Origin: Aerosakkonema sp. BLCC-F183 | GTDB lineage: Bacteria > Cyanobacteriota > Cyanobacteriia > Cyanobacteriales > Aerosakkonemataceae | Reading direction: 5' to 3' | Length of the DNA: 25,609 nucleotides | Assembly: GCF_041929145.1 (NCBI RefSeq) | Contig: NZ_JBHFNU010000005.1 | Coordinates: forward strand, 84,868-110,476 | Part shown: piece after piece, positions 1 through 25,609 of the stretch | Position numbering within the stretch: position 1 is the first letter of the stretch | How the letters are laid out: every line of letters starts with the position of its first letter | Notes under the pieces: model-generated | Seen by the model: only the letters and a program-made list of their open reading frames with translations | Told to the model about the DNA's origin: nothing | Database searches by the model: none | Made by a program: the position numbers and the translations under genes

Positions 1-191
1 TACAGTCAGAAGCGGATAGCCTGAATGTAGATGATTTTTGGAATTAGGTTTGACAAGCGAAGATATACAGAACTTTTCAACGCTTTTGAACAATCTTAAA
101 TAAATGGAATATAAAGGTTATTGTGGAGGGTGACATTGGATGATTTCCAACTATTTTTCCCTTAAAAGGCTCTTATTCAGGAGCTAACAAA

Positions 192-674
192 ATGAATCAG
201 GGTGGCAAAGCAAATGAATTTGGTAAACGTTTAGAAAGTCTTGTAGAAACAACATTGCAAACACACGGATATATTAATTTATGCAACCAAGTACCTGAAA
301 AGCAACGCTTAGAAACACTCCATTATGCTATCGTACCAAAACGATATGGCAAGCAGGTTTACATCGGTAAGGGAATTTATGAAACTGATATTAAGGTAGA
401 TTTTTACGTTGTTGGTTTACCAACTATTCCTCATCGCTTAATCATCGAATGCAAATGGCAACAAACTAAAGGCTCGGTTGATGAAAAATTTCCCTACTTA
501 AATTTAAATATTCTAGAACATTATCTAGAGAAAACTATTGTAATAATTGCTGGAACATCGGCTAGGGAAGGAGCAATTAAGTGGTTTGAAAACCGGGTAA
601 AAGATAATCCAAACCTTTTGGCAGTCTATAATTCGATGGATAGTTTTATGGTATGGGCAAACAGAAATTTTTAA
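192..674 (+). CDS. Putative restriction endonuclease (small PD-(D/E)XK-type nuclease) paired with the Dam-family methyltransferase
   Basis: 160 aa ORF with ATG at 192 and AGGAG about 10 nt upstream. It has a D...(E)CK arrangement (TDIKVDF ... IIECKWQQTKG) compatible with a PD-(D/E)XK catalytic core. It is convergent with the adjacent Dam-like MTase and overlaps it by 29 nt at the 3' ends. The call is by context and motif only. Confidence 0.35.
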   Translation: MNQGGKANEFGKRLESLVETTLQTHGYINLCNQVPEKQRLETLHYAIVPKRYGKQVYIGKGIYETDIKVDFYVVGLPTIPHRLIIECKWQQTKGSVDEKFPYLNLNILEHYLEKTIVIIAGTSAREGAIKWFENRVKDNPNLLAVYNSMDSFMVWANRNF

Positions 675-1506
675 CTCTTACTAAAACTTCAGAAATCATG
701 CCCCTTTTCTTCGCATTGGAGTTAATATACCTTGCTGCTAATATATCCTCAATATGAAAATCTTTGTACAATTCTCGAATAAATTCGCAATTGGAATTAG
801 ACAGCATTACTTTTACGTCTTGACTGGCGAGTTTGGCAAACACTTCTTTTAGCCTAATTTGGTCTTCTTTCCTAAACGCATTGCGAGTATAAGCTGTAAA
901 TTCGCTGGTATTGCTGAGAGGATAGTACGGGGGATCGAAATAAACAAAATCATCGCTAGTTTTCGCATAATCTAAAACAGCCTCAAAACTTCTTTCTGCA
1001 ATCTCAACGCCTTGAAGTGTTTTTGATACTGTGTAAAGTAAATCTGGATTAGAAATTTTAGGATTTTTGTATTTACCTACAGGTACGTTAAATTCACCTT
1101 TCGGGTTAACTCTATAAAGACCGTTGAAGCAAGTTTTATTGAGATAAATAAACCGCGCAGCTGCTTCTAACCCCTTCAAATCATGGCAATTTCGTAAATT
1201 GTAATAGTAATCTGAATTATGTTTTTGTTGATGTTCTTCCAAAAGAGCAATCAACTTATCAACACGATCTCTAACACAAATATATGTATTAATTAAGTCA
1301 GGATTAATATCTGTTAAAACAGCTTTGAATGCTGGTCGAGTTTGTTTAAGGTAAAAGAATACTGCACCGCCTCCCAAAAAAGGTTCGTAATAGGTCTTAA
1401 ATTCCTTGGGAAAAAATGTCTCATATTGAGTAATCAACTTACTTTTACCACCAGCCCATTTGAGAAACGGACGAACAGAAACCTTGTCTTTAGCAGTAGT
1501 GGACAT
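646..1506 (-). CDS. dam: Dam-family (class D12) N6-adenine DNA methyltransferase, probably GATC-specific
   Basis: 286 aa with ATG at 1506. The N-terminal SAM-binding motif FLKWAGGKSKL...EPFLGGGAVF and the catalytic DPPY motif (YFDPPYYP) are both present. These are the hallmark motifs of Dam/DpnM-type MTases. Confidence 0.85.
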   Translation of the reverse strand: MSTTAKDKVSVRPFLKWAGGKSKLITQYETFFPKEFKTYYEPFLGGGAVFFYLKQTRPAFKAVLTDINPDLINTYICVRDRVDKLIALLEEHQQKHNSDYYYNLRNCHDLKGLEAAARFIYLNKTCFNGLYRVNPKGEFNVPVGKYKNPKISNPDLLYTVSKTLQGVEIAERSFEAVLDYAKTSDDFVYFDPPYYPLSNTSEFTAYTRNAFRKEDQIRLKEVFAKLASQDVKVMLSNSNCEFIRELYKDFHIEDILAARYINSNAKKRGMISEVLVRVKNFCLPIP

Positions 1507-1839
1507 CGATCTAAAAACCTAACTTATAAAAAATGTAGAGGGATTAATAATCTTATCAAAATTAAACTCAAAAATCTGATGACAACACCACGAAAAGAAC
1601 AGTTTAGCTTGTCCGATCGGTCAATGTCTGGGTGATGCGGTAGGCAGTCGGGTAGAAGGCGATCCGCCGGATGTCTGCCAAAATTATGTTAACTGCGAAC
1701 TGAAGGCGAAGCAACCAACAGATCGCGATCGCTTTCCTTTCCCCTTTGGACAGTATACCGACGATTTGCAGCTAGCGCGAGAACTTTTGCAAAGTTATGT
1801 TGCGTGCGGTAAGTTTGACGCCCGCTCTCCCGCTCTTCC

Positions 1840-2490
1840 CTAGCCCCTAAACAAGTCCGCGCTGCGCCATAGATACCAGGAAGCGATCGTGCGATAAGGC
1901 TTCCACCGCTGTCCCACACGATCGACAGTTTTTTTGTCAGGAAGTTCGCTTAAGTTATAGATGCGGCGAATACCGGCACGAATACCTAAATCATCAACAG
2001 GTAAAATATCCCAGCGATGCAGGCGGAAGATTAACAACATTTCCACCGTCCAACGTCCGATACCTTTAATTGGCATTAAAGTTTGAACGATCGTTTCGTC
2101 ATCGCATTCGGACAATTGCGCTAAAGTTGGCAATCCATCCTGTATTTTTTGAGCTAAATCTTTCAAATAAGAGATTTTGGGACGAGAAATACCTATTTGT
2201 CGCAACACTTCGTCTGGTGTGTTAAGCACATCTAATGCACTAGGGAAAGGTCGATCCGGATAAAGCTGTTCAAATCTACGAAAAATGGTTGCGGCTGCTT
2301 TGATGGAAAGTTGCTGATAAACGATCGATCGCGATAAGGAAAACAGTAGGTCGCCACGAAACTGTACGCGATCGAGTTCGCAAGCACCCACGCGATCGAT
2401 TAGATTTGCCAAAATCGGATCGGACTCTTTAAGAGTAGCGAGAGCGAGTGAGTAATCTATCTTCAATTCCGACTGTGCAAGGGAGTCCAT
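1840..2490 (-). CDS. alkA: HhH-GPD superfamily DNA glycosylase (AlkA-like DNA-3-methyladenine glycosylase II)
   Basis: 216 aa with ATG at 2490. It has a helix-hairpin-helix plus Gly/Pro-rich loop (LMPIKGIGRWTVEMLLIFRL) followed by a conserved Asp (WDILPVDDLGIRAG), which is typical of AlkA/MPG-type glycosylases. Confidence 0.8.
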   Translation of the reverse strand: MDSLAQSELKIDYSLALATLKESDPILANLIDRVGACELDRVQFRGDLLFSLSRSIVYQQLSIKAAATIFRRFEQLYPDRPFPSALDVLNTPDEVLRQIGISRPKISYLKDLAQKIQDGLPTLAQLSECDDETIVQTLMPIKGIGRWTVEMLLIFRLHRWDILPVDDLGIRAGIRRIYNLSELPDKKTVDRVGQRWKPYRTIASWYLWRSADLFRG

Positions 2491-3192
2491 TTGTTTGATA
2501 GTAGGATCTTAGTTAAGGAATTGTAGGTTGGGTTGACGCCAGGAAACCCAACACTACCCCCTTTATCTTCTTCCTCTTCTATAAGCGCTCTTCGCGTCTA
2601 ATTCGCTATCGCGAATCGCTTCGCTAAGGCGGTTCGTTAAAAAAGGGGGTAATCAACCCGGATTTAATATAATCCCTAACTATCCTAACCGAGTTTAGGC
2701 TAAAACGCGGGTAGTCTAGATTCGACTGGATAGTCGATCGCGCAAATACAGGCAGCATGGTGATTATTACTACATCAGATCGAGAGAAGTCTTTCCTGAA
2801 ATCAAAAACCATATAGTGAAATTGTCAGATCCGAGTTTTTTGATGAGCTTGGCAAGGCTGAATAAACCGGGTTTCTCAACGTCAAATCTGGGCTTTCAAG
2901 GATAGTTGTAAGAAACCCGGTTTCTGACTATGGTCGAACCTTCCGGAACTTTATTTAAAGGCTGCGAATCTTAGAACAGGATCGGCAAAAAATCAATTTT
3001 TTGCGAGCAATTCCAATAGTCGAAAAGCCCTGAGCTAGGTATTGCGATTTAGCTCCTCATCTTAACTTTCCTGAGCTTTCAGCTTTAAAGGGGTTGAGTG
3101 CAAGCGTTTATTTAGAAACGTATTGCCTAAATTTTGCCGATCTATTTCTGGGCTAGTTTAACACCAAACTTAATTCCTTAAGGAGAACATTC

Positions 3193-3768
3193 ATGAAGTT
3201 TCTAAACCTATTTCTGGCTGCGGCTACATTAATTAGTTCTTTTCCTAGCGCCGCTTTTGCTAATGCCAAAGTTCAAATTTTAGGCGCAAGCTATGGTGGT
3301 AGCGGTTGTCCGAATCTATCCGCCAGCGTGAGCGTTAGCCCGGACGGTCAAGAGCTAACTATTCTATTCGATAAGTTTACAGCTCTGGGGAATGTGGCAG
3401 CAGAAAGACGGAAAAGCTGTAATTTGAGCATTCCGATCAAGTTACCTCAAGGCTATCAAATTTCCCTCTACGATGCTGATTATCGCGGCTATGTTGCGCC
3501 TGGAACTACTGCGAACTTACGAGCGGAATACTTTTTTGCGGGTAATCGCGGCCCAGTTTTTTCTCGGACTTTCAGGGGCGAAACTAACTATAACGTTCGA
3601 GATAGTTTATCAACTGTGGCTAATGTTTGGTCGAGCTGTGGCGATAGTGTAAATATGCGGGTGAATGCGGCGATGACCGCCAGCGGTTCCGGAATGGCCA
3701 CCGTTGACTCTTTCGATCTCGCTCACCGTGGTTTAGTTTATCACATCAAATATCGCAGCTGTCGCTAA
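3193..3768 (+). CDS. Secreted protein of unknown function with N-terminal signal peptide (possibly DUF4360-like, Cys-containing)
   Basis: 191 aa with ATG at 3193 and a strong SD (AAGGAGAA) 7-14 nt upstream. The N-terminus MKFLNLFLAAATLISSFPSAAFANA is a classical Sec signal with an AxA cleavage site. Several cysteines are spread through the protein and a terminator hairpin follows the stop codon. Confidence 0.6.
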   Translation: MKFLNLFLAAATLISSFPSAAFANAKVQILGASYGGSGCPNLSASVSVSPDGQELTILFDKFTALGNVAAERRKSCNLSIPIKLPQGYQISLYDADYRGYVAPGTTANLRAEYFFAGNRGPVFSRTFRGETNYNVRDSLSTVANVWSSCGDSVNMRVNAAMTASGSGMATVDSFDLAHRGLVYHIKYRSCR

Positions 3769-3776
3769 TTGAAAGA

Positions 3777-3806
3777 GCGGGGGCTATATGCCCCTGTTTC
3801 TGTCTG
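3777..3806 (+). terminator. Rho-independent terminator-like hairpin after the secreted-protein gene
   Basis: GCGGGGGC-TATAT-GCCCCTG stem-loop followed by a T-rich stretch (TTTCTGTCT), 9 nt after the stop codon at 3768. Confidence 0.5.
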
Positions 3807-3928
3807 GTGCGGGATTGCGATCGTCAAGTAATATGGTAGAAATTGTTTACTGAGTCTCTGGCAACCAAATCGTTGCCTGACCAGGCGCACTCAGCCCAGA
3901 CACTAATTTAAGTTATCAGCACCTACCG

Positions 3929-5053
3929 ATGGAAAAGAAACCACAGCAACCCCTGTATATATTAAAAAAAGCGCAGCCGCCAAATGCTGAAGCACCTACA
4001 CCCTTACCGCAGTTACAAGAAACAAATCAGCCTCTGAACGAACTTTTGGAAAAGCCGAAAGAGCAAAAACTCGACCTTTCGCTTAAGCTAAAAACCAAGC
4101 CGAAACTGAAGGAATCGAATCAGGTAAAAGAGAAGATAATTTATCCCAAAATAGAGAGGGCGAGATTGCGCCAGATGCGGTATTATGAAAGGGGAAAAAG
4201 ACAAGCTCCTCCCTCTCATCCTGTCGGGACTCCTCAAGATGACCAATTCCAGCACAGGGCGATTGGTTTGATTTCTGCGAAATATATACCTTCTACAGCA
4301 CATAAAAATAGCAAAGAATGGTTTAAAGGCATTCTGTTGACAGAGGACAATACGAGCGTTGATGCGGTAGTGTTGGGAAAAGTAAAAGCAGTGATTCAAT
4401 CACCCAAACTCGACCCAGAAAAAGAGCGTCTGTTTGTTGTCTATCCCAGAACTCCTCAAGTTAACAAACAGCCAAAAAAGGAAGAAACCGATAAAGAGCC
4501 GGGAAAATCTGATTTATCCGATGCAGAATCAGCAGTTGAAAAACCGCAAACTGAGGGTGAAATAAAGCAACCAACTAATGAAGCCAATCAAGCTAATGAA
4601 GCTAATGAAGCTAATCAAGCTAATCAAATTTCTGCCCCAGCGTCTGAGGATTCCCAAAATCAACGATCGCCAAAACTTCACGTACAAATATGCGGGATTT
4701 GGGAGCCGGAAATATTCCAACAAGGCATGGAACTTAAGCCGGATTATCCCATCGAACCGGATTACTTTTCTGTACATGGAGAAGTGATATTTCAAAATCA
4801 GGAAGAGCAGTGGATTTTGGTCAAAATTATCCAAGCTCCGAAACAACCAGATGGCAAACCGTTCTTTTTTAAATTGAAACTATGGGGGAATCTCGGCTGT
4901 AAAGCTTGCAAGCAACTTTGGTCTTTTAAAGTCAAGCGGGAAGGGGAAGATTTGAAAATTGTCAGTTCCGAAAAGATCGGGATTTTTGTATCGGATAGGA
5001 AAAAGTTTAAGGGCAAAGGAAAAAAACCAAAAAGTAAGCCGAGAAAAGGATAA
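3929..5053 (+). CDS. Hypothetical low-complexity Lys/Glu/Pro/Gln-rich protein with NEANQ tandem repeats and a basic C-terminal tail
   Basis: 374 aa with ATG at 3929. About 240 aa of predicted disorder are rich in PK/EK/PQ, with a 9-nt tandem repeat encoding NEANQANEANEANQANQ. The C-terminal ~130 aa look globular with Cys pairs (CGIW...GCKACK) and end in KGKGKKPKSKPRKG. No family was recognised. Confidence 0.45.
   Translation: MEKKPQQPLYILKKAQPPNAEAPTPLPQLQETNQPLNELLEKPKEQKLDLSLKLKTKPKLKESNQVKEKIIYPKIERARLRQMRYYERGKRQAPPSHPVGTPQDDQFQHRAIGLISAKYIPSTAHKNSKEWFKGILLTEDNTSVDAVVLGKVKAVIQSPKLDPEKERLFVVYPRTPQVNKQPKKEETDKEPGKSDLSDAESAVEKPQTEGEIKQPTNEANQANEANEANQANQISAPASEDSQNQRSPKLHVQICGIWEPEIFQQGMELKPDYPIEPDYFSVHGEVIFQNQEEQWILVKIIQAPKQPDGKPFFFKLKLWGNLGCKACKQLWSFKVKREGEDLKIVSSEKIGIFVSDRKKFKGKGKKPKSKPRKG
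4578..4627 (+). repeat. In-frame 9-nt tandem repeat (GCTAAT[G/C]AA x~5) inside the low-complexity CDS
   Basis: Direct reading: aagccaatcaagctaatgaagctaatgaagctaatcaagctaatcaa. Confidence 0.8.
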
Positions 5054-5186
5054 ATACTCAGCAGTTAGAGGGTGCGATCGCAATGGCCGCACCTGCAACT
5101 GTAGCGATCGAATCAACTCCGATCGACTTATTTTACAACAGGTGAACACAGGAATTGCAGTCACAACCTATACAGGGAAAAGCCAG

Positions 5187-5786
5187 ATGAAATTAAAAGA
5201 GCAACCTGAAATTGCATTGGCGGTGGAAGACTTAGGCATTCCGCTGACCCTCCGCATCAATGGCAAAACCTACTCCTTGCGTGTAGAGGCGCGAGTAACG
5301 TTATTAGATGCGCTGCGGGAATATTTAGGGCTAACGGGAACAAAAAAAGGATGCGATCGCGGACAATGTGGCGCTTGTACAGTTTTGTGCGACGGAGAGC
5401 GGATTTACTCGTGTTTGGCTCTTGCGGCGATGCAAGACGGAAAAGAAATTACTACGATTGAAGGTTTAGCCAACGGCGATACTCTCCATCCCGTACAAGC
5501 TGCGTTTATCGAACAAGACGGCTTTCAGTGCGGCTATTGCACCCCCGGTCAAATTTGCGCTTCTGTAGCGCTGATCGAGGAAGTAAAACAGGGATGTGCG
5601 AGTGCAGTAACGCCGGATCTCACCCATCCTCCCCAACTCGCCGAACTCTCAGAATCGGAAATCAAAGAACGTCTCAGCGGTAACTTGTGCCGATGCGGTG
5701 CCTATAACGGTATTGTCGCAGCTGTTGGACAAGCGATCGGACAAACACCCCCACCCCCCGAAGCGCTTGTTCTCGTTGAGGAGTAA
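5187..5786 (+). CDS. Xanthine dehydrogenase/CO dehydrogenase-family small subunit, [2Fe-2S]-binding (CoxS/XdhC/PaoA-like)
   Basis: Two Fe-S cysteine clusters are present, a plant-ferredoxin-like CDRGQCGACTV and a second QCGYCTPG ... CRCGAY. The start was moved to the ATG at 5187 (MKLKEQ..., AGGGA about 12 nt upstream), because the track ORF start at 4959 would overlap the previous gene by 95 nt. Confidence 0.85.
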   Translation: MKLKEQPEIALAVEDLGIPLTLRINGKTYSLRVEARVTLLDALREYLGLTGTKKGCDRGQCGACTVLCDGERIYSCLALAAMQDGKEITTIEGLANGDTLHPVQAAFIEQDGFQCGYCTPGQICASVALIEEVKQGCASAVTPDLTHPPQLAELSESEIKERLSGNLCRCGAYNGIVAAVGQAIGQTPPPPEALVLVEE

Positions 5787-5837
5787 TATCATATCCGGTA
5801 GCATCGGTATCATAAAAAATGCGTTCGATCGGAATTC

Positions 5838-5878
5838 TTATCTGCGTTCATCTGCGTTCATCTGTCTTTCATCTGCGG
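5838..5878. repeat. Short tandem repeat (ATCTGCGTTC x2 plus degenerate copies) in the intergenic gap of the molybdoenzyme operon
   Basis: ttatctgcgttcatctgcgttcatctgtctttcatctgcgg. Confidence 0.7.
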
Positions 5879-6037
5879 TAAAAATTTAACCCTTAATTCC
5901 CACAGATAATCTTTCGCATCAGTCATGTACTACCGATACAACCGGACACGATATAATTTCCTAATTTTTCTGCTTTTCTTCAAAACTAATTGCACAGATA
6001 AAACGCTCTATTTTCTATTCCGAGACAAAGCCAAATC

Positions 6038-7033
6038 ATGAAAAACTTTGCTTACATTCGCGCCACTTCAGTGCAAGAGGCAGTAACGCGAGCGATCGAC
6101 GATAATGAAGCAAGATTCATTGCTGGCGGTACAAACTTGCTCGATCGCATCAAGGGATATCTGGAAAATCCATCCCAAGTAATCGATATTTCCCGCCTCC
6201 AGATGCAGCCGATCGAACCCTTACCGGCAGGGGGTTTGCGGATTGGAGCCTTAGCAACGAATACCGCTGTTGCCGATTATCCCTACGTGCGACGCCACTA
6301 CCCGCTATTATCTCGCGCCATTCTCTCCGGTGCTTCCCAACAAATCCGCAACGTCGCTACAGTGGGAGGCAATCTCCTCCAACGCACGCGCTGTGCTTAT
6401 TTTTACGATCCGGCTTTCCCTTGCAATAAGCGACAGCCCGGAAGCGGTTGCGCTGCGATCGCGGGAATAAACCGCACTCATGCTATCTTGGGTGCAAGCG
6501 ATCGATGCGTTGCCGTGCATCCTTCCGATATGTGCGTTGCTCTGGCTGCTCTCGATGCTGTTGTGGAAGTGGAAGGATGGCAGGGGACGCGACAAATTCC
6601 TTTTGATGACTTCCACCGTTTGCCGGGAAATACCCCCGAACGCGATACCAATTTAGAAGTTGGGGAACTGATTACCGCAGTCATTCTGCCGGCTTTACCA
6701 GCTGCTAAATCGGGTGTATATCTGAAATTGCGCGATCGTACTTCCTATACTTTTGCTTTAGTTTCTGTAGCGGCTGCTGTCGAAGTAGCAGATAATCGCA
6801 TTCGGGATGTTCGCATCGCGCTCGGTGGAGTTGCCCATAAACCTTGGCGAGCTTTGGAAGCAGAACAATTTTTGCGGGAAAAACCTGTGGATGTTGCTTT
6901 ATTCCAACAAGCAGCAAACATCTCTTTACAAGAAGCCAAACCGCTACAACATAACAGTTTTAAAGTTGAAATGGCAAAACGAGCGATCGAGAAAGCGCTA
7001 GTTACATCGGTTCAGAAAGGAAGCAACGTATGA
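6038..7033 (+). CDS. Xanthine dehydrogenase-family medium subunit, FAD-binding (CoxM/PaoB-like)
   Basis: 331 aa. The N-terminus FAYIRATSVQEAV...FIAGGTNLLD is the FAD-binding PCMH-fold signature of molybdopterin dehydrogenase FAD subunits. Its stop codon overlaps the next gene's ATG (ATGA at 7030-7033). Confidence 0.85.
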   Translation: MKNFAYIRATSVQEAVTRAIDDNEARFIAGGTNLLDRIKGYLENPSQVIDISRLQMQPIEPLPAGGLRIGALATNTAVADYPYVRRHYPLLSRAILSGASQQIRNVATVGGNLLQRTRCAYFYDPAFPCNKRQPGSGCAAIAGINRTHAILGASDRCVAVHPSDMCVALAALDAVVEVEGWQGTRQIPFDDFHRLPGNTPERDTNLEVGELITAVILPALPAAKSGVYLKLRDRTSYTFALVSVAAAVEVADNRIRDVRIALGGVAHKPWRALEAEQFLREKPVDVALFQQAANISLQEAKPLQHNSFKVEMAKRAIEKALVTSVQKGSNV

Positions 7034-9135
7034 GCAAAGTTATCGGCACATCTGTCAATCGCCACGAGGGACGCGCTAAAGTTACAGGCACGGCAACTTA
7101 CGGTGCGGAACATCAAATTTCCGAATTGGTTTACGGTTATTTAATCGTAGCTACCATTGCCAACGGTCGCATCAAAAAGATGGAGCTTAAAGAAGCTCAA
7201 GATTCTGACGGTGTACTGGCAATTTTTACCCATGAAAATATGCCAGCGTTCCCAAAAGCTAATGAGGGGACAAGTTTCCATATTGGCGAACCCAGGCTTC
7301 CTTTAGCAGACGATCGCATTCATTATGGGGGGCAAATTATTGGGTTAGTTGTTGCCGATACTCTAGAACGTGCCTGTCACGCGGCTTCGTTAGTTAAGGT
7401 GGAATACGAAATCGAAACACCGACGATCGATCGGCAACAAGCATCATTTCAGAAATCGCCACGGGATGCTTCTTTTGAACAGGGAAATGTCGCCGATGCT
7501 TTAGTAACAGCGCCCGTCAAAATATCAGCAACCTACACAACGCCAAGACAATTGCACGCGATGATGGAGCCTCACCCCATTATCGCACAATGGCACGATC
7601 GCAATTCGTTGACGGTTTGCGAACCAACGCAGTGGCTATTTTTGCAACAGCGCACTTATGCAACTTTGTTTGGCATTCCGGTTGAGCAAGTGCGGGTAAT
7701 TAGTCCTTATATTGGTGGTGGATTTGGAGCTAAAGCTTGGCCTTGGCCTCATGCTATTCTTTGTATAGCGGCAGCACGGGAAATTAATCGTCCGCTGAAA
7801 GTTGTTGTCTCTCGGCAACAAATGGCGGCGATTGTCGGACATCGTTCGCCAACAGAACAAACGATCGAATTGGGAGCAAGTCAGTCGGGTCAGCTAATTG
7901 CGATCGCTCATGCTGCCAAATCCTACACTTCCCCCGTTAATCCCAAATATGTGGAAAATTGTATCGGCGTTACCCCTACCATGTACGCTGCACCGAATTT
8001 GTGCGTCGAGCAAGAAATTGCGGTTGTGAATGTAGGAATGCCGACTTTTATGCGGGCACCGGGAGAAAACCCAGGAATGTATGCGTTAGAATCGGCGATG
8101 GATGAACTCGCCTGGGCGTTACAAATCGATCCGATCGAACTGCGTTTAAAAAATGCCACAACAGAACATCAACGCAAAAAACTTCCCTTTTCATCGAAAC
8201 ACTTTGCGGAATGTTTGAAGCTGGGTGCAGAACAATTTCGATGGTGCGATCGCCCCATGCAAACTAAGGCAATTAGCCGCGATGATAAATTAGTCGGTTG
8301 GGGAATGGCAGCCGCAACATTTCCCGCTATTCGGATGGGAGCTTCTGCCACAGTACGTTTGCTTTTAGATGGAACGGCGCAGGTTTTAACGGCAGCAAAC
8401 GATATGGGGACGGGTAGTTATACTGTTGTAGCGATCGCAGCCGCAGAAACTCTCGATCTTCCTGTTTATAAAATTAAAGTAGAAATTGGCGATTCTCGCT
8501 TTCCTAATGGTGGACTTGCGGGAGGTTCGATGATGACAGCTTCCCTCGCGCCTGCGGTGGTGAATGCTTGTCAATTGTTACTGCAAGAAGTAAATGCGAA
8601 AAATGCGACAGAAGCTGTAATTGCGCTGCGTGAATCTGGGCGTCCTTTTTTGGAAATGACTGCATCCAGTCAACCGGGAGAAGAAGGGAAACAGTGGGCA
8701 TTTCAATCTTGGGGCGCTCATTTTTGTGAAGTGGAAGTAGACGAATTGCTGGGTCGAGTGCAGGTAAAGCGCTGGATTTCTGTGATGGATGTGGGTCGAG
8801 CGATGAATGCCAAAGCAGCTGCCAGTCAAATTCGCGGCGGTGTTATCATGGGAATTGGAGAAGCTTTGATGGAAGAATGCCTTCACGATCTAAATCTGGG
8901 ATTACCTGTTATTAAAGATTTGGCAACTTATCACATTCCCGTTAATGCAGATATTCCGCGTATTGAAGTGTCTTTCGTCGGTAAACCGGATCTGAATTTT
9001 AATCCTTTGGGTGTGCGCGGTTGCGGCGAAATTGCCATTACCGGCGTATCTGCTGCGATCGCTAATGCAGTTTATCACGCTACTGGCAAACGCATTCGCA
9101 ATTTACCGATTACAGCGGACAAGTTGCTGTTGTGA
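7030..9135 (+). CDS. Xanthine dehydrogenase/aldehyde oxidase-family large subunit, molybdopterin (Moco)-binding (CoxL/PaoC-like)
   Basis: 701 aa. It has the a/b-hammerhead N-domain followed by Moco-binding domains (GGGFGAK, typical MPT-binding segments). It is translationally coupled to the FAD subunit. Confidence 0.88.
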   Translation: MSKVIGTSVNRHEGRAKVTGTATYGAEHQISELVYGYLIVATIANGRIKKMELKEAQDSDGVLAIFTHENMPAFPKANEGTSFHIGEPRLPLADDRIHYGGQIIGLVVADTLERACHAASLVKVEYEIETPTIDRQQASFQKSPRDASFEQGNVADALVTAPVKISATYTTPRQLHAMMEPHPIIAQWHDRNSLTVCEPTQWLFLQQRTYATLFGIPVEQVRVISPYIGGGFGAKAWPWPHAILCIAAAREINRPLKVVVSRQQMAAIVGHRSPTEQTIELGASQSGQLIAIAHAAKSYTSPVNPKYVENCIGVTPTMYAAPNLCVEQEIAVVNVGMPTFMRAPGENPGMYALESAMDELAWALQIDPIELRLKNATTEHQRKKLPFSSKHFAECLKLGAEQFRWCDRPMQTKAISRDDKLVGWGMAAATFPAIRMGASATVRLLLDGTAQVLTAANDMGTGSYTVVAIAAAETLDLPVYKIKVEIGDSRFPNGGLAGGSMMTASLAPAVVNACQLLLQEVNAKNATEAVIALRESGRPFLEMTASSQPGEEGKQWAFQSWGAHFCEVEVDELLGRVQVKRWISVMDVGRAMNAKAAASQIRGGVIMGIGEALMEECLHDLNLGLPVIKDLATYHIPVNADIPRIEVSFVGKPDLNFNPLGVRGCGEIAITGVSAAIANAVYHATGKRIRNLPITADKLLL

Positions 9136-9138
9136 GGT

Positions 9139-9187
9139 AAAGTCAAAAGTCAAAAGTCAAAAGTCAAAAGTCAAAAGTCAAAAGTAA
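9139..9187. repeat. Heptanucleotide tandem repeat (AAGTCAA x~7)
   Basis: aaagtcaaaagtcaaaagtcaaaagtcaaaagtcaaaagtcaaaagtaa immediately after the large-subunit stop codon. Heptamer tandem repeats are a known cyanobacterial genome feature. Confidence 0.9.
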
Positions 9188-9445
9188 CCCACCGACACTT
9201 ATCTCATCGTAGGGTGGGTTAGGCACGGGCAATAACTTCCACACTTTCAAGCAATAATTAACTCTCCGTGCCGTAACCCACCGACACTTATCTATAACAT
9301 ACATAAACACTTTAGCTCTTTCGGATTTATGGGTAAAAATGTTTGTTAATGTTACAGTTGAGTGTGATGGTGGGTTACGGCACGGGAACTAAATTATCGG
9401 TTGAAAGTGTTGAAATTATCGCCCGTGCCTAACCCACCCTACGCT
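9186..9445. mobile_element. MITE-like nested-palindrome repeat element, copy 1
   Basis: The outer arms are TAGGGTGGGTTAGGCACGGGCAATAA ... TTATCGCCCGTGCCTAACCCACCCTA. The inner arms are CCGTGCCGTAACCCACC ... GGTGGGTTACGGCACGG. A second homologous copy lies at 24180-24497 in the same orientation. Confidence 0.7.
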
Positions 9446-9489
9446 TAGATACTGGGCTGCTTTTACTCTTGCAGGGAATTGGTTATAAT

Positions 9490-10077
9490 ATGTCGATGAT
9501 CGAACAAGCTGCTAATTCTGTGGTACTTGCTTCTGCTTCTAAGCCGTCTGCTACTGAGGTAGTCGATGCTTTGCTTCAGGCGGAGAAAGACGCCAGAAAG
9601 AACAATTTTTCTGATTCGTTCGATCGATTAATCGGCAATTGGCGTTTATGTTTTATTACCGGGACTAAAAAAACTCGCGCTAAGGCGGGAATTGTGCTGG
9701 GTGCGGGACGCTACATTCCTCAATTTGTCAAAATTGAATTGTCTTACTCGACTGCATCTGTAGAGATAGAAGAACAGAATTTTGAAGTCGGTCAAATTGA
9801 GAATCGGGTGACGATCGGAGCGCTAAAATTAGTGGTGAGCGGGCCTGCCAAATTTTTGCACAAGAAAAACATTTTGGCGTTTGACTTTACTCGCATGACG
9901 GTGCAGTTGTTGGGAGTGACGCTGTTTTCTGGATATATTCGTTCAGGTGAGGTGAAGTCAAAACAATTTTACCATGAAAGTGTGAGCAAGCAAGCGTTTT
10001 TTGCTTATTTTTTCATCACCGATAAGGCGATCGCAGCTAGAGGTAGAGGCGGCGGTTTGGCTATCTGGGGACGGTAA
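9490..10077 (+). CDS. PAP/fibrillin-family protein (plastoglobulin-like)
   Basis: About 195 aa from the ATG at 9490 (the track ORF begins at a TTG at 9469; AGGGA lies 13 nt before the ATG). It contains the fibrillin-like motif LIGNWRLCFITGTKK (compare L.GKW.L.YTS) and its length is typical of cyanobacterial fibrillins. Confidence 0.5.
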   Translation: MSMIEQAANSVVLASASKPSATEVVDALLQAEKDARKNNFSDSFDRLIGNWRLCFITGTKKTRAKAGIVLGAGRYIPQFVKIELSYSTASVEIEEQNFEVGQIENRVTIGALKLVVSGPAKFLHKKNILAFDFTRMTVQLLGVTLFSGYIRSGEVKSKQFYHESVSKQAFFAYFFITDKAIAARGRGGGLAIWGR

Positions 10078-10117
10078 ATGTTTGGCGGCGCTTCTGCGGT
10101 TAGTGTGGGATGGCGGA

Positions 10118-10225
10118 AACCCCACCCCCAACCCCGACCCGTCCACGGGGAGGGGAGAAACAGGTGTAGGGGGAGGGGTGAAACAGGTGTAGGGGGAGGG
10201 GTGAAAGAGAGAGGGGCTTCAGGGG
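10118..10225. repeat. C-run/G-run region with a 23-nt direct repeat (GAAACAGGTGTAGGGGGAGGGGT x2), a potential G-quadruplex or long hairpin
   Basis: cccacccccaaccccgaccc followed by ggggaggggag and two copies of aaacaggtgtagggggaggggtga. It lies between the convergent fibrillin gene and the last cas-operon gene. Confidence 0.8.
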
Positions 10226-10285
10226 AAAATAAGAACTGGGAAAGAGCCGTTTTTGTTCGCGCACGGCAAAGTGCTGTGAAGATTG

Positions 10286-10906
10286 CTAATCAACGCATTT
10301 GACGCTTTTGATACTGCCATTTTTTAAGGCTGTTATTTTTACTTTTACGATCTGCCCTTGCTGGAGAGAACTCGCTTTTTTCGGTTCTTTTTCAGTCAAT
10401 TTAATCGCGCCTAATATTTGATATGTCACTTTATTACCTGCAATGCCAATAACTTGGGCATCTAAGATTTGATCGATCGCAAAATCTTGAGATTGCGTCA
10501 CTTGTAAAATTTCGGCTTGCCGAGTAGATTCTATGACAGGAGCGGTAATTTCGCCGATCGGTCCCGCTTCTTTGTAGTAGCGCATTAAGCGAATTGACCA
10601 CCCTAAAATTTGCAGGATAGCTGTTACATCATTTTGATAAAGTTGCAAATATTTGGTGCAAGTTCTTTCTATGCTATCATAATATCCAGATGTTTTTTGG
10701 CTATATCCGATTCTATTACCTTGGCGGGAAAGTGTTTGCAGATAACTAAAAAATTTCGTGCCGGCATTTTCGCGATCGCTATAAGCGCGAAGATATGCCA
10801 TCACTTTACCCAATTCATTTACATCAGTCTCTTCTTTGACCAATGTTTGAGCAATTCCGTGAGCAATTTGCCATTGAATTTCGGTTAAATCGGTGGTAGT
10901 AAACAT
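10286..10906 (-). CDS. Hypothetical protein, last gene of the type III-D-like cas operon (candidate III-D-specific accessory, Csx19-like?)
   Basis: 206 aa with ATG at 10906, immediately abutting the stop of the upstream Cas7 gene. It has a helical N-half and a beta-rich C-half (GQIVKVKITALKNGSIKSVKC). No family was recognised, and the assignment is by operon position only. Confidence 0.45.
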   Translation of the reverse strand: MFTTTDLTEIQWQIAHGIAQTLVKEETDVNELGKVMAYLRAYSDRENAGTKFFSYLQTLSRQGNRIGYSQKTSGYYDSIERTCTKYLQLYQNDVTAILQILGWSIRLMRYYKEAGPIGEITAPVIESTRQAEILQVTQSQDFAIDQILDAQVIGIAGNKVTYQILGAIKLTEKEPKKASSLQQGQIVKVKITALKNGSIKSVKCVD

Positions 10907-11947
10907 TTAATAAACTCCGTCTATAGGTTCTCTAGTTGTCGGCCATTGCAGAACTTGTTGTAACTCTTTCAATTGTTGAGATTGTACTAATTGGGTGGAT
11001 GCCGATCGCACGGCTTTTTGGATGAATTCCTGGAGGGAATTACCAGTCAGAGAAGGGGGTGAGGTGTTGTAATTGCAATAGCGATCGCGCCATTCTTTCT
11101 CTTTTTCAATCCGCTGAATTTCTGTTACTTCAACTACCATCGTTCCCATACCAATTGGTTTACCGCCTCCCACTTTTAAAGCAATGGGATTTTTACTATC
11201 TTGTCCTAACACAATCAACAGCGTTCCCAATTCGGCTAAACTTAAATTCCTAAATCCAATTTGGGTAGTAAATATCAATTCTTTTCCCGCTTGTTGAACT
11301 GGAATACCTTGTTGTCCTTTGTCAATCGATTTAACAAAATGGTAATAAAACTTGCGTCCAGCTATTCTTCCATTTATATAGTAGCCGGCACGTTGTTTTC
11401 TGGGTGCATAAAGTGAGGGCATAAATCCCACACTCCACTGTGCATTGTTGAGAATCGCATCAGAAAAGCGAATCAAACCTTGCCAATCCATTGCCCCAAA
11501 AACTTGACAAGCCGGACAAAGTTTAGTATTATCTTTACATTCCCGATAACCATTCGGAATTTGACTCTGTTCTGCCTTAGTTTTGCACAAACAACTGCGC
11601 GTAATTGCTTCATAAGTAGAACGCACAACGCCTTTAAGGGAACTTCCCGGAACGATCGACTGTCGATCGCGTCCAACGGCAGTTTTGATTAGGGGGATAT
11701 TTTTGGCATTTCCCGATAAGTCGCTACCCATTGCGACAACGCCAGAAGCGACAAAAGTAGCGGTTTTCACCGTTAAGCGCAGAAAGATTGTACCGCTAAT
11801 GCGATCGCTTTTAAACCGATCTTGTCCAATTGGTTTATCTCGCGGTGGCGGCTGACTGGGTAGAGAAATGAGTTGATAAGGTTTTGGATTAGCAGTTTCT
11901 GGTGCAGGATTAGGTTGAGGGCGTCGAATTGGTCGATTGTTAGTCAT
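10907..11947 (-). CDS. Cas7-group RAMP (Csm5/Cmr6-like) with Zn-finger insertion
   Basis: 346 aa. It has a RAMP N-terminus (PYQLISLP), a G-rich segment and the Cas7 signature IVPGSSLKGVVRS. A Cys cluster (CLCK...C...CPAC) is present. It overlaps the upstream gene by 4 nt. Confidence 0.8.
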   Translation of the reverse strand: MTNNRPIRRPQPNPAPETANPKPYQLISLPSQPPPRDKPIGQDRFKSDRISGTIFLRLTVKTATFVASGVVAMGSDLSGNAKNIPLIKTAVGRDRQSIVPGSSLKGVVRSTYEAITRSCLCKTKAEQSQIPNGYRECKDNTKLCPACQVFGAMDWQGLIRFSDAILNNAQWSVGFMPSLYAPRKQRAGYYINGRIAGRKFYYHFVKSIDKGQQGIPVQQAGKELIFTTQIGFRNLSLAELGTLLIVLGQDSKNPIALKVGGGKPIGMGTMVVEVTEIQRIEKEKEWRDRYCNYNTSPPSLTGNSLQEFIQKAVRSASTQLVQSQQLKELQQVLQWPTTREPIDGVY

Positions 11948-12459
11948 GGGGATATCTCAACAGTGAGAGCGATAAAATGTACCGTGGAAGTTTCGCGATC
12001 GATGAAATAACGTTGAGCTATTTTAACTTTGTTTGGATTATTCTTTTCATCCTTAATTATGGGATTGAGAGCGTCAGGTACAATGAATTTTTGGGGAAAC
12101 CGAGTTTCATCGGGACGATAAATGTAAGCAGGTCGTTGTTCTACTTTCCACTCTATCTTTTTATCTTGTTCCTTTTTTTTATCTCGTTCCTCATCAATAG
12201 AAGTGAAAGCAGAATCTTTACCAGTTATTGACAGCAATAATACTGAATAACCTTGACCTTGTTGTTTCCAACGCAATTCGCGATCGCAATTAAACATTTG
12301 TCCTTCTGGACTGGGAAATTCTTTTAATTCCTCTACAATTCCACTGACGCGATCTTGCCACCGAAGAAAGTAATAAGTAGGCTTTTTCGCAAATTTATCT
12401 AGCAATTTTCTGAGATCTTCAGATGAGTCAACTTGTTTAATACCTACAAAAGGATTCAT
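11944..12459 (-). CDS. Hypothetical protein embedded between Cas7 genes (candidate all1473-like III-D signature gene)
   Basis: 171 aa with ATG at 12459, coupled by 4-nt overlaps on both sides. No motif was recognised. Its position between two Cas7 genes matches the uncharacterised gene of canonical III-D loci. Confidence 0.45.
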   Translation of the reverse strand: MNPFVGIKQVDSSEDLRKLLDKFAKKPTYYFLRWQDRVSGIVEELKEFPSPEGQMFNCDRELRWKQQGQGYSVLLLSITGKDSAFTSIDEERDKKKEQDKKIEWKVEQRPAYIYRPDETRFPQKFIVPDALNPIIKDEKNNPNKVKIAQRYFIDRETSTVHFIALTVEISP

Positions 12460-13451
12460 GCTGCTGTCCCTTGCAATATTTCACACCAAGCTTCTACAGT
12501 TTGCGAGAACAATTCACGCACTTTATCGCTCCCTTCCCAACTCTGTTGCACGCCAAAATTAAACTCAATTGGTGTTGTTTTTGGTGATGTTTCTTTCAGA
12601 TCGTTAGGGGGAAAACCATAGCGGTTTCTTTCTTCATCTTCCAGAAACATTCCCGCACCCAATAAGGAAGTAAGCGGCCATTTTGTTTCTGTGCCGATCG
12701 CGCTAATTTGTTCATCTTTTATAATACAGCCAGGATATTGGACAACGGCTGAATTTAACTTAACTTCCACCAATCCCAAACCGCGAGATTTAGCGAAACC
12801 TAATCCAAACCAACCTTGATTTAAATCGCGCAATACTAAACCGATTAATCCTAATTGTGCAAGGGTAAAATTTCTGAGATGAATTTTGGTATGAAATTCT
12901 CCGGCGGTACAAACTTGAAAATTAAATGGCCCTACAGCGACCGAACCAAACACTCTGTCAATAGCTACGCCATTGCGTTCTTCAATTTTCAACAATTTGG
13001 GATTAACCGGATAAGCATCTTCTATTCTGACGCGACTGGCGATCGCAGTATTGCCAAACATTTGGGAAATAAAACAAGATTGCTTGTATAATTCCGCGCC
13101 GGGATGGGGATGATTTTTATTTTTCTTTTTCCAGTTGTCTAGGTAAAGATTGATGTTTTTTTGTTCGTCTTTGTCGTCGCTGAGAGGGTCGCTTGCCCAG
13201 ACAGTGGTAGAATTATTAGGACGGCGATCGCTTCCCACCGTCCGCACAATTCGTTCTGCATGGGCGCGAATAGCACCTTTGAGAGAACTTCCGGGTAAAT
13301 AAATTGTCCGTCCTCCGCCGTGATAGGTTTCCACAAATTCCATATCCGGTTTCGTAGGGTCAGCACCTTCTTTGCCAGATTTAATTAAGATAGGGCCAGC
13401 AGGTGTGATAGTTAATTCTATTGTACATTGATTGACAAATCGTTTAAACAT
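12456..13451 (-). CDS. Cas7-group RAMP (Csm3/Csm5-like)
   Basis: 331 aa with the Cas7 signature IYLPGSSLKGAIRAHAERI and a G-rich loop (GFAKSRGLGLVE). Confidence 0.8.
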   Translation of the reverse strand: MFKRFVNQCTIELTITPAGPILIKSGKEGADPTKPDMEFVETYHGGGRTIYLPGSSLKGAIRAHAERIVRTVGSDRRPNNSTTVWASDPLSDDKDEQKNINLYLDNWKKKNKNHPHPGAELYKQSCFISQMFGNTAIASRVRIEDAYPVNPKLLKIEERNGVAIDRVFGSVAVGPFNFQVCTAGEFHTKIHLRNFTLAQLGLIGLVLRDLNQGWFGLGFAKSRGLGLVEVKLNSAVVQYPGCIIKDEQISAIGTETKWPLTSLLGAGMFLEDEERNRYGFPPNDLKETSPKTTPIEFNFGVQQSWEGSDKVRELFSQTVEAWCEILQGTAA

Positions 13452-14319
13452 TGCTGTTTTCCTCGGCAGTGGTATTAGCAGACATAAAAGTTCTTAAATG
13501 GGTAATCAAAGCATTTGTCCATTCCTGTTTGAGGAAAGCAATTCTTTCTGGATAGCATGAGTAAATATCCATTTCTCCGTTAACCAGATTTTGCAGGTAA
13601 TTTAGTAATAACTCTGGATCGTCTTCTGCATCAAACCATTGCATTTCTTTAATATCCAATTTCACCACACCCAATCCGCGAGAACGTCCACCGCCTAACG
13701 GAATTTGTTCAGTTTCAAATTGGTGCAATCCGATGGTTAATAAACCTAATTCCCAAGCTTCGGCGTTTTCAACTACTGCTTTAAACTCAAATTGCGTTCC
13801 TGCCGGTACAACTTGAAAATCGTATAATTTCGCATCAGCAGCAGTTTCGGTATCGCGATCGATCGCAACTCCATCTCGTTCTTGATATTGTCCAAACCAA
13901 CTATCTAGTAATACCGTTAAATCTCGTACTTGAAATTTACTGGCGATCCAAGGAGAACCGAATAAGCGAGAAACTAAATCGGTTTCTTTTAAAATTGCAG
14001 TGGTGAGGTCAAAATCATCTTTGTTTTCGTCCTTAAGTTGCTTGATTTCATCAGCTTTTAGCGACCATTCATCCTCTACGGCGGGATTGGCGACTAATTT
14101 GCGATCGCTTCCCACAATCCCGCGCAGGAAGCTTTCTAAACGCGATCGCAAAGCACCTTTAAAACTCGACCCCGGAATTAAAGGTCGTCCTACCGCATCT
14201 TTAATTACTGGTAAATCCGAACCAATTGGTTCTGTGGAACGTCCCGCGCCAATTCGCAAAGCGGTGATAGTTGTGAGAGTTCCGGTGATTTCCAAACGAC
14301 TTTTGAAAGTATCAAACAT
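13444..14319 (-). CDS. Cas7-group RAMP (Csm3/Cmr4-like backbone subunit)
   Basis: 291 aa with the N-terminus LEITGTLTTITALRIGAGR ... PLIPGSSFKGALRSRLESFL and a C-terminal G-rich loop GGGRSRGLGVVKL. A SD-like AGGTGGA precedes the ATG at 14319. Confidence 0.85.
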   Translation of the reverse strand: MFDTFKSRLEITGTLTTITALRIGAGRSTEPIGSDLPVIKDAVGRPLIPGSSFKGALRSRLESFLRGIVGSDRKLVANPAVEDEWSLKADEIKQLKDENKDDFDLTTAILKETDLVSRLFGSPWIASKFQVRDLTVLLDSWFGQYQERDGVAIDRDTETAADAKLYDFQVVPAGTQFEFKAVVENAEAWELGLLTIGLHQFETEQIPLGGGRSRGLGVVKLDIKEMQWFDAEDDPELLLNYLQNLVNGEMDIYSCYPERIAFLKQEWTNALITHLRTFMSANTTAEENSNV

Positions 14320-14339
14320 ATCAATCCACCTATTTTTAC

Positions 14340-15500
14340 TTACTTTTTAATGCCTTCTCTTTTGTAAATATACTCATGTGTTCCGTAGTATCGCAGAGAT
14401 AATCTTCCTCCATCTGCAACTTTGCAGCTAACTCGTCGAGTCTGAGCCGTAATGTTGATATGGTCGATATTTGTATTCTGATATCTACGAAGCCTCAGAA
14501 TATCATCGTCTTTCAAAGCGCTGATCCCATCTCCATGTTTGAATAATAGGTAAGCTGCTCTAGCTAGCCTTTCTTGCAACTGAATCCTTTCCTGAATGTC
14601 TAAAGTATTTTGGTAATCTTTGCAAAAGCTTTGTTCATAATCCAATTTAGGAAATTTGACTAAATCTTCCGAAAGTAACTCGTCTTTGCATTGATTCCAA
14701 ATCAATTTTCCCCATGTCGATAAAGTCATTTCTTTGCCATCAACCAAAACCCATTCTTCCGGGACTTTCTTTGCTTCTTCCCAAGATGTAGGAATTTCTC
14801 CAACATCCATCATTGCTAGTTGTACTTTGTATGGCTCAACCTTGGAGCGATCTACCTTTACAGGAAGTTGTGGAATTTTGATTACTTCATTCGATCCCTC
14901 AAAAACATAGACAATTTCATTAGCATAAAACATTCCAATGGTATTGAAGTAGCCTTGCAAAGCTTTGAATCCACCAACTAAATTGAAATAAATCTGGTAT
15001 TTGCTACTTTTAGAAGCAATAATTATTTCTTGCAGTGTGGGAATTAATTTTGCCATTCCCTCTATAAAGGTAGCGCTACTGGCGATGGACAGTCCAGGCT
15101 GTATACAAGTACTGGTGTTATTCAATCCGTTACTTTTCAAAAATGACTCTACAATGTTTGCAGTAACTCTAGCTTGTGCTGTGTCAGTAGCAACTAATAA
15201 ATGAGTATCTTCTGTACCCTGTTCTAGTTTATTATTGTACAAACCATAGATGCCATTCAGTTCCGCGCTCAACTCTCGGATTTCTTCAAGCTCGGTATCG
15301 TCATTGTAAAGCTTTTCTTCCGCCCTATTCTTCAACTTTTCAATAATATGGGAAATATCCTCATGATATTTTTTTATTTCATCAACAGTATAATTTGCAG
15401 TTTGCTGTAGGCACTTAGACCAGCTATCTGGATCGATATCGCGGTCAATTTGATTGGTCAATAAACTTGTACCGACAGTGGAAATTACGAGTCGAGGCAT
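14340..15500 (-). CDS. CARF-domain protein with C-terminal putative HEPN-like domain (Csm6/Csx1-type cOA-activated effector candidate), embedded in the effector operon
   Basis: 386 aa with ATG at 15500 and AAGGAG upstream. The N-terminal Rossmann strand MPRLVISTVGTSLL and the later NLVGGFKALQGY motif match the CARF core signature (hhhhS.G.S ... TGG[TF]K). The C-terminal region carries RYYGTH (R-x4-H), which is compatible with a HEPN RNase motif. Confidence 0.55.
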   Translation of the reverse strand: MPRLVISTVGTSLLTNQIDRDIDPDSWSKCLQQTANYTVDEIKKYHEDISHIIEKLKNRAEEKLYNDDTELEEIRELSAELNGIYGLYNNKLEQGTEDTHLLVATDTAQARVTANIVESFLKSNGLNNTSTCIQPGLSIASSATFIEGMAKLIPTLQEIIIASKSSKYQIYFNLVGGFKALQGYFNTIGMFYANEIVYVFEGSNEVIKIPQLPVKVDRSKVEPYKVQLAMMDVGEIPTSWEEAKKVPEEWVLVDGKEMTLSTWGKLIWNQCKDELLSEDLVKFPKLDYEQSFCKDYQNTLDIQERIQLQERLARAAYLLFKHGDGISALKDDDILRLRRYQNTNIDHINITAQTRRVSCKVADGGRLSLRYYGTHEYIYKREGIKK

Positions 15501-15534
15501 AGAGATACACTCCTTTGTAAACGATAGTTAAAAC

Positions 15535-15951
15535 CTAAATTTCACCTTTATTTTTGTATACCAGATAGCGTGCGCCATAACCAAGATAGCGACGGGTTAG
15601 CTCTAGCCAAATTTGGTTATATTCATCAACTTCAGCCGCTTTTGCTATTTCTTTAGCAGCCTCCTTAATGTCTTTATCGATGTTACGAATAATTTTTGCT
15701 GCTAAAGATTGTTCGCCTTTACCCCACTTTTTGTCACGCCCTACCTGATAACGCAAAAAGTTTTTGATTACTTCTGTGCTTTCAGTTGTATCAGCAACTC
15801 TTAGAAGATTACGAAATTGGGATTCTTGTAAATCACCATAAGAGCTTTTATCATCTAAAGCATCTTGGATCTTAGTCACTAGCTTATCCTCAGCTTGGCG
15901 AATACCTTTTTGAATCTTGAGTTGTTTTTGCGGATCGAATGGTTCGTTCAT
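15535..15951 (-). CDS. Cas11-like small subunit (Csm2/Cmr5-type, alpha-helical)
   Basis: About 138 aa from the ATG at 15951, which forms an ATGA overlap with the Cas5 stop (the track start at 15990 is TTG). It is small, Lys/Glu-rich and helical, and sits directly after Cas5 as in III-D loci. Confidence 0.5.
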   Translation of the reverse strand: MNEPFDPQKQLKIQKGIRQAEDKLVTKIQDALDDKSSYGDLQESQFRNLLRVADTTESTEVIKNFLRYQVGRDKKWGKGEQSLAAKIIRNIDKDIKEAAKEIAKAAEVDEYNQIWLELTRRYLGYGARYLVYKNKGEI

Positions 15952-17222
15952 ACAGGTTCCTCCTGAAATACAAGATGAAATTCGTTGCAAACTTCAATTT
16001 GACCGAAGCCTTCACAGGTGCGATCGCCGACACCTACAATCTCTAAATTTTCTAATGCTTTCATCCAAGCATCTCGTTGTGCAGTGCTAAATAAATACAC
16101 CGCTCCTTTATTAGTTATCAGTTCCACATCTTTCATCAATCCCCAAGCAGAATTCCAGCCAGAACGATAGTCATAGCTACTATACGCTGCTTCAAGTTTT
16201 AAGGTGGAATCTTTAACGCCAGTAAACTTTTTTAGCATTTCTTCCGAAATTACAGTGGTACCCTGCCAGTTATCGGTCAAAATCGCCTCAGAGTGTAAAT
16301 CCAAAGAAAAGTAGGTGCGATCGATCGCCAATTCTTTTAAAGGACTACCAAATACTCTCCATTCCTTCCAACGTTGTCCAAGTTTTTCATTAAAATTCTC
16401 GACTTTTGCAACTACATTGGGTTTAATATCTACAATTTTAGCTTGAATTTTGACTTTTCCCAACCCGCGTGAAGTAGAACCACCTAAGCGGAAATTTTCA
16501 CTGCGATCGAGAATAAATTGCGTCAGAGAATCTGCCAAACTATCTTCTACCAAAATTGAGCCGCAGTAAATAACAGGTTTGGGCTTTTTACCTTTCGATT
16601 CAGATTCATTCAGAACTTCTATGCTGTAAAGTATTTCCTCTTCAGCCGTAGCCAGTCTTCGATTAATACCTACTCGTGTTAATAGGCGTTTATTAACACT
16701 ATGAGCGTGATATTTATCATTGAGTTTGCTGTAAAAACAACTATGTGCATCGACTCGCCCTCCGTCTGTTGGACAATTGGGATCGTAGGGATAACCGTAA
16801 CCTTCAGCACAGAAGCGATCGATCAGAGTATCGAAAACGCCGTTACTTCCTTTTTTAGACGTAAACCCAGAGCTATTTTTAGAACTCAGCGCAGTAGTAG
16901 GTAGCACCCTAACTTCTGGTTGTAATATAGTTTTATCCTTTATTTCTATAGTTGCAGGATAAGCATTTTGAAAAATTGCGGGAGTATCATCAAGAAATAA
17001 AGCCTGAAAATCACCGCCATTTTCTGAGAAATCTTGGCTCCATTCCTGCTGTTGTTCGCTTTGTTGTAGCTGACGATATTTTTGCAAAATTTGAGCGGCA
17101 ATTGCACCCCGAATTACGCTTCCGGGAATATAACTTTCTACTTCGCTAATTGAACCGCCTGGTTTCTGGCGTGCTATTGCCAGAGGAGATAAAGCTTTAA
17201 TTTCTAATAGAATGCGCTTCAT
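15948..17222 (-). CDS. Cas5-group RAMP (Csx10/Csm4-like)
   Basis: About 424 aa from the ATG at 17222, which forms an ATGA overlap with the upstream stop (the track start at 17252 appears to be TTG). It has LEIKALSPLAIARQ...YIPGSVIRGAIAAQ, reminiscent of the Csm4 L.L.F.SPLHIG...IPGS.IKG pattern, and a C-terminal G-rich loop GGSTSRGLGKV. Confidence 0.65.
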   Translation of the reverse strand: MKRILLEIKALSPLAIARQKPGGSISEVESYIPGSVIRGAIAAQILQKYRQLQQSEQQQEWSQDFSENGGDFQALFLDDTPAIFQNAYPATIEIKDKTILQPEVRVLPTTALSSKNSSGFTSKKGSNGVFDTLIDRFCAEGYGYPYDPNCPTDGGRVDAHSCFYSKLNDKYHAHSVNKRLLTRVGINRRLATAEEEILYSIEVLNESESKGKKPKPVIYCGSILVEDSLADSLTQFILDRSENFRLGGSTSRGLGKVKIQAKIVDIKPNVVAKVENFNEKLGQRWKEWRVFGSPLKELAIDRTYFSLDLHSEAILTDNWQGTTVISEEMLKKFTGVKDSTLKLEAAYSSYDYRSGWNSAWGLMKDVELITNKGAVYLFSTAQRDAWMKALENLEIVGVGDRTCEGFGQIEVCNEFHLVFQEEPV

Positions 17223-17959
17223 TGCACCCTTCCTTTTGCCAAGAATTGCCAAACAGTTTCATCCACTTGAATTTCAGGTAAATCCCAATGTAACCAACCT
17301 AAACCCGCAGATTTACTGCCGCCCAGTGCGTGAATATGCCGCAAACCAGCCCAAATCAGCGCTTTAGCATAATCAGGTCGATCGGGTGTTACGGGTGTTA
17401 GGCTTGGTTGGATGTGAATATTACCCTCAAATCTGAGTTTAAGATTTACGGGAGAGGTTTCCAAAAAGTAAAGTTTTTTCTCCTCCGCAGTGCGGCGACG
17501 GCGATTAATCGTCACACCCGGACGGATAACTTCAGGTAAATTTTCAGGGTCTTCTGTGCAAACTAAATCATCAAAGATTACTCGTGATGGTAAAACCGGA
17601 TCGCCAAATATTTGGCTAATTAAACAGTGATATGTTTCATTATACCCTGCAACTTGATACTCGCTACGACAAAATTCGCTCGGTGAACTTTCTCGCCGTA
17701 AAACCATTTTTTTAGGGCTAGGAGATTTACAAATTGCCCAACCCAAAGCCCTTGCAAATTTTTCGCATTCATGGCGCAGGCGACCCTTGACTTGAGAGCC
17801 AGGAATTAGCAGATTTGTTTGGGAGTCTCGAACAATCGGTTTATCTGCTAGGGAACTAGAAGAACCACCAGCACCTACACACAAAGCCGTATCAATTATA
17901 GCAGTAATTTTGTGTGTTTCTACTTCAATTAAATTTGATAAATTTCTGAGAAATATCAT
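17219..17959 (-). CDS. Cas7-group RAMP, small (Csm3-like)
   Basis: 246 aa with CVGAGGSSS...LLIPGSQVKGRLRHE. Its start overlaps the cas10 stop (TGATG). Confidence 0.75.
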   Translation of the reverse strand: MIFLRNLSNLIEVETHKITAIIDTALCVGAGGSSSSLADKPIVRDSQTNLLIPGSQVKGRLRHECEKFARALGWAICKSPSPKKMVLRRESSPSEFCRSEYQVAGYNETYHCLISQIFGDPVLPSRVIFDDLVCTEDPENLPEVIRPGVTINRRRRTAEEKKLYFLETSPVNLKLRFEGNIHIQPSLTPVTPDRPDYAKALIWAGLRHIHALGGSKSAGLGWLHWDLPEIQVDETVWQFLAKGRVQ

Positions 17960-20346
17960 CAGTCAGCCTCCTGAGTTACAAGTCTTTCCTGGGATGTTCC
18001 AGAATCTTCAGATGTCTCAATGAAGTCATAGAGGTCTACCAGTTCTCGCCAAATTGTTTCGTAGGTTGTCTCTCCTGGTTCTAGAATGGACATCCAAGGA
18101 GCTAGATTACCCTTATTATTTTGCTCTTTTGGTTGACACCAAGCTTCTTCAAACTTTTCTTTTAATTCTTGTTGTCCTTGCTGGAGTCGAACTCGAAAAT
18201 AACGGTAGTTAAGAATAGCGGTATGCTTGCCCCGTTCCAGTAGATCGCGAATTTGGTACAGTTGCGATCGCGGAAATTTTGCCTTGTTCAATGCGTCGAT
18301 TGTCTCAATCAATCCTCCTAATTCATGCAAAGTATAAGGGGCCGCATATAGCTTTAAAGTAGGAGTGTGTATGTCCTTAATTTTCACCTCTGGATTTTTA
18401 ATTAATGCCTGCTTTCTGAACTCGTCGATATCGGATGAAATCATCGTTACAGCTTTCAGCACTAAAAAATCAACCGTACCGCCACAATAGCCATATTTTC
18501 TCAACTTCTTTGCCTTGCTTTTAGCAGATTTAAGTAACTGCTCATAAAGGTTTTTTGCGTAGTAAATAGGAGTGTTGTAAGCTGTAATCAACACGCCGCT
18601 CGATATACTTAGTTGACACTGAGAAAGTTCTGCTTTTTCGCTTGAGTAGCGGTGGCATTTTTTGAGGTCAATTGGCTTTTCAGATTGCTTAGTATGATAG
18701 TTGCCTTGAATTTCTACACCTGCCAGAGATACTTGTTTGAGGAGGATTTTTTCAAACTGCTCGCCAATCATTTTAGCGATCGCCAATGCCTGAGAAGCTG
18801 GCACAATCAAAATAATATCATCTCCGCCAATCGTAATAATTTCAAAGGGATGAATGAAATCACCATCCTGCCATCTTGAATCTGGATCTTTAATTCCTCT
18901 AATCTGGCGGGGATGAAGATTATATGCTAAGGCTTGATAAACAGCATACTCAGTTGCGTTGGCCACATCTTCGCTAAACTCTTTGTATTTTTCTGGCGTA
19001 GTGCATATTTTCTGAATAAATCCTCCCATGTTGTTGCCATCAGCATAAATATAGGCAACAAAACCATTGCTGACATTGCCTAAATGCGTTAATGATTTAG
19101 CAATTTTAACATCATCCTGTTGGCAGGTTTGATAATATTGCTGACATTGCTCGGAATTTTTCTGTAAAAATTCCTCGAATTTGTCAACCCAACCTTCTAT
19201 TATTCCAGGTTGCCATTCTAGCCCGGTATTTTTGTACCATTCTGGTGTTTTAGCTAATCCCGTTTTAGCGCGATCGCCTACTCGTCTTTTACGTGCAGAA
19301 ACTTCAGAAAATTGAGATTCGCTGGGCAATAAAGGTGGCTGAACGATCGCCACAGCAGATCTGCGATCGCCTTCATCCCTTCTCAAATAAGGATGAGTTT
19401 CAAACATCGGTGGGTAGCGGCGACTGGGGCGATCGGGAAAATCATTTCCACTGCGGCGTTGATTAAACAGAATCGCCAATTTAGTTGTTAATTCATTAAA
19501 ACTTTTCCGGTTAGCAAAAGCTTCTTCAACAGATACCGGATCGCTAATACATGGCTCATTTGGCTTTTTCTCCAAGTTGCCAAAGTAAGCCCGAACCAAT
19601 GGTTTATTATATTCTTGACGATACCGCTCTAACCAGAAATTATTTTCAATGGGGTCTTGTAGCAGACCAAATCGAGTTTCCATTAACCTAAAGGTATCGG
19701 CGACTGCACAGGAATTAGCTGCTAAAGTTTCCTCGGTGTAACGCTTTTCAATAGCATTAGCTAAGTCATCTGCAAAAGCCGCTGGGCAAAACGCCAGAAT
19801 ATTACCGCCAGTTGAGTAGATGATTAGTTCAGGAATTAACGCATCTGAAAATTTTGGTTCATTAGGAAAGTTGTCGTTAAGCCATGTTCTTACTTCTTGA
19901 CACTGGATAGTGTAGTTGTAGAGAATTGATTCAGGGTTTTTGTTAAAAAAAGCAGGCAAATCGCTCAGATTGATTCGATCTAGTAGTGCAGAAGCACCCC
20001 GAATATCTGGGAGTTTTGCCGCTTCAAATACGTATTGTTTAATCTTGGTTGCACCGCCGTAAACCAAGCCTATTCGAGAGTTCCAAAGGATAGAATGCTG
20101 TTCGGCCAATAACTTTAACTCATCTAACGTTTTGGGAAACTTTAGAGTTTCTAATTGCTTGACTTGTTCGAGGAGCGATCGCATTTTTTCTGGAATATCT
20201 GTCCCAGCGTGCAATGCTTCCCGCATCTGGTGCAATTCCTTGATATCAAATTGCGGTTGGCGCTGTTCTCCCCAAGCCAGACACCAGGCGATTCCAACGA
20301 AAAGCTTTCCTGATGCTGTCTTTATGTCTTGTTGAAAGTTACTCAT
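17959..20346 (-). CDS. cas10: Cas10 large subunit of a type III CRISPR-Cas effector complex (III-D-like, no recognisable N-terminal HD domain, intact GGDD cyclase motif)
   Basis: 795 aa with ATG at 20346. The palm/cyclase motif FEIITIGGDDIILIVPASQALAIA is present. No H..HD..D motif is found in the first ~150 aa. It is the first gene of a coupled RAMP operon with the order cas10-cas7-cas5-cas11. Confidence 0.85.
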   Translation of the reverse strand: MSNFQQDIKTASGKLFVGIAWCLAWGEQRQPQFDIKELHQMREALHAGTDIPEKMRSLLEQVKQLETLKFPKTLDELKLLAEQHSILWNSRIGLVYGGATKIKQYVFEAAKLPDIRGASALLDRINLSDLPAFFNKNPESILYNYTIQCQEVRTWLNDNFPNEPKFSDALIPELIIYSTGGNILAFCPAAFADDLANAIEKRYTEETLAANSCAVADTFRLMETRFGLLQDPIENNFWLERYRQEYNKPLVRAYFGNLEKKPNEPCISDPVSVEEAFANRKSFNELTTKLAILFNQRRSGNDFPDRPSRRYPPMFETHPYLRRDEGDRRSAVAIVQPPLLPSESQFSEVSARKRRVGDRAKTGLAKTPEWYKNTGLEWQPGIIEGWVDKFEEFLQKNSEQCQQYYQTCQQDDVKIAKSLTHLGNVSNGFVAYIYADGNNMGGFIQKICTTPEKYKEFSEDVANATEYAVYQALAYNLHPRQIRGIKDPDSRWQDGDFIHPFEIITIGGDDIILIVPASQALAIAKMIGEQFEKILLKQVSLAGVEIQGNYHTKQSEKPIDLKKCHRYSSEKAELSQCQLSISSGVLITAYNTPIYYAKNLYEQLLKSAKSKAKKLRKYGYCGGTVDFLVLKAVTMISSDIDEFRKQALIKNPEVKIKDIHTPTLKLYAAPYTLHELGGLIETIDALNKAKFPRSQLYQIRDLLERGKHTAILNYRYFRVRLQQGQQELKEKFEEAWCQPKEQNNKGNLAPWMSILEPGETTYETIWRELVDLYDFIETSEDSGTSQERLVTQEAD

Positions 20347-20662
20347 CTTTGATATAGGGTGTTTGTTCTAACTTTTGCACGAATTCAGGTAACGCCAGTT
20401 TTGGCGAAACAAAATGTTAAACCAACGAATTAGATGTTTGGCGATCGCTCAAGTATCTTCTCAATTCGATTGCCAAATTCTTGCCTCTATTCTGACATCC
20501 GTATGGAAAACCCCTTTTCCAAGTTTTAACTCGTTTTTGAGGTATCGAACAGTAGTACTTGCCTTCCAGAGTTTCCACGCTTCAGCCTGGAAACTCCAAA
20601 AAAGCGATGACTACACCTGGATTAGAAAATTTCCAGGTGCATCAAAACTTTTGATTTACTCT

Positions 20663-21220
20663 CTATTGAGGTTTGAGAAAGAGGTTTAACTCCAAATGGA
20701 AGATGTTGCGAATCTTAAGCAACAAACATACACCAGCGTGCGGAATCTTTGCCATATCCCGCAGAGTCGGACATAATCCATTTACAGCCACATTTTCAAC
20801 TGCTGAACTTATAATTTCAACAGGCTGCTTCTCCGATTTGTTGGTAGGGTGGTTTGTAGGATGGAATTCCAGGCTTTGCGGGTGATGGAGTGGCGCTTTT
20901 GCTTGTGAAGTGAGCAAGATGCCCAAATCTGTAGTCGCCCATGTTGGCTGCCCTATAATGGGTGTAGCCGCGAGAACAGCTTGCTTCCCCTCTCCAAAAA
21001 CTAAAATCGTTGATGGAGAAAAAACCTTTGAGATTGAGCCAGGATTGTACGAAAGGCTCAAATTACCTAACAACCCACAGGTTAAATTGCTGGATTGTTG
21101 ATTTTGTAAGGTTTGGAGGAAACAAGCTGTTCTCGCTGGGCTTTGAGTAGTTAATTGAGTTTGGAAAGTTATCTCGCTTAAGGAAGCGTTTTTTGTCAAC
21201 TTTGGTATTGCTTGAGGCAT
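20663..21220 (-). CDS. Hypothetical Ser/Thr/Gln-rich protein upstream of cas10
   Basis: 185 aa ORF with ATG at 21220, no clear SD and low complexity (HPTNHPTN). It could be non-coding leader or promoter space instead. Confidence 0.25.
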   Translation of the reverse strand: MPQAIPKLTKNASLSEITFQTQLTTQSPARTACFLQTLQNQQSSNLTCGLLGNLSLSYNPGSISKVFSPSTILVFGEGKQAVLAATPIIGQPTWATTDLGILLTSQAKAPLHHPQSLEFHPTNHPTNKSEKQPVEIISSAVENVAVNGLCPTLRDMAKIPHAGVCLLLKIRNIFHLELNLFLKPQ

Positions 21221-21444
21221 ACTTATACCTACAATGAAAGGATAGATTATAGTATAACCTAGCTCTACAGGGAAAACTTGTCTTTTCCTATATGTTCAAA
21301 AACCGTAATTTATTTTCCAAAATATTAATACCAAGCAAGTCATGGCTGGATACCCGATGGTTAGGTTGACTTCTGGATCAAATTTGTGTATACTTTATAA
21401 GTCAAATATCAGAATAATAGAAAATGCCGTTTTTCAATGGTTAG
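21221..21444 (+). promoter_or_regulatory. AT-rich CRISPR leader-like region preceding degenerate repeats (also contains the divergent promoter space)
   Basis: About 220 nt of AT-rich sequence (ttattttccaaaatattaatacc..., tgtgtatactttataagtcaaatatcagaataatag) lie immediately upstream of the first repeat-like unit. Confidence 0.4.
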
Positions 21445-21550
21445 ACAAAAACCTAAAAACTCCCCGTAAGGGGATTGAAACAGGCATTTCTCACTGAAAT
21501 TTGATTAGTTGACTAAGTTCTCAACTACTTCCCCGCAAGGGGACTAAAAC
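21445..21550 (+). CRISPR. Minimal or degenerate CRISPR array with two repeat-like units and one ~32-35 nt spacer, and a possible third decayed unit at 21655-21684
   Basis: Unit 1 is ...AACTCCCCGTAAGGGGATTGAAAC and ends at 21481. Unit 2 is GTTCTCAACTACTTCCCCGCAAGGGGACTAAAAC (21517-21550). Both have a CCCC-N4-GGGG hairpin and a 3' ...[T/C]T[G/A]AAAC handle. From memory they closely resemble the 37-nt cyanobacterial type III-D repeat GTTCAACACCCTCTTTTCCCCGTCAGGGGACTGAAAC. A third fragment reads TTCCCCAAATGGGGAC. Confidence 0.5.
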
Positions 21551-21684
21551 CTCAAAACTGCTACACAGTGCTTATTGCTAGGTAAACCAGCGATCGCCTA
21601 CTACCACTTGCTGAAAAAAGGACAGTAGCTTATGAAAGCTTTGTTCTGGTGTGTCGGCTTATTCCCCAAATGGGGACGGAAAGA

Positions 21685-22281
21685 TTACGAACTCGCCATC
21701 GCACCTTGCTGCAACTCTCTCACCACCCATTCCAATTCCTCCACCATCCAACTGCTACTCAACTGGCGGTAAATCTGCAATTGTTCTTGATAAAGCCATA
21801 ACACCCCTTCCTTACCGCCTCGGAAATAATGCCAAATTTCTTCGCCAAATTGCCTAAAATTAACCAACATAGTCCGCGCATTGTGCAACTTATCCGCCAG
21901 CATCACCCTTTGCACTGGCGGACAAGCATCTCGTAGCTGTTGGAGATATTGCTGTTTGTGTTCTTTCCAAGTCGGATATAAACTCGGTTCTGGCTCGGTG
22001 CAACCTTCTATAATATGGAAAACGCGATCGCCAAATCGCTGCAAAATTTCCGCCTTCGTTACTTCTCCCCCTCGGTCTTCCAGCGCATCGTGCAATAAAG
22101 CGGAAATTGCCTCATCTTCATCTCCTCCATCTTCCAACACCAAAGCCGCTACGCTCAACAAATGGGCAATATAAGGAGTACCTGTAATTTTCCGTTGTTG
22201 GTCGCCATGAAGTTGCGCCGCATATACCAACGCTTCCTGAAAACGCGAAGTTAAAATTGTCAAACACCGTTCATTCTTCAT
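21685..22281 (-). CDS. Small alarmone hydrolase-type HD-domain protein (RelA/SpoT hydrolase fold, Mesh1/SAH-like)
   Basis: 198 aa with ATG at 22281. The HD motifs LHGDQQRKITGTPYIAHLLSVAALV and AISALLHDALEDRGG match the (p)ppGpp-hydrolase HD_4 signature. It overlaps the upstream WYL gene by 11 nt. Confidence 0.8.
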   Translation of the reverse strand: MKNERCLTILTSRFQEALVYAAQLHGDQQRKITGTPYIAHLLSVAALVLEDGGDEDEAISALLHDALEDRGGEVTKAEILQRFGDRVFHIIEGCTEPEPSLYPTWKEHKQQYLQQLRDACPPVQRVMLADKLHNARTMLVNFRQFGEEIWHYFRGGKEGVLWLYQEQLQIYRQLSSSWMVEELEWVVRELQQGAMASS

Positions 22282-23686
22282 AAATTTTCCATTCTTTTTC
22301 GACTTCTCTCTTCGCCTGTTCTCGTAATTCCACAGGGAGGAGAATTTCTACATTCGGTCGCCACGCACGCAAGCGCTGCATTACGTTAGGATCGCCTTGG
22401 CGATATTGCGCTTGGTAATAAGCATCTTGGGGAGAACATTTGCGCCAAATATTTAACATCTTTTGTTGTTGTTCTCCCTTTAAGTTCTGCCGAATTAATC
22501 GTTCTACTTCTTGATATGCCACTCGCGCAAAGGTAGCATGGCGCATAGTATTGCGGATGTAGCGATTATCCCACTCGCGATCGAACCTCAATAGTAGCAG
22601 TTGTGGGGGTTGATAGTAATCAAAACCCCAAACTTCTGCGATCGCTAATTGGATATCATCGGGAATAGGCAGAGTCTTCTTTTGATATCGCCGTTTCAGC
22701 GCCACCGGAACTTGCGGATCGTCCCAACTCAAAGGGATCGAATCCTGAATGCGATCGAGCCGATAATTGCGAAAATCTAATTTTCCCGATTCGTCTTGCG
22801 GAACTTCGCCAAACGCACACAAATACGGCCCTCTCTGATAATAATAAATGCAAACGGGATAAACTACCACCGACAAAGTTGTTTGCCATACCGCACTTTC
22901 ATAACTTAACAAAATCGGCGGTACAACTTCCTGTTGCCAAAGTTCCCGCAGTTGTGCTTGCCATTCTTCGACACGATCGATCGAGTCTTGCGGAATCACA
23001 TATTCCAGATGGATAAAAAAGCGCTGCTGACCATTCAATCGCGTGGAAAGATTATCTGCGATCGCAGCCAAATCCGGTTGCGTGAGAAAATCCAAATTGT
23101 AAGCTATCAGACGAGAATCTGATTTTTGGATCGAACTCGGCGTCCGTGGATATTTCTTAACCCGATAATACCGATTTCCTTGGCGTTTCAGCCACCCGAT
23201 TTCTATCAAAACTTGCAAATCGCCATAAAGCGATCGTCTTGTCAAGCCAAACAAACGAGTATCGTGCAACAATTCTTTAAGGTTATCCGGTAACAAATGA
23301 TGTTCCCGCAAAGATTGTTCAAACGATCGCTCTTTTTCCTGTACTTCCGGCTTCCCTAATTCCCCTTTCCACTTTGACTGAGTTAAATTGAAATCAGAAC
23401 CAAATAACCAAGCAGCAACAGTTTTCGCACAACGGCATTTCGGGTCGTGCAACGCCGGAATTTCTTCTTCTCTAGTATGAGTCGCAGTAAAAAAAGCATC
23501 TCGCCATTCAGGATAAGTAAAATTTTCCGGCAAATTCAACTTAATGCCGGCTTCCCCATACAGAAAGTGCAACCACACCCACAACCGCACCGCCTGTAGC
23601 AATCTTTGTTTTAAATCTCCCCGCGCCAGCCATTGCAGCAGTTCCACACGAGGAGGTTCATTCCAAAAGGGGTTGACCGTTTCCAA
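22271..23686 (-). CDS. WYL-domain protein with winged-HTH (putative ligand-sensing transcriptional regulator associated with the type III locus)
   Basis: 471 aa with an apparent TTG start. A wHTH-like segment RLFGLTRRSLYGDLQVLIEIGWLKRQGNRYYRV is present. The WYL-domain core YPVCIYYYQRGPYLCAFGE...GKLDFRNYRLDRIQDSIPL matches the P..L.y..g.WYL.a....R.FRLdRI consensus. Confidence 0.6.
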   Translation of the reverse strand: METVNPFWNEPPRVELLQWLARGDLKQRLLQAVRLWVWLHFLYGEAGIKLNLPENFTYPEWRDAFFTATHTREEEIPALHDPKCRCAKTVAAWLFGSDFNLTQSKWKGELGKPEVQEKERSFEQSLREHHLLPDNLKELLHDTRLFGLTRRSLYGDLQVLIEIGWLKRQGNRYYRVKKYPRTPSSIQKSDSRLIAYNLDFLTQPDLAAIADNLSTRLNGQQRFFIHLEYVIPQDSIDRVEEWQAQLRELWQQEVVPPILLSYESAVWQTTLSVVVYPVCIYYYQRGPYLCAFGEVPQDESGKLDFRNYRLDRIQDSIPLSWDDPQVPVALKRRYQKKTLPIPDDIQLAIAEVWGFDYYQPPQLLLLRFDREWDNRYIRNTMRHATFARVAYQEVERLIRQNLKGEQQQKMLNIWRKCSPQDAYYQAQYRQGDPNVMQRLRAWRPNVEILLPVELREQAKREVEKEWKIYEE

Positions 23687-23799
23687 GCTACTCTCCCGAT
23701 TTCAGCGATTTGCCTTCCTTTCTAAGTATGCCTCATCTTGGAAGCAGGTGCTTCCACCAGTTTGATACAGTAGCAATAACTCAATGAACCTATTATTTA

Positions 23800-24156
23800 A
23801 TGTCAGCCATTCAATTACAACTGTTTCGGGAGCAAATCCAGTCAGGTCTGGCCTACCAACACCTGCACATCCAAATCAACACACCGGATGGACTGATTGC
23901 ACCAGCCGACCTGAAAAATTTATCTCTACCGGAGGAAATGGTCTGGAGTCAAGGCGTTGTCATTGAAGGTAAAGCGCCAATTTGGTTGTACGCCTATTTA
24001 GTTCACGCTTGTCACCCCGCCGCTTGGGTAGCTTGCTTCGACCCCCGCTTAGAAGGTGCAGTTATAATTGCTACACACAGTCGCCAAGTCGCACTCGGAG
24101 ATATTCTCAAACTCAACTTACCCGCAGCCATATTTCGCAAAACAACAGGTACGTAG
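23800..24156 (+). CDS. Csx3-like (Crn3-type ring nuclease candidate) stand-alone domain protein
   Basis: 118 aa with ATG at 23800. It is paralogous to the N-terminal ~115 aa of the 24533 gene (GKAPIWLYAYLVHACHPAAWVACFDPRLEGAVIIATHS versus GIAPTWLYANLVERCWQAPWIGCYTAPKNQIVVIQS). The stand-alone plus NTPase-fused pair next to a type III locus is the arrangement reported for Csx3 in cyanobacteria. Confidence 0.4.
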   Translation: MSAIQLQLFREQIQSGLAYQHLHIQINTPDGLIAPADLKNLSLPEEMVWSQGVVIEGKAPIWLYAYLVHACHPAAWVACFDPRLEGAVIIATHSRQVALGDILKLNLPAAIFRKTTGT

Positions 24157-24179
24157 TGATAATAAAAACTTTTTAATAG

Positions 24180-24497
24180 TAGGGTGGGTTAGGCACGCGC
24201 AATAATTTCAATACTTTCGATCGATAATTAAGTTCCCGTGCCGTAACCCACCATCCCACCTACCTGTAACATTGACAAACATTTTCCACCATAAACCCTC
24301 TAGACCCGAAGATTGTACCCTATCAACCCAAAAGAACCAAGCGTTAAAACGCAACAACATACGAAGGTCTGTAAATCTAGCTCTTTCAAGTTTATGCTTC
24401 GCTTTTGTAACAGACAATTGTGATGGTGGGTTACGGCACGGACAGTTAATTATTAGTTTTTTGAGAGAAATTATCGCCCGTGCCTAACCCACCCTAC
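24180..24497. mobile_element. MITE-like nested-palindrome repeat element, copy 2
   Basis: TAGGGTGGGTTAGGCACGCGCAATAA ... CCCGTGCCGTAACCCACC ... GGTGGGTTACGGCACGG ... TTATCGCCCGTGCCTAACCCACCCTA. It is homologous to copy 1 with a longer central segment, and it is inserted between the two Csx3-like genes. Confidence 0.7.
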
Positions 24498-24532
24498 TGC
24501 TAAATCCAAAAAACTCAACAAAAGGAATAAAA

Positions 24533-25465
24533 ATGAATACGATCGCCTTACAAAAACAAGTTGAACTGCAAGTCACCGAACTGAAAACCGCACAAGGAAG
24601 TTATCAAACTTTGGCGATTAGCTTAGTGATGTTCCAGGAACTAATAAAAACTGATGTACTCGCACAATTGAAACTTCCTGACGAACTAGACTTGAGCAGA
24701 GAAGTAATTTTATACGGTATAGCTCCTACTTGGTTGTATGCCAATTTAGTAGAACGCTGTTGGCAAGCGCCTTGGATAGGATGCTATACAGCGCCAAAAA
24801 ATCAAATTGTTGTAATTCAAAGTCGGATATCAACAATAAGTATAGGCGATGCGATACCTGTATTGCTTAACAACATTCCTTGTCCGGCAATTTTAATAGG
24901 TGGTTCGCCTGACAGCGGCAAAAGCGTTTTATCGAATGCTTTGCGTTTTAATTTGATGAAAACCGGAGCATTCAAACGAGTATTTGTACATCGCGCTTCT
25001 TGGGATGGTGAGGGAAATTGGGTTTACGAAGTAGCGAATCGGGATTTAGCTAAAAAGCTGATTGTAGAAAACGAGTTTCGATTGCACGAAAATCCCGAAA
25101 CGGCGAAGTTAATACCGAAATTCTTTAAATATCATAGCTCGGCGGTACAGAATTTGCGGGAAGTTGTCGATTTGGTTTTGGTTGATGTGGGTGGTAAACC
25201 GCAGCAAGAGAAAGCGCCTCTGGTCGCACAATGTACGCACTATATAATTATTAGTAAAGAATCAGATGAGATTCCCAAATGGCACGAGCTTTGTCATCCA
25301 ACTTTGCAGCCGTTAACGGTGATTCACAGCGTCCGACAAAAACGAGAAGAAGTTTGGCAAAAACAACCTTTTTTGGAAATCATCGACGGACGCTGGTGCG
25401 AAGGTGAAATCCAGTCTGTTCCCGATATCTTGCTGGAAAATGTGCTTAGGGTTTTGCACGCCTAG
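24533..25465 (+). CDS. Csx3-like N-terminal domain fused to a P-loop NTPase (Csx3-AAA-type accessory protein)
   Basis: 310 aa with ATG at 24533 and AAAGGAA upstream. Residues ~1-115 are paralogous to the 118-aa ORF. Walker A ILIGGSPDSGKSVLSNAL and a Walker-B-like hydrophobic strand DLVLVDVGG are present. Confidence 0.5.
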   Translation: MNTIALQKQVELQVTELKTAQGSYQTLAISLVMFQELIKTDVLAQLKLPDELDLSREVILYGIAPTWLYANLVERCWQAPWIGCYTAPKNQIVVIQSRISTISIGDAIPVLLNNIPCPAILIGGSPDSGKSVLSNALRFNLMKTGAFKRVFVHRASWDGEGNWVYEVANRDLAKKLIVENEFRLHENPETAKLIPKFFKYHSSAVQNLREVVDLVLVDVGGKPQQEKAPLVAQCTHYIIISKESDEIPKWHELCHPTLQPLTVIHSVRQKREEVWQKQPFLEIIDGRWCEGEIQSVPDILLENVLRVLHA

Positions 25466-25556
25466 AGCGCCAGCAGACCCGGATTTGGTACAACGCGGTG
25501 GGGTAGCGCCCATCTGAGCCGACACAACACCCTTTAAATTATTTATTTAAATAAAA

Positions 25557-25609
<53 letters not shown>

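Follow-up and report, generated by a model that had tools for sequence, protein, structure and literature searches.

How does a CRISPR effector operon without adaptation or crRNA-processing genes at its side obtain a guide, and what is the short repeat element next to it for? The 25,609-nt stretch of Aerosakkonema sp. BLCC-F183 DNA analysed here (25.6 kb, hereafter the window) holds a type III-D1 interference and signalling module, which a sequence-only reading had described as a stand-alone ten-gene operon drawing its crRNAs and Cas6 from elsewhere, or from a "minimal array next door". The account of the whole that we consider best, and probable, is a III-D module whose mini-array serves as a self-directed regulatory guide.

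A type III-D operon with a predicted cyclase-only Cas10

Ten co-oriented minus-strand ORFs run from 20346 to 10286, exactly where the operon had been placed, in the order cas10, cas7, csx10, cas11, Cami1-like CARF-RelE, csx7, cas7, csx19, cas7 and csx21, most of them overlapping. The start of csx10 was set to 17222 instead of 17252 and that of cas11 to 15951 instead of 15990, in agreement with the gene calls of an identical Logan contig; the nine junction distances computed after this correction (−1, −4, −4, +34, +20, −8, −4, −4 and 0 nt) mean that seven of the nine overlap or abut (TGATG, ATGA or 8-nt overlaps), in keeping with the near-universal translational coupling proposed earlier. Both true intergenic gaps border gene 5, the Cami1-like effector.

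Profile searches on the operon proteins (Pfam, NCBIfam, PADLOC) return III-D families. Cas10 (17959..20346, minus strand as for all ten genes; 795 aa; TIGR02577 161 bits, PF22335 9e-18, PADLOC Cas10 6e-57) carries GGDD at residue 507 and ADGNNMG at 435; the H-D dipeptide is absent from its entire sequence and just ~91 residues precede Palm1. The motif scan thus agrees with the sequence-only reading that GGDD is kept and HD missing, and Cas10 is predicted to be cyclase-competent without an HD domain. Csx10 (15948..17222, 424 aa) is the Cas5 variant diagnostic of subtype III-D and scores 441 bits against TIGR02674 (cutoff 177, E 4e-132), while Cas11 (15535..15951, 138 aa) is a III-D-type small subunit (PADLOC PDLC01474 "CAS-III-D effector_SS", 1e-58). 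Four Cas7 paralogs accompany them: paralog a, Csm3-like (17219..17959, 246 aa; PF03787 4e-19, PADLOC Csm3 III-A/III-D 4e-35), with Asp39 in the loop preceding its PGSxxKG motif; paralog b, Csx7 (13444..14319, 291 aa; TIGR02581 256 bits, cutoff 108), with Asp35 in an IGSDLPVIKD loop and PDB matches to III-D Cas7 8bmw and Csm3; paralog c (12456..13451, 331 aa; PF03787 3e-27, PADLOC Csm3 2e-56); and paralog d (10907..11947, 346 aa), TIGR03986-like at 9.7e-41 and 141 bits, under the 161 cutoff (PADLOC 4e-41). The two genes previously left as unknowns are csx19 (11944..12459, 171 aa; PADLOC Csx19 CAS-III-D 7e-51), encoding a core III-D subunit (PMC11026444), and the III-D/III-A-associated csx21 (10286..10906, 206 aa; PADLOC Csx21 6e-90).

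A Cmr (III-B) assignment of the RAMPs was the outcome that the sequence-only reading had named as its refutation. Cas10 does exceed the NCBIfam Cmr2 equivalog cutoff (161 bits vs 79.4), but the Cmr1/3/4/5/6 models all stay below theirs (Cmr4 25–40 bits vs 87, Cmr6 ~20 vs 51) and the strong matches for Csx10, Csx7, III-D Cas11 and Csx19 speak against III-B, which we regard as extremely improbable; the III-D type proposed before is upheld. Cas10, Csx10/Cas5, Cas11, the four Cas7 paralogs and Csx19 almost certainly form a crRNA-guided complex in which the HD-less Cas10 keeps an intact cyclase site.

The characterised III-D1/III-Dv complexes (8BMW; Synechocystis sp. PCC 6803 8S9T, PMC11026444) share with the window Csx10 and Csx19, non-identical Cas7 paralogs (which match 8bmw and 8s9t chains directly), a Csm2-like Cas11, an HD-less cyclase Cas10 and a cyanobacterial host. 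In contrast to III-Dv, the Cas7, Cas5 and Cas11 genes are unfused, as in III-D1; the Synechocystis III-Dv locus comes with cas6-2a, adaptation genes and an array of 56 spacers (PMC11026444), none of which the window has, and the window places a Cami1 gene amid the effector operon. Operon synteny is seen in more than 12 cyanobacterial loci. Because NCBI annotation already names these proteins, the layout is kept across filamentous cyanobacteria and an HD-less III-D system signalling by cOA is textbook, we regard the ten genes as an ordinary III-D interference operon of cyanobacteria that includes a toxin effector of the Cami1 type.

The Cami1-like effector and an upstream accessory block

The sequence-only reading had passed over the fifth gene without a name; it is present, and encodes a signalling effector, a Cami1-like CARF7-RelE protein (14340..15500, minus strand, 386 aa; PF09651 1e-27, PADLOC CARF7--CARF_RelE 4e-123). 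Its AF2 model (pLDDT 88.6) finds Cami1 (8phb/8phj), the cA4-activated CARF-RelE mRNA interferase, as best PDB fold in Foldseek (E 4e-14, ~400 aligned columns): a full-length match with the same CARF7 plus RelE two-domain build, again in a type III locus with a cyclase-only Cas10. Sequence identity is just 17–18%, and a sequence search against the PDB does not pick up the RelE domain; the protein would be activated by cA4 and act in a ribosome-dependent manner. The slot is variable, with relatives carrying other effectors at this position.

Although the ten-gene operon stood, an accessory block upstream of it had been missed. This comprises an HD_4, RelA/SpoT-hydrolase-like gene (21685..22281, minus; PF13328 8e-23, TIGR00691 N-terminal part) that overlaps an HTH-WYL/TIGR03985 CRISPR-associated gene (22271..23686, minus, 471 aa; PADLOC WYL 3e-162, TIGR03985 294 bits), followed by a csx3/Crn3 ring nuclease gene (23800..24156, plus, 118 aa; TIGR02579 91.9 bits, cutoff 55.4; PF09620 1e-32) and a Csx3-AAA fusion (24533..25465, plus, 310 aa; PADLOC Csx3-AAA 9e-65; P-loop GGSPDSGKS). 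Our survey covers the window up to its right edge, ~140 nt past the Csx3-AAA gene and inside a 61-nt poly-A run; a sister-species contig likewise stops 62 nt past this gene.

The proposal that immunity relies on signalling is consistent with the HD-less, GGDD-bearing Cas10; HD is present in only 3% of III-D Cas10s and Cami1 is a frequent effector (PMC11229360). Judged from what is known of these families, binding of foreign RNA would lead Cas10 to make cOA, most likely cA4, which would switch on the Cami1-like ribonuclease and halt translation. Resetting the signal would fall to the Csx3/Crn3 ring nucleases, and the WYL protein is a probable regulator of expression.

No adaptation genes, cas6 or canonical array in the window

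No window ORF matches cas1, cas2 or cas6 profiles (Pfam, NCBIfam, PADLOC), tblastn with the Cas6 proteins of close relatives finds no Cas6 remnant in the window even at E<=10, and the window holds no canonical array. The reported absence of adaptation genes and cas6 from the 25.6 kb is thereby confirmed, and "stand-alone" describes this strain; it does not describe the module, since a relative 92.6% identical in nucleotide sequence has cas6 and array repeats directly past the mini-array, at the homologous spot, and in further relatives cas6 and/or full arrays adjoin the module. Loci L009, L010 and L135 also lack cas1, cas2, cas6 and a canonical array. Type III loci without arrays or adaptation genes are known to borrow crRNAs, Cas6 or Cas1-Cas2 in trans (PMC11229360, PMC12669027), as is shared crRNA processing (PMC11229360), and next to these the window shows nothing unusual. 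Immune crRNAs, Cas6 processing and spacer acquisition would be supplied from other genome regions.

A conserved mini-array upstream of the operon

The mini-array (21445-21550, plus strand) consists of two degenerate repeats around a pseudo-spacer: R1 (21445..21481; hairpin CCCCGTAAGGGG, 8-nt tag ATTGAAAC), the pseudo-spacer AGGCATTTCTCACTGAAATTTGATTAGTTGACTAAGTTC (21482..21520) and R2 (21521..21550; …TTCCCCGCAAGGGGACTAAAAC), with sub-threshold Rfam CRISPR-DR matches. A promoter-like site (TTGACT-17-TATACT, 21366..21394, plus) precedes it. A lone degenerate repeat, R3 (21647..21683, plus), abuts the stop of the HD gene; full arrays abut HD genes in L058 and L097, and sequence comparison assigns R3 to the HD-side module, with a predicted recombination breakpoint at ~21551-21569.

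R1 is identical in L001 and L138; L138 retains the whole element with its promoter and shares the pseudo-spacer. Calothrix, Microcoleus and one metagenome contig have pseudo-spacers that are nearly identical among themselves. A. funiforme has R1 and R2 identical to those of the window, with a different leader and a spacer that forms a second pair with Brasilonema.

These features bear on two readings. In the first, R1 and R2 would chiefly be terminators or insulators between the convergent or divergent HD-WYL, orf185 and cas10 units and specify no guide RNA; read on the minus strand, R1 does have GTTTTTAGGTTTTTG after its hairpin, which the scan calls a terminator-like site, directly downstream of the HD gene. 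R2, however, has no T-run, both repeats end in the canonical …ATTGAAAC tag of a family found in 20–38-repeat arrays, the plus-strand promoter points at them, L138 keeps the element though cas6 follows instead of HD, and the spacer:target pairing described below is left unexplained, making this role very unlikely. The second, a genuine minimal immune array aimed at an unsampled phage or plasmid and serving as the operon's only crRNA source, we find equally hard to credit. A strong promoter precedes the element, and the wholly different spacers of BLCC-F183 and A. funiforme between identical repeats superficially resemble spacer turnover, but each of these spacers recurs elsewhere (in L138 and in Brasilonema, respectively), the 5' repeat halves are degenerate, unlike those of canonical arrays, neither 50,697 phage records nor IMG/VR with 22-mers yields a match (a search of limited sensitivity), and the best match is the cell's own adjacent transcript, with a self-type anti-tag. 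The "minimal array next door" is thus unlikely to be immune, and behaves as a conserved, self-directed cr-like RNA.

Predicted pairing with the orf185 transcript

Between mini-array and cas10, just upstream of the latter, lies orf185 (20663..21220, minus), an orphan ORF or transcript and the predicted target of the cr-like RNA (site 21116..21162, minus). Profile searches find no family for it; it has a single relative among 1.84e9 representatives, and weak syntenic similarity to ORFs of L001 and L131. Synonymous to non-synonymous counts (4:23, against 159:124 for four cas genes summed and 89:68 for cas10 alone) give no sign of purifying selection at the protein level, and AF2 yields no confident fold (pLDDT 27). 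Since orf185 is without known function, confident fold or purifying-selection signal, the window contains no demonstrated toxin.

Transcript positions 21124-21162 pair with pseudo-spacer positions 1-39 (27/39 Watson-Crick plus two G:U), and 21119-21123 with crRNA tag positions −1 to −5. This pairing is reached by one of 1000 shuffles window-wide and by none of 2000 within ±1.5 kb, and a type III-aware score of 20.5 compares with 9.0 for the next-best site and a shuffle maximum of 16; under a gapped +2/−3 score it is not significant, being equalled by 14 of 60 shuffles. The leader can also base-pair with the pseudo-spacer and might sequester it, which, like the lack of a cas6 in the window for R1/R2 processing, counts against a cr-like RNA.

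Related mini-arrays and their predicted targets

Related mini-arrays (a sample of ~8 independent lineages) match the 5' regions of adjacent toxin mRNAs; their predicted targets lie inside Gp49, HigB and YoeB toxin genes or immediately upstream of them. Local targets exceed every shuffle in L135 (52 vs 28), L034, L109, L010, L066, L131, L122 and L063, and in all cases, the window included, the polarity is such that crRNA pairs with mRNA. Non-Watson-Crick positions concentrate at spacer positions 0 mod 6 (13/23, vs 14/118 elsewhere, p = 1e-5), with enrichment in no other phase; every 6th nucleotide is flipped out (PMC11026444). Tag:anti-tag pairing recurs at −1 to −5 (window, L138) and −2 to −4 (L135, L034, L131). 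As a negative control, canonical spacers pass 2/124 tests against ~9/22 for mini-array spacers (Fisher 4e-7). L001, L133 (spacer conserved nonetheless) and L136 have no local target.

Type III mini-arrays as a class have been proposed to be array remnants, and a large survey of them found neither targets nor positional conservation (PMC10120712). Here this would mean an ordinary III-D module beside the functionless, decaying remainder of a larger array, the similarity to orf185 being chance or the relic of an old self-derived spacer. Full arrays with the same repeat family at equivalent sites in relatives, the remnant-like R3, the mini-arrays lacking a detectable target and a window pairing of just 27/39 all fit. 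Against it stand pseudo-spacer conservation across cyanobacterial orders, the promoter conserved in L138, targets of RNA-compatible polarity in 8–9 lineages, the mod-6 phasing, the recurrent anti-tag pairing and the failure of canonical spacers in the same test; we therefore hold decay to be unlikely, though the most credible of the alternatives.

A predicted self-directed guide

What looks, in silico, like a conserved guide RNA against a neighbouring transcript of its own cell leads us to lean, by a little, towards the mini-array as the sole local guide gene, non-immune, whose cr-like RNA is predicted to direct the III-D complex to orf185 RNA. The promoter-driven element would yield a crRNA-like product that, once loaded, pairs with the orf185 transcript as it runs into cas10. 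In the window the mismatches come at every sixth position, where Cas7 flips nucleotides out, and the flank of the target is complementary to the crRNA tag, which in type III systems signals "self"; because of these two features the RNA would be bound or cleaved while Cas10 stays silent. A matching anti-tag represses Cas10 and leaves RNA cleavage unaffected (PMC7214462); known cases shield antisense transcripts of the array itself, whereas the target predicted here, also anti-tag-paired at −1 to −5, is a dedicated one outside the array.

Mini-array and targets together suggest a counterpart of CreTA/CreR in a type III system. The CreTA/CrePA/CreR systems (PMC10120712, PMC12737573, PMC9458426) have the same two-degenerate-repeat mini-array with a conserved pseudo-spacer beside cas genes, a guide partly complementary either to a toxin gene close by or to sequence upstream of the effector operon, and the same logic, in which effector and cr-like RNA restrain a harmful or costly gene. 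They are, however, type I or V-A, with DNA-binding Cascade or Cas12a acting at promoters through a PAM and short seed, whereas here an RNA-targeting type III effector would act on transcribed 5' regions, strictly in the polarity of the mRNA, through pairing with 6-nt phased mismatches. A full immune response is avoided there by limited complementarity and here, as predicted, by a tag-complementary anti-tag, and the toxins of the relatives (HigB, Gp49, YoeB) are protein toxins of the ordinary type II kind. The outcome in Aerosakkonema may be either feedback that acts on the effector operon as CreR does or a safeguard of the CreTA/CrePA kind, with the equivalent arrangement in relatives directed at HigB/Gp49/YoeB toxin mRNAs; guide-based self-regulation has to date been described for DNA-targeting CRISPR types only.

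A III-D operon with an established set of subunits

Ten co-oriented minus-strand ORFs (g1–g10) run from 20346 down to 10286 of the window, and three profile libraries agree on what they encode, so that the III-D-like ten-gene operon proposed in the sequence-only reading is real. The series opens with Cas10 (g1; TIGR02577, 161 bits, with the Palm2 domain PF22335) and a Csm3-like Cas7 (g2), followed by Csx10 (g3), the III-D signature Cas5, which matches the TIGR02674 equivalog over its full length (441.2 bits, cutoff 177.3) and PADLOC Cas5_IIId at 1e-132. A III-D-type Cas11 (g4; PADLOC Csm2 ‘CAS-III-D effector_SS’, 1e-58) precedes a CARF7-RelE protein (g5, 14340–15500), Csx7 (g6; 256 bits, cutoff 108), a further Cas7 (g7), Csx19 (g8; PADLOC 7e-51), a TIGR03986-like Cas7 (g9) and Csx21 (g10; PADLOC 6e-90). 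By these profile tests the operon carries csx10 (by definition the III-D-specific variant of Cas5; PMC11026444), a cyclase Cas10 without HD, Csx19 and a III-D-type Cas11. The g8 product, previously left as an unknown, is thereby identified; Csx19 is a core III-D subunit that touches the crRNA between Cas5 and Cas10 (PMC11026444).

The listed starts of csx10 and cas11 are too long; correction to ATG 17222 (424 aa) and ATG 15951 (138 aa), respectively, reproduces the gene calls of an identical 14-kb Logan contig and leaves all ten genes with a plausible start. The nine junctions then measure -1, -4, -4, +34, +20, -8, -4, -4 and 0 nt. Seven of them overlap or abut, and for those seven the earlier description of near-universal translational coupling is right; it fails at the two remaining junctions, the operon's sole true intergenic gaps, one on either side of g5.

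Cas10 retains GGDD at residue 507 and ADGNNMG at 435, whereas no H-D dipeptide occurs anywhere in its sequence and just ~91 residues precede Palm1 (profile matches begin at residue 92–94), bearing out the view of a GGDD-positive protein that lacks HD. An HD domain is present in only 3% of III-D Cas10s (PMC11229360). A search of Cas10 against PDB sequences gave no match. The four RAMP/Cas7 genes are separate (unfused) in profile searches. All four paralogs carry an Asp in the loop ahead of PGSxxKG (D39, D35, D36 and D76), which, judged by eye, may be the counterpart of the catalytic D33 of Csm3.

A III-B (Cmr) system was the alternative against which the III-D assignment had been set in advance, and profile searches on the ten proteins discount it: best scores reach 25–40 bits for Cmr4 (cutoff 87) and ~20–22 bits for Cmr6 (cutoff 51.1), Cmr1 and Cmr5 give no matches, and Cas10 alone passes a model of the Cmr set (Cmr2). 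Because every Cmr RAMP model stays under its cutoff, the III-D assignment is upheld.

A swappable effector position

The N-terminal part of g5 is a CARF domain of the CARF7/APE2256 type (PF09651, 1.1e-27; TIGR02619, 1.6e-13) that matches PDB sequences of APE2256-family chains, including 8phb, and the PADLOC model CARF7--CARF_RelE spans residues 1–376 at 3.8e-123. The RelE domain escaped sequence searches of the PDB, in which the last 136 aa by themselves gave no significant match, and was settled by structure comparison: the AlphaFold (AF2) model of g5 (pLDDT 88.6) has as its best PDB matches the two Cami1 structures 8PHB (apo) and 8PHJ (cA4-bound on the 70S ribosome), over ~400 aligned columns at E 4e-14. 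With both domains accounted for, g5 is, as modeled, a Cami1-like CARF-RelE effector. Cami1 is activated by cA4 and cleaves mRNA in the ribosomal A site in a ribosome-dependent manner (PMC11229360), an activity that we infer for g5.

The slot after cas11 that g5 occupies (14340–15500), flanked by the operon's only two non-overlapping junctions, is a swappable effector position. It holds CARF7-RelE in most related loci, CARF7-DUF2103 in locus L009, CARF4-PD-DExK (Can-like) in locus L007 and a Uma2/PDC-S03 nuclease in the sister species A. funiforme.

Distribution of cas6, arrays and adaptation genes

More than 15 comparison loci were drawn via relatives of Cas10 (51–71% identity), relatives of the CARF-RelE protein and one relative of orf185, the ORF between cas10 and the mini-array; they come from Coleofasciculus, Iningainema, Rhizonema, Jaaginema, Brasilonema, Calothrix, Microcoleus, Anabaena and metagenomes. 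Their conserved order is cas10-cas7-csx10-cas11-[slot]-csx7-(optional PD-DExK insert)-cas7-csx19-cas7-csx21, and adaptation genes were seen in none of them. The distribution of cas6 and arrays is patchy: neither was found within ±10 kb in L009, L010 and L135, a 370–400-aa Cas6 adjoins the locus in Brasilonema, both Calothrix genomes and L138 (the ~93%-identical relative), and full arrays of the same repeat family adjoin L139, L140, L058 and L097. In the window there is no cas6 remnant. Neither orf185 nor the 1.1 kb from cas10 to the mini-array is a decayed cas6, as tblastn with the Cas6 of three relatives returned nothing at E ≤ 10, and none of the best 120 of 1,239 matches in a Cas6 protein search was named Aerosakkonema. 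The claim of a stand-alone operon is therefore true of this strain but unremarkable, given the patchy occurrence of adjoining cas6 genes and arrays among its relatives; use of processing and adaptation functions in trans is well documented (PMC11229360, PMC12669027).

Leftwards from 21569, through mini-array, orf185 and cas10, window and L138 are 92.6% identical; on the other side of this ~21569 breakpoint, the place of the window's HD-WYL gene pair is taken in L138 by cas6 and canonical repeats. The recombination breakpoint itself falls at 21551–21569, just past the second repeat of the mini-array, with L138-like sequence on its left (cas10 side) and A. funiforme-like sequence on its right (HD-WYL side). 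Further right, a single degenerate repeat (R3, 21647–21683, ...TTCCCCAAATGGGGACGGAAAG) borders the stop codon of the HD gene and is perhaps all that is left of a full array.

The window lacks a 206-aa Cas-associated PD-DExK gene that in most relatives (L005, L007, L010, L131, L133, L135 and L136) is inserted between csx7 and cas7c, the cas7 that follows it; the insertion at this point in L006 and L007 also contains repeat-like hairpins and small ORFs.

The III-D operon without cas1, cas2 and cas6 is thus real but ordinary: NCBI annotation already names Csx10, Csx3 and the TIGR03985 protein at the locus. Taken alone it is one more member of a well-known, already-annotated family, and its interest stems from the adjoining element, which resembles the cr-like regulatory RNAs CreTA, CrePA and CreR.

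A conserved two-repeat element

The plus-strand mini-array (21445–21550) presents a TTGACT-17-TATACT promoter and then a first repeat (R1, 21445–21481, ...CTCCCCGTAAGGGGATTGAAAC), a 39-nt pseudo-spacer (21482–21520) and a second repeat (R2, 21521–21550, ...TTCCCCGCAAGGGGACTAAAAC). The two repeats are alike only over their 3' ~22 nt, a core that corresponds to the 3' end of the 36–37-nt repeats in metagenome arrays of up to 38 units and in L139 and L140. Rfam returned just two sub-threshold CRISPR-DR matches, both at R2, and a search for phage or viral protospacers of the pseudo-spacer found none.

Two-repeat elements adjoin most of the III-D loci examined, where they either diverge from a small ORF that precedes cas10 or lie ~1 kb downstream of csx21; a conserved two-repeat mini-array beside cas genes, as in CreTA-type systems, is found in the window, L138 and A. 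funiforme (L001). R1 and R2 are identical between A. funiforme and the window, with unrelated spacer and leader. Turnover of spacers between the two species is argued against by spacer conservation in relatives: the A. funiforme pseudo-spacer is homologous to that of Brasilonema (L131), that of the window is kept in L138 with 2 changes, and a third, ACNCCTCTAGTATGGTGATTGAAYAG..., is common to Calothrix, Microcoleus and one metagenome contig (the homologous set L133/L135/L109).

The mini-array precursor (21400–21570, plus strand) has a predicted fold of -48.6 kcal/mol (z = -5.5), far more stable than shuffles, in which the leader pairs with pseudo-spacer positions ~1–26 and encloses the R1 hairpin. 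Leader:spacer complementarity is similar in L109 and L034 and weakened in L138; the fold could be a decoy, a processing substrate or nothing. In L109 and L133 a tiny ORF with a Shine–Dalgarno sequence and a GTG start crosses R1; neither L135 nor the window conserves it, and it was discarded for that reason. In L133 (Calothrix parasitica), a second and different two-repeat element, ACTCTTTCCGAACC.ACTCCCCTCA.CGGGGA..., lies at 3309–3404 (minus strand) between WYL and csx3.

Pseudo-spacers complementary to adjacent transcripts

Each locus was searched for complementarity to its own pseudo-spacer, with shuffles as the null. The predicted target in the window (21124–21162) lies on the opposite strand 358 nt from the mini-array and shows 27/39 identities plus 2 G:U pairs, a pairing equalled by 1/1000 shuffles window-wide and 0/2000 locally; its type III-aware score is 20.5, against 9.0 for the next-best site and a shuffle maximum of 16. 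Beside the window, eight loci score above every shuffle, so that partial complementarity to a nearby target, as known from CreTA-type systems, recurs in the clade. Six targets lie upstream of the mini-array and are co-oriented with it: L135 (score 52 against a shuffle maximum of 28, with a 22-nt perfect run, at 901 nt), L034 (35 against 24, 661 nt), L109 (32 against 25, 912 nt), L010 (32 against 27, 866 nt), L066 (32 against 25, 1279 nt) and L063 (42 against 34, 1480 nt). Two others, L131 (30 against 27) and L122 (31 against 27), lie on the opposite strand ~300–360 nt away. In loci with the csx7-cas7 insertion, marginal cr-like targets lie ~1.45 kb upstream, the distance that also separates the significant L063 target.

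In all cases the polarity would let the crRNA base-pair with mRNA from the neighboring ORF, and the sites fall in the 5' UTR or at the 5' end or 5' coding region of that gene. Among the relatives these genes include toxins, namely Gp49/HigB-like (L135, L109), HigB-like (L010) and YoeB (L066), with profile matches to Gp49 PF05973 (2e-20), HigB-like PF05015 (4e-14) and YoeB PF06769 (9e-19).

The pattern of mismatches follows the architecture of type III complexes, in which Cas7 flips out every sixth nucleotide (PMC11026444). Across the five ungapped pairings, non-Watson–Crick positions make up 13/23 of spacer positions divisible by six and 14/118 of those elsewhere (p = 1e-5), a register set beforehand by the 8-nt tag; no other mod-6 phase is enriched. 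The target flank moreover pairs with the crRNA tag, from -1 to -5 in the window and L138 and from -2 to -4 in L135, L034 and L131; a matching anti-tag represses Cas10, not RNA cleavage by the backbone (PMC7214462). Between L135 and L109, spacer positions 24, 33 and 37 differ and the targets have changed to match.

As a control, 62 canonical full-array spacers gave 2/124 tests above all shuffles, compared with ~9/22 for mini-array spacers (Fisher 4e-7). L141, a true two-repeat array with intact repeats, has no local target above shuffles; the same holds for the mini-array spacers of L001, L133 (both arrays) and L136.

The orphan orf185

The ORF that harbors the window target, orf185 (20663–21220, minus strand), is an orphan directly upstream of cas10, the matches to toxin targets coming from relatives. 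It has no profile matches and a single relative among 1.84 billion representatives, the L138 copy (1748–2305), apart from weak syntenic similarity to same-position ORFs of A. funiforme and Brasilonema; with an AF2 model of pLDDT 27, orf185 was set aside as a recognizable protein. Its frame of 185 codons is open in both the window and L138. Between these two, orf185 shows 4 synonymous and 23 non-synonymous substitutions (159:124 for four cas genes together), while at the nucleotide level it is 94.6% identical, more than cas10 (92.7%) or the intergenic sequence around it (90.2%). This substitution ratio, together with the high nucleotide identity and the low pLDDT, suggests constraint on the RNA and not on the protein; orf185 may thus be a constrained RNA that serves as leader to the cas10 operon or as an RNA toxin.

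Neighboring genes and flanks

To the right of the operon follow, in order, orf185, the mini-array, an HD_4 gene, an HTH-WYL/TIGR03985 gene, Csx3/Crn3 and a Csx3-AAA fusion. By its profile match, the 118-aa Csx3/Crn3 product is a member of this ring nuclease family (TIGR02579, 91.9 bits, cutoff 55.4); the Csx3 domain of the fusion, at 46.7 bits, falls under the same cutoff. The small HD_4 gene (RelA/SpoT-hydrolase-like) overlaps the HTH-WYL gene and is translationally coupled to it (21685–23686). This pair recurs beside III-D loci in L001, L007, L133, L141, L058 and L097, its HD gene directly adjoining full CRISPR arrays in L058 and L097; candidate substrates of HD_4 include an alarmone and cOA, among other possibilities.

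Two MITE-like copies of ~270–330 nt (9184–9450 and 24180–24510), built of long inverted repeats TAGGGTGGGTTAGGCACG...CGTGCCTAACCCACCCTA and 80–88% identical to each other in both orientations, enclose nearly all of the CRISPR module, from orf202 to csx3. They interrupt short-read assemblies: L002 and L003 are ~1-kb contigs with the Csx3-AAA gene only. The window ends ~140 nt past that gene in a 61-nt poly-A run (25549–25609, 90% A); as the A. funiforme contig stops at nearly the same place (62 nt past the gene), this end probably reflects a break in the assembly.

The convergent genes csx21 and orf202 are separated by C-rich AACCCC repeats and then a G-rich 23-nt tandem repeat, GGGGAGGGGTGAAACAGGTGTAG, in 2.6 copies (together 10118–10215), which may form a bidirectional terminator or a G-quadruplex-prone region; the tandem repeat (10147–10215) was rejected as a CRISPR array, being G-rich and without spacers. 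The genes left of the operon (a xanthine-dehydrogenase-like trio, DUF4360, HhH-GPD and a PD-(D/E)XK plus Dam pair) are unrelated to it. A perfect heptamer tandem, AAAGTCA x 6.7 (9139–9185), directly follows the gene for the xanthine-dehydrogenase-like large subunit. The PD-(D/E)XK_11 nuclease gene (192–674, plus strand) overlaps a convergent D12-class N6-adenine methyltransferase gene (646–1506, minus strand); the two may constitute a restriction-modification pair, with no relation to the CRISPR locus. The lysine/glutamine/proline-rich, low-complexity orf374 (3929–5053), without family matches, contains 5.6 copies of the 9-nt tandem repeat CTAATGAAG (4575–4624) and overlaps the listed beginning of the 2Fe-2S subunit ORF.

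Proposed mechanism and implications

From family knowledge, the III-D complex would assemble on crRNAs with an 8-nt tag and cleave guide-matched RNA at 6-nt intervals, and foreign RNA with a non-matching anti-tag would switch Cas10 to synthesis of cOA, which is probably cA4 because genes for Cami1 and Csx3/Crn3 are present; Cami1 would then cleave ribosome-bound mRNA, and Csx3 would degrade the signal. Alongside this, and with our confidence poised midway between acceptance and rejection, we propose that this cyanobacterial III-D clade uses hard-wired cr-like guides against its own transcripts (the toxin 5' regions of relatives, the orf185 leader of the window) while Cas10 is kept off. A cr-like RNA with its 5' end predicted at 21474, beginning ATTGAAAC, would program the complex against the orf185 transcript, as its counterparts would against toxin transcripts. 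With mismatches confined to flipped sixth positions, Cas7 could bind or cleave the target, and the tag-complementary anti-tag would hold Cas10, and hence cOA and Cami1, inactive; this anti-tag, joined in most relatives by a Cas10-proximal segment left unpaired, would allow the target to be cleaved or blocked without cOA. Derepression of the target would follow if effector or guide were lost or inhibited, an arrangement that would amount to CreTA/CrePA-like addiction or to an anti-anti-CRISPR safeguard; for the window, CreR-like feedback (autoregulation) on the effector operon is an alternative role. Such guides could operate even in loci that have lost arrays and cas6.

Support for the cr-like element is multi-layered and spans ~8 lineages, all of it computational; the main weaknesses of the proposal are the imperfect pairing in the window, the orphan status of orf185 and several mini-arrays with no target detected. 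In the one systematic survey, Shmakov et al. found mini-arrays near 10–16% of type III loci, reported neither positional conservation nor targets, and judged them degraded repeats (PMC10120712), a conclusion that the pattern in the present clade, as far as sequences can tell, contradicts. Descriptions of CreTA, CrePA, CreR and crlRNAs are confined to type I and V-A systems (PMC12737573; 10.1101/2024.12.27.630466). In the three Cre classes, Cascade or Cas12a binds promoter DNA and represses transcription, the target being a toxin for CreTA and CrePA and the cas operon for CreR; the toxin targets in the related loci are Gp49, HigB-like and YoeB. The window element differs in its type III effector, mRNA-sense 5' targets, mod-6 phasing and anti-tag pairing, and, since promoter-DNA targeting is missing, it would work like these classes without being a member of them.

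The proposal predicts a small-RNA species, cleavage sites, no cOA, and toxin derepression upon loss or inhibition of the effector. If true, it would provide the first type III, post-transcriptional counterpart of CreTA/CrePA/CreR, and would account for the retention of a promoter-driven two-repeat element by III-D modules that have neither array nor cas6. RNA-targeting type III complexes, too, would have been recruited for self-regulation, with ordinary protein toxin-antitoxin modules under CRISPR control at the mRNA level, and the tag:anti-tag ‘self’ rule would be usable as a design feature that uncouples RNA silencing from cOA signaling.

Follow-up and report, generated by a model that had tools for sequence, protein, structure and literature searches.

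Csx19, a family first named all1473 (PMC3150331), is known from the type III-Dv effector of Synechocystis sp. PCC 6803, in which it is a base subunit located between Cas5/Csx10 and Cas10 and is needed for assembly of the complex (PMC11026444). The same solved complex is without Csx21 (PMC11026444), a family that is not universal in type III-D systems and that corresponds to clusters 28 and 173 of Shah et al. 2019, with CYB_0586 and Adeg_0988 as examples (PMC6546367). As the family's only labels there are 'Type III-D associated' or 'unknown' (PMC6546367), no structural or functional comparison with the Csx21 family can be drawn, and the searchable literature yielded neither an assigned function for Csx21 nor a dissection of it into Cas11-like and mini-S1 parts. 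No structure of a multi-subunit bacterial III-D1 effector with Csx19 and Csx21 was found among solved structures or in the same literature. 'Two distinct fusions' formed by an S1 domain were described in Csx10 systems by Makarova et al. 2011.

The window analyzed here, a stretch of 25,609 nucleotides from Aerosakkonema sp. BLCC-F183, encodes a cyanobacterial type III-D1 effector operon on its minus strand (Table 1), and the two genes of interest lie at the 3′ end of that operon. The genes run in the order cas10, cas7a, csx10 (cas5), cas11, CARF-RelE, cas7b, cas7c, csx19, cas7d, csx21. Leaving aside CARF-RelE, which is embedded, and csx21, which is additional, this order is colinear with that of the fused operon in Synechocystis III-Dv; unlike in III-Dv, the partner proteins here are separate polypeptides rather than fusions. 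The correspondence extends to the Cas7 subunits: cas7c matches the second half of Cas7-2x (8s9t_D, 1.6e-12), and cas7d, a TIGR03986-like protein without the large insertion, matches in phmmer searches of the PDB both the III-Dv Cas7-insertion protein (8s9t_E, 5.6e-12) and the last Cas7 domain of Cas7-11. The start of cas11 is probably the ATG at 15951 rather than the TTG at 15990; this ATG shares ATGA with the stop of csx10 and is preceded by GGAGGA. An HTH-WYL regulator is also encoded at the locus, upstream.

Table 1. Features of the type III-D1 effector operon, in order of transcription (positions are those of the window).
Feature	Position	Strand	Description
cas10	17959..20346	-	TIGR02577 4.2e-47; Cas10-Cmr2_palm2; GGDD in sequence
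cas7a	17219..17959	-	Pfam RAMPs 4.2e-19
csx10 (type III-D Cas5)	15948..17252	-	TIGR02674 4e-132
cas11/csm2 small subunit	15535..15951	-	PADLOC Csm2 3.9e-60, match from residue 15 onward
CARF-RelE (Csm6-like) signalling effector, inside operon	14340..15500	-	PADLOC CARF7--CARF_RelE 3.8e-123; Pfam Cas_APE2256
cas7b (Csx7)	13444..14319	-	TIGR02581 2.6e-76
cas7c, third Cas7, upstream of csx19	12456..13451	-	Pfam RAMPs 3.4e-27
csx19, 171 aa	11944..12459	-	divergent cyanobacterial Csx19/all1473-family subunit
cas7d, terminal Cas7, between csx19 and csx21	10907..11947	-	Pfam RAMPs 3.4e-12; TIGR03986 9.7e-41
csx21, 206 aa	10286..10906	-	last effector-operon gene; PADLOC Csx21 PDLC01516 E 5.9e-90
Csx21 N-terminal domain, residues 1-116	10559..10906	-	predicted five-helix bundle, Cas11-like fold
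Csx21 C-terminal domain, residues 141-206	10289..10486	-	predicted five-stranded minimal S1/OB barrel, pI 9.4

Both open reading frames are present at exactly 206 aa and 171 aa and are genuine genes, not chance ORFs. Homologues of the 206-aa protein fall into 588 clusters (approximately 250 representatives at 50% identity) and those of the 171-aa protein into 127 clusters, Aerosakkonema 'hypothetical proteins' are 100% identical to each of the two, and the gene order is kept across 80 genome loci and 61 metagenome loci. The 0 to 4 nt spacing to the neighboring Cas7 genes given in the first-pass annotation can be read directly from the sequence at all three junctions: ATGA at 12456–12459 is common to the Cas7c stop and the 171-aa start, ATGA at 11944–11947 is common to the 171-aa stop and the Cas7d start, and the Cas7d stop TAA is followed directly by the 206-aa ATG (10907/10906, a 0-nt gap) with GGAG 10 nt upstream. 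These overlaps suggest that both genes are translationally coupled to their neighbors. Neither internal promoter enrichment nor terminators were found in 9900–12700, scans for promoters, terminators and RNA folds at the junctions and in the 3′ flank gave nothing over background, and there were no Rfam matches within the window.

Neither protein carries a RAMP signature, as had been noted at first reading: the Pfam scan gave no RAMPs match and no above-threshold family for either, and the iPGM_N and SigX matches from the Pfam and NCBIfam scans are far under the cut-offs. Searches with phmmer of both proteins against PDB sequences gave no relevant match. Instead of housekeeping families, both match type III-D families, and both are kept in orthologous loci, so the earlier view of the pair as subunits or dedicated accessory factors holds insofar as they are dedicated type III-D components; for Csx21, the status of subunit is the inferred part. 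The two genes are thus new members of already named type III-D families, Csx19 and Csx21, and the two 'hypothetical proteins' should be labeled as such in annotation.

The 171-aa protein matches the PADLOC Csx19 profiles over near its full length (PDLC01391 E 7e-51, PDLC01027 3e-45, PDLC01034 2.6e-23), whereas against the NCBIfam equivalog TIGR03984 it scores 12.6 bits (E 0.079), under the curated cut-off of 35; it belongs to a divergent Csx19 subfamily and is not an equivalog-level TIGR03984 match. Its AF2 model (pLDDT 88, pTM 0.84) was compared with the PDB using Foldseek, and only the solved Csx19 chains 8s9u_B (E 2e-5) and 8s9t_B (2.6e-5) were significant (prob 1.0, TM 0.53–0.57), with the next match at E 0.33. 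A profile search of the PDB with the 171-aa family likewise found only 8s9t_B, via the shared F..ELRW motif (E 0.34). The 171-aa gene is flanked by the penultimate and terminal Cas7 genes of a csx10-type III-D operon, and Csx19 is present in the same order in 72 of 75 Csx21-anchored loci. Like Synechocystis Csx19 (8S9T/8S9U chain B; TIGR03984), the protein is of similar size, beta-rich, of the same fold and motif, and encoded between the third and terminal Cas7 genes; unlike it, it has an identity of only approximately 15%, falls in the cyanobacterial subfamily caught by PDLC01391, and has two extra low-confidence loops, at approximately residues 86–103 and 120–145. By homology with III-Dv, this Csx19 would be a structural subunit that sits at the base, squeezed in between Cas5 (Csx10) and Cas10, where it would touch the crRNA and be required for complex assembly. 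The initial description of both proteins as uncharacterized goes too far for Csx19, for which there are cryo-EM structures and a deletion phenotype in Synechocystis III-Dv (PMC11026444).

The 206-aa protein matches Csx21 over its full length, with residues 6–205 aligned to 1–200 of the 201 positions of PDLC01516 and further matches to PDLC01485 (1.3e-89) and PDLC01042 (1.3e-71); no Pfam or NCBIfam family was found for it. It shares with the Csx21 of Shah et al. 2019 this full-length profile match (E 5.9e-90) and the type III-D association. The AF2 model (pLDDT 89) has two domains joined by a flexible linker. The predicted N-terminal five-helix bundle can be superimposed on Csm2, Cmr5 or Cas11 and so looks like a Cas11-like fold, an assignment made by one method. 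Foldseek listed no Cas11 among its top 50 matches, hhalign against the operon's own III-D Cas11 alignment was not significant (prob <1%, E 0.07–0.19), and Csx21 has no match to Csm2 or Cmr5 in Pfam/NCBIfam. Among 26 N-domain relatives, two match Csm2 PDLC01504 (best E 1.1e-3), one matches Csm2 PDLC01503 (0.015) and one matches Cmr5 (0.02). When an N-domain profile was searched against 5.8 billion proteins, the 120 best matches were all strong members of the family; this is therefore no test of Cas11 homology. Searched against PDB sequences, profiles built from the N-domain and from full Csx21 matched only designed helical repeats and chance sequences, leaving the III-Dv chains unmatched; hence there is no detectable Csx21-type barrel in the Synechocystis Cas7-insertion protein, and the unresolved N-terminal 112 residues of that protein are without detectable similarity to the Csx21 N-domain.

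The C-terminal domain is predicted to be a five-stranded OB barrel resembling S1 domains. The window protein is under the Pfam S1 (PF00575) threshold, with no Pfam match at E ≤ 0.1; paralogous members of the family carry PF00575 at the barrel position (best E 1.9e-38). The barrel has a conserved signature, GNKVTY...LTEKEPKK, and conserved residues K173 and K176 (K/R in ≥80% of 62 sequences) as well as Y162. Among 34 relatives that combine the N- or C-domain with other sequence, Pfam S1 is found in nine, a cold-shock domain (CSD) in three and OB_RNB in two; in the 5.8-billion-protein search, N-domain plus CSD proteins form a large subgroup, and one such protein (in locus L090) occupies the identical position after the last Cas7. 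Together, the fold, the pI of 9.4, the conserved K173, K176 and Y162, and the S1 and CSD substitutions suggest that the barrel binds ssRNA.

The genomic setting of Csx21 is nearly constant. Cas7d lies upstream on the same strand in 73 of 75 Csx21-anchored loci; Csx21 is within 150 bp downstream of it in 65 loci, and in eight loci besides these 65 only toxin–antitoxin or Uma2 genes intervene. As these are Uma2 and HigB/HigA-like toxin–antitoxin inserts, they were rejected as functional partners. In Csx19-anchored metagenome loci, a Csx21-family gene follows Cas7d in 38 of 39, with Csx21 identity down to 35%. The barrel is fused to the C terminus of the terminal TIGR03986 Cas7 in two genomes (locus L001 and pANACY.01 of Anabaena cylindrica PCC 7122), and a CHAT-TRADD_N-Csx21 fusion directly follows the terminal Cas7 in a further locus (L156). 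In some relatives, the whole of Csx21 is fused to a CHAT protease; locus L002 carries another CHAT-TRADD_N-Csx21 variant. Other occurrences depart from this pattern: two orphan copies stand apart from any cas genes (L017, L028), N-domain-only relatives lie upstream of cas10 or adjoin RT-Cas1 rather than following a Cas7, S1-bearing variants adjoin SAVED-TIR or SAVED-Lon genes, and a Csx21-type C-terminal barrel is found, too, in a non-CRISPR conflict island (L089). A plasmid-wide tblastn search found Csx21 in only three records. Replacement of Cas11 by N-domain-only Csx21 is not supported, as the loci with enough context (L090, L092 and L094) have a separate Cas11-like gene.

We consider it probable that the region is the end of a type III-D1 operon in which csx19 encodes a structural base subunit and csx21 a complex-docking, ssRNA-binding accessory subunit, which is our best reading of Csx21. 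The helical domain would dock on the effector beside the terminal Cas7 (Cas7d), at the crRNA's 3′ end, as a specialized cap or extension of the Cas11 filament, and the OB barrel would grip ssRNA there, either target RNA on its way into or out of the duplex or the crRNA 3′ end itself. Counted for the docking of Csx21 are the domain swaps, the Cas7 and CHAT Rosetta-stone fusions, the synteny and the 0-nt cas7d junction; counted against it are the single-method Cas11-like assignment with its negative Foldseek and hhalign comparisons, the orphan copies, the N-domain-only sites away from Cas7, the barrel in the conflict island, the lack of a Pfam S1 match above threshold, the canonical Cas11 that the operon already has, the family's absence from the solved III-Dv complex and its presence in only three plasmid records.

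Most of these counterpoints also speak for Csx21 being an RNA-binding accessory or adaptor, free or recruited transiently, rather than a stable subunit, for instance an RNA chaperone in crRNA 3′ maturation, a binder of cleaved target fragments, or an adaptor bringing other effectors (CHAT proteases) to activated complexes, with the likeness of its N-domain to Cas11 being that of a convergent, generic five-helix bundle. The Foldseek and hhalign results give Cas11 homology no support, the III-Dv complex works without Csx21 (PMC11026444), Shah et al. go no further than association (PMC6546367), and the CHAT fusions and the neighborhoods of the S1-bearing and N-domain-only variants would suit an adaptor. 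However, csx21 closes the effector operon at a 0-nt gap instead of lying among the signalling genes, its site after the terminal Cas7 is nearly invariant, and the barrel is covalently joined to that Cas7 in two independent genomes; we judge such a free or adaptor role rather unlikely.

A role for Csx21 as regulator of the locus, its S1/CSD-type domain binding the pre-crRNA leader or the mRNA of the operon so as to adjust expression instead of taking part in interference, is highly improbable. Binding of mRNA is a classic function of S1 and cold-shock domains, which can be swapped at the barrel position, and some JGI records name homologues 'nucleoid DNA-binding protein', but no profile match backs that source annotation, Csx21 lacks an HTH or any other domain of a regulator, an HTH-WYL regulator is already present at the locus, and the fusion partners are Cas7 and CHAT, none a regulator. 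The idea of the pair as all1473/Csx19-type components, paralogous members of a single family, fits their small size, lack of RAMP signatures and position amid Cas7 genes but can be dismissed, since they match different PADLOC families at very low E-values with no cross-matches, their predicted folds (beta-rich Csx19 versus helical bundle plus OB barrel) are unrelated and their PDB structural neighbors differ. The assignment that the first-pass annotation offered for the pair thus stands for the 171-aa protein (PADLOC E 7e-51, fold match to solved Csx19) and fails for the 206-aa protein, which is Csx21 (E 5.9e-90), with an unrelated all-alpha plus OB-barrel fold; family profile, AF2 fold and PDB neighbors rule it out as a Csx19 paralogue.

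To return to Csx21 as a docked subunit, a Cas11-like, OB-bearing protein at the crRNA 3′ end would give class 1 effectors a subunit of a new kind; it would also be relevant to target-RNA capture by III-D1 complexes that lack the Cas7 'insertion' domain, and would hint at a route by which proteases came to join type III complexes. More tentatively, and with some doubt, we propose that Csx21 may be a second specialized small subunit of bacterial type III-D1: a Cas11 paralogue capping the minor filament by the terminal Cas7, fitted with an interchangeable OB module that binds ssRNA (mini-S1, canonical S1 or cold-shock domain). In some lineages its docking part would then bring a CHAT caspase-like protease to the complex.

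Compared with the Cas11 small subunits considered here (Csm2, Cmr5 and the type III-D Cas11 of SsoCsm, PDB 8BMW chain A), Csx21 is without significant sequence-profile similarity, adds an OB barrel and is encoded beside the canonical cas11 of the same operon. Its barrel differs from canonical S1 and cold-shock domains of the OB fold in being cut to approximately 60 residues, with trimmed loops. In type III-E, Csx29, a TPR-CHAT protease, docks on Cas7-11. Unlike Csx29, the window Csx21 carries no protease, neither protease activity nor a substrate is implied here, and its docking module would be a Cas11-like bundle instead of TPR repeats. The likeness lies in the CHAT-TRADD_N-Csx21 variants only, in which a caspase-like protease gene sits right after the terminal Cas7, joined to a putative docking module; were Csx21 indeed a second small subunit, these systems would represent an independent, multi-subunit counterpart of the type III-E Cas7-11/Csx29 arrangement.

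The 171-aa and 206-aa reading frames belong to a densely packed minus-strand operon that runs from window position 20346 down to 10286. As read in the sequence, ATGA motifs are common to the stop of the upstream Cas7 gene and the start of the 171-aa gene (12456-12459), and to the stop of the 171-aa gene and the start of the next Cas7 gene (11944-11947). The ATG of the 206-aa gene directly follows the TAA of its Cas7 neighbor (10907/10906), with GGAG upstream. These two overlaps and one direct junction confirm the first-pass annotation, in which both genes were described as abutting or overlapping Cas7 genes; from the overlaps, we infer probable translational coupling. Each protein has hundreds of homologues and is 100% identical to an Aerosakkonema 'hypothetical protein', and both frames are genuine genes. 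Upstream, the listed cas11 frame opens with a TTG at 15990; were it to begin with the ATG at 15951, which GGAGGA precedes, its start and the csx10 stop would share ATGA. Because PADLOC matches the listed product from residue 15 onward and its homologues measure 135-155 aa, the true start is probably 15951, with a product of 138 aa.

Genes of the type III-D operon in the window, with the main support for each.
Gene	Position	Strand	Support
Cas10, GGDD present	17959-20346	-	TIGR02577 4.2e-47
Cas7a	17219-17959	-	Pfam RAMPs
Csx10, Cas5 of type III-D	15948-17252	-	TIGR02674 4e-132
Cas11/Csm2	15535-15990 as listed	-	PADLOC 4e-60
CARF-RelE effector	14340-15500	-	PADLOC 4e-123
Cas7b/Csx7	13444-14319	-	TIGR02581 2.6e-76
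Cas7c	12456-13451	-	Pfam RAMPs
171-aa gene (csx19)	11944-12459	-	PADLOC Csx19 E 7e-51
Cas7d, TIGR03986-like	10907-11947	-	TIGR03986 9.7e-41
206-aa gene (csx21)	10286-10906	-	PADLOC Csx21 E 5.9e-90

The 171-aa protein is Csx19. A Pfam scan returned no match and NCBIfam TIGR03984 remained sub-threshold (12.6 bits, the cut-off being 35); PADLOC Csx19 profiles cover the protein over its whole length. When a profile of 42 homologues was compared with PDB sequences, the single match was Synechocystis Csx19 (8s9t_B, E 0.34), which shares the motif F..ELRW with the family profile. AF2 gave a confident model (pLDDT 88, pTM 0.84), and a Foldseek search of the PDB gave two Csx19 chains as the only significant matches (8s9u_B: E 2e-5, prob 1.0, TM 0.57), the next match having an E value of 0.33. 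Under the name 'all1473', the family was originally noted in systems that contain Csx10 (PMC3150331). By homology with the solved Synechocystis sp. PCC 6803 III-Dv effector complex, it is, with high confidence, most likely an assembly-critical Cas5-Cas10 bridge, and would here play a structural role in linking Csx10 to Cas10.

Both proteins had initially been considered as possible all1473/Csx19-type components. PADLOC and Foldseek bear this out for the 171-aa protein, but the 206-aa protein falls outside Csx19 and belongs to Csx21, whose PADLOC profiles match it end to end; the earlier interpretation is thus partly supported, and both genes belong to already named families. Csx21 carries the labels 'Type III-D associated' or 'unknown' in PMC6546367. 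Its AF2 model (pLDDT 89) comprises five helices at residues 9-113 (the N-domain), a low-confidence linker, one helix at 127-139 and a five-stranded barrel at 147-205. Foldseek recovered S1/OB similarity alone (prob 0.99-1.0, E 2e-3 to 8e-2), with no Cas11 among the top 50 matches. Profile-profile comparison with the operon's own Cas11 family gave no significant match (prob below 1%). The two nevertheless align colinearly, with the C-terminal motif ILGWxxRLMRYY opposite YLGYGARYLxY, and a few N-domain relatives weakly match PADLOC Csm2 or Cmr5 models (best E 1.1e-3). A predicted Cas11-like fold of the N-domain is supported by one structural method together with weak sequence hints, and any homology with Cas11 stays putative. 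This reading was not found in the searchable literature; the S1 component itself is not new.

Domain architectures were counted across 150 Csx21 family representatives at 50% identity. The N-domain is followed by the barrel in 72, stands alone in 34 and precedes a different C-terminal part in 33; nine have the barrel only, or behind other domains, and two carry barrel and N-domain behind other domains (CHAT-TRADD_N-Csx21). Within the different-C-terminus group, Pfam detects canonical S1 domains in nine proteins (best E 1.9e-38), cold-shock domains (CSD) in three (E 8.5e-25) and OB_RNB in two, and a profile search brought out a large N-domain plus CSD subgroup of ~196 aa. In hhalign, the barrel encoded in the window aligns with the canonical S1 domains found in these relatives (prob 79%, E 1.6e-5, 31% identity); it is basic (pI 9.4), with K173, K176 and Y162 conserved. 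Because OB folds that bind ssRNA repeatedly replace one another at this C-terminal position, there is strong circumstantial evidence that it binds single-stranded RNA.

Csx21 keeps close company with Cas7d. Among 80 loci retrieved with Csx21 as anchor, the upstream sequence reached 1.2 kb or more in 75. Of these, 73 have Cas7d upstream in the same orientation, within 150 bp in 65; in the remaining eight (L005, L010, L039, L045, L050, L056, L068 and L072) the gap is filled by selfish inserts, either Uma2-family endonuclease-like genes (~200 aa) or a HigB/HigA-like pair (99 aa and ~143 aa). The order Csx19, Cas7d, Csx21 recurs in 38/39 Csx19-anchored metagenome loci with enough downstream sequence, at Csx21 identities down to 35%. 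In L090, a type III-D1 locus of another assembly, an N-domain plus CSD variant occupies the csx21 slot. Two III-Dv-like operons that include csx19, in L001 and on plasmid pANACY.01 of Anabaena cylindrica PCC 7122, encode a terminal TIGR03986 Cas7 that carries, as a C-terminal fusion, the barrel together with the helix before it; the N-domain is absent from these fusions. Two protease fusions (CHAT-TRADD_N-Csx21, ~495 aa; L156 825-2309 and L002 202-1692) contain full-length Csx21, and that in L156, directly after the terminal type III-D Cas7, recalls protease recruitment in type III-E. [quoted passage not shown]

In the main alternative, Csx21 would be an RNA-binding adaptor in loose association, and the likeness of its helical domain to Cas11 would be no more than a resemblance. 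Counting against effector association are two orphan copies (L017, L028), S1-bearing variants that adjoin SAVED-TIR or SAVED-Lon genes, the solved III-Dv complex, which lacks Csx21 (PMC11026444), and N-domain-only relatives upstream of cas10 or adjoining RT-Cas1. The context of these relatives (111-113 aa) differs from that of full-length Csx21, since the L085 copy (271-606) overlaps the beginning of an RT-Cas1 fusion gene and the L084 copy (447-788) that of cas10. The barrel also occurs in a non-CRISPR conflict island (L089), where an 858-aa protein (10001-12577) combines CHAT, DUF1257 and the Csx21 C-terminal barrel; its N-terminal region resembles that of the 555-aa neighbor of orphan Csx21 in L028 (11725-13392), and the island includes CHAT-NB-ARC, CHAT-iSTAND, JAB/ThiF and AAA plus VWA genes. 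For Csx21 we propose, with moderate confidence, that its Cas11-like bundle docks beside Cas7d or atop the Cas11 filament and that its mini-S1 barrel holds ssRNA, either the target or the crRNA 3' end.

Signaling genes are interleaved with effector genes (14340-15500, 21685-25465): the CARF-RelE gene sits between cas11 and cas7b, and an HD protein, an HTH-WYL regulator and two Csx3 genes (Csx3 and Csx3-AAA) lie upstream of the operon. The cas7b-cas7c gap exceeds 400 bp in 58/69 related loci (L006-L082) and, in the loci examined, holds a PD-(D/E)xK gene of ~206 aa (PADLOC PD_DExK 9.6e-45, L001 copy); the window has no such gene, and cas7b and cas7c overlap directly (13444-13451). No CRISPR array was found across the window. 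Two copies of a MITE-like element (9206-9442 and 24176-24497, ~15 kb apart, same orientation), each with terminal inverted repeats GTAGGGTGGGTTAGGCACGGGC ... GCCCGTGCCTAACCCACCCTAC, bracket nearly the entire type III-D module (csx21 through the first csx3). The csx21 3' flank carries 2.6 copies of the 23-bp tandem repeat GGGGAGGGGTGAAACAGGTGTAG (10147-10206), and no terminator-like site was found there; the RNA fold of this flank is unremarkable (z -0.8). Flanking ORFs of 185 aa (20663-21220, minus) and 202 aa (9469-10077, plus) are predicted; PADLOC matched neither, and Pfam gave no match for the latter.

Both genes are now correctly annotated, and for Csx21 a specific, testable structural hypothesis is available. 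Comparison with PDB sequences places two of the Cas7 genes: Cas7c corresponds to the second half of the Cas7-2x fusion of III-Dv, and Cas7d matches both the Cas7-insertion subunit of III-Dv and the final Cas7 domain in Cas7-11. These placements identify the operon as the unfused (III-D1) equivalent of the III-Dv operon in Synechocystis, from which it differs in having an embedded CARF-RelE gene and one extra terminal gene.

Follow-up and report, generated by a model that had tools for sequence, protein, structure and literature searches.

The window analysed here is the whole 25,609-nucleotide stretch from Aerosakkonema sp. BLCC-F183. It contains an operon of ten minus-strand genes in the order cas10-cas7a-csx10-cas11-effector-cas7b-cas7c-csx19-cas7d-csx21. 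From the first gene to the last, its features are:

17959-20346, minus strand: cas10, 795 aa, first gene of the operon (Pfam Cas10-Cmr2_palm2, TIGR02577; GGDD in the translation)
17219-17959, minus strand: cas7a, a cas7 gene (Csx7/Csm3-like RAMP; Pfam RAMPs, TIGR02581)
15948-17252, minus strand: csx10, the type III-D Cas5 (TIGR02674, E 4e-132)
15535-15951, minus strand: cas11, the III-D Csm2 (PADLOC Csm2, E 4e-60, aa 15-149 of a longer ORF)
15510-15515, minus strand: Shine-Dalgarno sequence AAGGAG, 9 nt upstream of the effector ATG (from the sequence)
14340-15500, minus strand: effector gene, 386 aa, CARF-wHTH-RelE, stop codon included, ATG start (Cami1 / 'CARF7--CARF_RelE' family)
13444-14319, minus strand: cas7b, a cas7 gene (Csx7) directly downstream of the effector (TIGR02581, E 3e-76)
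12456-13451, minus strand: cas7c, a cas7 gene (Pfam RAMPs, TIGR02581)
11944-12459, minus strand: csx19 (PADLOC Csx19, E 7e-51)
10907-11947, minus strand: cas7d, a cas7 gene of the TIGR03986 type (TIGR03986, E 1e-40)
10286-10906, minus strand: csx21, last gene of the operon (PADLOC Csx21, E 6e-90)

Four separate RAMP/Cas7 genes together with Csx10, cas10, cas11 and Csx19 assign the operon to type III-D1, according to the definition and nomenclature quoted in PMC13294483. Judged from its genes, this is a complete III-D1 operon. The translation of 17959-20346 contains IITIGGDDIILIV, and the GGDD cyclase motif of Cas10 is intact, as had been claimed; no HD domain was detected in this Cas10. There is no CRISPR array and no cas6, cas1 or cas2 in positions 1 to 25609 of the window, so the array and the adaptation genes must lie elsewhere.

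The ORF at 14340-15500 lies on the minus strand, and it is clearly a real gene, no product of chance. NCBI has the identical protein for Aerosakkonema sp. BLCC-F183, 746 homologues were found (E<=1e-3), intact copies of the gene occur in the representative genomes of 80 species (identity 34-71%), and the AlphaFold2 model of the whole protein has a mean pLDDT of 90; on these four grounds we regard the ORF as genuine. Its GC content of 37.6% lies inside the range of its neighbours (36.8-42.8%), and its composition thus shows no sign of recent foreign insertion. The details of the original prediction also held at the nucleotide level. The cas11/csm2 stop codon at 15535-15537 leaves a gap of 34 nt upstream, cas7b begins at 14319 after a gap of 20 nt downstream, and the gene has its own AAGGAG. 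The three strings named earlier lie in the translation at aa 4-12 (LVISTVGTS), aa 173-179 (NLVGGFK) and aa 370-375 (RYYGTH).

Within the ten-gene operon, only the two junctions flanking the effector gene are free of overlap, and the others overlap or abut (-1, -4, -8, -4, -4 and 0 nt). Junction analysis placed the likely ATG of cas11 at 15949-15951, where it overlaps the stop codon of csx10 in the sequence ATGA. No terminator-like site was found on the coding (minus) strand inside the operon, and promoter-like matches for a promoter of the effector's own were no better than the level of shuffled sequences. The effector gene would be an accessory cassette, sharing with the complex a transcript that starts at the cas10 promoter and having its own ribosome-binding site.

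Structure prediction, proposed earlier as a check on this gene, gave a confident AlphaFold2 model made up of CARF, winged-helix and RelE folds. The domains are:

14856-15500, minus strand: CARF domain of the CARF7/APE2256 type, about aa 1-215 (Pfam PF09651, TIGR02619)
14664-14855, minus strand: winged-helix type linker domain, about aa 216-279, of the kind present in Crn1 and Cami1
14343-14663, minus strand: RelE/ParE-fold domain, aa 280-386 (predicted structure and PADLOC family label)

The CARF reading of the N-terminus was borne out by Pfam PF09651 (aa 76-212, E 1e-27) and by TIGR02619, which scored above its cutoff. By sequence, the nearest solved relatives are the Crn1 ring nucleases Sis0811 and Sso1393, plus Cami1. 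S12 (in GTS) and K179 (in GGFK) align opposite S12 and K169 of Sis0811, the residues mutated in the deposited ring-nuclease mutants PDB 7pq6 and 7pqa. Both are invariant in the family alignment and common to Cami1 of Allochromatium vinosum (AvCami1) and Sll7062. At the level of sequence, the Ser and Lys of the CARF site that binds and cleaves cA4 therefore appear to be retained. Residues 216-279 form a helix-helix-hairpin-helix module in the AlphaFold2 model, and this module aligns to the winged-helix part of Sso1393 and Cami1.

Over aa 1-376 the protein matched positions 1-358 of the 359 of the PADLOC profile PDLC01934 'CARF7--CARF_RelE' (E 3.8e-123), and it also matched PDLC01033 'CARF+RelE' (E 5e-58). 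The protein thus joins the known CARF-RelE / Cami1 family, historically mislabelled 'Csm6', as an ordinary new member, and it is encoded, as a member of the Cami1 family should be, with a III-D1 module whose Cas10 carries GGDD. The family, its architecture and its mechanism are already known, and profile libraries already recognise the protein; in Shah et al. 2018, 'Csm6, CARF+RelE' ranks third in size among the type III accessory clusters, and accessory genes are called 'intertwined' with the cassettes. What appears to be new is limited to a divergent cyanobacterial III-D1 subfamily, 22-32% identical to AvCami1 and Sll7062, to the restricted occurrence of its RelE domain type and to the variable junction described below. 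Assignment to Crn1 as a stand-alone ring nuclease was rejected, with NF040951 scoring 48.6 bits vs a cutoff of 600 and with an extra RelE domain of 107 aa.

HEPN domains are all-alpha. The original prediction suggested a Csm6/Csx1-type RNase, while remarking that its C-terminus was no textbook HEPN and might be a different nuclease or effector. The remark stands as far as the domain is not HEPN, and the predicted fold of aa 280-386 is RelE/ParE; the Csm6/Csx1 assignment itself fails, since the domain holds a four-stranded sheet. Membership of Csm6/Csx1 through a HEPN domain was accordingly rejected on the predicted fold. Csm6 and Csx1 structures match the protein through their CARF domains only, and the PADLOC CARF+HEPN profile covers only aa 3-201. 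The topology of aa 280-386 in the predicted structure is beta-alpha-alpha-(alpha)-beta-beta-beta-alpha, the model of this domain alone has a pLDDT of 94, and the C-terminal 167 aa by themselves match the PADLOC 'CARF7--CARF_RelE' profile at E 3.6e-37. The C-terminal domain is thus predicted to have the fold of RelE/ParE toxins.

In YafQ, YoeB and RelE, catalytic residues lie on the final strand and where the C-terminal helix begins. RYYGTH, proposed earlier to be the R-x4-H of a HEPN domain, spans strand 4, the last strand of the RelE fold, and the start of the C-terminal helix. By eye it resembles the C-terminus of E. coli YafQ, RTGTHAALFG (sequence from NC_000913.3), a likeness to be read as a lead only, as the profile comparison was non-significant: compared with E. 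coli YafQ in hhalign, the domain profile gave E 0.11 and a probability of 0.5%, and the alignment was confined to the N-terminal half. When 27 domain sequences were scanned with Pfam at E<=10, no match was significant; YafQ_toxin matched 2 of the 27 at E 0.1. A profile search with the RelE-like domain against 1.84 billion protein representatives retrieved only 181 clusters, among which none was identifiable as a free-standing toxin. Most of these matches are about 365-395 aa long with the RelE-like domain at the C-terminus, and the shorter ones may be fragments. CARF was present in all five matches checked with Pfam, and the domain was joined to CARF wherever the remainder of the protein could be judged. 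Given that similarity to free RelE and YafQ toxins is not significant, the RelE assignment rests on the predicted structure and the PADLOC label.

Within the RelE domain, R356 (99%), C359 (95%), G373 (95%), H347 (93%), H375 (89%) and R370 (77%) are conserved among 92 cluster representatives whose identity to the window protein is 24-65%; H...E replaces R...H in some family members. In hhalign comparisons the alignment with AvCami1 ended at aa 272 and that with Sll7062 at about aa 300-304, leaving the RelE domains unaligned, and a MAFFT alignment of the three RelE regions was unreliable. Catalytic residues are therefore not transferable from these two proteins, and H347, R356 and H375 are candidate catalytic residues on family conservation and strand position only.

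At aa 349 (14455-14457) the residue is N (HINIT) in the window protein and its close clade, R (HFR) in 93% of the representatives and D (HFD) in other cyanobacterial members. The window protein's clade also has a one-residue insertion plus an extra R355 nearby. These differences may reflect an altered active site or substrate site.

One of the closest known proteins is AvCami1, which has been crystallised (PDB 8phb/8phj; Mogila et al. 2023, Science 382:1036), and the A. vinosum plasmid gene retrieved by tblastn was confirmed to be this Cami1. Its identity to the window protein is about 22-28% and limited to CARF and wHTH, its C-terminal tail is longer, and the PADLOC sub-profile of the window protein (PDLC01934) differs from its own. 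The AvCami1 gene lies first in the operon of a III-B (cmr) locus, overlapping cmr1, whereas the window gene is mid-operon. SyCsm6 (Sll7062), of the type III-Dv system of Synechocystis sp. PCC 6803, is likewise a cyanobacterial CARF7-RelE protein; hhalign aligned it to the window protein with 99.9% probability over about aa 1-304 at 32% identity, and its RelE region is divergent. The SyCsm6 gene is co-transcribed with the III-Dv effector genes (PMC9676260; bioRxiv 10.1101/2023.12.07.570523). It is the last of its operon, after the cas7-insertion gene, while the window gene lies between cas11 and cas7, and III-Dv has fused subunits where III-D1 has separate Cas7 genes. Crn1 proteins (Sso1393, Sso2081, Sis0811) end after the wHTH, are about 180-275 aa long and lack an effector domain. 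The free-standing toxins YafQ, YoeB, RelE and HigB have no significant sequence similarity to the window RelE domain, which, unlike type II toxins, is fused to a cOA sensor and is encoded without an antitoxin gene.

Two further genes of the window bear on how a response could be controlled:

24533-25465, plus strand: csx3-AAA, a Crn3-type domain fused to an AAA ATPase (PADLOC Csx3-AAA, E 9e-65; Pfam Cas_csx3)
22271-23686, minus strand: CRISPR-associated HTH-WYL gene (PADLOC WYL, E 3e-162)

Csx3-AAA is a probable second cA4-degrading component of the locus and the HTH-WYL protein a probable regulator, and the two probably add further shut-off and regulation. A gene with an HD_4 domain (21685-22281, minus strand; Pfam HD_4, E 8e-23) overlaps the HTH-WYL gene by 11 nt, and a WYL/HD-like pair recurs beside the III-D operon in about 20 related loci.

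We consider it likely that the protein is a Cami1-type CARF-wHTH-RelE effector of type III-D1, released by cA4, cutting mRNA in the ribosomal A site and self-limited by its CARF domain. A crRNA-guided complex would bind a foreign transcript, upon which the Palm/GGDD site of Cas10 would make cyclic tetra-adenylate; cA4 is the activating nucleotide expected from the CARF7 family. By homology to Cami1 and SyCsm6, binding of cA4 to the CARF dimer would release the RelE domains. In the Cami1 precedent, as described in a passage of PMC11229360 citing Mogila 2023, the RelE domains of the A. vinosum protein cut mRNA at the A site of the ribosome and bring translation to a halt. Capture by the L12 stalk is a further mark of the CARF-RelE / Cami1 family. 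By analogy, the RelE-type domain of the window protein probably cuts mRNA on ribosomes, and translation would stop in the infected cell. The CARF site (S12, K179) may then slowly cleave cA4 and so limit the response, as suggested by Cami1, which has ring-nuclease activity (PMC12409355), and by Sll7062, the CARF7-RelE protein SyCsm6, which degrades cOA (PMC9676260; bioRxiv 10.1101/2023.12.07.570523). The neighbouring Csx3-AAA would help to switch the response off.

The main rival reading, which is unlikely, makes the protein chiefly a Crn1-like ring nuclease or off-switch with a catalytically silent or structural RelE-like domain, which would limit cA4 signalling for a different effector and not stop translation itself. 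SyCsm6, the only characterised cyanobacterial relative, had no RNase activity in vitro (PMC9676260); however, that assay was free of ribosomes, which RelE-type enzymes and Cami1 require. Further, the 25.6-kb window yielded no second cOA-activated effector, only the Csx3-AAA, WYL and HD_4 genes. Conservation of H347, R356, C359, G373 and H375 at 89-99% across representatives only 24-65% identical to the protein argues for a selected activity and against a silent domain.

A cOA-responsive transcription regulator that, like Csa3, would control the cas operon through the winged-helix domain is very improbable. Crn1 and Cami1 share this wHTH and are not known to act as regulators, the locus already has a dedicated HTH-WYL regulator gene, and the conserved C-terminal RelE domain would be left unexplained. 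A Csm6/Csx1-type CARF-HEPN RNase cleaving free RNA non-specifically, with RYYGTH as its R-x4-H active site, is scarcely credible: the string does lie at aa 370-375 with R370 and H375 conserved to 77% and 89%, and several PADLOC 'Csm6' profiles do match, but over the CARF region only, and the predicted fold of aa 280-386 already contradicts it.

With the Cami1-type reading, the annotation of a gene that looked like 'Csm6/HEPN' is corrected to that of a putative translation-arresting effector. The output domain then implies a different predicted target, ribosome-bound mRNA, and different assay conditions, in which ribosomes are required. No other cOA-activated effector is recognisable in the window, which makes the protein the natural candidate for delivering the immune response of these systems, widespread in cyanobacteria.

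The effector gene was originally predicted to sit between cas11 and the Cas7 genes. It is so placed in the window, and 70 of the 80 species genomes have the same arrangement, with cas11 (or csx10) upstream and cas7b downstream; in 56 of these 70 the complete ten-gene order was present within the stretch fetched. The 80 genomes are nearly all of filamentous or colonial cyanobacteria, and, having been gathered with a CARF-RelE query, they are biased towards presence of the gene. The mid-operon position is therefore old and ordinary for the cyanobacterial clade. A census of III-D1 loci in metagenomes made through cas7b instead of the effector gave only seven loci, three of which have the effector gene. 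In three others (L087-L089) cas11 is followed directly by cas7b and the junction is empty; one of these, L088, has a different CARF7 protein of 298 aa after csx21 at the operon end. In the remaining locus, L090, the cas11-cas7b junction encodes a 215-aa CRISPR-associated PD-DExK protein (6150-6797; PADLOC PDLC01472, E 2e-48). The empty and PD-DExK junctions, the CARF7 protein of L088, the loose junctions around the gene and its other placements elsewhere together indicate that the mid-operon position is not essential. On the small number of seven loci, the cas11-cas7b junction appears to behave as a variable accessory slot. One junction that is empty or holds CARF-RelE or PD-DExK is a modest new comparative observation on how accessory genes enter type III operons.

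A more far-reaching idea, which we think improbable, is that a CARF-RelE protein encoded mid-operon in this slot is made in a fixed ratio to the effector complex and physically docks on it. If so, cA4 signalling and translation arrest would be local and not cell-wide. The idea fits a Grad-seq result cited in PMC9676260, in which SyCsm6 sedimented together with the CRISPR2 complex.

A gene of the same CARF-RelE subfamily was also observed in a metagenome-assembled genome of Symbiobacterium (L071, 5452-11134), where it follows cas10-csm2-csm3-csm4 in a III-A-like operon (PDLC01934, E 6e-116). It overlaps the csm4 stop codon, a type I-B cassette lies directly after it, and no csm5 was detected in this operon. 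A metagenomic protein of 1149 aa (P0224) combines a caspase domain (Peptidase_C14), an nSTAND1 NTPase, CARF(APE2256) and a C-terminal RelE-like domain; this may be either a genuine fusion or an error of gene calling.

Several other features of the window were recorded. Two ORFs flank the operon, one of 185 aa (orf185; 20663-21220, minus strand) and one of 202 aa (9469-10077, plus strand). Pfam gave no match for either, and tblastn found no homologue of orf185 in the related loci. No Rfam match reached the gathering threshold in positions 1 to 25609. Two copies of an element of roughly 270-330 nt lie in direct orientation at 9184-9451 and 24172-24504, with blocks of 79-100% identity; inside each copy are long inverted repeats with 88-nt arms that are 85% complementary, and the copies look like MITEs. 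The pair brackets the cas operon, orf185 and the HD_4 and WYL genes, with csx3-AAA just outside. A PD-(D/E)XK_11 nuclease gene (192-674, plus strand) and a D12-class N6-adenine methyltransferase gene (646-1506, minus strand) are convergent with overlapping 3' ends and form a probable type II restriction-modification pair. A simple repeat, AAAGTCA x 6.7, occupies 9139-9185, and a 23-nt unit, GGGGAGGGGTGAAACAGGTGTAG, is repeated 2.6 times at 10147-10215, just downstream of csx21. The very end of the window is a 61-nt poly-A run (25549-25609), which may be an assembly or contig-end artefact.

Follow-up and report, generated by a model that had tools for sequence, protein, structure and literature searches.

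Canonical type III-D CRISPR loci carry csx10, csx7 and often csx19 (Makarova classification; Hoikkala et al. 2024), and their Cas10 usually lacks an HD domain, as does the one described here. In a published survey a recognisable HD domain was present in only 3% of III-D Cas10s, and surveys conclude that III-D acts mainly via cyclic oligoadenylate (cOA) signalling (for HD-less III-D Cas10 see also PMC6013697). With target RNA, the type III-Dv complex synthesises cOA and activates Csx1, and palm mutations abolish both (PMC11026444). HD-bearing Cas10s (Csm1 of III-A; Cmr2 of III-B, e.g. P. furiosus 4w8y) share with the present protein the two palms, the GGDD, the C-terminal helical domain and the fold, but possess an N-terminal HD nuclease with H/HD/H/H/D ligands, where the present protein has a ligand-free stub of ~90 aa.

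The window analysed (the whole stretch of 25,609 nt from the cyanobacterium Aerosakkonema sp. BLCC-F183) encodes an HD-less Cas10 with intact cyclase motifs. The best explanation of the locus, with a probability of roughly 0.82, is that this Cas10 is the large subunit of a cyanobacterial III-D effector that would signal through cOA (likely cA4) to a Cami1-like effector, with Csx3/Crn3 proteins resetting the system and no ssDNase activity in Cas10 itself. Like canonical III-D, the locus combines Csx10 and Csx7 above their cut-offs with intact Cas10 cyclase motifs, and its gene order is that of III-D loci of Argonema, Nostoc and Oscillatoriales. It differs from canonical III-D in yielding no csx19 family match and in the loss of zinc-finger cysteines from its Cas10 clade.

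Cas10 domains and cyclase site

The cas10 reading frame is unbroken from 20346 to 17959 and was divided as follows.

17959..20346, minus strand: cas10, 795 aa, HD-less and predicted cyclase-competent, the type III-D effector's large subunit (PF22335, TIGR02577 and fold matches)
20077..20346, minus strand: residues 1-90, small helical domain with an invariant WCLAWG at 21-26, possibly a catalytically dead HD remnant
19657..20076, minus strand: palm 1, residues ~91-230, in which the motifs GGATKIKxYVFE...RGAS and GGN are invariant; TIGR02577 match from residue 94
19072..19656, minus strand: inter-palm domain, residues ~231-425, with a former zinc finger; placed by full-length alignment with relatives
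18502..19071, minus strand: palm 2, residues ~426-615, with D436 (YADGNNMGG), GGDD and SxGV...LLKSAK
17962..18501, minus strand: C-terminal helical domain, residues ~616-795, modelled as helices by AF2; TIGR02578 (Csm1) matches weakly over 578-723

The Pfam Cas10/Cmr2 palm-2 family PF22335 matched residues 430-614 (E 8.8e-18, 65.1 bits, cut-off 27) and the NCBIfam Cas10/Cmr2 family TIGR02577 matched residues 94-609 (161.1 bits, cut-off 79.4). The palm motif IGGDDIIL, which the earlier note had described as intact, lies at 506-513, its GGDD being residues 507-510 (nt 18817-18828). Second-palm substitutions, which would have abolished cyclase activity, were looked for, and D436, GGDD, S582 and K609 were all invariant across close and distant relatives. 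Over 30 sequences with 60-75% identity, and distant relatives too, share all palm-2 catalytic motifs without change, which implies purifying selection on them.

Comparison with Cas10 structures, as had been proposed, was made with an AF2 model of moderate quality (mean pLDDT 67.6, residues 588-677 of low confidence). The overall fold resembles solved Cas10 structures, and the best matches were Cas10 chains, led by 8s9t_C, the HD-truncated III-Dv Cas10 of Synechocystis sp. PCC 6803 (8s9t/8s9u/8s9v/8s9x, chain C). Sequence searches of the PDB were less informative: phmmer with Cas10 returned a spurious Jumonji match only, and with a profile built from 32 homologues the only matches were weak ones to Cas10. 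The III-Dv Cas10 is the nearest solved structure at an identity of only 15-16%, and is shorter (575 aa vs 795 aa). Furthermore, the III-Dv system has fused Cas7/Cas5/Cas11 subunits and activates Csx1, whereas the RAMP subunits here are all encoded by separate genes, as in canonical III-D, and the in-operon effector is Cami1-like.

A four-Cys zinc finger between the Cas10 palms is common but not universal. At this site the alignment places RRDEGDRR...FSEVSARK against the RRCxxCxRR...CExCxRK of relatives, so that all four cysteines are gone; in the clade of the present Cas10, CxxC...CxxC has become D..D...S..S/A. This loss, together with the low-confidence segment 588-677, leaves room for a structural defect and hence for a cyclase that is silent despite its GGDD, with protection provided solely by Cas7-mediated cleavage of target RNA. 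The window also yielded two repeat-like units but no full CRISPR array. Such a silent cyclase is nevertheless very improbable given the invariant palm-2 motifs, the cOA-responsive effector family embedded in the operon with ring nucleases adjacent, and the active cyclase of the III-Dv homologue. Cas10 is predicted to be an active cyclase because its motifs are intact and both the family and the III-Dv homologue are active.

The N-terminal region of Cas10

The earlier note had found no H..HD or D..D pattern in the first ~150 aa, and this was borne out. No HD dipeptide occurs anywhere in the 795 aa; within the first 150 aa there are three His (39, 46 and 84), none of them conserved among 31 homologues, and no DxD/DxxD pattern; and residues 1-90 contain no His or Asp that is invariant among the same homologues. 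The Cas10/Cas3-type HD set (H...HD...H...H...D in a domain of at least 150 aa) is absent from the protein. Only ~90 residues lie upstream of the first palm-1 strand (IGLVYGGATKIK), compared with 150-290 residues in relatives with HD motifs. An upstream extension of the ORF is precluded, as no earlier start codon lies between its start and the preceding stop. When the N-terminal domains of relatives with HD motifs were searched by tblastn against the six frames of the window, no match fell below E 0.1, which discounts an HD gene that is split or frameshifted there.

Neither the N-terminal 129 aa of Cas10 nor any of eight long relatives gave an HD family match in Pfam at E<=10. Since the long relatives also gave none, Pfam misses the HD domains of this lineage even where their motifs are complete, and N-termini were compared by motif inspection and hhalign instead. 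More than 1000 homologues have the same Cas10 architecture. The 120 best are all 665-821 aa long (nearly all 760-820) with PF22335 as the sole domain, and most 50%-identity representatives containing the palm-1 motif have 8-110 aa ahead of it. Longer relatives are richer in motifs: P0229, P0257, P0261 and P0262 carry ADHxL, HDxGK, GHxxRG and RHH, three of these four also have HADxxS..DR, and P0261 has ALADTAS. Intermediate relatives retain DHAL, H(D/E)xP, AHLAAS and HPL, and aligned with the HD group in hhalign (probability 97.3%, E 2.6e-11). IAWCLAWG of the present Cas10 aligns with SAIAYCLGY, located after the 'DH' motif in longer relatives. At the motif I 'DH' position it has S/G and at the HD dipeptide position H-A, the family having mostly N-E.

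The relatives form a gradation, with a complete HD domain in some, decayed motifs in others and finally the 90-residue stub, which may be the leftover of the domain still found, whole or in partial decay, in longer relatives. The remnant model is tentative because hhalign aligned a single helix of the stub with the intermediate group (WCLAWG, 13 columns, probability 68%, E 4.6e-5) and its comparison with the HD-bearing group was not significant (probability 0.2%).

A prediction of the N-terminal structure, also proposed earlier, showed residues 1-90 as a stub of 4-5 helices (pLDDT 78-92, AF2). Both the well-folded model of the stub and its invariant WCLAWG, which points to selection for some function, could be taken as signs of a cryptic, highly divergent metal-dependent nuclease, here or elsewhere in Cas10, by which ssDNA is still cut. 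We consider this the least credible of the alternatives, as the stub has no invariant His or Asp, has other residues at the 'DH' and HD positions, and at 90 residues is too short for the five-motif HD set of the relatives. What fits all the evidence is a Cas10 predicted to have no ssDNase activity, its N-terminus being a ~90-residue helical stub devoid of metal ligands.

Effector operon, subtype and signalling

The effector operon continues downstream of cas10 on the same strand.

17219..17959, minus strand: Csx7-like RAMP (Cas7 family), 246 aa; PF03787 E 4e-19; TIGR02581 79 bits, below cut-off
15948..17252, minus strand: csx10, Cas5-like III-D signature gene, 434 aa; TIGR02674 441.2 bits (cut-off 177.3)
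15535..15990, minus strand: 151-aa protein in the small-subunit (Cas11) position; no Pfam/NCBIfam match; counterpart of 136-171 aa in related loci L001-L003
14340..15500, minus strand: Cami1-like CARF-RelE effector, 386 aa; PF09651 E 1e-27; fold match to Cami1
13444..14319, minus strand: csx7 (Cas7), 291 aa; TIGR02581 256.1 bits (cut-off 108)
12456..13451, minus strand: Csx7-like RAMP, 331 aa; PF03787 E 3e-27; TIGR02581 97 bits, below cut-off
11944..12459, minus strand: 171-aa conserved operon protein, csx19 candidate; no significant match; counterpart of 156-163 aa in L001-L003
10907..11947, minus strand: TIGR03986-like RAMP, 346 aa; TIGR03986 140.8 bits (cut-off 161); Cas7-11e 84.8 bits
10286..10906, minus strand: 206-aa protein, final operon gene; no family match; counterpart of ~210 aa ends the operon in L001-L003

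The features that mark III-D, csx10 and a Csx7-type Cas7, are both present above curated cut-offs. The NCBI label 'III-B Cas10/Cmr2' was rejected: III-B subunits scored below cut-off (Cmr4, TIGR02580, 25-40 bits, cut-off 87; Cmr6, TIGR01898, 20-22.5 bits, cut-off 51.1), and Cmr1, Cmr3 and Cmr5 had no NCBIfam matches in the locus. Because the operon carries Csx10 and Csx7, the locus is, by its family matches, type III-D and not III-B as publicly annotated. The gene for csx19 (all1473 family) is frequent in III-D but not obligatory; no NCBIfam or Pfam match to this family was found for the 171-aa and 206-aa proteins, whose positions are kept in relatives. By its position, the 151-aa protein is the putative Cas11 small subunit.

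The AF2 model of the in-operon CARF protein (pLDDT 89.6) matched Cami1 over its full length in Foldseek (best hits 8phb/8phj, E 1.5e-14, ~392 columns), Cami1 being a CARF-RelE, cA4-activated, ribosome-dependent mRNA interferase. Identity to Cami1 is 17-20%; the CARF domain also matches by sequence (E 5e-9), whereas the C-terminal 167 aa gave no Pfam or PDB sequence match. As sequence searches found nothing there, the RelE-like C-terminus was resolved by fold search only, with weak Foldseek matches to chains of toxin-antitoxin modules (6af4, ParDE 8c24). The protein thus models as a Cami1-like CARF-RelE effector.

Two Csx3 genes lie on the opposite strand upstream of cas10.

23800..24156, plus strand: csx3/crn3, cA4 ring-nuclease family, 118 aa; PF09620 E 1e-32; TIGR02579 91.9 bits (cut-off 55.4)
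24533..25465, plus strand: fusion of Csx3 with a P-loop (AAA-like) domain, 310 aa; PF09620 E 2e-18, 66.3 bits (cut-off 21); TIGR02579 46.7 bits, below the cut-off of 55.4; PDB AfCsx3 E 1.6e-5; Walker A motif GGSPDSGKS

In the proposed mechanism, a crRNA-loaded Csx10/Csx7 complex would bind a complementary foreign transcript, upon which the Cas10 palm domains, through D436 and GGDD 507-510, would polymerise ATP into cOA. The messenger is most likely cA4, judging from the families of the neighbouring genes. It would activate the Cami1-like protein, which by analogy with Cami1 would cut ribosome-bound mRNA and arrest translation, and the two Csx3/Crn3 proteins, so assigned by family, would degrade cA4 and reset the system. 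The signalling-dominant, cOA-making system without ssDNase activity that the earlier note had predicted is thus supported by the intact motifs, the absence of HD ligands and cOA synthesis in the III-Dv relative. Its appeal to CARF, Csx3 and HD accessory genes held for the first two; the HD gene proved to be of RelA/SpoT type (HD_4), paired with a WYL gene, and not nuclease-type.

The HD_4-WYL pair and CRISPR repeats

Three further features lie between cas10 and the Csx3 genes.

21444..21550, no strand assigned: two CRISPR-repeat-like units (21444-21481 and 21517-21550) with a 35-nt spacer between
21685..22281, minus strand: HD_4 protein, RelA/SpoT-hydrolase-type HD phosphohydrolase, 198 aa; PF13328 E 8e-23; TIGR00691 N-terminal region
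22271..23686, minus strand: TIGR03985 CRISPR-associated WYL-domain protein, 471 aa; TIGR03985 294 bits; PF13280 WYL

The palindromic core of the repeat-like units occurs twice against 0.01 expected, and the units gave full-length but sub-threshold Rfam CRISPR-DR matches. Repeats with the same core lie downstream of the L003 operon, and the units here are either a remnant or a mini-array. A 185-aa ORF (20663-21220) that lies between cas10 and the HD_4 gene matched no family and is probably not a gene.

The WYL gene overlaps the HD_4 gene by 11 nt, and the pairing is kept in 43 of 80 loci. In just 6 of the 80 does the pair lie within 10 kb of a cas10 of the present type, and in other cyanobacteria it directly adjoins RT-Cas1 adaptation genes, the HD_4 gene being tied more to its WYL partner than to cas10. 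As a protein of the RelA/SpoT hydrolase class linked to WYL and RT-Cas1, HD_4 was rejected as an in-trans substitute for the Cas10 HD nuclease.

The co-transcription of HD_4 with a CRISPR-associated WYL protein near cas10, and the conservation of this pair in cyanobacteria, would also suit a Cas10 messenger other than cA4 (cA3, cA6, SAM-AMP or a new one) with HD_4 as its dedicated degrader, and in some III-D systems the messenger is still unresolved (PMC12669027). We regard this as improbable, since the Cami1 family is described as cA4-specific, as is Crn3 (PMC12409355), no CorA, NrN or SAM-lyase family was matched among the window ORFs scanned, and the pair is so seldom near such a cas10. A further proposal, also improbable, is that the WYL (TIGR03985)-HD_4 pair and the divergent Csx3-AAA gene might form an undescribed module for sensing and turnover of nucleotide signals in cyanobacterial type III systems, in which HD_4 would hydrolyse a Cas10 product or an alarmone and WYL would sense it. 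No specific account of a WYL/HD_4/RT-Cas1 module turned up in a literature search. Were the proposal true, this HD-less III-D system would retain an 'HD' function for one purpose only, the control of its messenger, and none for cutting DNA.

Because HD domains are so rare in published III-D Cas10s, the HD-less state is not peculiar to this locus; a Cas10 without HD but with GGDD intact is what III-D is documented to have by default and is already known, and the present protein, one of more than 1000 similar cyanobacterial sequences, carries little weight as a discovery. The useful results are corrective and descriptive: the reassignment to subtype III-D, the likely output of the locus (translation arrest via the in-operon Cami1-like effector), and the graded HD-decay series, which could be used to study the loss of the nuclease arm in type III immunity.

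Operon and cyclase motifs of Cas10

The cas10 gene is an unbroken open reading frame running from 20346 down to 17959 and encoding 795 aa; the earlier note had placed it correctly (17959-20346) but left the minus strand unstated. Residues 430-614 of the product matched the Pfam family for the second palm domain of Cas10/Cmr2 (PF22335, E 8.8e-18), and residues 94-609 matched the NCBIfam Cas10/Cmr2 model TIGR02577 (161 bits versus a cut-off of 79.4). NCBI lists an identical sequence under the title 'type III-B CRISPR-associated protein Cas10/Cmr2 [Aerosakkonema sp. BLCC-F183]', and the source is therefore a filamentous cyanobacterium.

Operon genes downstream of cas10, on the same strand
17219-17959, minus: Csx7-like RAMP (PF03787; TIGR02581 below cut-off)
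15948-17252, minus: Csx10 (TIGR02674, 441 bits versus 177)
15535-15990, minus: 151-aa protein, no family match
14340-15500, minus: CARF protein (PF09651)
13444-14319, minus: Csx7 (TIGR02581, 256 bits versus 108)
12456-13451, minus: second Csx7-like RAMP (PF03787; TIGR02581 97 bits)
11944-12459, minus: 171-aa protein, no family match
10907-11947, minus: TIGR03986-like RAMP (140.8 bits, under the 161 cut-off)
10286-10906, minus: 206-aa protein, no family match

The operon was assigned to subtype III-D, for which Csx10 is the signature gene, because Csx10 and Csx7 scored above curated cut-offs while the NCBIfam Cmr4 and Cmr6 models fell far under theirs, with no Cmr subunits among the operon proteins. 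The public 'III-B' label reflects the TIGR02577 match only. Operon gene order was common to homologue loci in Argonema, Nostoc, and an Oscillatoriales genome, in which the slot after the small-subunit gene varies (a 381-aa Cas_APE2256 protein, a 423-aa MJ1674-like protein, or empty).

The cyclase motif IGGDDIIL, previously described as intact, was confirmed at residues 506-513, with GGDD at 507-510 (nt 18817-18828). In an alignment with 31 homologues (60-75% identity), the palm-2 residues D436 (YADGNNMGG), G507-G508-D509-D510, S582 of the SxGV strand, and K609 of LLKSAK were invariant, as were the palm-1 motifs GGATKIKxYVFE, RGAS, and GGN; the same palm-2 residues were kept even in the most distant relatives aligned. 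The second-palm mutations considered in the earlier note were not found, nor was anything else that would abolish cyclase activity.

N-terminal region and the HD domain

Motif inspection agreed with the earlier statement that the first ~150 aa contain no metal-binding H..HD or D..D pattern. No HD dipeptide occurs in the entire 795-aa protein, and residues 1-150 include His at positions 39, 46, and 84 only, with neither DxD nor DxxD present. Ahead of the first palm-1 strand (IGLVYGGATKIKQYVFE) there are only ~90 residues. Across the 31 homologues, residues 1-90 hold no invariant His or Asp, His39, His46, and His84 are unconserved, and strong conservation is limited to IAWCLAWG(D/E) and Pro52. 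Pfam at E<=10 returned no HD-like match in the N-terminus, and upstream extension of the reading frame is impossible. Eleven longer relatives supplied N-terminal domains for a tblastn search of all window frames, which gave no match below E 0.1, and therefore no split or frameshifted HD gene is present. The N-terminal structure prediction proposed in the earlier note was obtained with AlphaFold2 on the same alignment (mean pLDDT 67.6), in which residues 12-90 fold into a helical bundle (four to five short helices) at a confident pLDDT of 78-92.

Four longer relatives (P0229, P0257, P0261, and P0262) contain ADHxL, HD(L/F)GK, GHxxRG, and RHH; three also have (C/A)HADxxS..DR, where P0261 has ALADTAS. 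A larger, intermediate group retains DHAL, H(D/E)xP, AHLAAS (Asp lost), and HPL, and aligned to these HD-bearing relatives with motifs in register (hhalign probability 97.3%, E 2.6e-11). In a joint alignment, IAWCLAWG of the clade formed by the studied Cas10 and its close cyanobacterial homologues fell on SAIAYCLGY, the helix after motif I of the longer relatives. The 'DH' position is S-G in the studied Cas10, with His retained in 9 of 32 clade members. A by-eye fit, which MAFFT did not produce, places 'ELHQMREALHAG' on 'LLRLAALSH(D/E)xP' and would bring H-A of the studied protein onto the HD dipeptide, where most of the family has N-E. The N-terminal stub (residues ~1-90) is thus plausibly, although not demonstrably, what remains of the initial helices of an HD domain whose ligands were lost; profile comparison matched the stub to the intermediate group over just the WCLAWG helix (13 columns, probability 68%, E 4.6e-5) and gave no match to the HD-bearing group. 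A CxxC...CxxC zinc finger between the palms is found in HD-bearing and intermediate relatives; all four Cys are replaced in the cyanobacterial clade, which reads RRDEGDRR...FSEVSARK at this site (window 19288-19380, residues 323-353).

A word-indexed search yielded 1073 Cas10 homologues, the best 120 of which were 665-821 aa (nearly all 760-820) and matched PF22335 alone. A profile search of 1.84 billion representatives yielded 2151 Cas10 relatives; among listed representatives containing the palm-1 motif, 8-110 residues preceded it in most and 139-293 in a minority.

Accessory genes, repeats, and neighboring features

Accessory genes near cas10
21685-22281, minus: HD_4 protein, RelA/SpoT-hydrolase class (PF13328, E 8e-23)
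22271-23686, minus: TIGR03985 CRISPR-associated WYL gene (294 bits)
23800-24156, plus: Csx3/Crn3 gene (TIGR02579, 91.9 bits versus 55.4)
24533-25465, plus: Csx3 fused to a P-loop domain (Walker A GGSPDSGKS)

The accessory genes had been taken to fit a signalling system, which held for CARF and Csx3; the 'HD accessory' gene has a product of the RelA/SpoT-hydrolase type and is linked to CRISPR through WYL and adaptation genes. A Cas3/Cas10-type nuclease HD was rejected for this protein on its class (PF13328). The HD_4 gene overlaps the WYL gene end by 11 nt. In 80 genome loci with an HD_4 homologue, a WYL gene adjoined HD_4 in 43 (nearly always directly upstream, nearly all cyanobacterial), RT or Cas1 homologues occurred in 23 (immediately downstream of HD_4 in about a dozen), and the III-D cas10 studied here lay within 10 kb in only 6, so that HD_4 is tied to CRISPR by way of WYL and the adaptation genes. 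The pair was often accompanied by a divergent AAA or Csx3-AAA gene (a Csx3-AAA-like or AAA-like gene was nearby in 18), and in one locus viewed in detail the WYL-HD_4 pair was followed directly by reverse transcriptase and Cas1. A literature search for a WYL/HD_4/RT-Cas1 module found no description. One locus, L016 (contig JBLNEP010000015.1, labelled as an Actinomycetota MAG), contains HD_4, Csx3, Csx3-AAA, and a III-D operon; its Cas10 is 60% identical to the studied cyanobacterial protein, which points to horizontal transfer or to an error in binning.

The interval separating cas10 from the HD_4 gene contains two CRISPR-repeat-like units of 34-38 nt (21444-21481 and 21517-21550, 35 nt apart). 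They share the palindromic core TCCCCTTRCGGGGA, of which the window has exactly two copies versus 0.01 expected, and both units gave full-length, sub-threshold Rfam CRISPR-DR matches. In the related III-D locus L003, the operon is followed by repeats whose core is similar. The window contains no full CRISPR array, and the units may be either what is left of an array or a mini-array with a single spacer. A 185-aa ORF between them and cas10 (20663-21220, minus) had no Pfam or NCBIfam match and is probably not a real gene.

Elsewhere, a PD-(D/E)XK nuclease-domain gene (192-674, plus) overlaps a convergent D12-class N6-adenine DNA methyltransferase gene (646-1506, minus), and the two may be a restriction-modification pair at the window edge. 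Tandem repeats were found at 4575-4627 (9-nt units within ORF 3929-5053), 9139-9187 (AAAGTCA heptamers just past a molybdopterin dehydrogenase gene), and 10147-10215 (three 23-nt units containing GGGGAGGGG, just downstream of the last operon gene).

Proposed signalling pathway

The in-operon CARF protein (386 aa) was modelled with high confidence from an alignment of 30 homologues (pLDDT 89.6). Its best full-length fold matches were Cami1 in the apo form and ribosome-associated Cami1 with cA4 bound (8phb, 8phj; E 1.5e-14), followed by CARF ring nucleases, and its C-terminal part weakly matched toxin-antitoxin module chains, including ParDE. Cami1 is a cA4-activated CARF-RelE mRNA interferase frequent in type III loci. 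The variable slot is occupied by a Cami1-like CARF-RelE protein in the window (14340-15500), L003, and two HD_4 loci (L004 and L010), by a 423-aa MJ1674_2nd-domain protein in the related locus L001 (11436-12707), and is empty in L002.

Both Csx3 genes lie upstream of cas10 on the plus strand. Crn3 cleaves cA4, and AAA ATPase fusions are known (PMC12409355). Based on the Cami1-like effector in the operon and the Csx3/Crn3 genes upstream, the likely pathway is one in which target RNA would activate the Cas10 cyclase, the cA4 produced would trigger Cami1-like translation arrest, and Csx3 would reset the signal. When the Cas10 model was compared with the PDB (Foldseek), Synechocystis III-Dv Cas10 ranked first (8s9u/v/t chain C, E 1.6e-7 to 5e-7), followed by III-A Csm1 chains, with Cmr2 chains lower in the list and no nuclease fold among the matches. 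III-Dv Cas10 is reported to be extensively truncated at its N-terminus, with its HD pocket disrupted, and its target-RNA-dependent cOA synthesis to activate Csx1 and to be abolished by palm mutation (PMC11026444). The proposed mechanism has a direct experimental precedent in the Synechocystis system.

The missing HD domain, intact cyclase motifs, Cami1-like effector, and Csx3 support the earlier prediction of a signalling-dominant type III system with cOA synthesis and without ssDNase. HD-less Cas10 is a published property of subtype III-D, and the HD-less, GGDD-intact protein described here adds another cyanobacterial case to a very large family. Minor points beyond the literature consulted are the graded series of HD decay, the loss of zinc-finger Cys, the Cami1-like effector within the operon, and the pairing of WYL with HD_4.

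Follow-up and report, generated by a model that had tools for sequence, protein, structure and literature searches.

Why do two dissimilar CRISPR-like repeats with one spacer-like segment between them lie beside an apparently complete type III-D effector operon in Aerosakkonema sp. BLCC-F183, and what would an RNA made from them do? The original prediction offered three readings of this site: an array still functional with one spacer, an array in decay, or a regulatory element that derives from repeats and feeds the adjacent effector. It is the last of these that our analysis supports. Units 1 and 2 probably form a conserved mini-CRISPR that would encode a single crRNA-like regulatory RNA for the adjacent III-D effector, and the mini-array is best read as a type III analogue of the CreA/CreR regulatory mini-CRISPRs. 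The evidence for this reading consists of the conservation of the element, its co-occurrence with a small ORF, the match between guide and target, the periodicity of that match and the orientation of the target sites.

We analysed a stretch of 25,609 nt (the window); its locus is called W below, and comparison loci carry L-numbers (L001, L030, L074 and so on). The III-D operon occupies the minus strand at 10286..20346 with the gene order cas10, cas7, csx10, cas11/csm2, CARF protein, cas7, cas7, csx19, RAMP protein and csx21, and its cas10 (17959-20346, minus strand) has an intact GGDD motif. To the right of the mini-array lies an HD_4/SpoT-like hydrolase gene (21685-22281, minus strand; stop codon 21685-21687), followed by a gene for a WYL-domain CRISPR-associated protein and two Csx3 ring-nuclease genes. 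Neither cas6, cas1 or cas2 nor an ordinary CRISPR array was found in the 25.6-kb window. We also checked for an array just past it: the window ends in poly-A, and the contig of the sister strain stops 62 nt beyond the last gene.

Degenerate repeats and leader beside the III-D operon

As the original prediction had described, two repeat-like units share a common core (CCCCGTAAGGGGATTGAAAC at 21462-21481 and CCCCGCAAGGGGACTAAAAC at 21531-21550, both plus strand) across a gap of 34-35 nt, and a third, eroded core (CCCCAAATGGGGACGGAAAG, 21664-21683, plus strand) follows at an irregular distance of about 96 nt past unit 2, ending 1 nt from the stop codon of the hydrolase gene that it was said to abut. 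The first degenerate repeat, psi-R1 (21444..21481, plus strand), comprises the hairpin CCCCGTAAGGGG and the 8-nt tag ATTGAAAC, and its 5' half is eroded and expanded. It is followed by the spacer-like guide segment psi-S (AGGCATTTCTCACTGAAATTTGATTAGTTGACTA, 21482..21515, plus strand) and by the second degenerate repeat, psi-R2 (21516..21550, plus strand), with the hairpin CCCCGCAAGGGG and a degenerate 3' tail, CTAAAAC. Taking the units as 35-38 nt long, the inter-repeat stretch (21482-21515/6) measures 34-35 nt. The pattern CCCC-N4-GGGG occurs three times in 25.6 kb, each time as a unit core, and a relaxed repeat pattern gave 3 matches in the window versus 0.01 expected from shuffles. Rfam CRISPR-DR models aligned over their full length to 21444-21481 and 21517-21550 with scores of 26 bits (unit 1, CRISPR-DR18) and 22.8 bits (unit 2). 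Both are below the gathering score of 50, and the two units are therefore degenerate repeats; unit 3 had no Rfam match. A canonical array would consist of at least two near-identical, regularly spaced direct repeats. Here, units 1 and 2 have only the 3' 20-nt core in common, their 5' halves are unlike and unit 3 is out of register.

The 3' halves of the units had been likened to the III-D repeat of Synechocystis, and in other cyanobacteria, ordinary arrays beside homologous cas10 genes of type III-D do have repeats that match them (...TCCCCGCAAGGGGAC[G/T]GAAAC). The same repeat family is found in CRISPR2 of Synechocystis (III-D, Cas6-2a), with a 4-bp G-C hairpin and an 8-nt ...GAAAC tag. The mini-array thus carries a repeat of the family used by the adjacent cas genes, with the Cas6 hairpin and the 8-nt tag kept, and the hairpins of the units form in all predicted folds. 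In III-D repeats, Cas6-2a cleaves 8 nt from the 3' end (PMC5741207); hence, the guide is expected to start with ATTGAAAC at 21474.

Unit 3 had been counted as part of the element, but this is not borne out. Homology with the nearest relative, L098, spans cas10, the small ORF described below, its target site, both promoters and the mini-array, includes a short tail beyond unit 2 (21551..21572, plus strand; kept in L098 by pairwise alignment) and stops at 21572, before unit 3. The eroded third repeat (21647..21683, plus strand; hairpin 21664-21675, tail ACGGAAAG) and the 95 nt that precede its core are present only in the two Aerosakkonema strains, W and its sister L001, and absent from L098 and other loci. 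Unit 3 is probably a relic of a terminal repeat that lies outside the conserved module. We also considered it as a terminator of the hydrolase gene, an idea left unsupported as no U-run follows unit 3 on the minus strand.

An AT-rich stretch of about 220 nt does precede the units: the leader, 21221-21444, has a G+C content of 31.7% versus 42.6% in the window. A consensus scan placed a promoter-like site, TTGACT-17-TATACT, at 21366..21394 on the plus strand, with both hexamers kept in L098, and transcription of the mini-array is predicted to start near 21401. One segment of the leader (21400..21440, plus strand) is an inverted, ~80% copy of the 5' tag and spacer positions 1-25, and its RNA is predicted to pair with tag and spacer and to enclose the unit 1 hairpin. 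In the fold of the predicted transcript (21401-21575; z = -4.6), a long stem surrounds that hairpin. The leader-spacer duplex has z = -3.2 in the window and z from -3.1 to -5.8 in six other loci, where clear compensatory changes are seen; the pairing is weak in the type-B loci, one of the three lineages compared below. Such pairing might gate processing or serve as a target mimic.

Distribution of the mini-array and its partner ORF

Two-unit mini-arrays consisting of a degenerate repeat, a 31-35-nt spacer and another degenerate repeat were found at 17 loci from several genera of filamentous cyanobacteria. In their alignment, the hairpin and tag of unit 1 and the 5' part and hairpin of unit 2 are invariant, and the 3' tail of unit 2 differs between loci. 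A covariance model gave the mini-arrays 70-102 bits, versus at most 64 bits for ordinary repeat-spacer-repeat units. Canonical arrays hold variable spacers derived from mobile elements, but the spacers of all 17 mini-arrays are visibly homologous to each other, and psi-S differs from the spacer of L098 by a single base. The search of the inter-repeat sequence against phage and plasmid collections, IMG/VR included, returned no protospacer, and 17-mer matches did not extend. A spacer so conserved and lacking a protospacer in these collections speaks against the first of the three readings originally offered, a functional one-spacer immune array.

The module is not general to III-D systems, since it is present at only two of 80 species-level III-D loci chosen by related cas10 genes, many of which carry normal arrays. 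These two, L030 (Scytonema) and L074 (Coleofasciculaceae), have the mini-array divergent from cas10. Regular-expression and covariance-model searches of the 80 loci yielded no others, and a self-blastn screen of the same loci for spacer-like direct repeats recovered only L030 together with many TPR-gene repeats. A pattern scan of metagenomes added seven further mini-arrays, none within a longer array. Among the closest Cas10 relatives, L088 has a mini-array, and L089 has an ordinary array of 12 repeats at the position of the mini-array and in the same orientation relative to cas10. The site is thus one normally taken by an array, and the view that the mini-array descends from an array is right. 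It differs from this ordinary III-D array in its two non-identical units, its conserved, non-immune spacer, its in-locus target and its leader-spacer pairing. In the sister Aerosakkonema strain, L001, both flanks are 97-99.7% identical to the window and the cas10 module is different; homology resumes exactly at unit 1, and units 1, 2 and 3 are all kept with a spacer different from that of the window.

As in regulatory mini-CRISPRs, a single spacer-like segment lies between degenerate repeats in or beside a cas locus, and its position and sequence are conserved among related genomes: the mini-array diverges from the small ORF and cas10 in W, L098, L001, L030, L095, L099-L102, L074 and L088. The original prediction placed it divergent from cas10, which holds for the orientation. 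The two are not direct neighbours, however, because an ORF of 185 codons (20663..21220, minus strand) lies between them. This small ORF is the presumed regulated gene. Its family is rare, with 13 proteins in 5.8 billion, none of them named, and L001 and L030 have distant homologues of it at the corresponding place. We fetched five further family members and found a mini-array divergently upstream of each; altogether, the mini-array is there in 10 of 10 loci that carry the ORF. Family members always directly precede a III-D cas10 that has the same orientation, at a distance of 230-350 nt. In L074, a non-homologous small ORF takes the same place and has its own matching site. Because conservation across genera covers the mini-array as well as the spacer, the position and the partner ORF, and because the spacer has the co-evolving in-locus match described below, the terms "orphan" and "decaying" do not fit this element.

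Profile searches of the small protein against Pfam, NCBIfam, PADLOC and PDB gave no match, and no toxin signature was found. The protein is predicted to be largely disordered, and its AF2 model (pLDDT 41) is unusable. A perfect TATAAT lies upstream of the ORF at 21246..21251 (minus strand), inside a motif, TAGATTRTARTA, common to type-B loci. This -10 box is kept in L098 and in L100/L102, and it was missed by the consensus promoter scan because a good -35 hexamer is absent. A transcript of the small ORF starting from this TATAAT (21251-21246, minus strand) would contain the target site. Between the ORF and cas10 lies a strong hairpin, which makes co-transcription of the two uncertain.

In-locus target site and its predicted pairing with the guide

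The query for our scans of whole loci combined tag and spacer with the beginning of unit 2. Nine of the 11 loci have their top match 293-364 nt upstream and on the DNA strand of the guide, with scores of 46-54.5 versus a background of at most 33.5. Of the other two loci, L088 gave no target and L001 only a weak one. In the window, this target site (T site, 21119..21161, minus strand) provides an mRNA with complementarity to the spacer, to the tag over positions -5..-1 and to unit 2 over its first 4 nt. Because the small ORF runs on the opposite strand, it is its mRNA that is complementary to the guide. The same arrangement is seen in L098, L074, L030, L095 and L099-L102. The site falls in the 5' UTR of the small ORF, at least 24 nt before the start codon, in L030, L095, L100, L102 and L074, and in the 5' part of the coding sequence in the window, L098, L099 and L101.

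Within the window alone, 24 of 30 non-sixth positions are matched at the T site, versus a maximum of 23 in whole-window scans with 500 shuffled guides, and plain identity scoring gives a marginal 24 of 35 versus a shuffle maximum of 23. The match is convincing only with comparative data and a scoring that skips every sixth position. Complementarity of guide and target amounts to only ~68-80%, with 1-3 indels in some lineages. Similarity of the T site reaches into the repeat-derived flanks; hence, the site probably originated by duplication of a repeat-spacer unit, and the resemblance is partly inherited. A separate 13-nt exact match of the 3' part of the spacer, at 4612-4632 (minus strand) inside a tandem-repeat ORF, was judged a chance hit: in the sister strain it is not kept along with the spacer, and the part of the guide that it covers is the wrong one.

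Comparison of lineages indicates that guide and target change together. Guides and targets are mutually dissimilar between three lineages (W with L098; L074; six type-B loci), and cognate guide-target pairs score 45-58 versus 15-36 for guides and targets taken from different lineages. Orthologous spacers, or orthologous targets, score 17-44 against each other across lineages. Matched changes are also found within type B: GTTG to GTTC in both partners in L100 and L102, GTCAG to GTCAA in both partners in L095, and CTCG in guide and target in L099 and L101. The guide is thus nearer to its own target than to its orthologues, which is the opposite of what neutral decay of an old duplication would give. 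The spacer is, as in regulatory mini-CRISPRs, partly complementary to a co-varying target in its own locus.

The mismatches cluster on every sixth position of the guide. The alignment in the window is ungapped, with mismatched spacer positions 2, 5, 6, 12, 16, 17, 18, 24, 30, 32 and 34, so that each of the five multiples of six within the 34-nt spacer (6, 12, 18, 24 and 30), or five of six over 36 nt, is mismatched; other lineages tend the same way. We presume here that the sixth-position register of type III complexes is counted from the tag. When independent lineages were pooled, a Rayleigh test peaked at period 6 (R ~0.5) with the phase on 6, 12, 18 and so on; the P-value ranged from <2e-5 to 0.002 depending on the type-B locus pooled (<=4e-4 in two of three sets and 0.002 in the third). 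A pooled Fisher test gave a P-value of 1.2e-4, two of its three sets being type C and hence not independent. In class 1 complexes, every sixth base of guide and target is flipped out (PMC11026444; PMC11127173).

The match also extends into the tag. In the window it covers positions -1 to -5; in other lineages it covers -2 to -4 or -5, with wobble pairs among those of type B. It is best at the 3' end of the guide. Tag:anti-tag pairing marks a self target in type III systems (PMC11127173), and the sequences show this feature. Activation of Cas10 needs a tag:anti-tag mismatch of ~5 nt and tag-proximal complementarity of ~12 nt, and it is blocked by tag:anti-tag pairing or when the ~12 nt of tag-proximal complementarity are missing (PMC11127173). 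A mismatched tag is unnecessary for cleavage by Cas7, whose seed is the 3' end of the guide (PMC11127173). Given these rules, the observed pattern predicts a target that is bound and cut while Cas10 signalling stays off.

Re-scanning all loci with every sixth position ignored brought out the targets of clade C, a sister clade in which the mini-arrays lie downstream of their own III-D operons. Two tandem sites are present in L092 and likewise in L096, one of each pair with 24 and the other with 22-23 of 30 positions matched, and L093 has one (21/30). These sites are on the opposite DNA strand, within the 5' extension of a co-directional gene, and the mRNA is again complementary to the guide; all sites that we found are oriented so that the mRNA would pair with the guide. 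Mismatches in clade C fall at positions 12, 18, 24 and 30, and guide positions 1-9 are unpaired. The target gene encodes a Gp49/HigB toxin (RelE/ParE family), is followed by an HTH antitoxin-like gene, and sits at the far end of the III-D operon. A toxin as the target favours a safeguard role (CreTA/CrePA-like) over simple Cas autoregulation.

Putative mechanism, known systems and rival readings

For the guide RNA, we infer transcription, processing, loading, cleavage and a physiological role from these comparisons, as follows. Rightward transcription would begin at ~21401, and Cas6, expected to be encoded elsewhere in the genome, would cut at the base of the unit 1 hairpin, leaving the 8-nt tag ATTGAAAC ahead of a 34-nt guide. 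The protein partner of the guide is presumed to be the III-D effector from operon 10286..20346. Held by Cas7, the guide would pair with the leftward mRNA of the small ORF at 21119-21161 in 5-nt blocks, with every sixth base free, with pairing extending into the tag and with mismatches in guide positions 1-12. The complex would then bind and probably cut this mRNA with Cas10 signalling kept off, and the small ORF, possibly together with the downstream cas10, would as a result be repressed post-transcriptionally in a manner that depends on the effector. The most likely role is a safeguard of the CreTA/CrePA kind, where loss or inhibition of the effector would free a harmful product, with Cas autoregulation as the alternative. 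More tentatively, and as a possibility that we would not yet call probable, the locus may be a type III CRISPR-guarded toxin-antitoxin system: the Cas7 backbone would repress the mRNA of a harmful neighbour with Cas10 kept blind by anti-tag pairing and tag-proximal mismatches, the toxin would be freed by effector loss or by anti-CRISPR inhibition, and the inverted copy in the leader, as a target mimic, would gate processing or titrate the guide.

Among known systems, CreA of CreTA/CrePA (types I-B, I-F and others; PMC9458426; PMC12737573) comes close to the mini-array. CreA has the same two degenerate repeats around a spacer-like segment, with the parts needed for processing spared; it lies beside a cas operon and a small gene, and its spacer is partly complementary to the control region of that gene. 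Target genes are diverse in both families, and in clade C the target is of a true toxin family, Gp49/HigB. However, the effector here is type III-D and reads RNA, and the match is to mRNA (5' UTR or 5' coding part) instead of PAM-side promoter DNA. Immune silence would come here from tag:anti-tag pairing and tag-proximal mismatches, whereas CreA achieves it by seed-limited pairing. CreR/crlRNA (types I-B, I-E, I-F1 and V-A) shares the degenerate mini-array in or beside the cas locus, a guide against its own locus and feedback by effector availability, but the known cases repress transcription at cas promoters and the mini-array here would act post-transcriptionally. Regulatory mini-CRISPRs have a PAM-flanked target in promoter DNA and a DNA-binding effector; with a III-D effector and sites in transcribed 5' regions, we therefore file the present element as a variant of this class and not as a member. 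In type II systems, tracr-L/scaRNA is a repeat-derived RNA that redirects its own Cas9 to an endogenous gene through partial complementarity. Those RNAs differ from ours in using a class 2, DNA-binding effector and another RNA architecture.

A large survey found type III mini-arrays to lack conserved positions or targets and deemed them degraded (bioRxiv 10.1101/2023.03.03.530964), and our literature search turned up no more recent account of crRNA-like regulators in type III systems. Self-directed regulatory guides, known for the DNA-binding types I and V, would be new for the RNA-targeting type III. If our reading is true, type III systems too hold domesticated guides, acting on RNA, and the locus would show how a cell can direct such a complex against one of its own transcripts while cyclic-oligoadenylate signalling stays off. 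A natural design rule for silent, programmable III-D RNA knock-down would follow, with 5-nt blocks paired, the tag paired and the tag-proximal 12 nt spoiled. Moreover, type III loci would be tied to toxin modules, which bears on addiction, on anti-anti-CRISPR defence and on how stable cas loci are.

Could the mini-array instead be the functionless remnant of a decaying III-D array, with the T site as an older duplicated repeat-spacer unit? The repeats are degenerate, an eroded unit 3 follows them, L089 has an ordinary array at the same position, the T site retains traces of repeat flanks, the targets of L001 and L088 are poor, and the published view of type III mini-arrays is that of degraded repeats (bioRxiv 10.1101/2023.03.03.530964). 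Neutral decay, however, predicts neither a two-unit architecture and degeneration pattern constant across several genera, nor the 10/10 co-occurrence with the small ORF, nor a guide that resembles its own target more than orthologous guides, nor mismatches that cluster on every sixth position, nor a second geometry in clade C that still keeps complementarity to the mRNA. These points argue against decay, which we regard as distinctly improbable. A Cas-independent element, either a structured antisense small RNA or a pair of ~40-bp operators for a regulator such as the WYL protein, is more improbable still: the predicted transcript is indeed strongly structured (z = -4.6), with compensatory leader-spacer pairing, and a gene for a WYL-domain CRISPR-associated protein is adjacent, but a plain duplex or operator explains neither the sixth-position mismatches, nor the conserved Cas6-type hairpin and 8-nt tag, nor a strand switch that preserves complementarity to the mRNA. 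We give hardly any credence to a functional one-spacer immune array directed against a mobile element. Its promoter-like site, leader, intact hairpins and tag, and the apparently complete effector operon that it adjoins, would suit such an array. Yet the spacer is conserved and homologous across genera and matches nothing in phage, plasmid or IMG/VR collections, the two repeats are unlike each other, which normal acquisition would not lead one to expect, and the window is without cas1 and cas2.

The likeliest rival is Cas autoregulation alone, as in CreR: the small ORF would be no more than the leading gene of the cas10 operon, with the guide tuning the effector according to the amount of free complex. 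This logic is established for types I-B, I-E and V-A (bioRxiv 10.1101/2023.03.10.532045), the target lies in the 5' UTR or at the 5' end of a transcript heading to cas10, and the small ORF is always 230-350 nt upstream of cas10 on the same strand. We nevertheless consider autoregulation alone unlikely. The ORF and the mini-array are both missing from 78 of the 80 related III-D loci, and the strong hairpin in the gap between ORF and cas10 leaves co-transcription uncertain. The clade C guides point to a toxin gene at the operon's far end, and in L074 a small ORF that is non-homologous to the others occupies the same place and carries its own matching site.

Module exchange across the mini-array

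The sister Aerosakkonema strain L001 (GCA_041929185.1) was compared with the window at 14320-21437. The flanks are 97-99.7% identical, whereas the cas10-to-csx10 module, the small ORF and the leader differ. The mini-array of L001 is itself chimeric: its unit 1 and the 3' part of its unit 2 resemble those of the window, while its spacer and the 5' part of unit 2 are like those of type B, the six-locus mini-array lineage. In L098, whose module is the closest relative to that of the window, the last homologous window position is 21572. Thus, the mini-array is located on a recombination junction. Despite the swap of the effector module, the accessory block beside the mini-array (21685-25465), which encodes a SpoT-like HD_4 hydrolase, a TIGR03985 WYL protein, Csx3 and a Csx3 fusion protein, is near-identical between the window and L001.

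On a larger scale, composite MITE-like repeats lie at 9206-9442 and 24176-24497, about 15 kb apart, and flank the entire III-D locus together with its accessory genes. The two copies share pieces of 77 nt (86% identity), 53 nt (79%) and 31 nt (100%), and each piece of these repeats contains internal inverted repeats. Their presence on both sides hints that the III-D locus with its accessory genes is a mobile or exchangeable cassette.

Arrays and Cas6 in related loci

The locus with the closest Cas10 relative, L089, carries an ordinary 12-repeat array (3717-4462) at the exact position of the window's mini-array. Both forms occur in the type B locus L099, where a 4-repeat array (2790-3047) is present apart from the mini-array. 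In L098, a gene convergent to the mini-array (140-1351) encodes a 403-aa Cas6 with an additional sigma70_r4-like HTH region; its place is taken in the window by the HD_4 hydrolase gene.

Predicted guide pairing with the leader and with a toxin gene

Leader segment 21400-21440 repeats, in inverted orientation, the tag (the 8-nt 3' end of unit 1) plus spacer positions 1-25. A long stem enclosing the hairpin of the first repeat is predicted for this segment. The leader-spacer stem is kept, with compensatory changes, in clade C (the group of L092, L093 and L096) and in locus L091, but not in type B. Clade C mini-arrays are positioned downstream of III-D operons, and their guides match tandem sites within the 5' extension of a gene for a Gp49/HigB toxin; an HTH antitoxin-like gene comes directly after this toxin gene in the order of genes. 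With the mini-array set on the + strand (L092 reverse-complemented), the matching sites are L092 172-240, L096 4206-4274 and L093 10210-10245. In these matches, guide positions 12, 18, 24 and 30 are mismatched.

Hairpin upstream of cas10 and simple repeats

Within the 316 nt that separate the small ORF from cas10, a strong hairpin (GAGTTTCCA...TGGAAACTC) is present at ~20563-20600 and is also kept in L098. This hairpin might serve as a terminator-like or processing element dividing the small-ORF and cas10 transcription units. Elsewhere in the window, we noted a 9-nt tandem repeat within ORF 3929-5053, an (AAAGTCA)n simple repeat and 23-nt GGGGAGGGG repeats 3' of csx21. Together with the poly-A run that closes the window and is probably an assembly end, these simple repeats occupy 4575-4627, 9139-9187, 10147-10215 and 25550-25609.

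Follow-up and report, generated by a model that had tools for sequence, protein, structure and literature searches.

A TIGR03985-family WYL regulator gene and a RelH-type small alarmone hydrolase gene form a conserved pair in Csx3 cassettes near cyanobacterial type III CRISPR genes

In the analyzed stretch of DNA from Aerosakkonema sp. BLCC-F183 (25,609 nucleotides; hereafter, the window), a gene for a WYL-domain regulator of the TIGR03985 family overlaps a gene for a small alarmone hydrolase (SAH) of the HD superfamily, and this module was found to be conserved in cyanobacteria in the neighbourhood of Csx3 and type III genes. The arrangement suggests a WYL-controlled regulon that would co-express ring nucleases and an alarmone hydrolase, and that would serve as a signal-clearing or recovery cassette for type III CRISPR. 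We give this reading a probability of about 0.45, that is, slightly below an even chance. In the proposed layout, the Csx3 gene and then the Csx3-P-loop gene are read to one side of an operator, and the WYL (TIGR03985) gene and then the HD gene are read to the other, so that the WYL-HD locus would be one arm of the cassette. The features of the window are as follows.

10286..20346, minus strand: type III-D cas operon, downstream of and co-directional with the WYL-HD pair
10286-10906, minus strand: csx21, in the type III-D operon
14340-15500, minus strand: gene for a CARF7-RelE (Csm6-like) effector, in the type III-D operon
17959-20346, minus strand: cas10, with a GGDD motif, in the type III-D operon
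20504..20521, no strand assigned: another exact palindrome copy, TGGAAAACCCCTTTTCCA, lying upstream of cas10 at about 160-175 nt from its start codon
21444-21481 and 21517-21550, no strand assigned: two degenerate CRISPR-repeat-like elements, between the HD gene and cas10
21685..22281, minus strand: RelH/pbcSpo-type SAH gene (HD gene), ATG start, 198 aa
22271..22281, minus strand: overlap of the WYL stop and the HD start, ATGAAGAATGA, 11 nt
22271..23686, minus strand: TIGR03985-family HTH-WYL gene, TTG start, 471 aa
23739..23756, no strand assigned: operator-like palindrome, TGGAAGCAGGTGCTTCCA, at the centre of the 113-bp intergenic region that separates the divergent WYL and Csx3 genes
23800..24156, plus strand: Csx3/Crn3 ring nuclease homologue, 118 aa, divergent from the WYL gene
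24533..25465, plus strand: Csx3-P-loop NTPase fusion ('Csx3-AAA', cluster 35 of Shah 2018), 310 aa

On the minus strand, the WYL gene and the HD gene share 11 nt at coordinates 22271-22281. Read on that strand, the junction is ...GAATGGAAAATTTATGAAGAATGAACGG..., with the ATG of the HD gene 8 nt ahead of the TGA stop codon of the WYL gene. The overlap and the single operon proposed in the first-pass annotation were confirmed, and both ORFs lie where it had placed them. Both start codons were consistent with those of homologues: a 471-aa database protein from Aerosakkonema sp. BLCC-F183 was 100% identical to the WYL protein, and homologues of the HD protein were 190-210 aa in size and began with the same N-terminus. 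A spacing of approximately -10 nt between the two genes was seen again in the nearest relatives.

The WYL ORF matched TIGR03985 over the full length of the family model (positions 1-249 of 249) with a score of 294.3 bits, above the curated cut-off of 60, and matched the PADLOC HTH-WYL model (PDLC01046) with 538.6 bits at residues 8-470. It showed 33% identity to sll7078 of Synechocystis 6803 across 98% of its length. The N-terminal helical domain contains a His/Cys cluster, in which H70, C84, and C86 are invariant and H80 is nearly invariant. Next come a putative winged HTH at about residues 136-175 and a disordered linker, and the chain ends with a WYL beta-barrel at about residues 258-318 and a WCX-like domain at the C-terminus. 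This succession of an Sm-like beta-barrel and a WCX-type domain is that of WYL transcription factors. The genomic context is also that of TIGR03985: the WYL-HD pair lies between the III-D operon and two Csx3 genes. The protein itself shows no difference from the TIGR03985 family (cluster 36, 'HTH-WYL', of Shah 2018, with sll7078), and the published descriptions consulted label sll7078 only as a 'possible regulator'. What is added here to the family as catalogued is a conserved operator-like palindrome and a conserved HD partner. Compared with DriD, PafBC, CapW, BrxR, and the Cas13d accessory protein WYL1, to which its identity was just 9-18%, the window protein carries an additional N-terminal domain of ~130 aa, which is specific to its family and contains the His/Cys cluster. 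As far as we found, no alarmone hydrolase has been described in the operons of these five regulators. The ligand of DriD, PafBC, and CapW is a single-stranded nucleic acid or an oligonucleotide.

The HD protein matched Pfam HD_4 at 8e-23 (residues 17-138), and it aligned to TIGR00691 (spoT_relA) solely at the N-terminal hydrolase part, model positions 1-122 of 687. It consists of one HD_4 domain, with synthetase, TGS, and ACT domains absent, as in HD-only SAHs. The HD1-HD6 catalytic motifs, defined as Arg, His, His-Asp, Glu-Asp, Asp-Lys/Arg, and Asn (PMC9293644), are complete as R30/K31, H40, H64-D65, E68-D69, D130-K131, and N134, respectively, and these residues were invariant among 31 HD homologues. 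RelH of Leptospira levettii (PDB 7QOE) was matched with E = 1.7e-40 at residues 10-176, with ~50% identity over the aligned region, and RelH of Corynebacterium glutamicum (7QOC) with E = 1.7e-25; both are (p)ppGpp hydrolases (PMC9293644). A single HD_4 domain, a size of ~200 aa, and conserved HD1-HD6 motifs are shared with the RelH-type SAHs (7QOE; C. glutamicum RelH 7QOC/7QOD; the pbcSpo group of the RSH classification), and the HD protein is predicted to be an ordinary, catalytically intact member of this type. These matches (TIGR03985, PADLOC HTH-WYL, Pfam HD_4, and TIGR00691) upheld the WYL and SAH domain assignments of the first-pass annotation, and membership in TIGR03985 agreed with its view of the WYL protein as a CRISPR-linked type of regulator. 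The characterized RelH enzymes are encoded by stand-alone stringent-response genes, whereas the clade in the window belongs to an accessory cassette of CRISPR and seems to be under WYL control.

RelH-type SAHs require Mn2+ and remove the 3'-pyrophosphate of (p)ppGpp, and probably that of (p)ppApp. It had been suggested for this locus that the HD enzyme instead clears a nucleotide specific to type III signalling, which would make it a new off-switch beside Csx3; candidates are cA3, cA4, cA6, their linear products with a 3' or cyclic phosphate, SAM-AMP, and an unknown Cas10 product. Such a role is favoured by the close and ancient linkage of the HD gene with Csx3 ring nucleases and type III loci. 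It is also favoured by the ability of the HD fold to accept other adenosine-ribose phosphates, Mesh1 being an NADPH phosphatase (as cited in PMC9293644), and Leptospira RelH, the nearest solved relative, hydrolysed (p)ppGpp only slowly in vitro (PMC9293644), which leaves room for another preferred substrate. However, the linked cyanobacterial copies and the stand-alone homologues of other phyla had every conserved position in common, all six HD motifs included, and the alignment of both groups contained no non-conservative position separating them. No specificity-changing substitution was found in the linked copies; the only differences were E/D, L/I, F/Y, and Q/R exchanges at five positions. 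The HD family is widespread, and outside cyanobacteria it is stand-alone and unlinked to cas genes: 75 of the closest 80 metagenomic homologues had no WYL or Csx3 neighbour, and no conserved neighbour of the solo HD genes was found in other phyla. Furthermore, RSH hydrolases take off a 3'-pyrophosphate, which cyclic oligoadenylate (cOA) does not have, and the HD protein matched only RSH-type HD models and no PADLOC model, in contrast to what would be expected of a ring nuclease or cOA phosphodiesterase. It differs from the Csx3/Crn3 ring nuclease modules in having neither a Csx3 nor a CARF fold and in belonging to a family whose substrates are 3'-pyrophosphorylated mononucleotides, although Csx3 and Csx3-P-loop are encoded in the same cassette and the proposed logic, in which removal of a second messenger ends the response, is alike. 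Because the linked copies carry no active-site change, their sequences make a canonical alarmone hydrolase likelier than a cOA-degrading enzyme. Clearance of cOA or SAM-AMP by the HD enzyme thus found no support in these comparisons, and we consider an eraser of a type III signal very unlikely.

The position of the HD gene was examined in 80 WYL-seeded cyanobacterial genome loci. It was located directly downstream of the WYL gene in 48 loci, with a median spacing of ~0 nt, and elsewhere in the cassette in 8; it was absent in 21 and undetermined in 3. The Csx3 genes were divergently upstream of the WYL gene in most loci. Of 87 loci, 79 had Csx3 and 56 had type III genes in the flanks. When all ORFs in the 87 cassettes were clustered, the only recurrent families were WYL, Csx3 variants, HD, and type III genes. 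Among the HD copies on cyanobacterial plasmids, 14 of 15 shared a cassette with a TIGR03985 gene, and 13 were directly adjacent to it. On pSYSA of Synechocystis 6803, the TIGR03985 gene (sll7078) is followed by an adjacent HD gene, which we take to be sll7077, and the same WYL-HD cassette was found in Trichocoleus. The pairwise distances among the WYL proteins correlated with those among the HD proteins (r = 0.78), and 0 of 999 permutations gave a value as high. A WYL protein without conserved linkage to CRISPR or SAH genes would have counted against the idea of the first-pass annotation, and the linkage was present.

In 6 to 8 loci (e.g., L082, L004, and L063), the HD gene was located on the Csx3 side; what is conserved thus seems to be co-regulation and not a physical association with the WYL protein. 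A different explanation for the pairing is that a housekeeping alarmone hydrolase came to lie beside the WYL gene through the shared ancestry of the island and is functionally unconnected to CRISPR. The HD family is indeed broad and stands alone elsewhere. The HD gene is missing in about a quarter of the cassettes, and is therefore dispensable, with no common replacement gene in the HD-less cassettes; a few copies of the cyanobacterial clade are solitary, as in Calothrix NIES-2098 and Gloeothece PCC 7822. On the other hand, the linkage has been kept in Nostocales, Leptolyngbya-like, Oscillatoriales-like, and Synechocystis lineages, on both chromosomes and plasmids, and it survives the move of the HD gene to the other arm of the cassette. 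Together with the operon-tight spacing and the correlated divergence, this makes mere hitch-hiking improbable in our view.

A conserved 18-bp palindrome, TGGAAR-N6-YTTCCA, precedes the WYL gene by no more than 400 nt in 50 of 85 loci, and its distance to the start codon is mostly about 45 nt. The WYL loci contained 75 exact copies in 1.37 Mb compared with 0.4 in shuffled sequences, and the solo-HD loci contained 1 in 0.53 Mb. The Synechocystis copy was only degenerate. The window has two exact copies. The first-pass annotation had pointed to an inverted repeat upstream of cas10, at about 20563-20592, as a target for EMSA of the WYL protein; this repeat exists, its actual position being 20569-20596, and the choice of region was close, although the palindrome at 23739-23756 and 20504-20521 is the better candidate. 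Upstream of cas10, a copy was seen in just 3 of 22 other III-D cas10 loci, so that regulation of the cas genes through the palindrome may be confined to the lineage of the window; L002, L003, and L063 carry a copy at this place.

In a rival reading, the ligand of the WYL domain would itself be an alarmone, either (p)ppGpp or (p)ppApp, and the co-transcribed hydrolase would provide negative feedback on this ligand. Bacterial regulators are often encoded together with an enzyme that breaks down their inducer. In line with such a design, the regulator and the hydrolase lie in one apparently autoregulated operon, often with overlapping codons, and the operator is found upstream of cas10 as well, in the window and its nearest relatives. 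We regard alarmone sensing as rather unlikely; if it were true, the expression of type III CRISPR and Csx3 would be tied to the stringent response and not to interference products.

The Csx3 genes expected beside the operon were found at 23800-24156 and 24533-25465. In a structure model, the C-terminal domain of Csx3-AAA had a SIMIBI-type fold. A role of its P-loop half as a specific nucleotide or polynucleotide kinase feeding the HD enzyme was considered and rejected: the sequence matches were confined to the P-loop, and the modelled fold was generic SIMIBI, resembling MinD, ParA, CTP synthase, and dethiobiotin synthetase, and gave no mechanistic clue. The III-D operon also includes csx10 and csx7-type RAMP genes, and the parts of a cOA pathway present in the window are Cas10 with GGDD, the CARF7-RelE effector, and Csx3. 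The description of the WYL-HD operon as lying between a CRISPR leader and the Csx3 genes held on the Csx3 side and failed on the other, where only the two degenerate repeat-like elements were found. Both scored under the Rfam gathering thresholds, and TRF and a direct-repeat search detected no true CRISPR array or demonstrable leader beside the operon. Relatives have a full CRISPR array at the position matching 21444-21550, and the elements in the window look like a remnant of it. The ORF at 20663-21220 (185 aa) was dismissed as a gene because it had no family match and no homologue in 80 related loci.

No alarmone synthetase domain was detected in the larger ORFs of the window, among which most of those of at least 100 aa were scanned, in agreement with the earlier remark that no partner synthetase or toxSAS is visible; there was likewise none among the recurrent neighbours in the 87 cassettes. 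These results speak against the hydrolase being an antidote to a toxic alarmone synthetase (toxSAS, CapRel-like, or phage-encoded), that is, an immunity or anti-anti-defence gene of the island, which would act through (p)ppApp degradation or by taking pyrophosphate off the 3' ends of tRNA. SAH proteins are known as antitoxins of toxSAS modules. PaSAH degrades (p)ppApp (noted in PMC9293644), and cyanobacteria have capRel-type synthetases (PMC3153485). These observations count in favour of an antidote. The HD gene resembles toxSAS-SAH pairs in that an SAH is encoded within a defence-island context, but it has no small alarmone synthetase toxin gene adjacent to it, and its conserved partners are the WYL transcription factor and Csx3 rather than a toxin. 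An antidote function therefore seems highly doubtful.

In the regulon that we favour, the WYL protein would be an autoregulating transcription factor whose dimer binds TGGAAR-N6-YTTCCA between the two divergent promoters, and in the lineage of the window the second palindrome upstream of cas10 could be a further target. Expression of the regulon would be switched by a ligand at the WYL/WCX domains, by analogy with DriD, PafBC, and CapW, and the co-transcribed HD protein would act as a RelH-type alarmone hydrolase. The least certain step is that the cassette functions as a co-regulated signal-clearing or recovery unit, which is suggested by the HD gene sharing a regulon with the Csx3 ring nucleases. 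Csx3 would clear cA4; an alarmone, we infer, would accumulate once the cA4-activated CARF7-RelE RNase arrests translation; and the hydrolase would clear this alarmone, allowing the cell to exit dormancy.

A bolder extension is a second, non-cOA layer of nucleotide signalling, in which a 3'-pyrophosphorylated adenine or guanine nucleotide would be made during interference, the TIGR03985 WYL domain would detect it and thereby switch the promoters of Csx3 and cas10, and the dedicated SAH would erase it. Candidates for this signal would be (p)ppApp/(p)ppGpp and an oligoadenylate carrying a pyrophosphate. We consider such a layer unlikely; if true, it would constitute a circuit of sensor, eraser, and operator that couples the alphabet of the stringent response to CRISPR.

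A description of the WYL-HD pairing, or of links among Csx3, SAH, ppGpp, and ring nucleases, was not found in the searchable literature and catalogues. The WYL gene is already catalogued as a cas accessory gene and the HD partner is not. With the conserved palindrome, the uncharacterized TIGR03985 regulators gain a concrete predicted DNA target. Synechocystis 6803 is genetically tractable and CRISPR3 interference assays work in it; since the pair is present on its pSYSA plasmid, the hypothesis is directly testable. To our knowledge, ring nucleases are the sole off-switches of type III CRISPR signalling recognized so far, and, as far as we know, the recovery of cells from type III-induced dormancy is poorly understood. 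An alarmone hydrolase that shares an apparent regulator and a predicted operator with Csx3 ring nucleases suggests that CRISPR interference and the stringent response are physiologically linked.

In the window, the two genes that the first-pass annotation had assigned to one operon, encoding a TIGR03985-family HTH-WYL protein and a small alarmone hydrolase (SAH) with an HD domain, were both present. They are listed below with the genes around them.

23686-22271, minus strand: WYL ORF, TTG start, 471 aa
22281-21685, minus strand: HD ORF, ATG start, 198 aa
23800-24156, divergent from the WYL gene: Csx3 gene, 118 aa
24533-25465, divergent from the WYL gene: Csx3-P-loop fusion gene, 310 aa
10286-20346, same direction as the WYL-HD pair and downstream of it: type III-D operon
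14340-15500, within the III-D operon: CARF7-RelE (Csm6-like) effector
21444-21481 and 21517-21550: two degenerate repeat-like elements, both below Rfam gathering scores

On the minus strand, the WYL/HD junction reads ...TGGAAAATTTATGAAGAATGAACGG..., and the start ATG of the HD gene is located within the final codons of the WYL gene, so that the two genes overlap by 11 nt (22271-22281). Cas10 of the III-D operon retains the GGDD cyclase motif, and the operon also contains Csx10, several Csx7-type RAMP proteins, and Csx21. Repeat searches and Rfam detected no CRISPR array between the HD gene and cas10 in the window; the sequence beside the operon, previously taken for a CRISPR leader, is more aptly regarded as the remnant of an array, consisting of only the two sub-threshold elements. 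In the closest relatives, loci L002 and L003, the stretch from the HD gene to cas10 contained a genuine CRISPR array (repeat, ...ACATCACCCCGCAAGGGGACGGAAAC), with the operator palindrome described below after it. The two degenerate repeats of the window were apparently oriented opposite to the repeats of these arrays.

Several other features were observed in the window. The region separating the end of the type III operon from the aldehyde oxidoreductase genes contains perfect tandem copies of a heptamer (AAAGTCA x 6.7; 9139-9185) and a 23-nt repeat (x 2.6; 10147-10206). Toward the opposite end of the window, an ORF of the PD-(D/E)XK nuclease family (192-674, plus strand) is convergent with, and overlaps, one for a Dam-family adenine methyltransferase (646-1506, minus strand), and the two may form a restriction-modification pair. 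The terminal run of about 61 A residues (25549-25609; 90% A) resembles an artefact of the assembly or of a contig end.

The HD protein consists of one HD_4 domain (Pfam, 8e-23), and its match to the long RelA/SpoT model was confined to the hydrolase end. Its nearest relatives of solved structure were RelH from Leptospira levettii (7QOE; E = 1.7e-40, about half of the aligned residues identical) and RelH from Corynebacterium glutamicum (7QOC/7QOD; E = 1.7e-25), and Lmo0812, Mesh1, and the hydrolase domains of long Rel enzymes were more distant. (p)ppGpp hydrolysis has been demonstrated for both RelH enzymes, the Leptospira enzyme being far slower than the Corynebacterium enzyme, and six catalytic motifs were defined in the same study, which reported the 7QOE and 7QOD structures (PMC9293644). 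All six were found in the HD protein (R30/K31, H40, H64-D65, E68-D69, D130-K131, and N134) and were invariant across 31 homologues. The kinship with RelH and the intact motifs indicate that the HD protein is a small alarmone hydrolase, and the initial SAH label is, as judged from sequence, correct.

The WYL protein was 100% identical to the database entry 'TIGR03985 family CRISPR-associated protein [Aerosakkonema sp. BLCC-F183]'. Its WYL domain was marginal by Pfam (21.9 bits vs a cut-off of 21.8), and the matches to NCBIfam TIGR03985 (7e-88) and PADLOC 'HTH-WYL' (3e-162, residues 8-470) are decisive for its predicted identity. An AlphaFold model built with 30 homologues as input (mean pLDDT 82) predicted, from the N-terminus, a helical domain, a helix-turn-helix bearing a beta-wing (about residues 136-175), a linker that is disordered (185-234), and then a beta-barrel and an alpha/beta C-terminal domain.

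Conservation of the pairing was analyzed in loci collected with a WYL-alignment scan using one genome per species; 80 of the 226 loci were kept, all cyanobacterial or cyanobacteria-like, and HD genes were positioned in them by tblastn with the window proteins. In this sample gathered via the WYL gene, an HD homologue was located immediately downstream of the WYL gene on the same strand in 48 loci (41 full-length and 7 partial) and elsewhere in the cassette, mostly beside the Csx3 genes, in 8; it was lacking despite available flank in 21, and the flank was too short to judge in 3. The pairing near Csx3 and type III genes is conserved. With gene starts extrapolated from alignments, the median gap between the two genes (WYL stop to HD start codon) was about 0 nt, and small overlaps were frequent. 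ORF clustering of 87 cassettes gave WYL (87), Csx3 variants (79), HD (55), and type III genes (56), and no other recurrent family. Pairwise divergences of WYL and HD were correlated (r = 0.78), and none of 999 permutations gave a value as high. The share of the cyanobacterial SAH genes of this clade that are inside the cassette was gauged from plasmids, two spot checks, and one metagenome sample; 14 of 15 plasmid-borne cyanobacterial HD copies shared a cassette with a TIGR03985 gene, 13 being directly adjacent. On one of these plasmids, the model plasmid pSYSA of Synechocystis 6803, the TIGR03985 gene sll7078 is followed 24 nt on by an 'HD domain-containing protein' gene, which we take from its position to be sll7077, and the pair is located opposite slr7080 (Csx3-AAA). 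Pure hitch-hiking of the HD gene is hard to reconcile with a linkage kept so widely and tightly.

Existing catalogues list the WYL family among cas accessory genes (TIGR03985; Shah 2018, cluster 36; PADLOC), and sll7078 was earlier termed a possible regulator. The HD partner is found neither among the 76 accessory clusters reported in Shah 2018 nor in PADLOC, and no description of it or of the pairing was found in the mainly open-access literature searched. This conserved association of a known regulator family with a known enzyme family appears to be undescribed.

The HD family is not a CRISPR family in itself. Among the 80 closest metagenomic HD homologues (47-58% identical), 75 had no WYL or Csx3 neighbour; most were on high-GC contigs, evidently non-cyanobacterial, and the solo genes in these loci had no conserved neighbour in common. 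In neighbour-joining trees built on tblastn segments, the linked cyanobacterial copies clustered separately from a large solo clade, and a few solitary cyanobacterial copies were placed inside or beside the linked groups. These included solitary HD genes, without a WYL or Csx3 neighbour, on the Calothrix sp. NIES-2098 chromosome (L084) and a Gloeothece verrucosa PCC 7822 plasmid (L083); the former nests in a WYL-linked Nostocales group, a placement suggesting that it left the cassette secondarily. When 56 linked HD sequences were compared column by column with 62 solo ones, 42 positions proved identically conserved in both, including all catalytic residues, and just five positions discriminated the groups, all with conservative changes; there was no sequence sign of an altered substrate in the linked copies. 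The suggestion of the first-pass annotation that the HD enzyme removes a type III signal is disfavoured, as the active site is unchanged and the family is distributed independently of cas genes. A role as an antidote to a toxSAS is opposed by the missing toxin, no synthetase having been detected in the scanned ORFs of the window or among the recurrent families of the 87 cassettes.

Comparison of the intergenic regions between the Csx3 and WYL genes in 57 loci identified a shared palindrome, TGGAAR-N6-YTTCCA, whose centre usually precedes the WYL start codon by 45-60 nt. The 1.37 Mb of WYL loci contained 75 exact copies, compared with 0.4 expected from composition-preserving shuffles, 1 in 0.53 Mb of solo-HD loci, and 0 to 2 for each of five control palindromes of the same composition; 50 of 85 loci had a copy in the 400 nt preceding the WYL gene. 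The window contained two exact copies.

23739-23756: palindrome copy 1, in the middle of the 113-bp WYL/Csx3 divergent promoter region
20504-20521: palindrome copy 2, preceding the cas10 start codon by about 160 nt

The palindrome also preceded cas10 in L002, L003, and L063, but most other III-D loci lacked it there (present in only 3 of 22); in Synechocystis, it occurred at the equivalent position only in a two-mismatch form. These comparisons provide strong evidence for TGGAAR-N6-YTTCCA as a cis element of the cassette, a newly predicted operator. Its position and the behaviour of BrxR, CapW, and DriD suggest that the WYL protein is its binder.

Additional exact copies were observed just downstream of HD or near other island genes in related loci (L086 at 8605 and 14628, L023 at 11795, L026 at 12167, L009 at 4131, L024 at 4516, and L077 at 2820), one of those in L086 being ahead of an unannotated 295-aa ORF, and may mark further regulon members. 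Upstream of cas10 in the window, two further palindromes with TGGA(A)/(T)TCCA half-sites otherwise arranged, GAGTTTCCA-N10-TGGAAACTC and CACCTGGA-N10-TCCAGGTG (20569-20596 and about 20617-20642), could be auxiliary sites or unrelated hairpins. Many Nostocales cassettes (L025, L027, L033-L035, L038-L040, L050-L052, L059, L065, L078, and L087), not including the window, carried a second palindrome, TGTGATA(N2)AAATCACA, which precedes the WYL start by about 360 nt and is near the Csx3-P-loop gene start. It fits the CRP-type consensus TGTGA-N6-TCACA, and the Csx3 arm may be under cAMP/CRP-family control in Nostocales.

The HD gene was not confined to one arm of the divergent unit (L082, L004, L005, L013, L056, and L063), which suggests that co-regulation, not physical coupling to the regulator, is conserved. 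As the main alternative, the WYL domain itself would sense an alarmone, with the hydrolase providing feedback. Most likely, the cassette is a WYL-controlled regulon with Csx3 ring nucleases and an alarmone hydrolase as output genes, and the cas operon is probably also under WYL control in the lineage of the window. Csx3 proteins remove cA4, and the HD hydrolase, as judged from its whole sequence, removes (p)ppGpp or (p)ppApp. In such a WYL-controlled regulon, the activity of the cA4-activated CARF7-RelE RNase would presumably lead to alarmone build-up, and the Csx3 proteins and the hydrolase would together end the growth arrest caused by the RNase.
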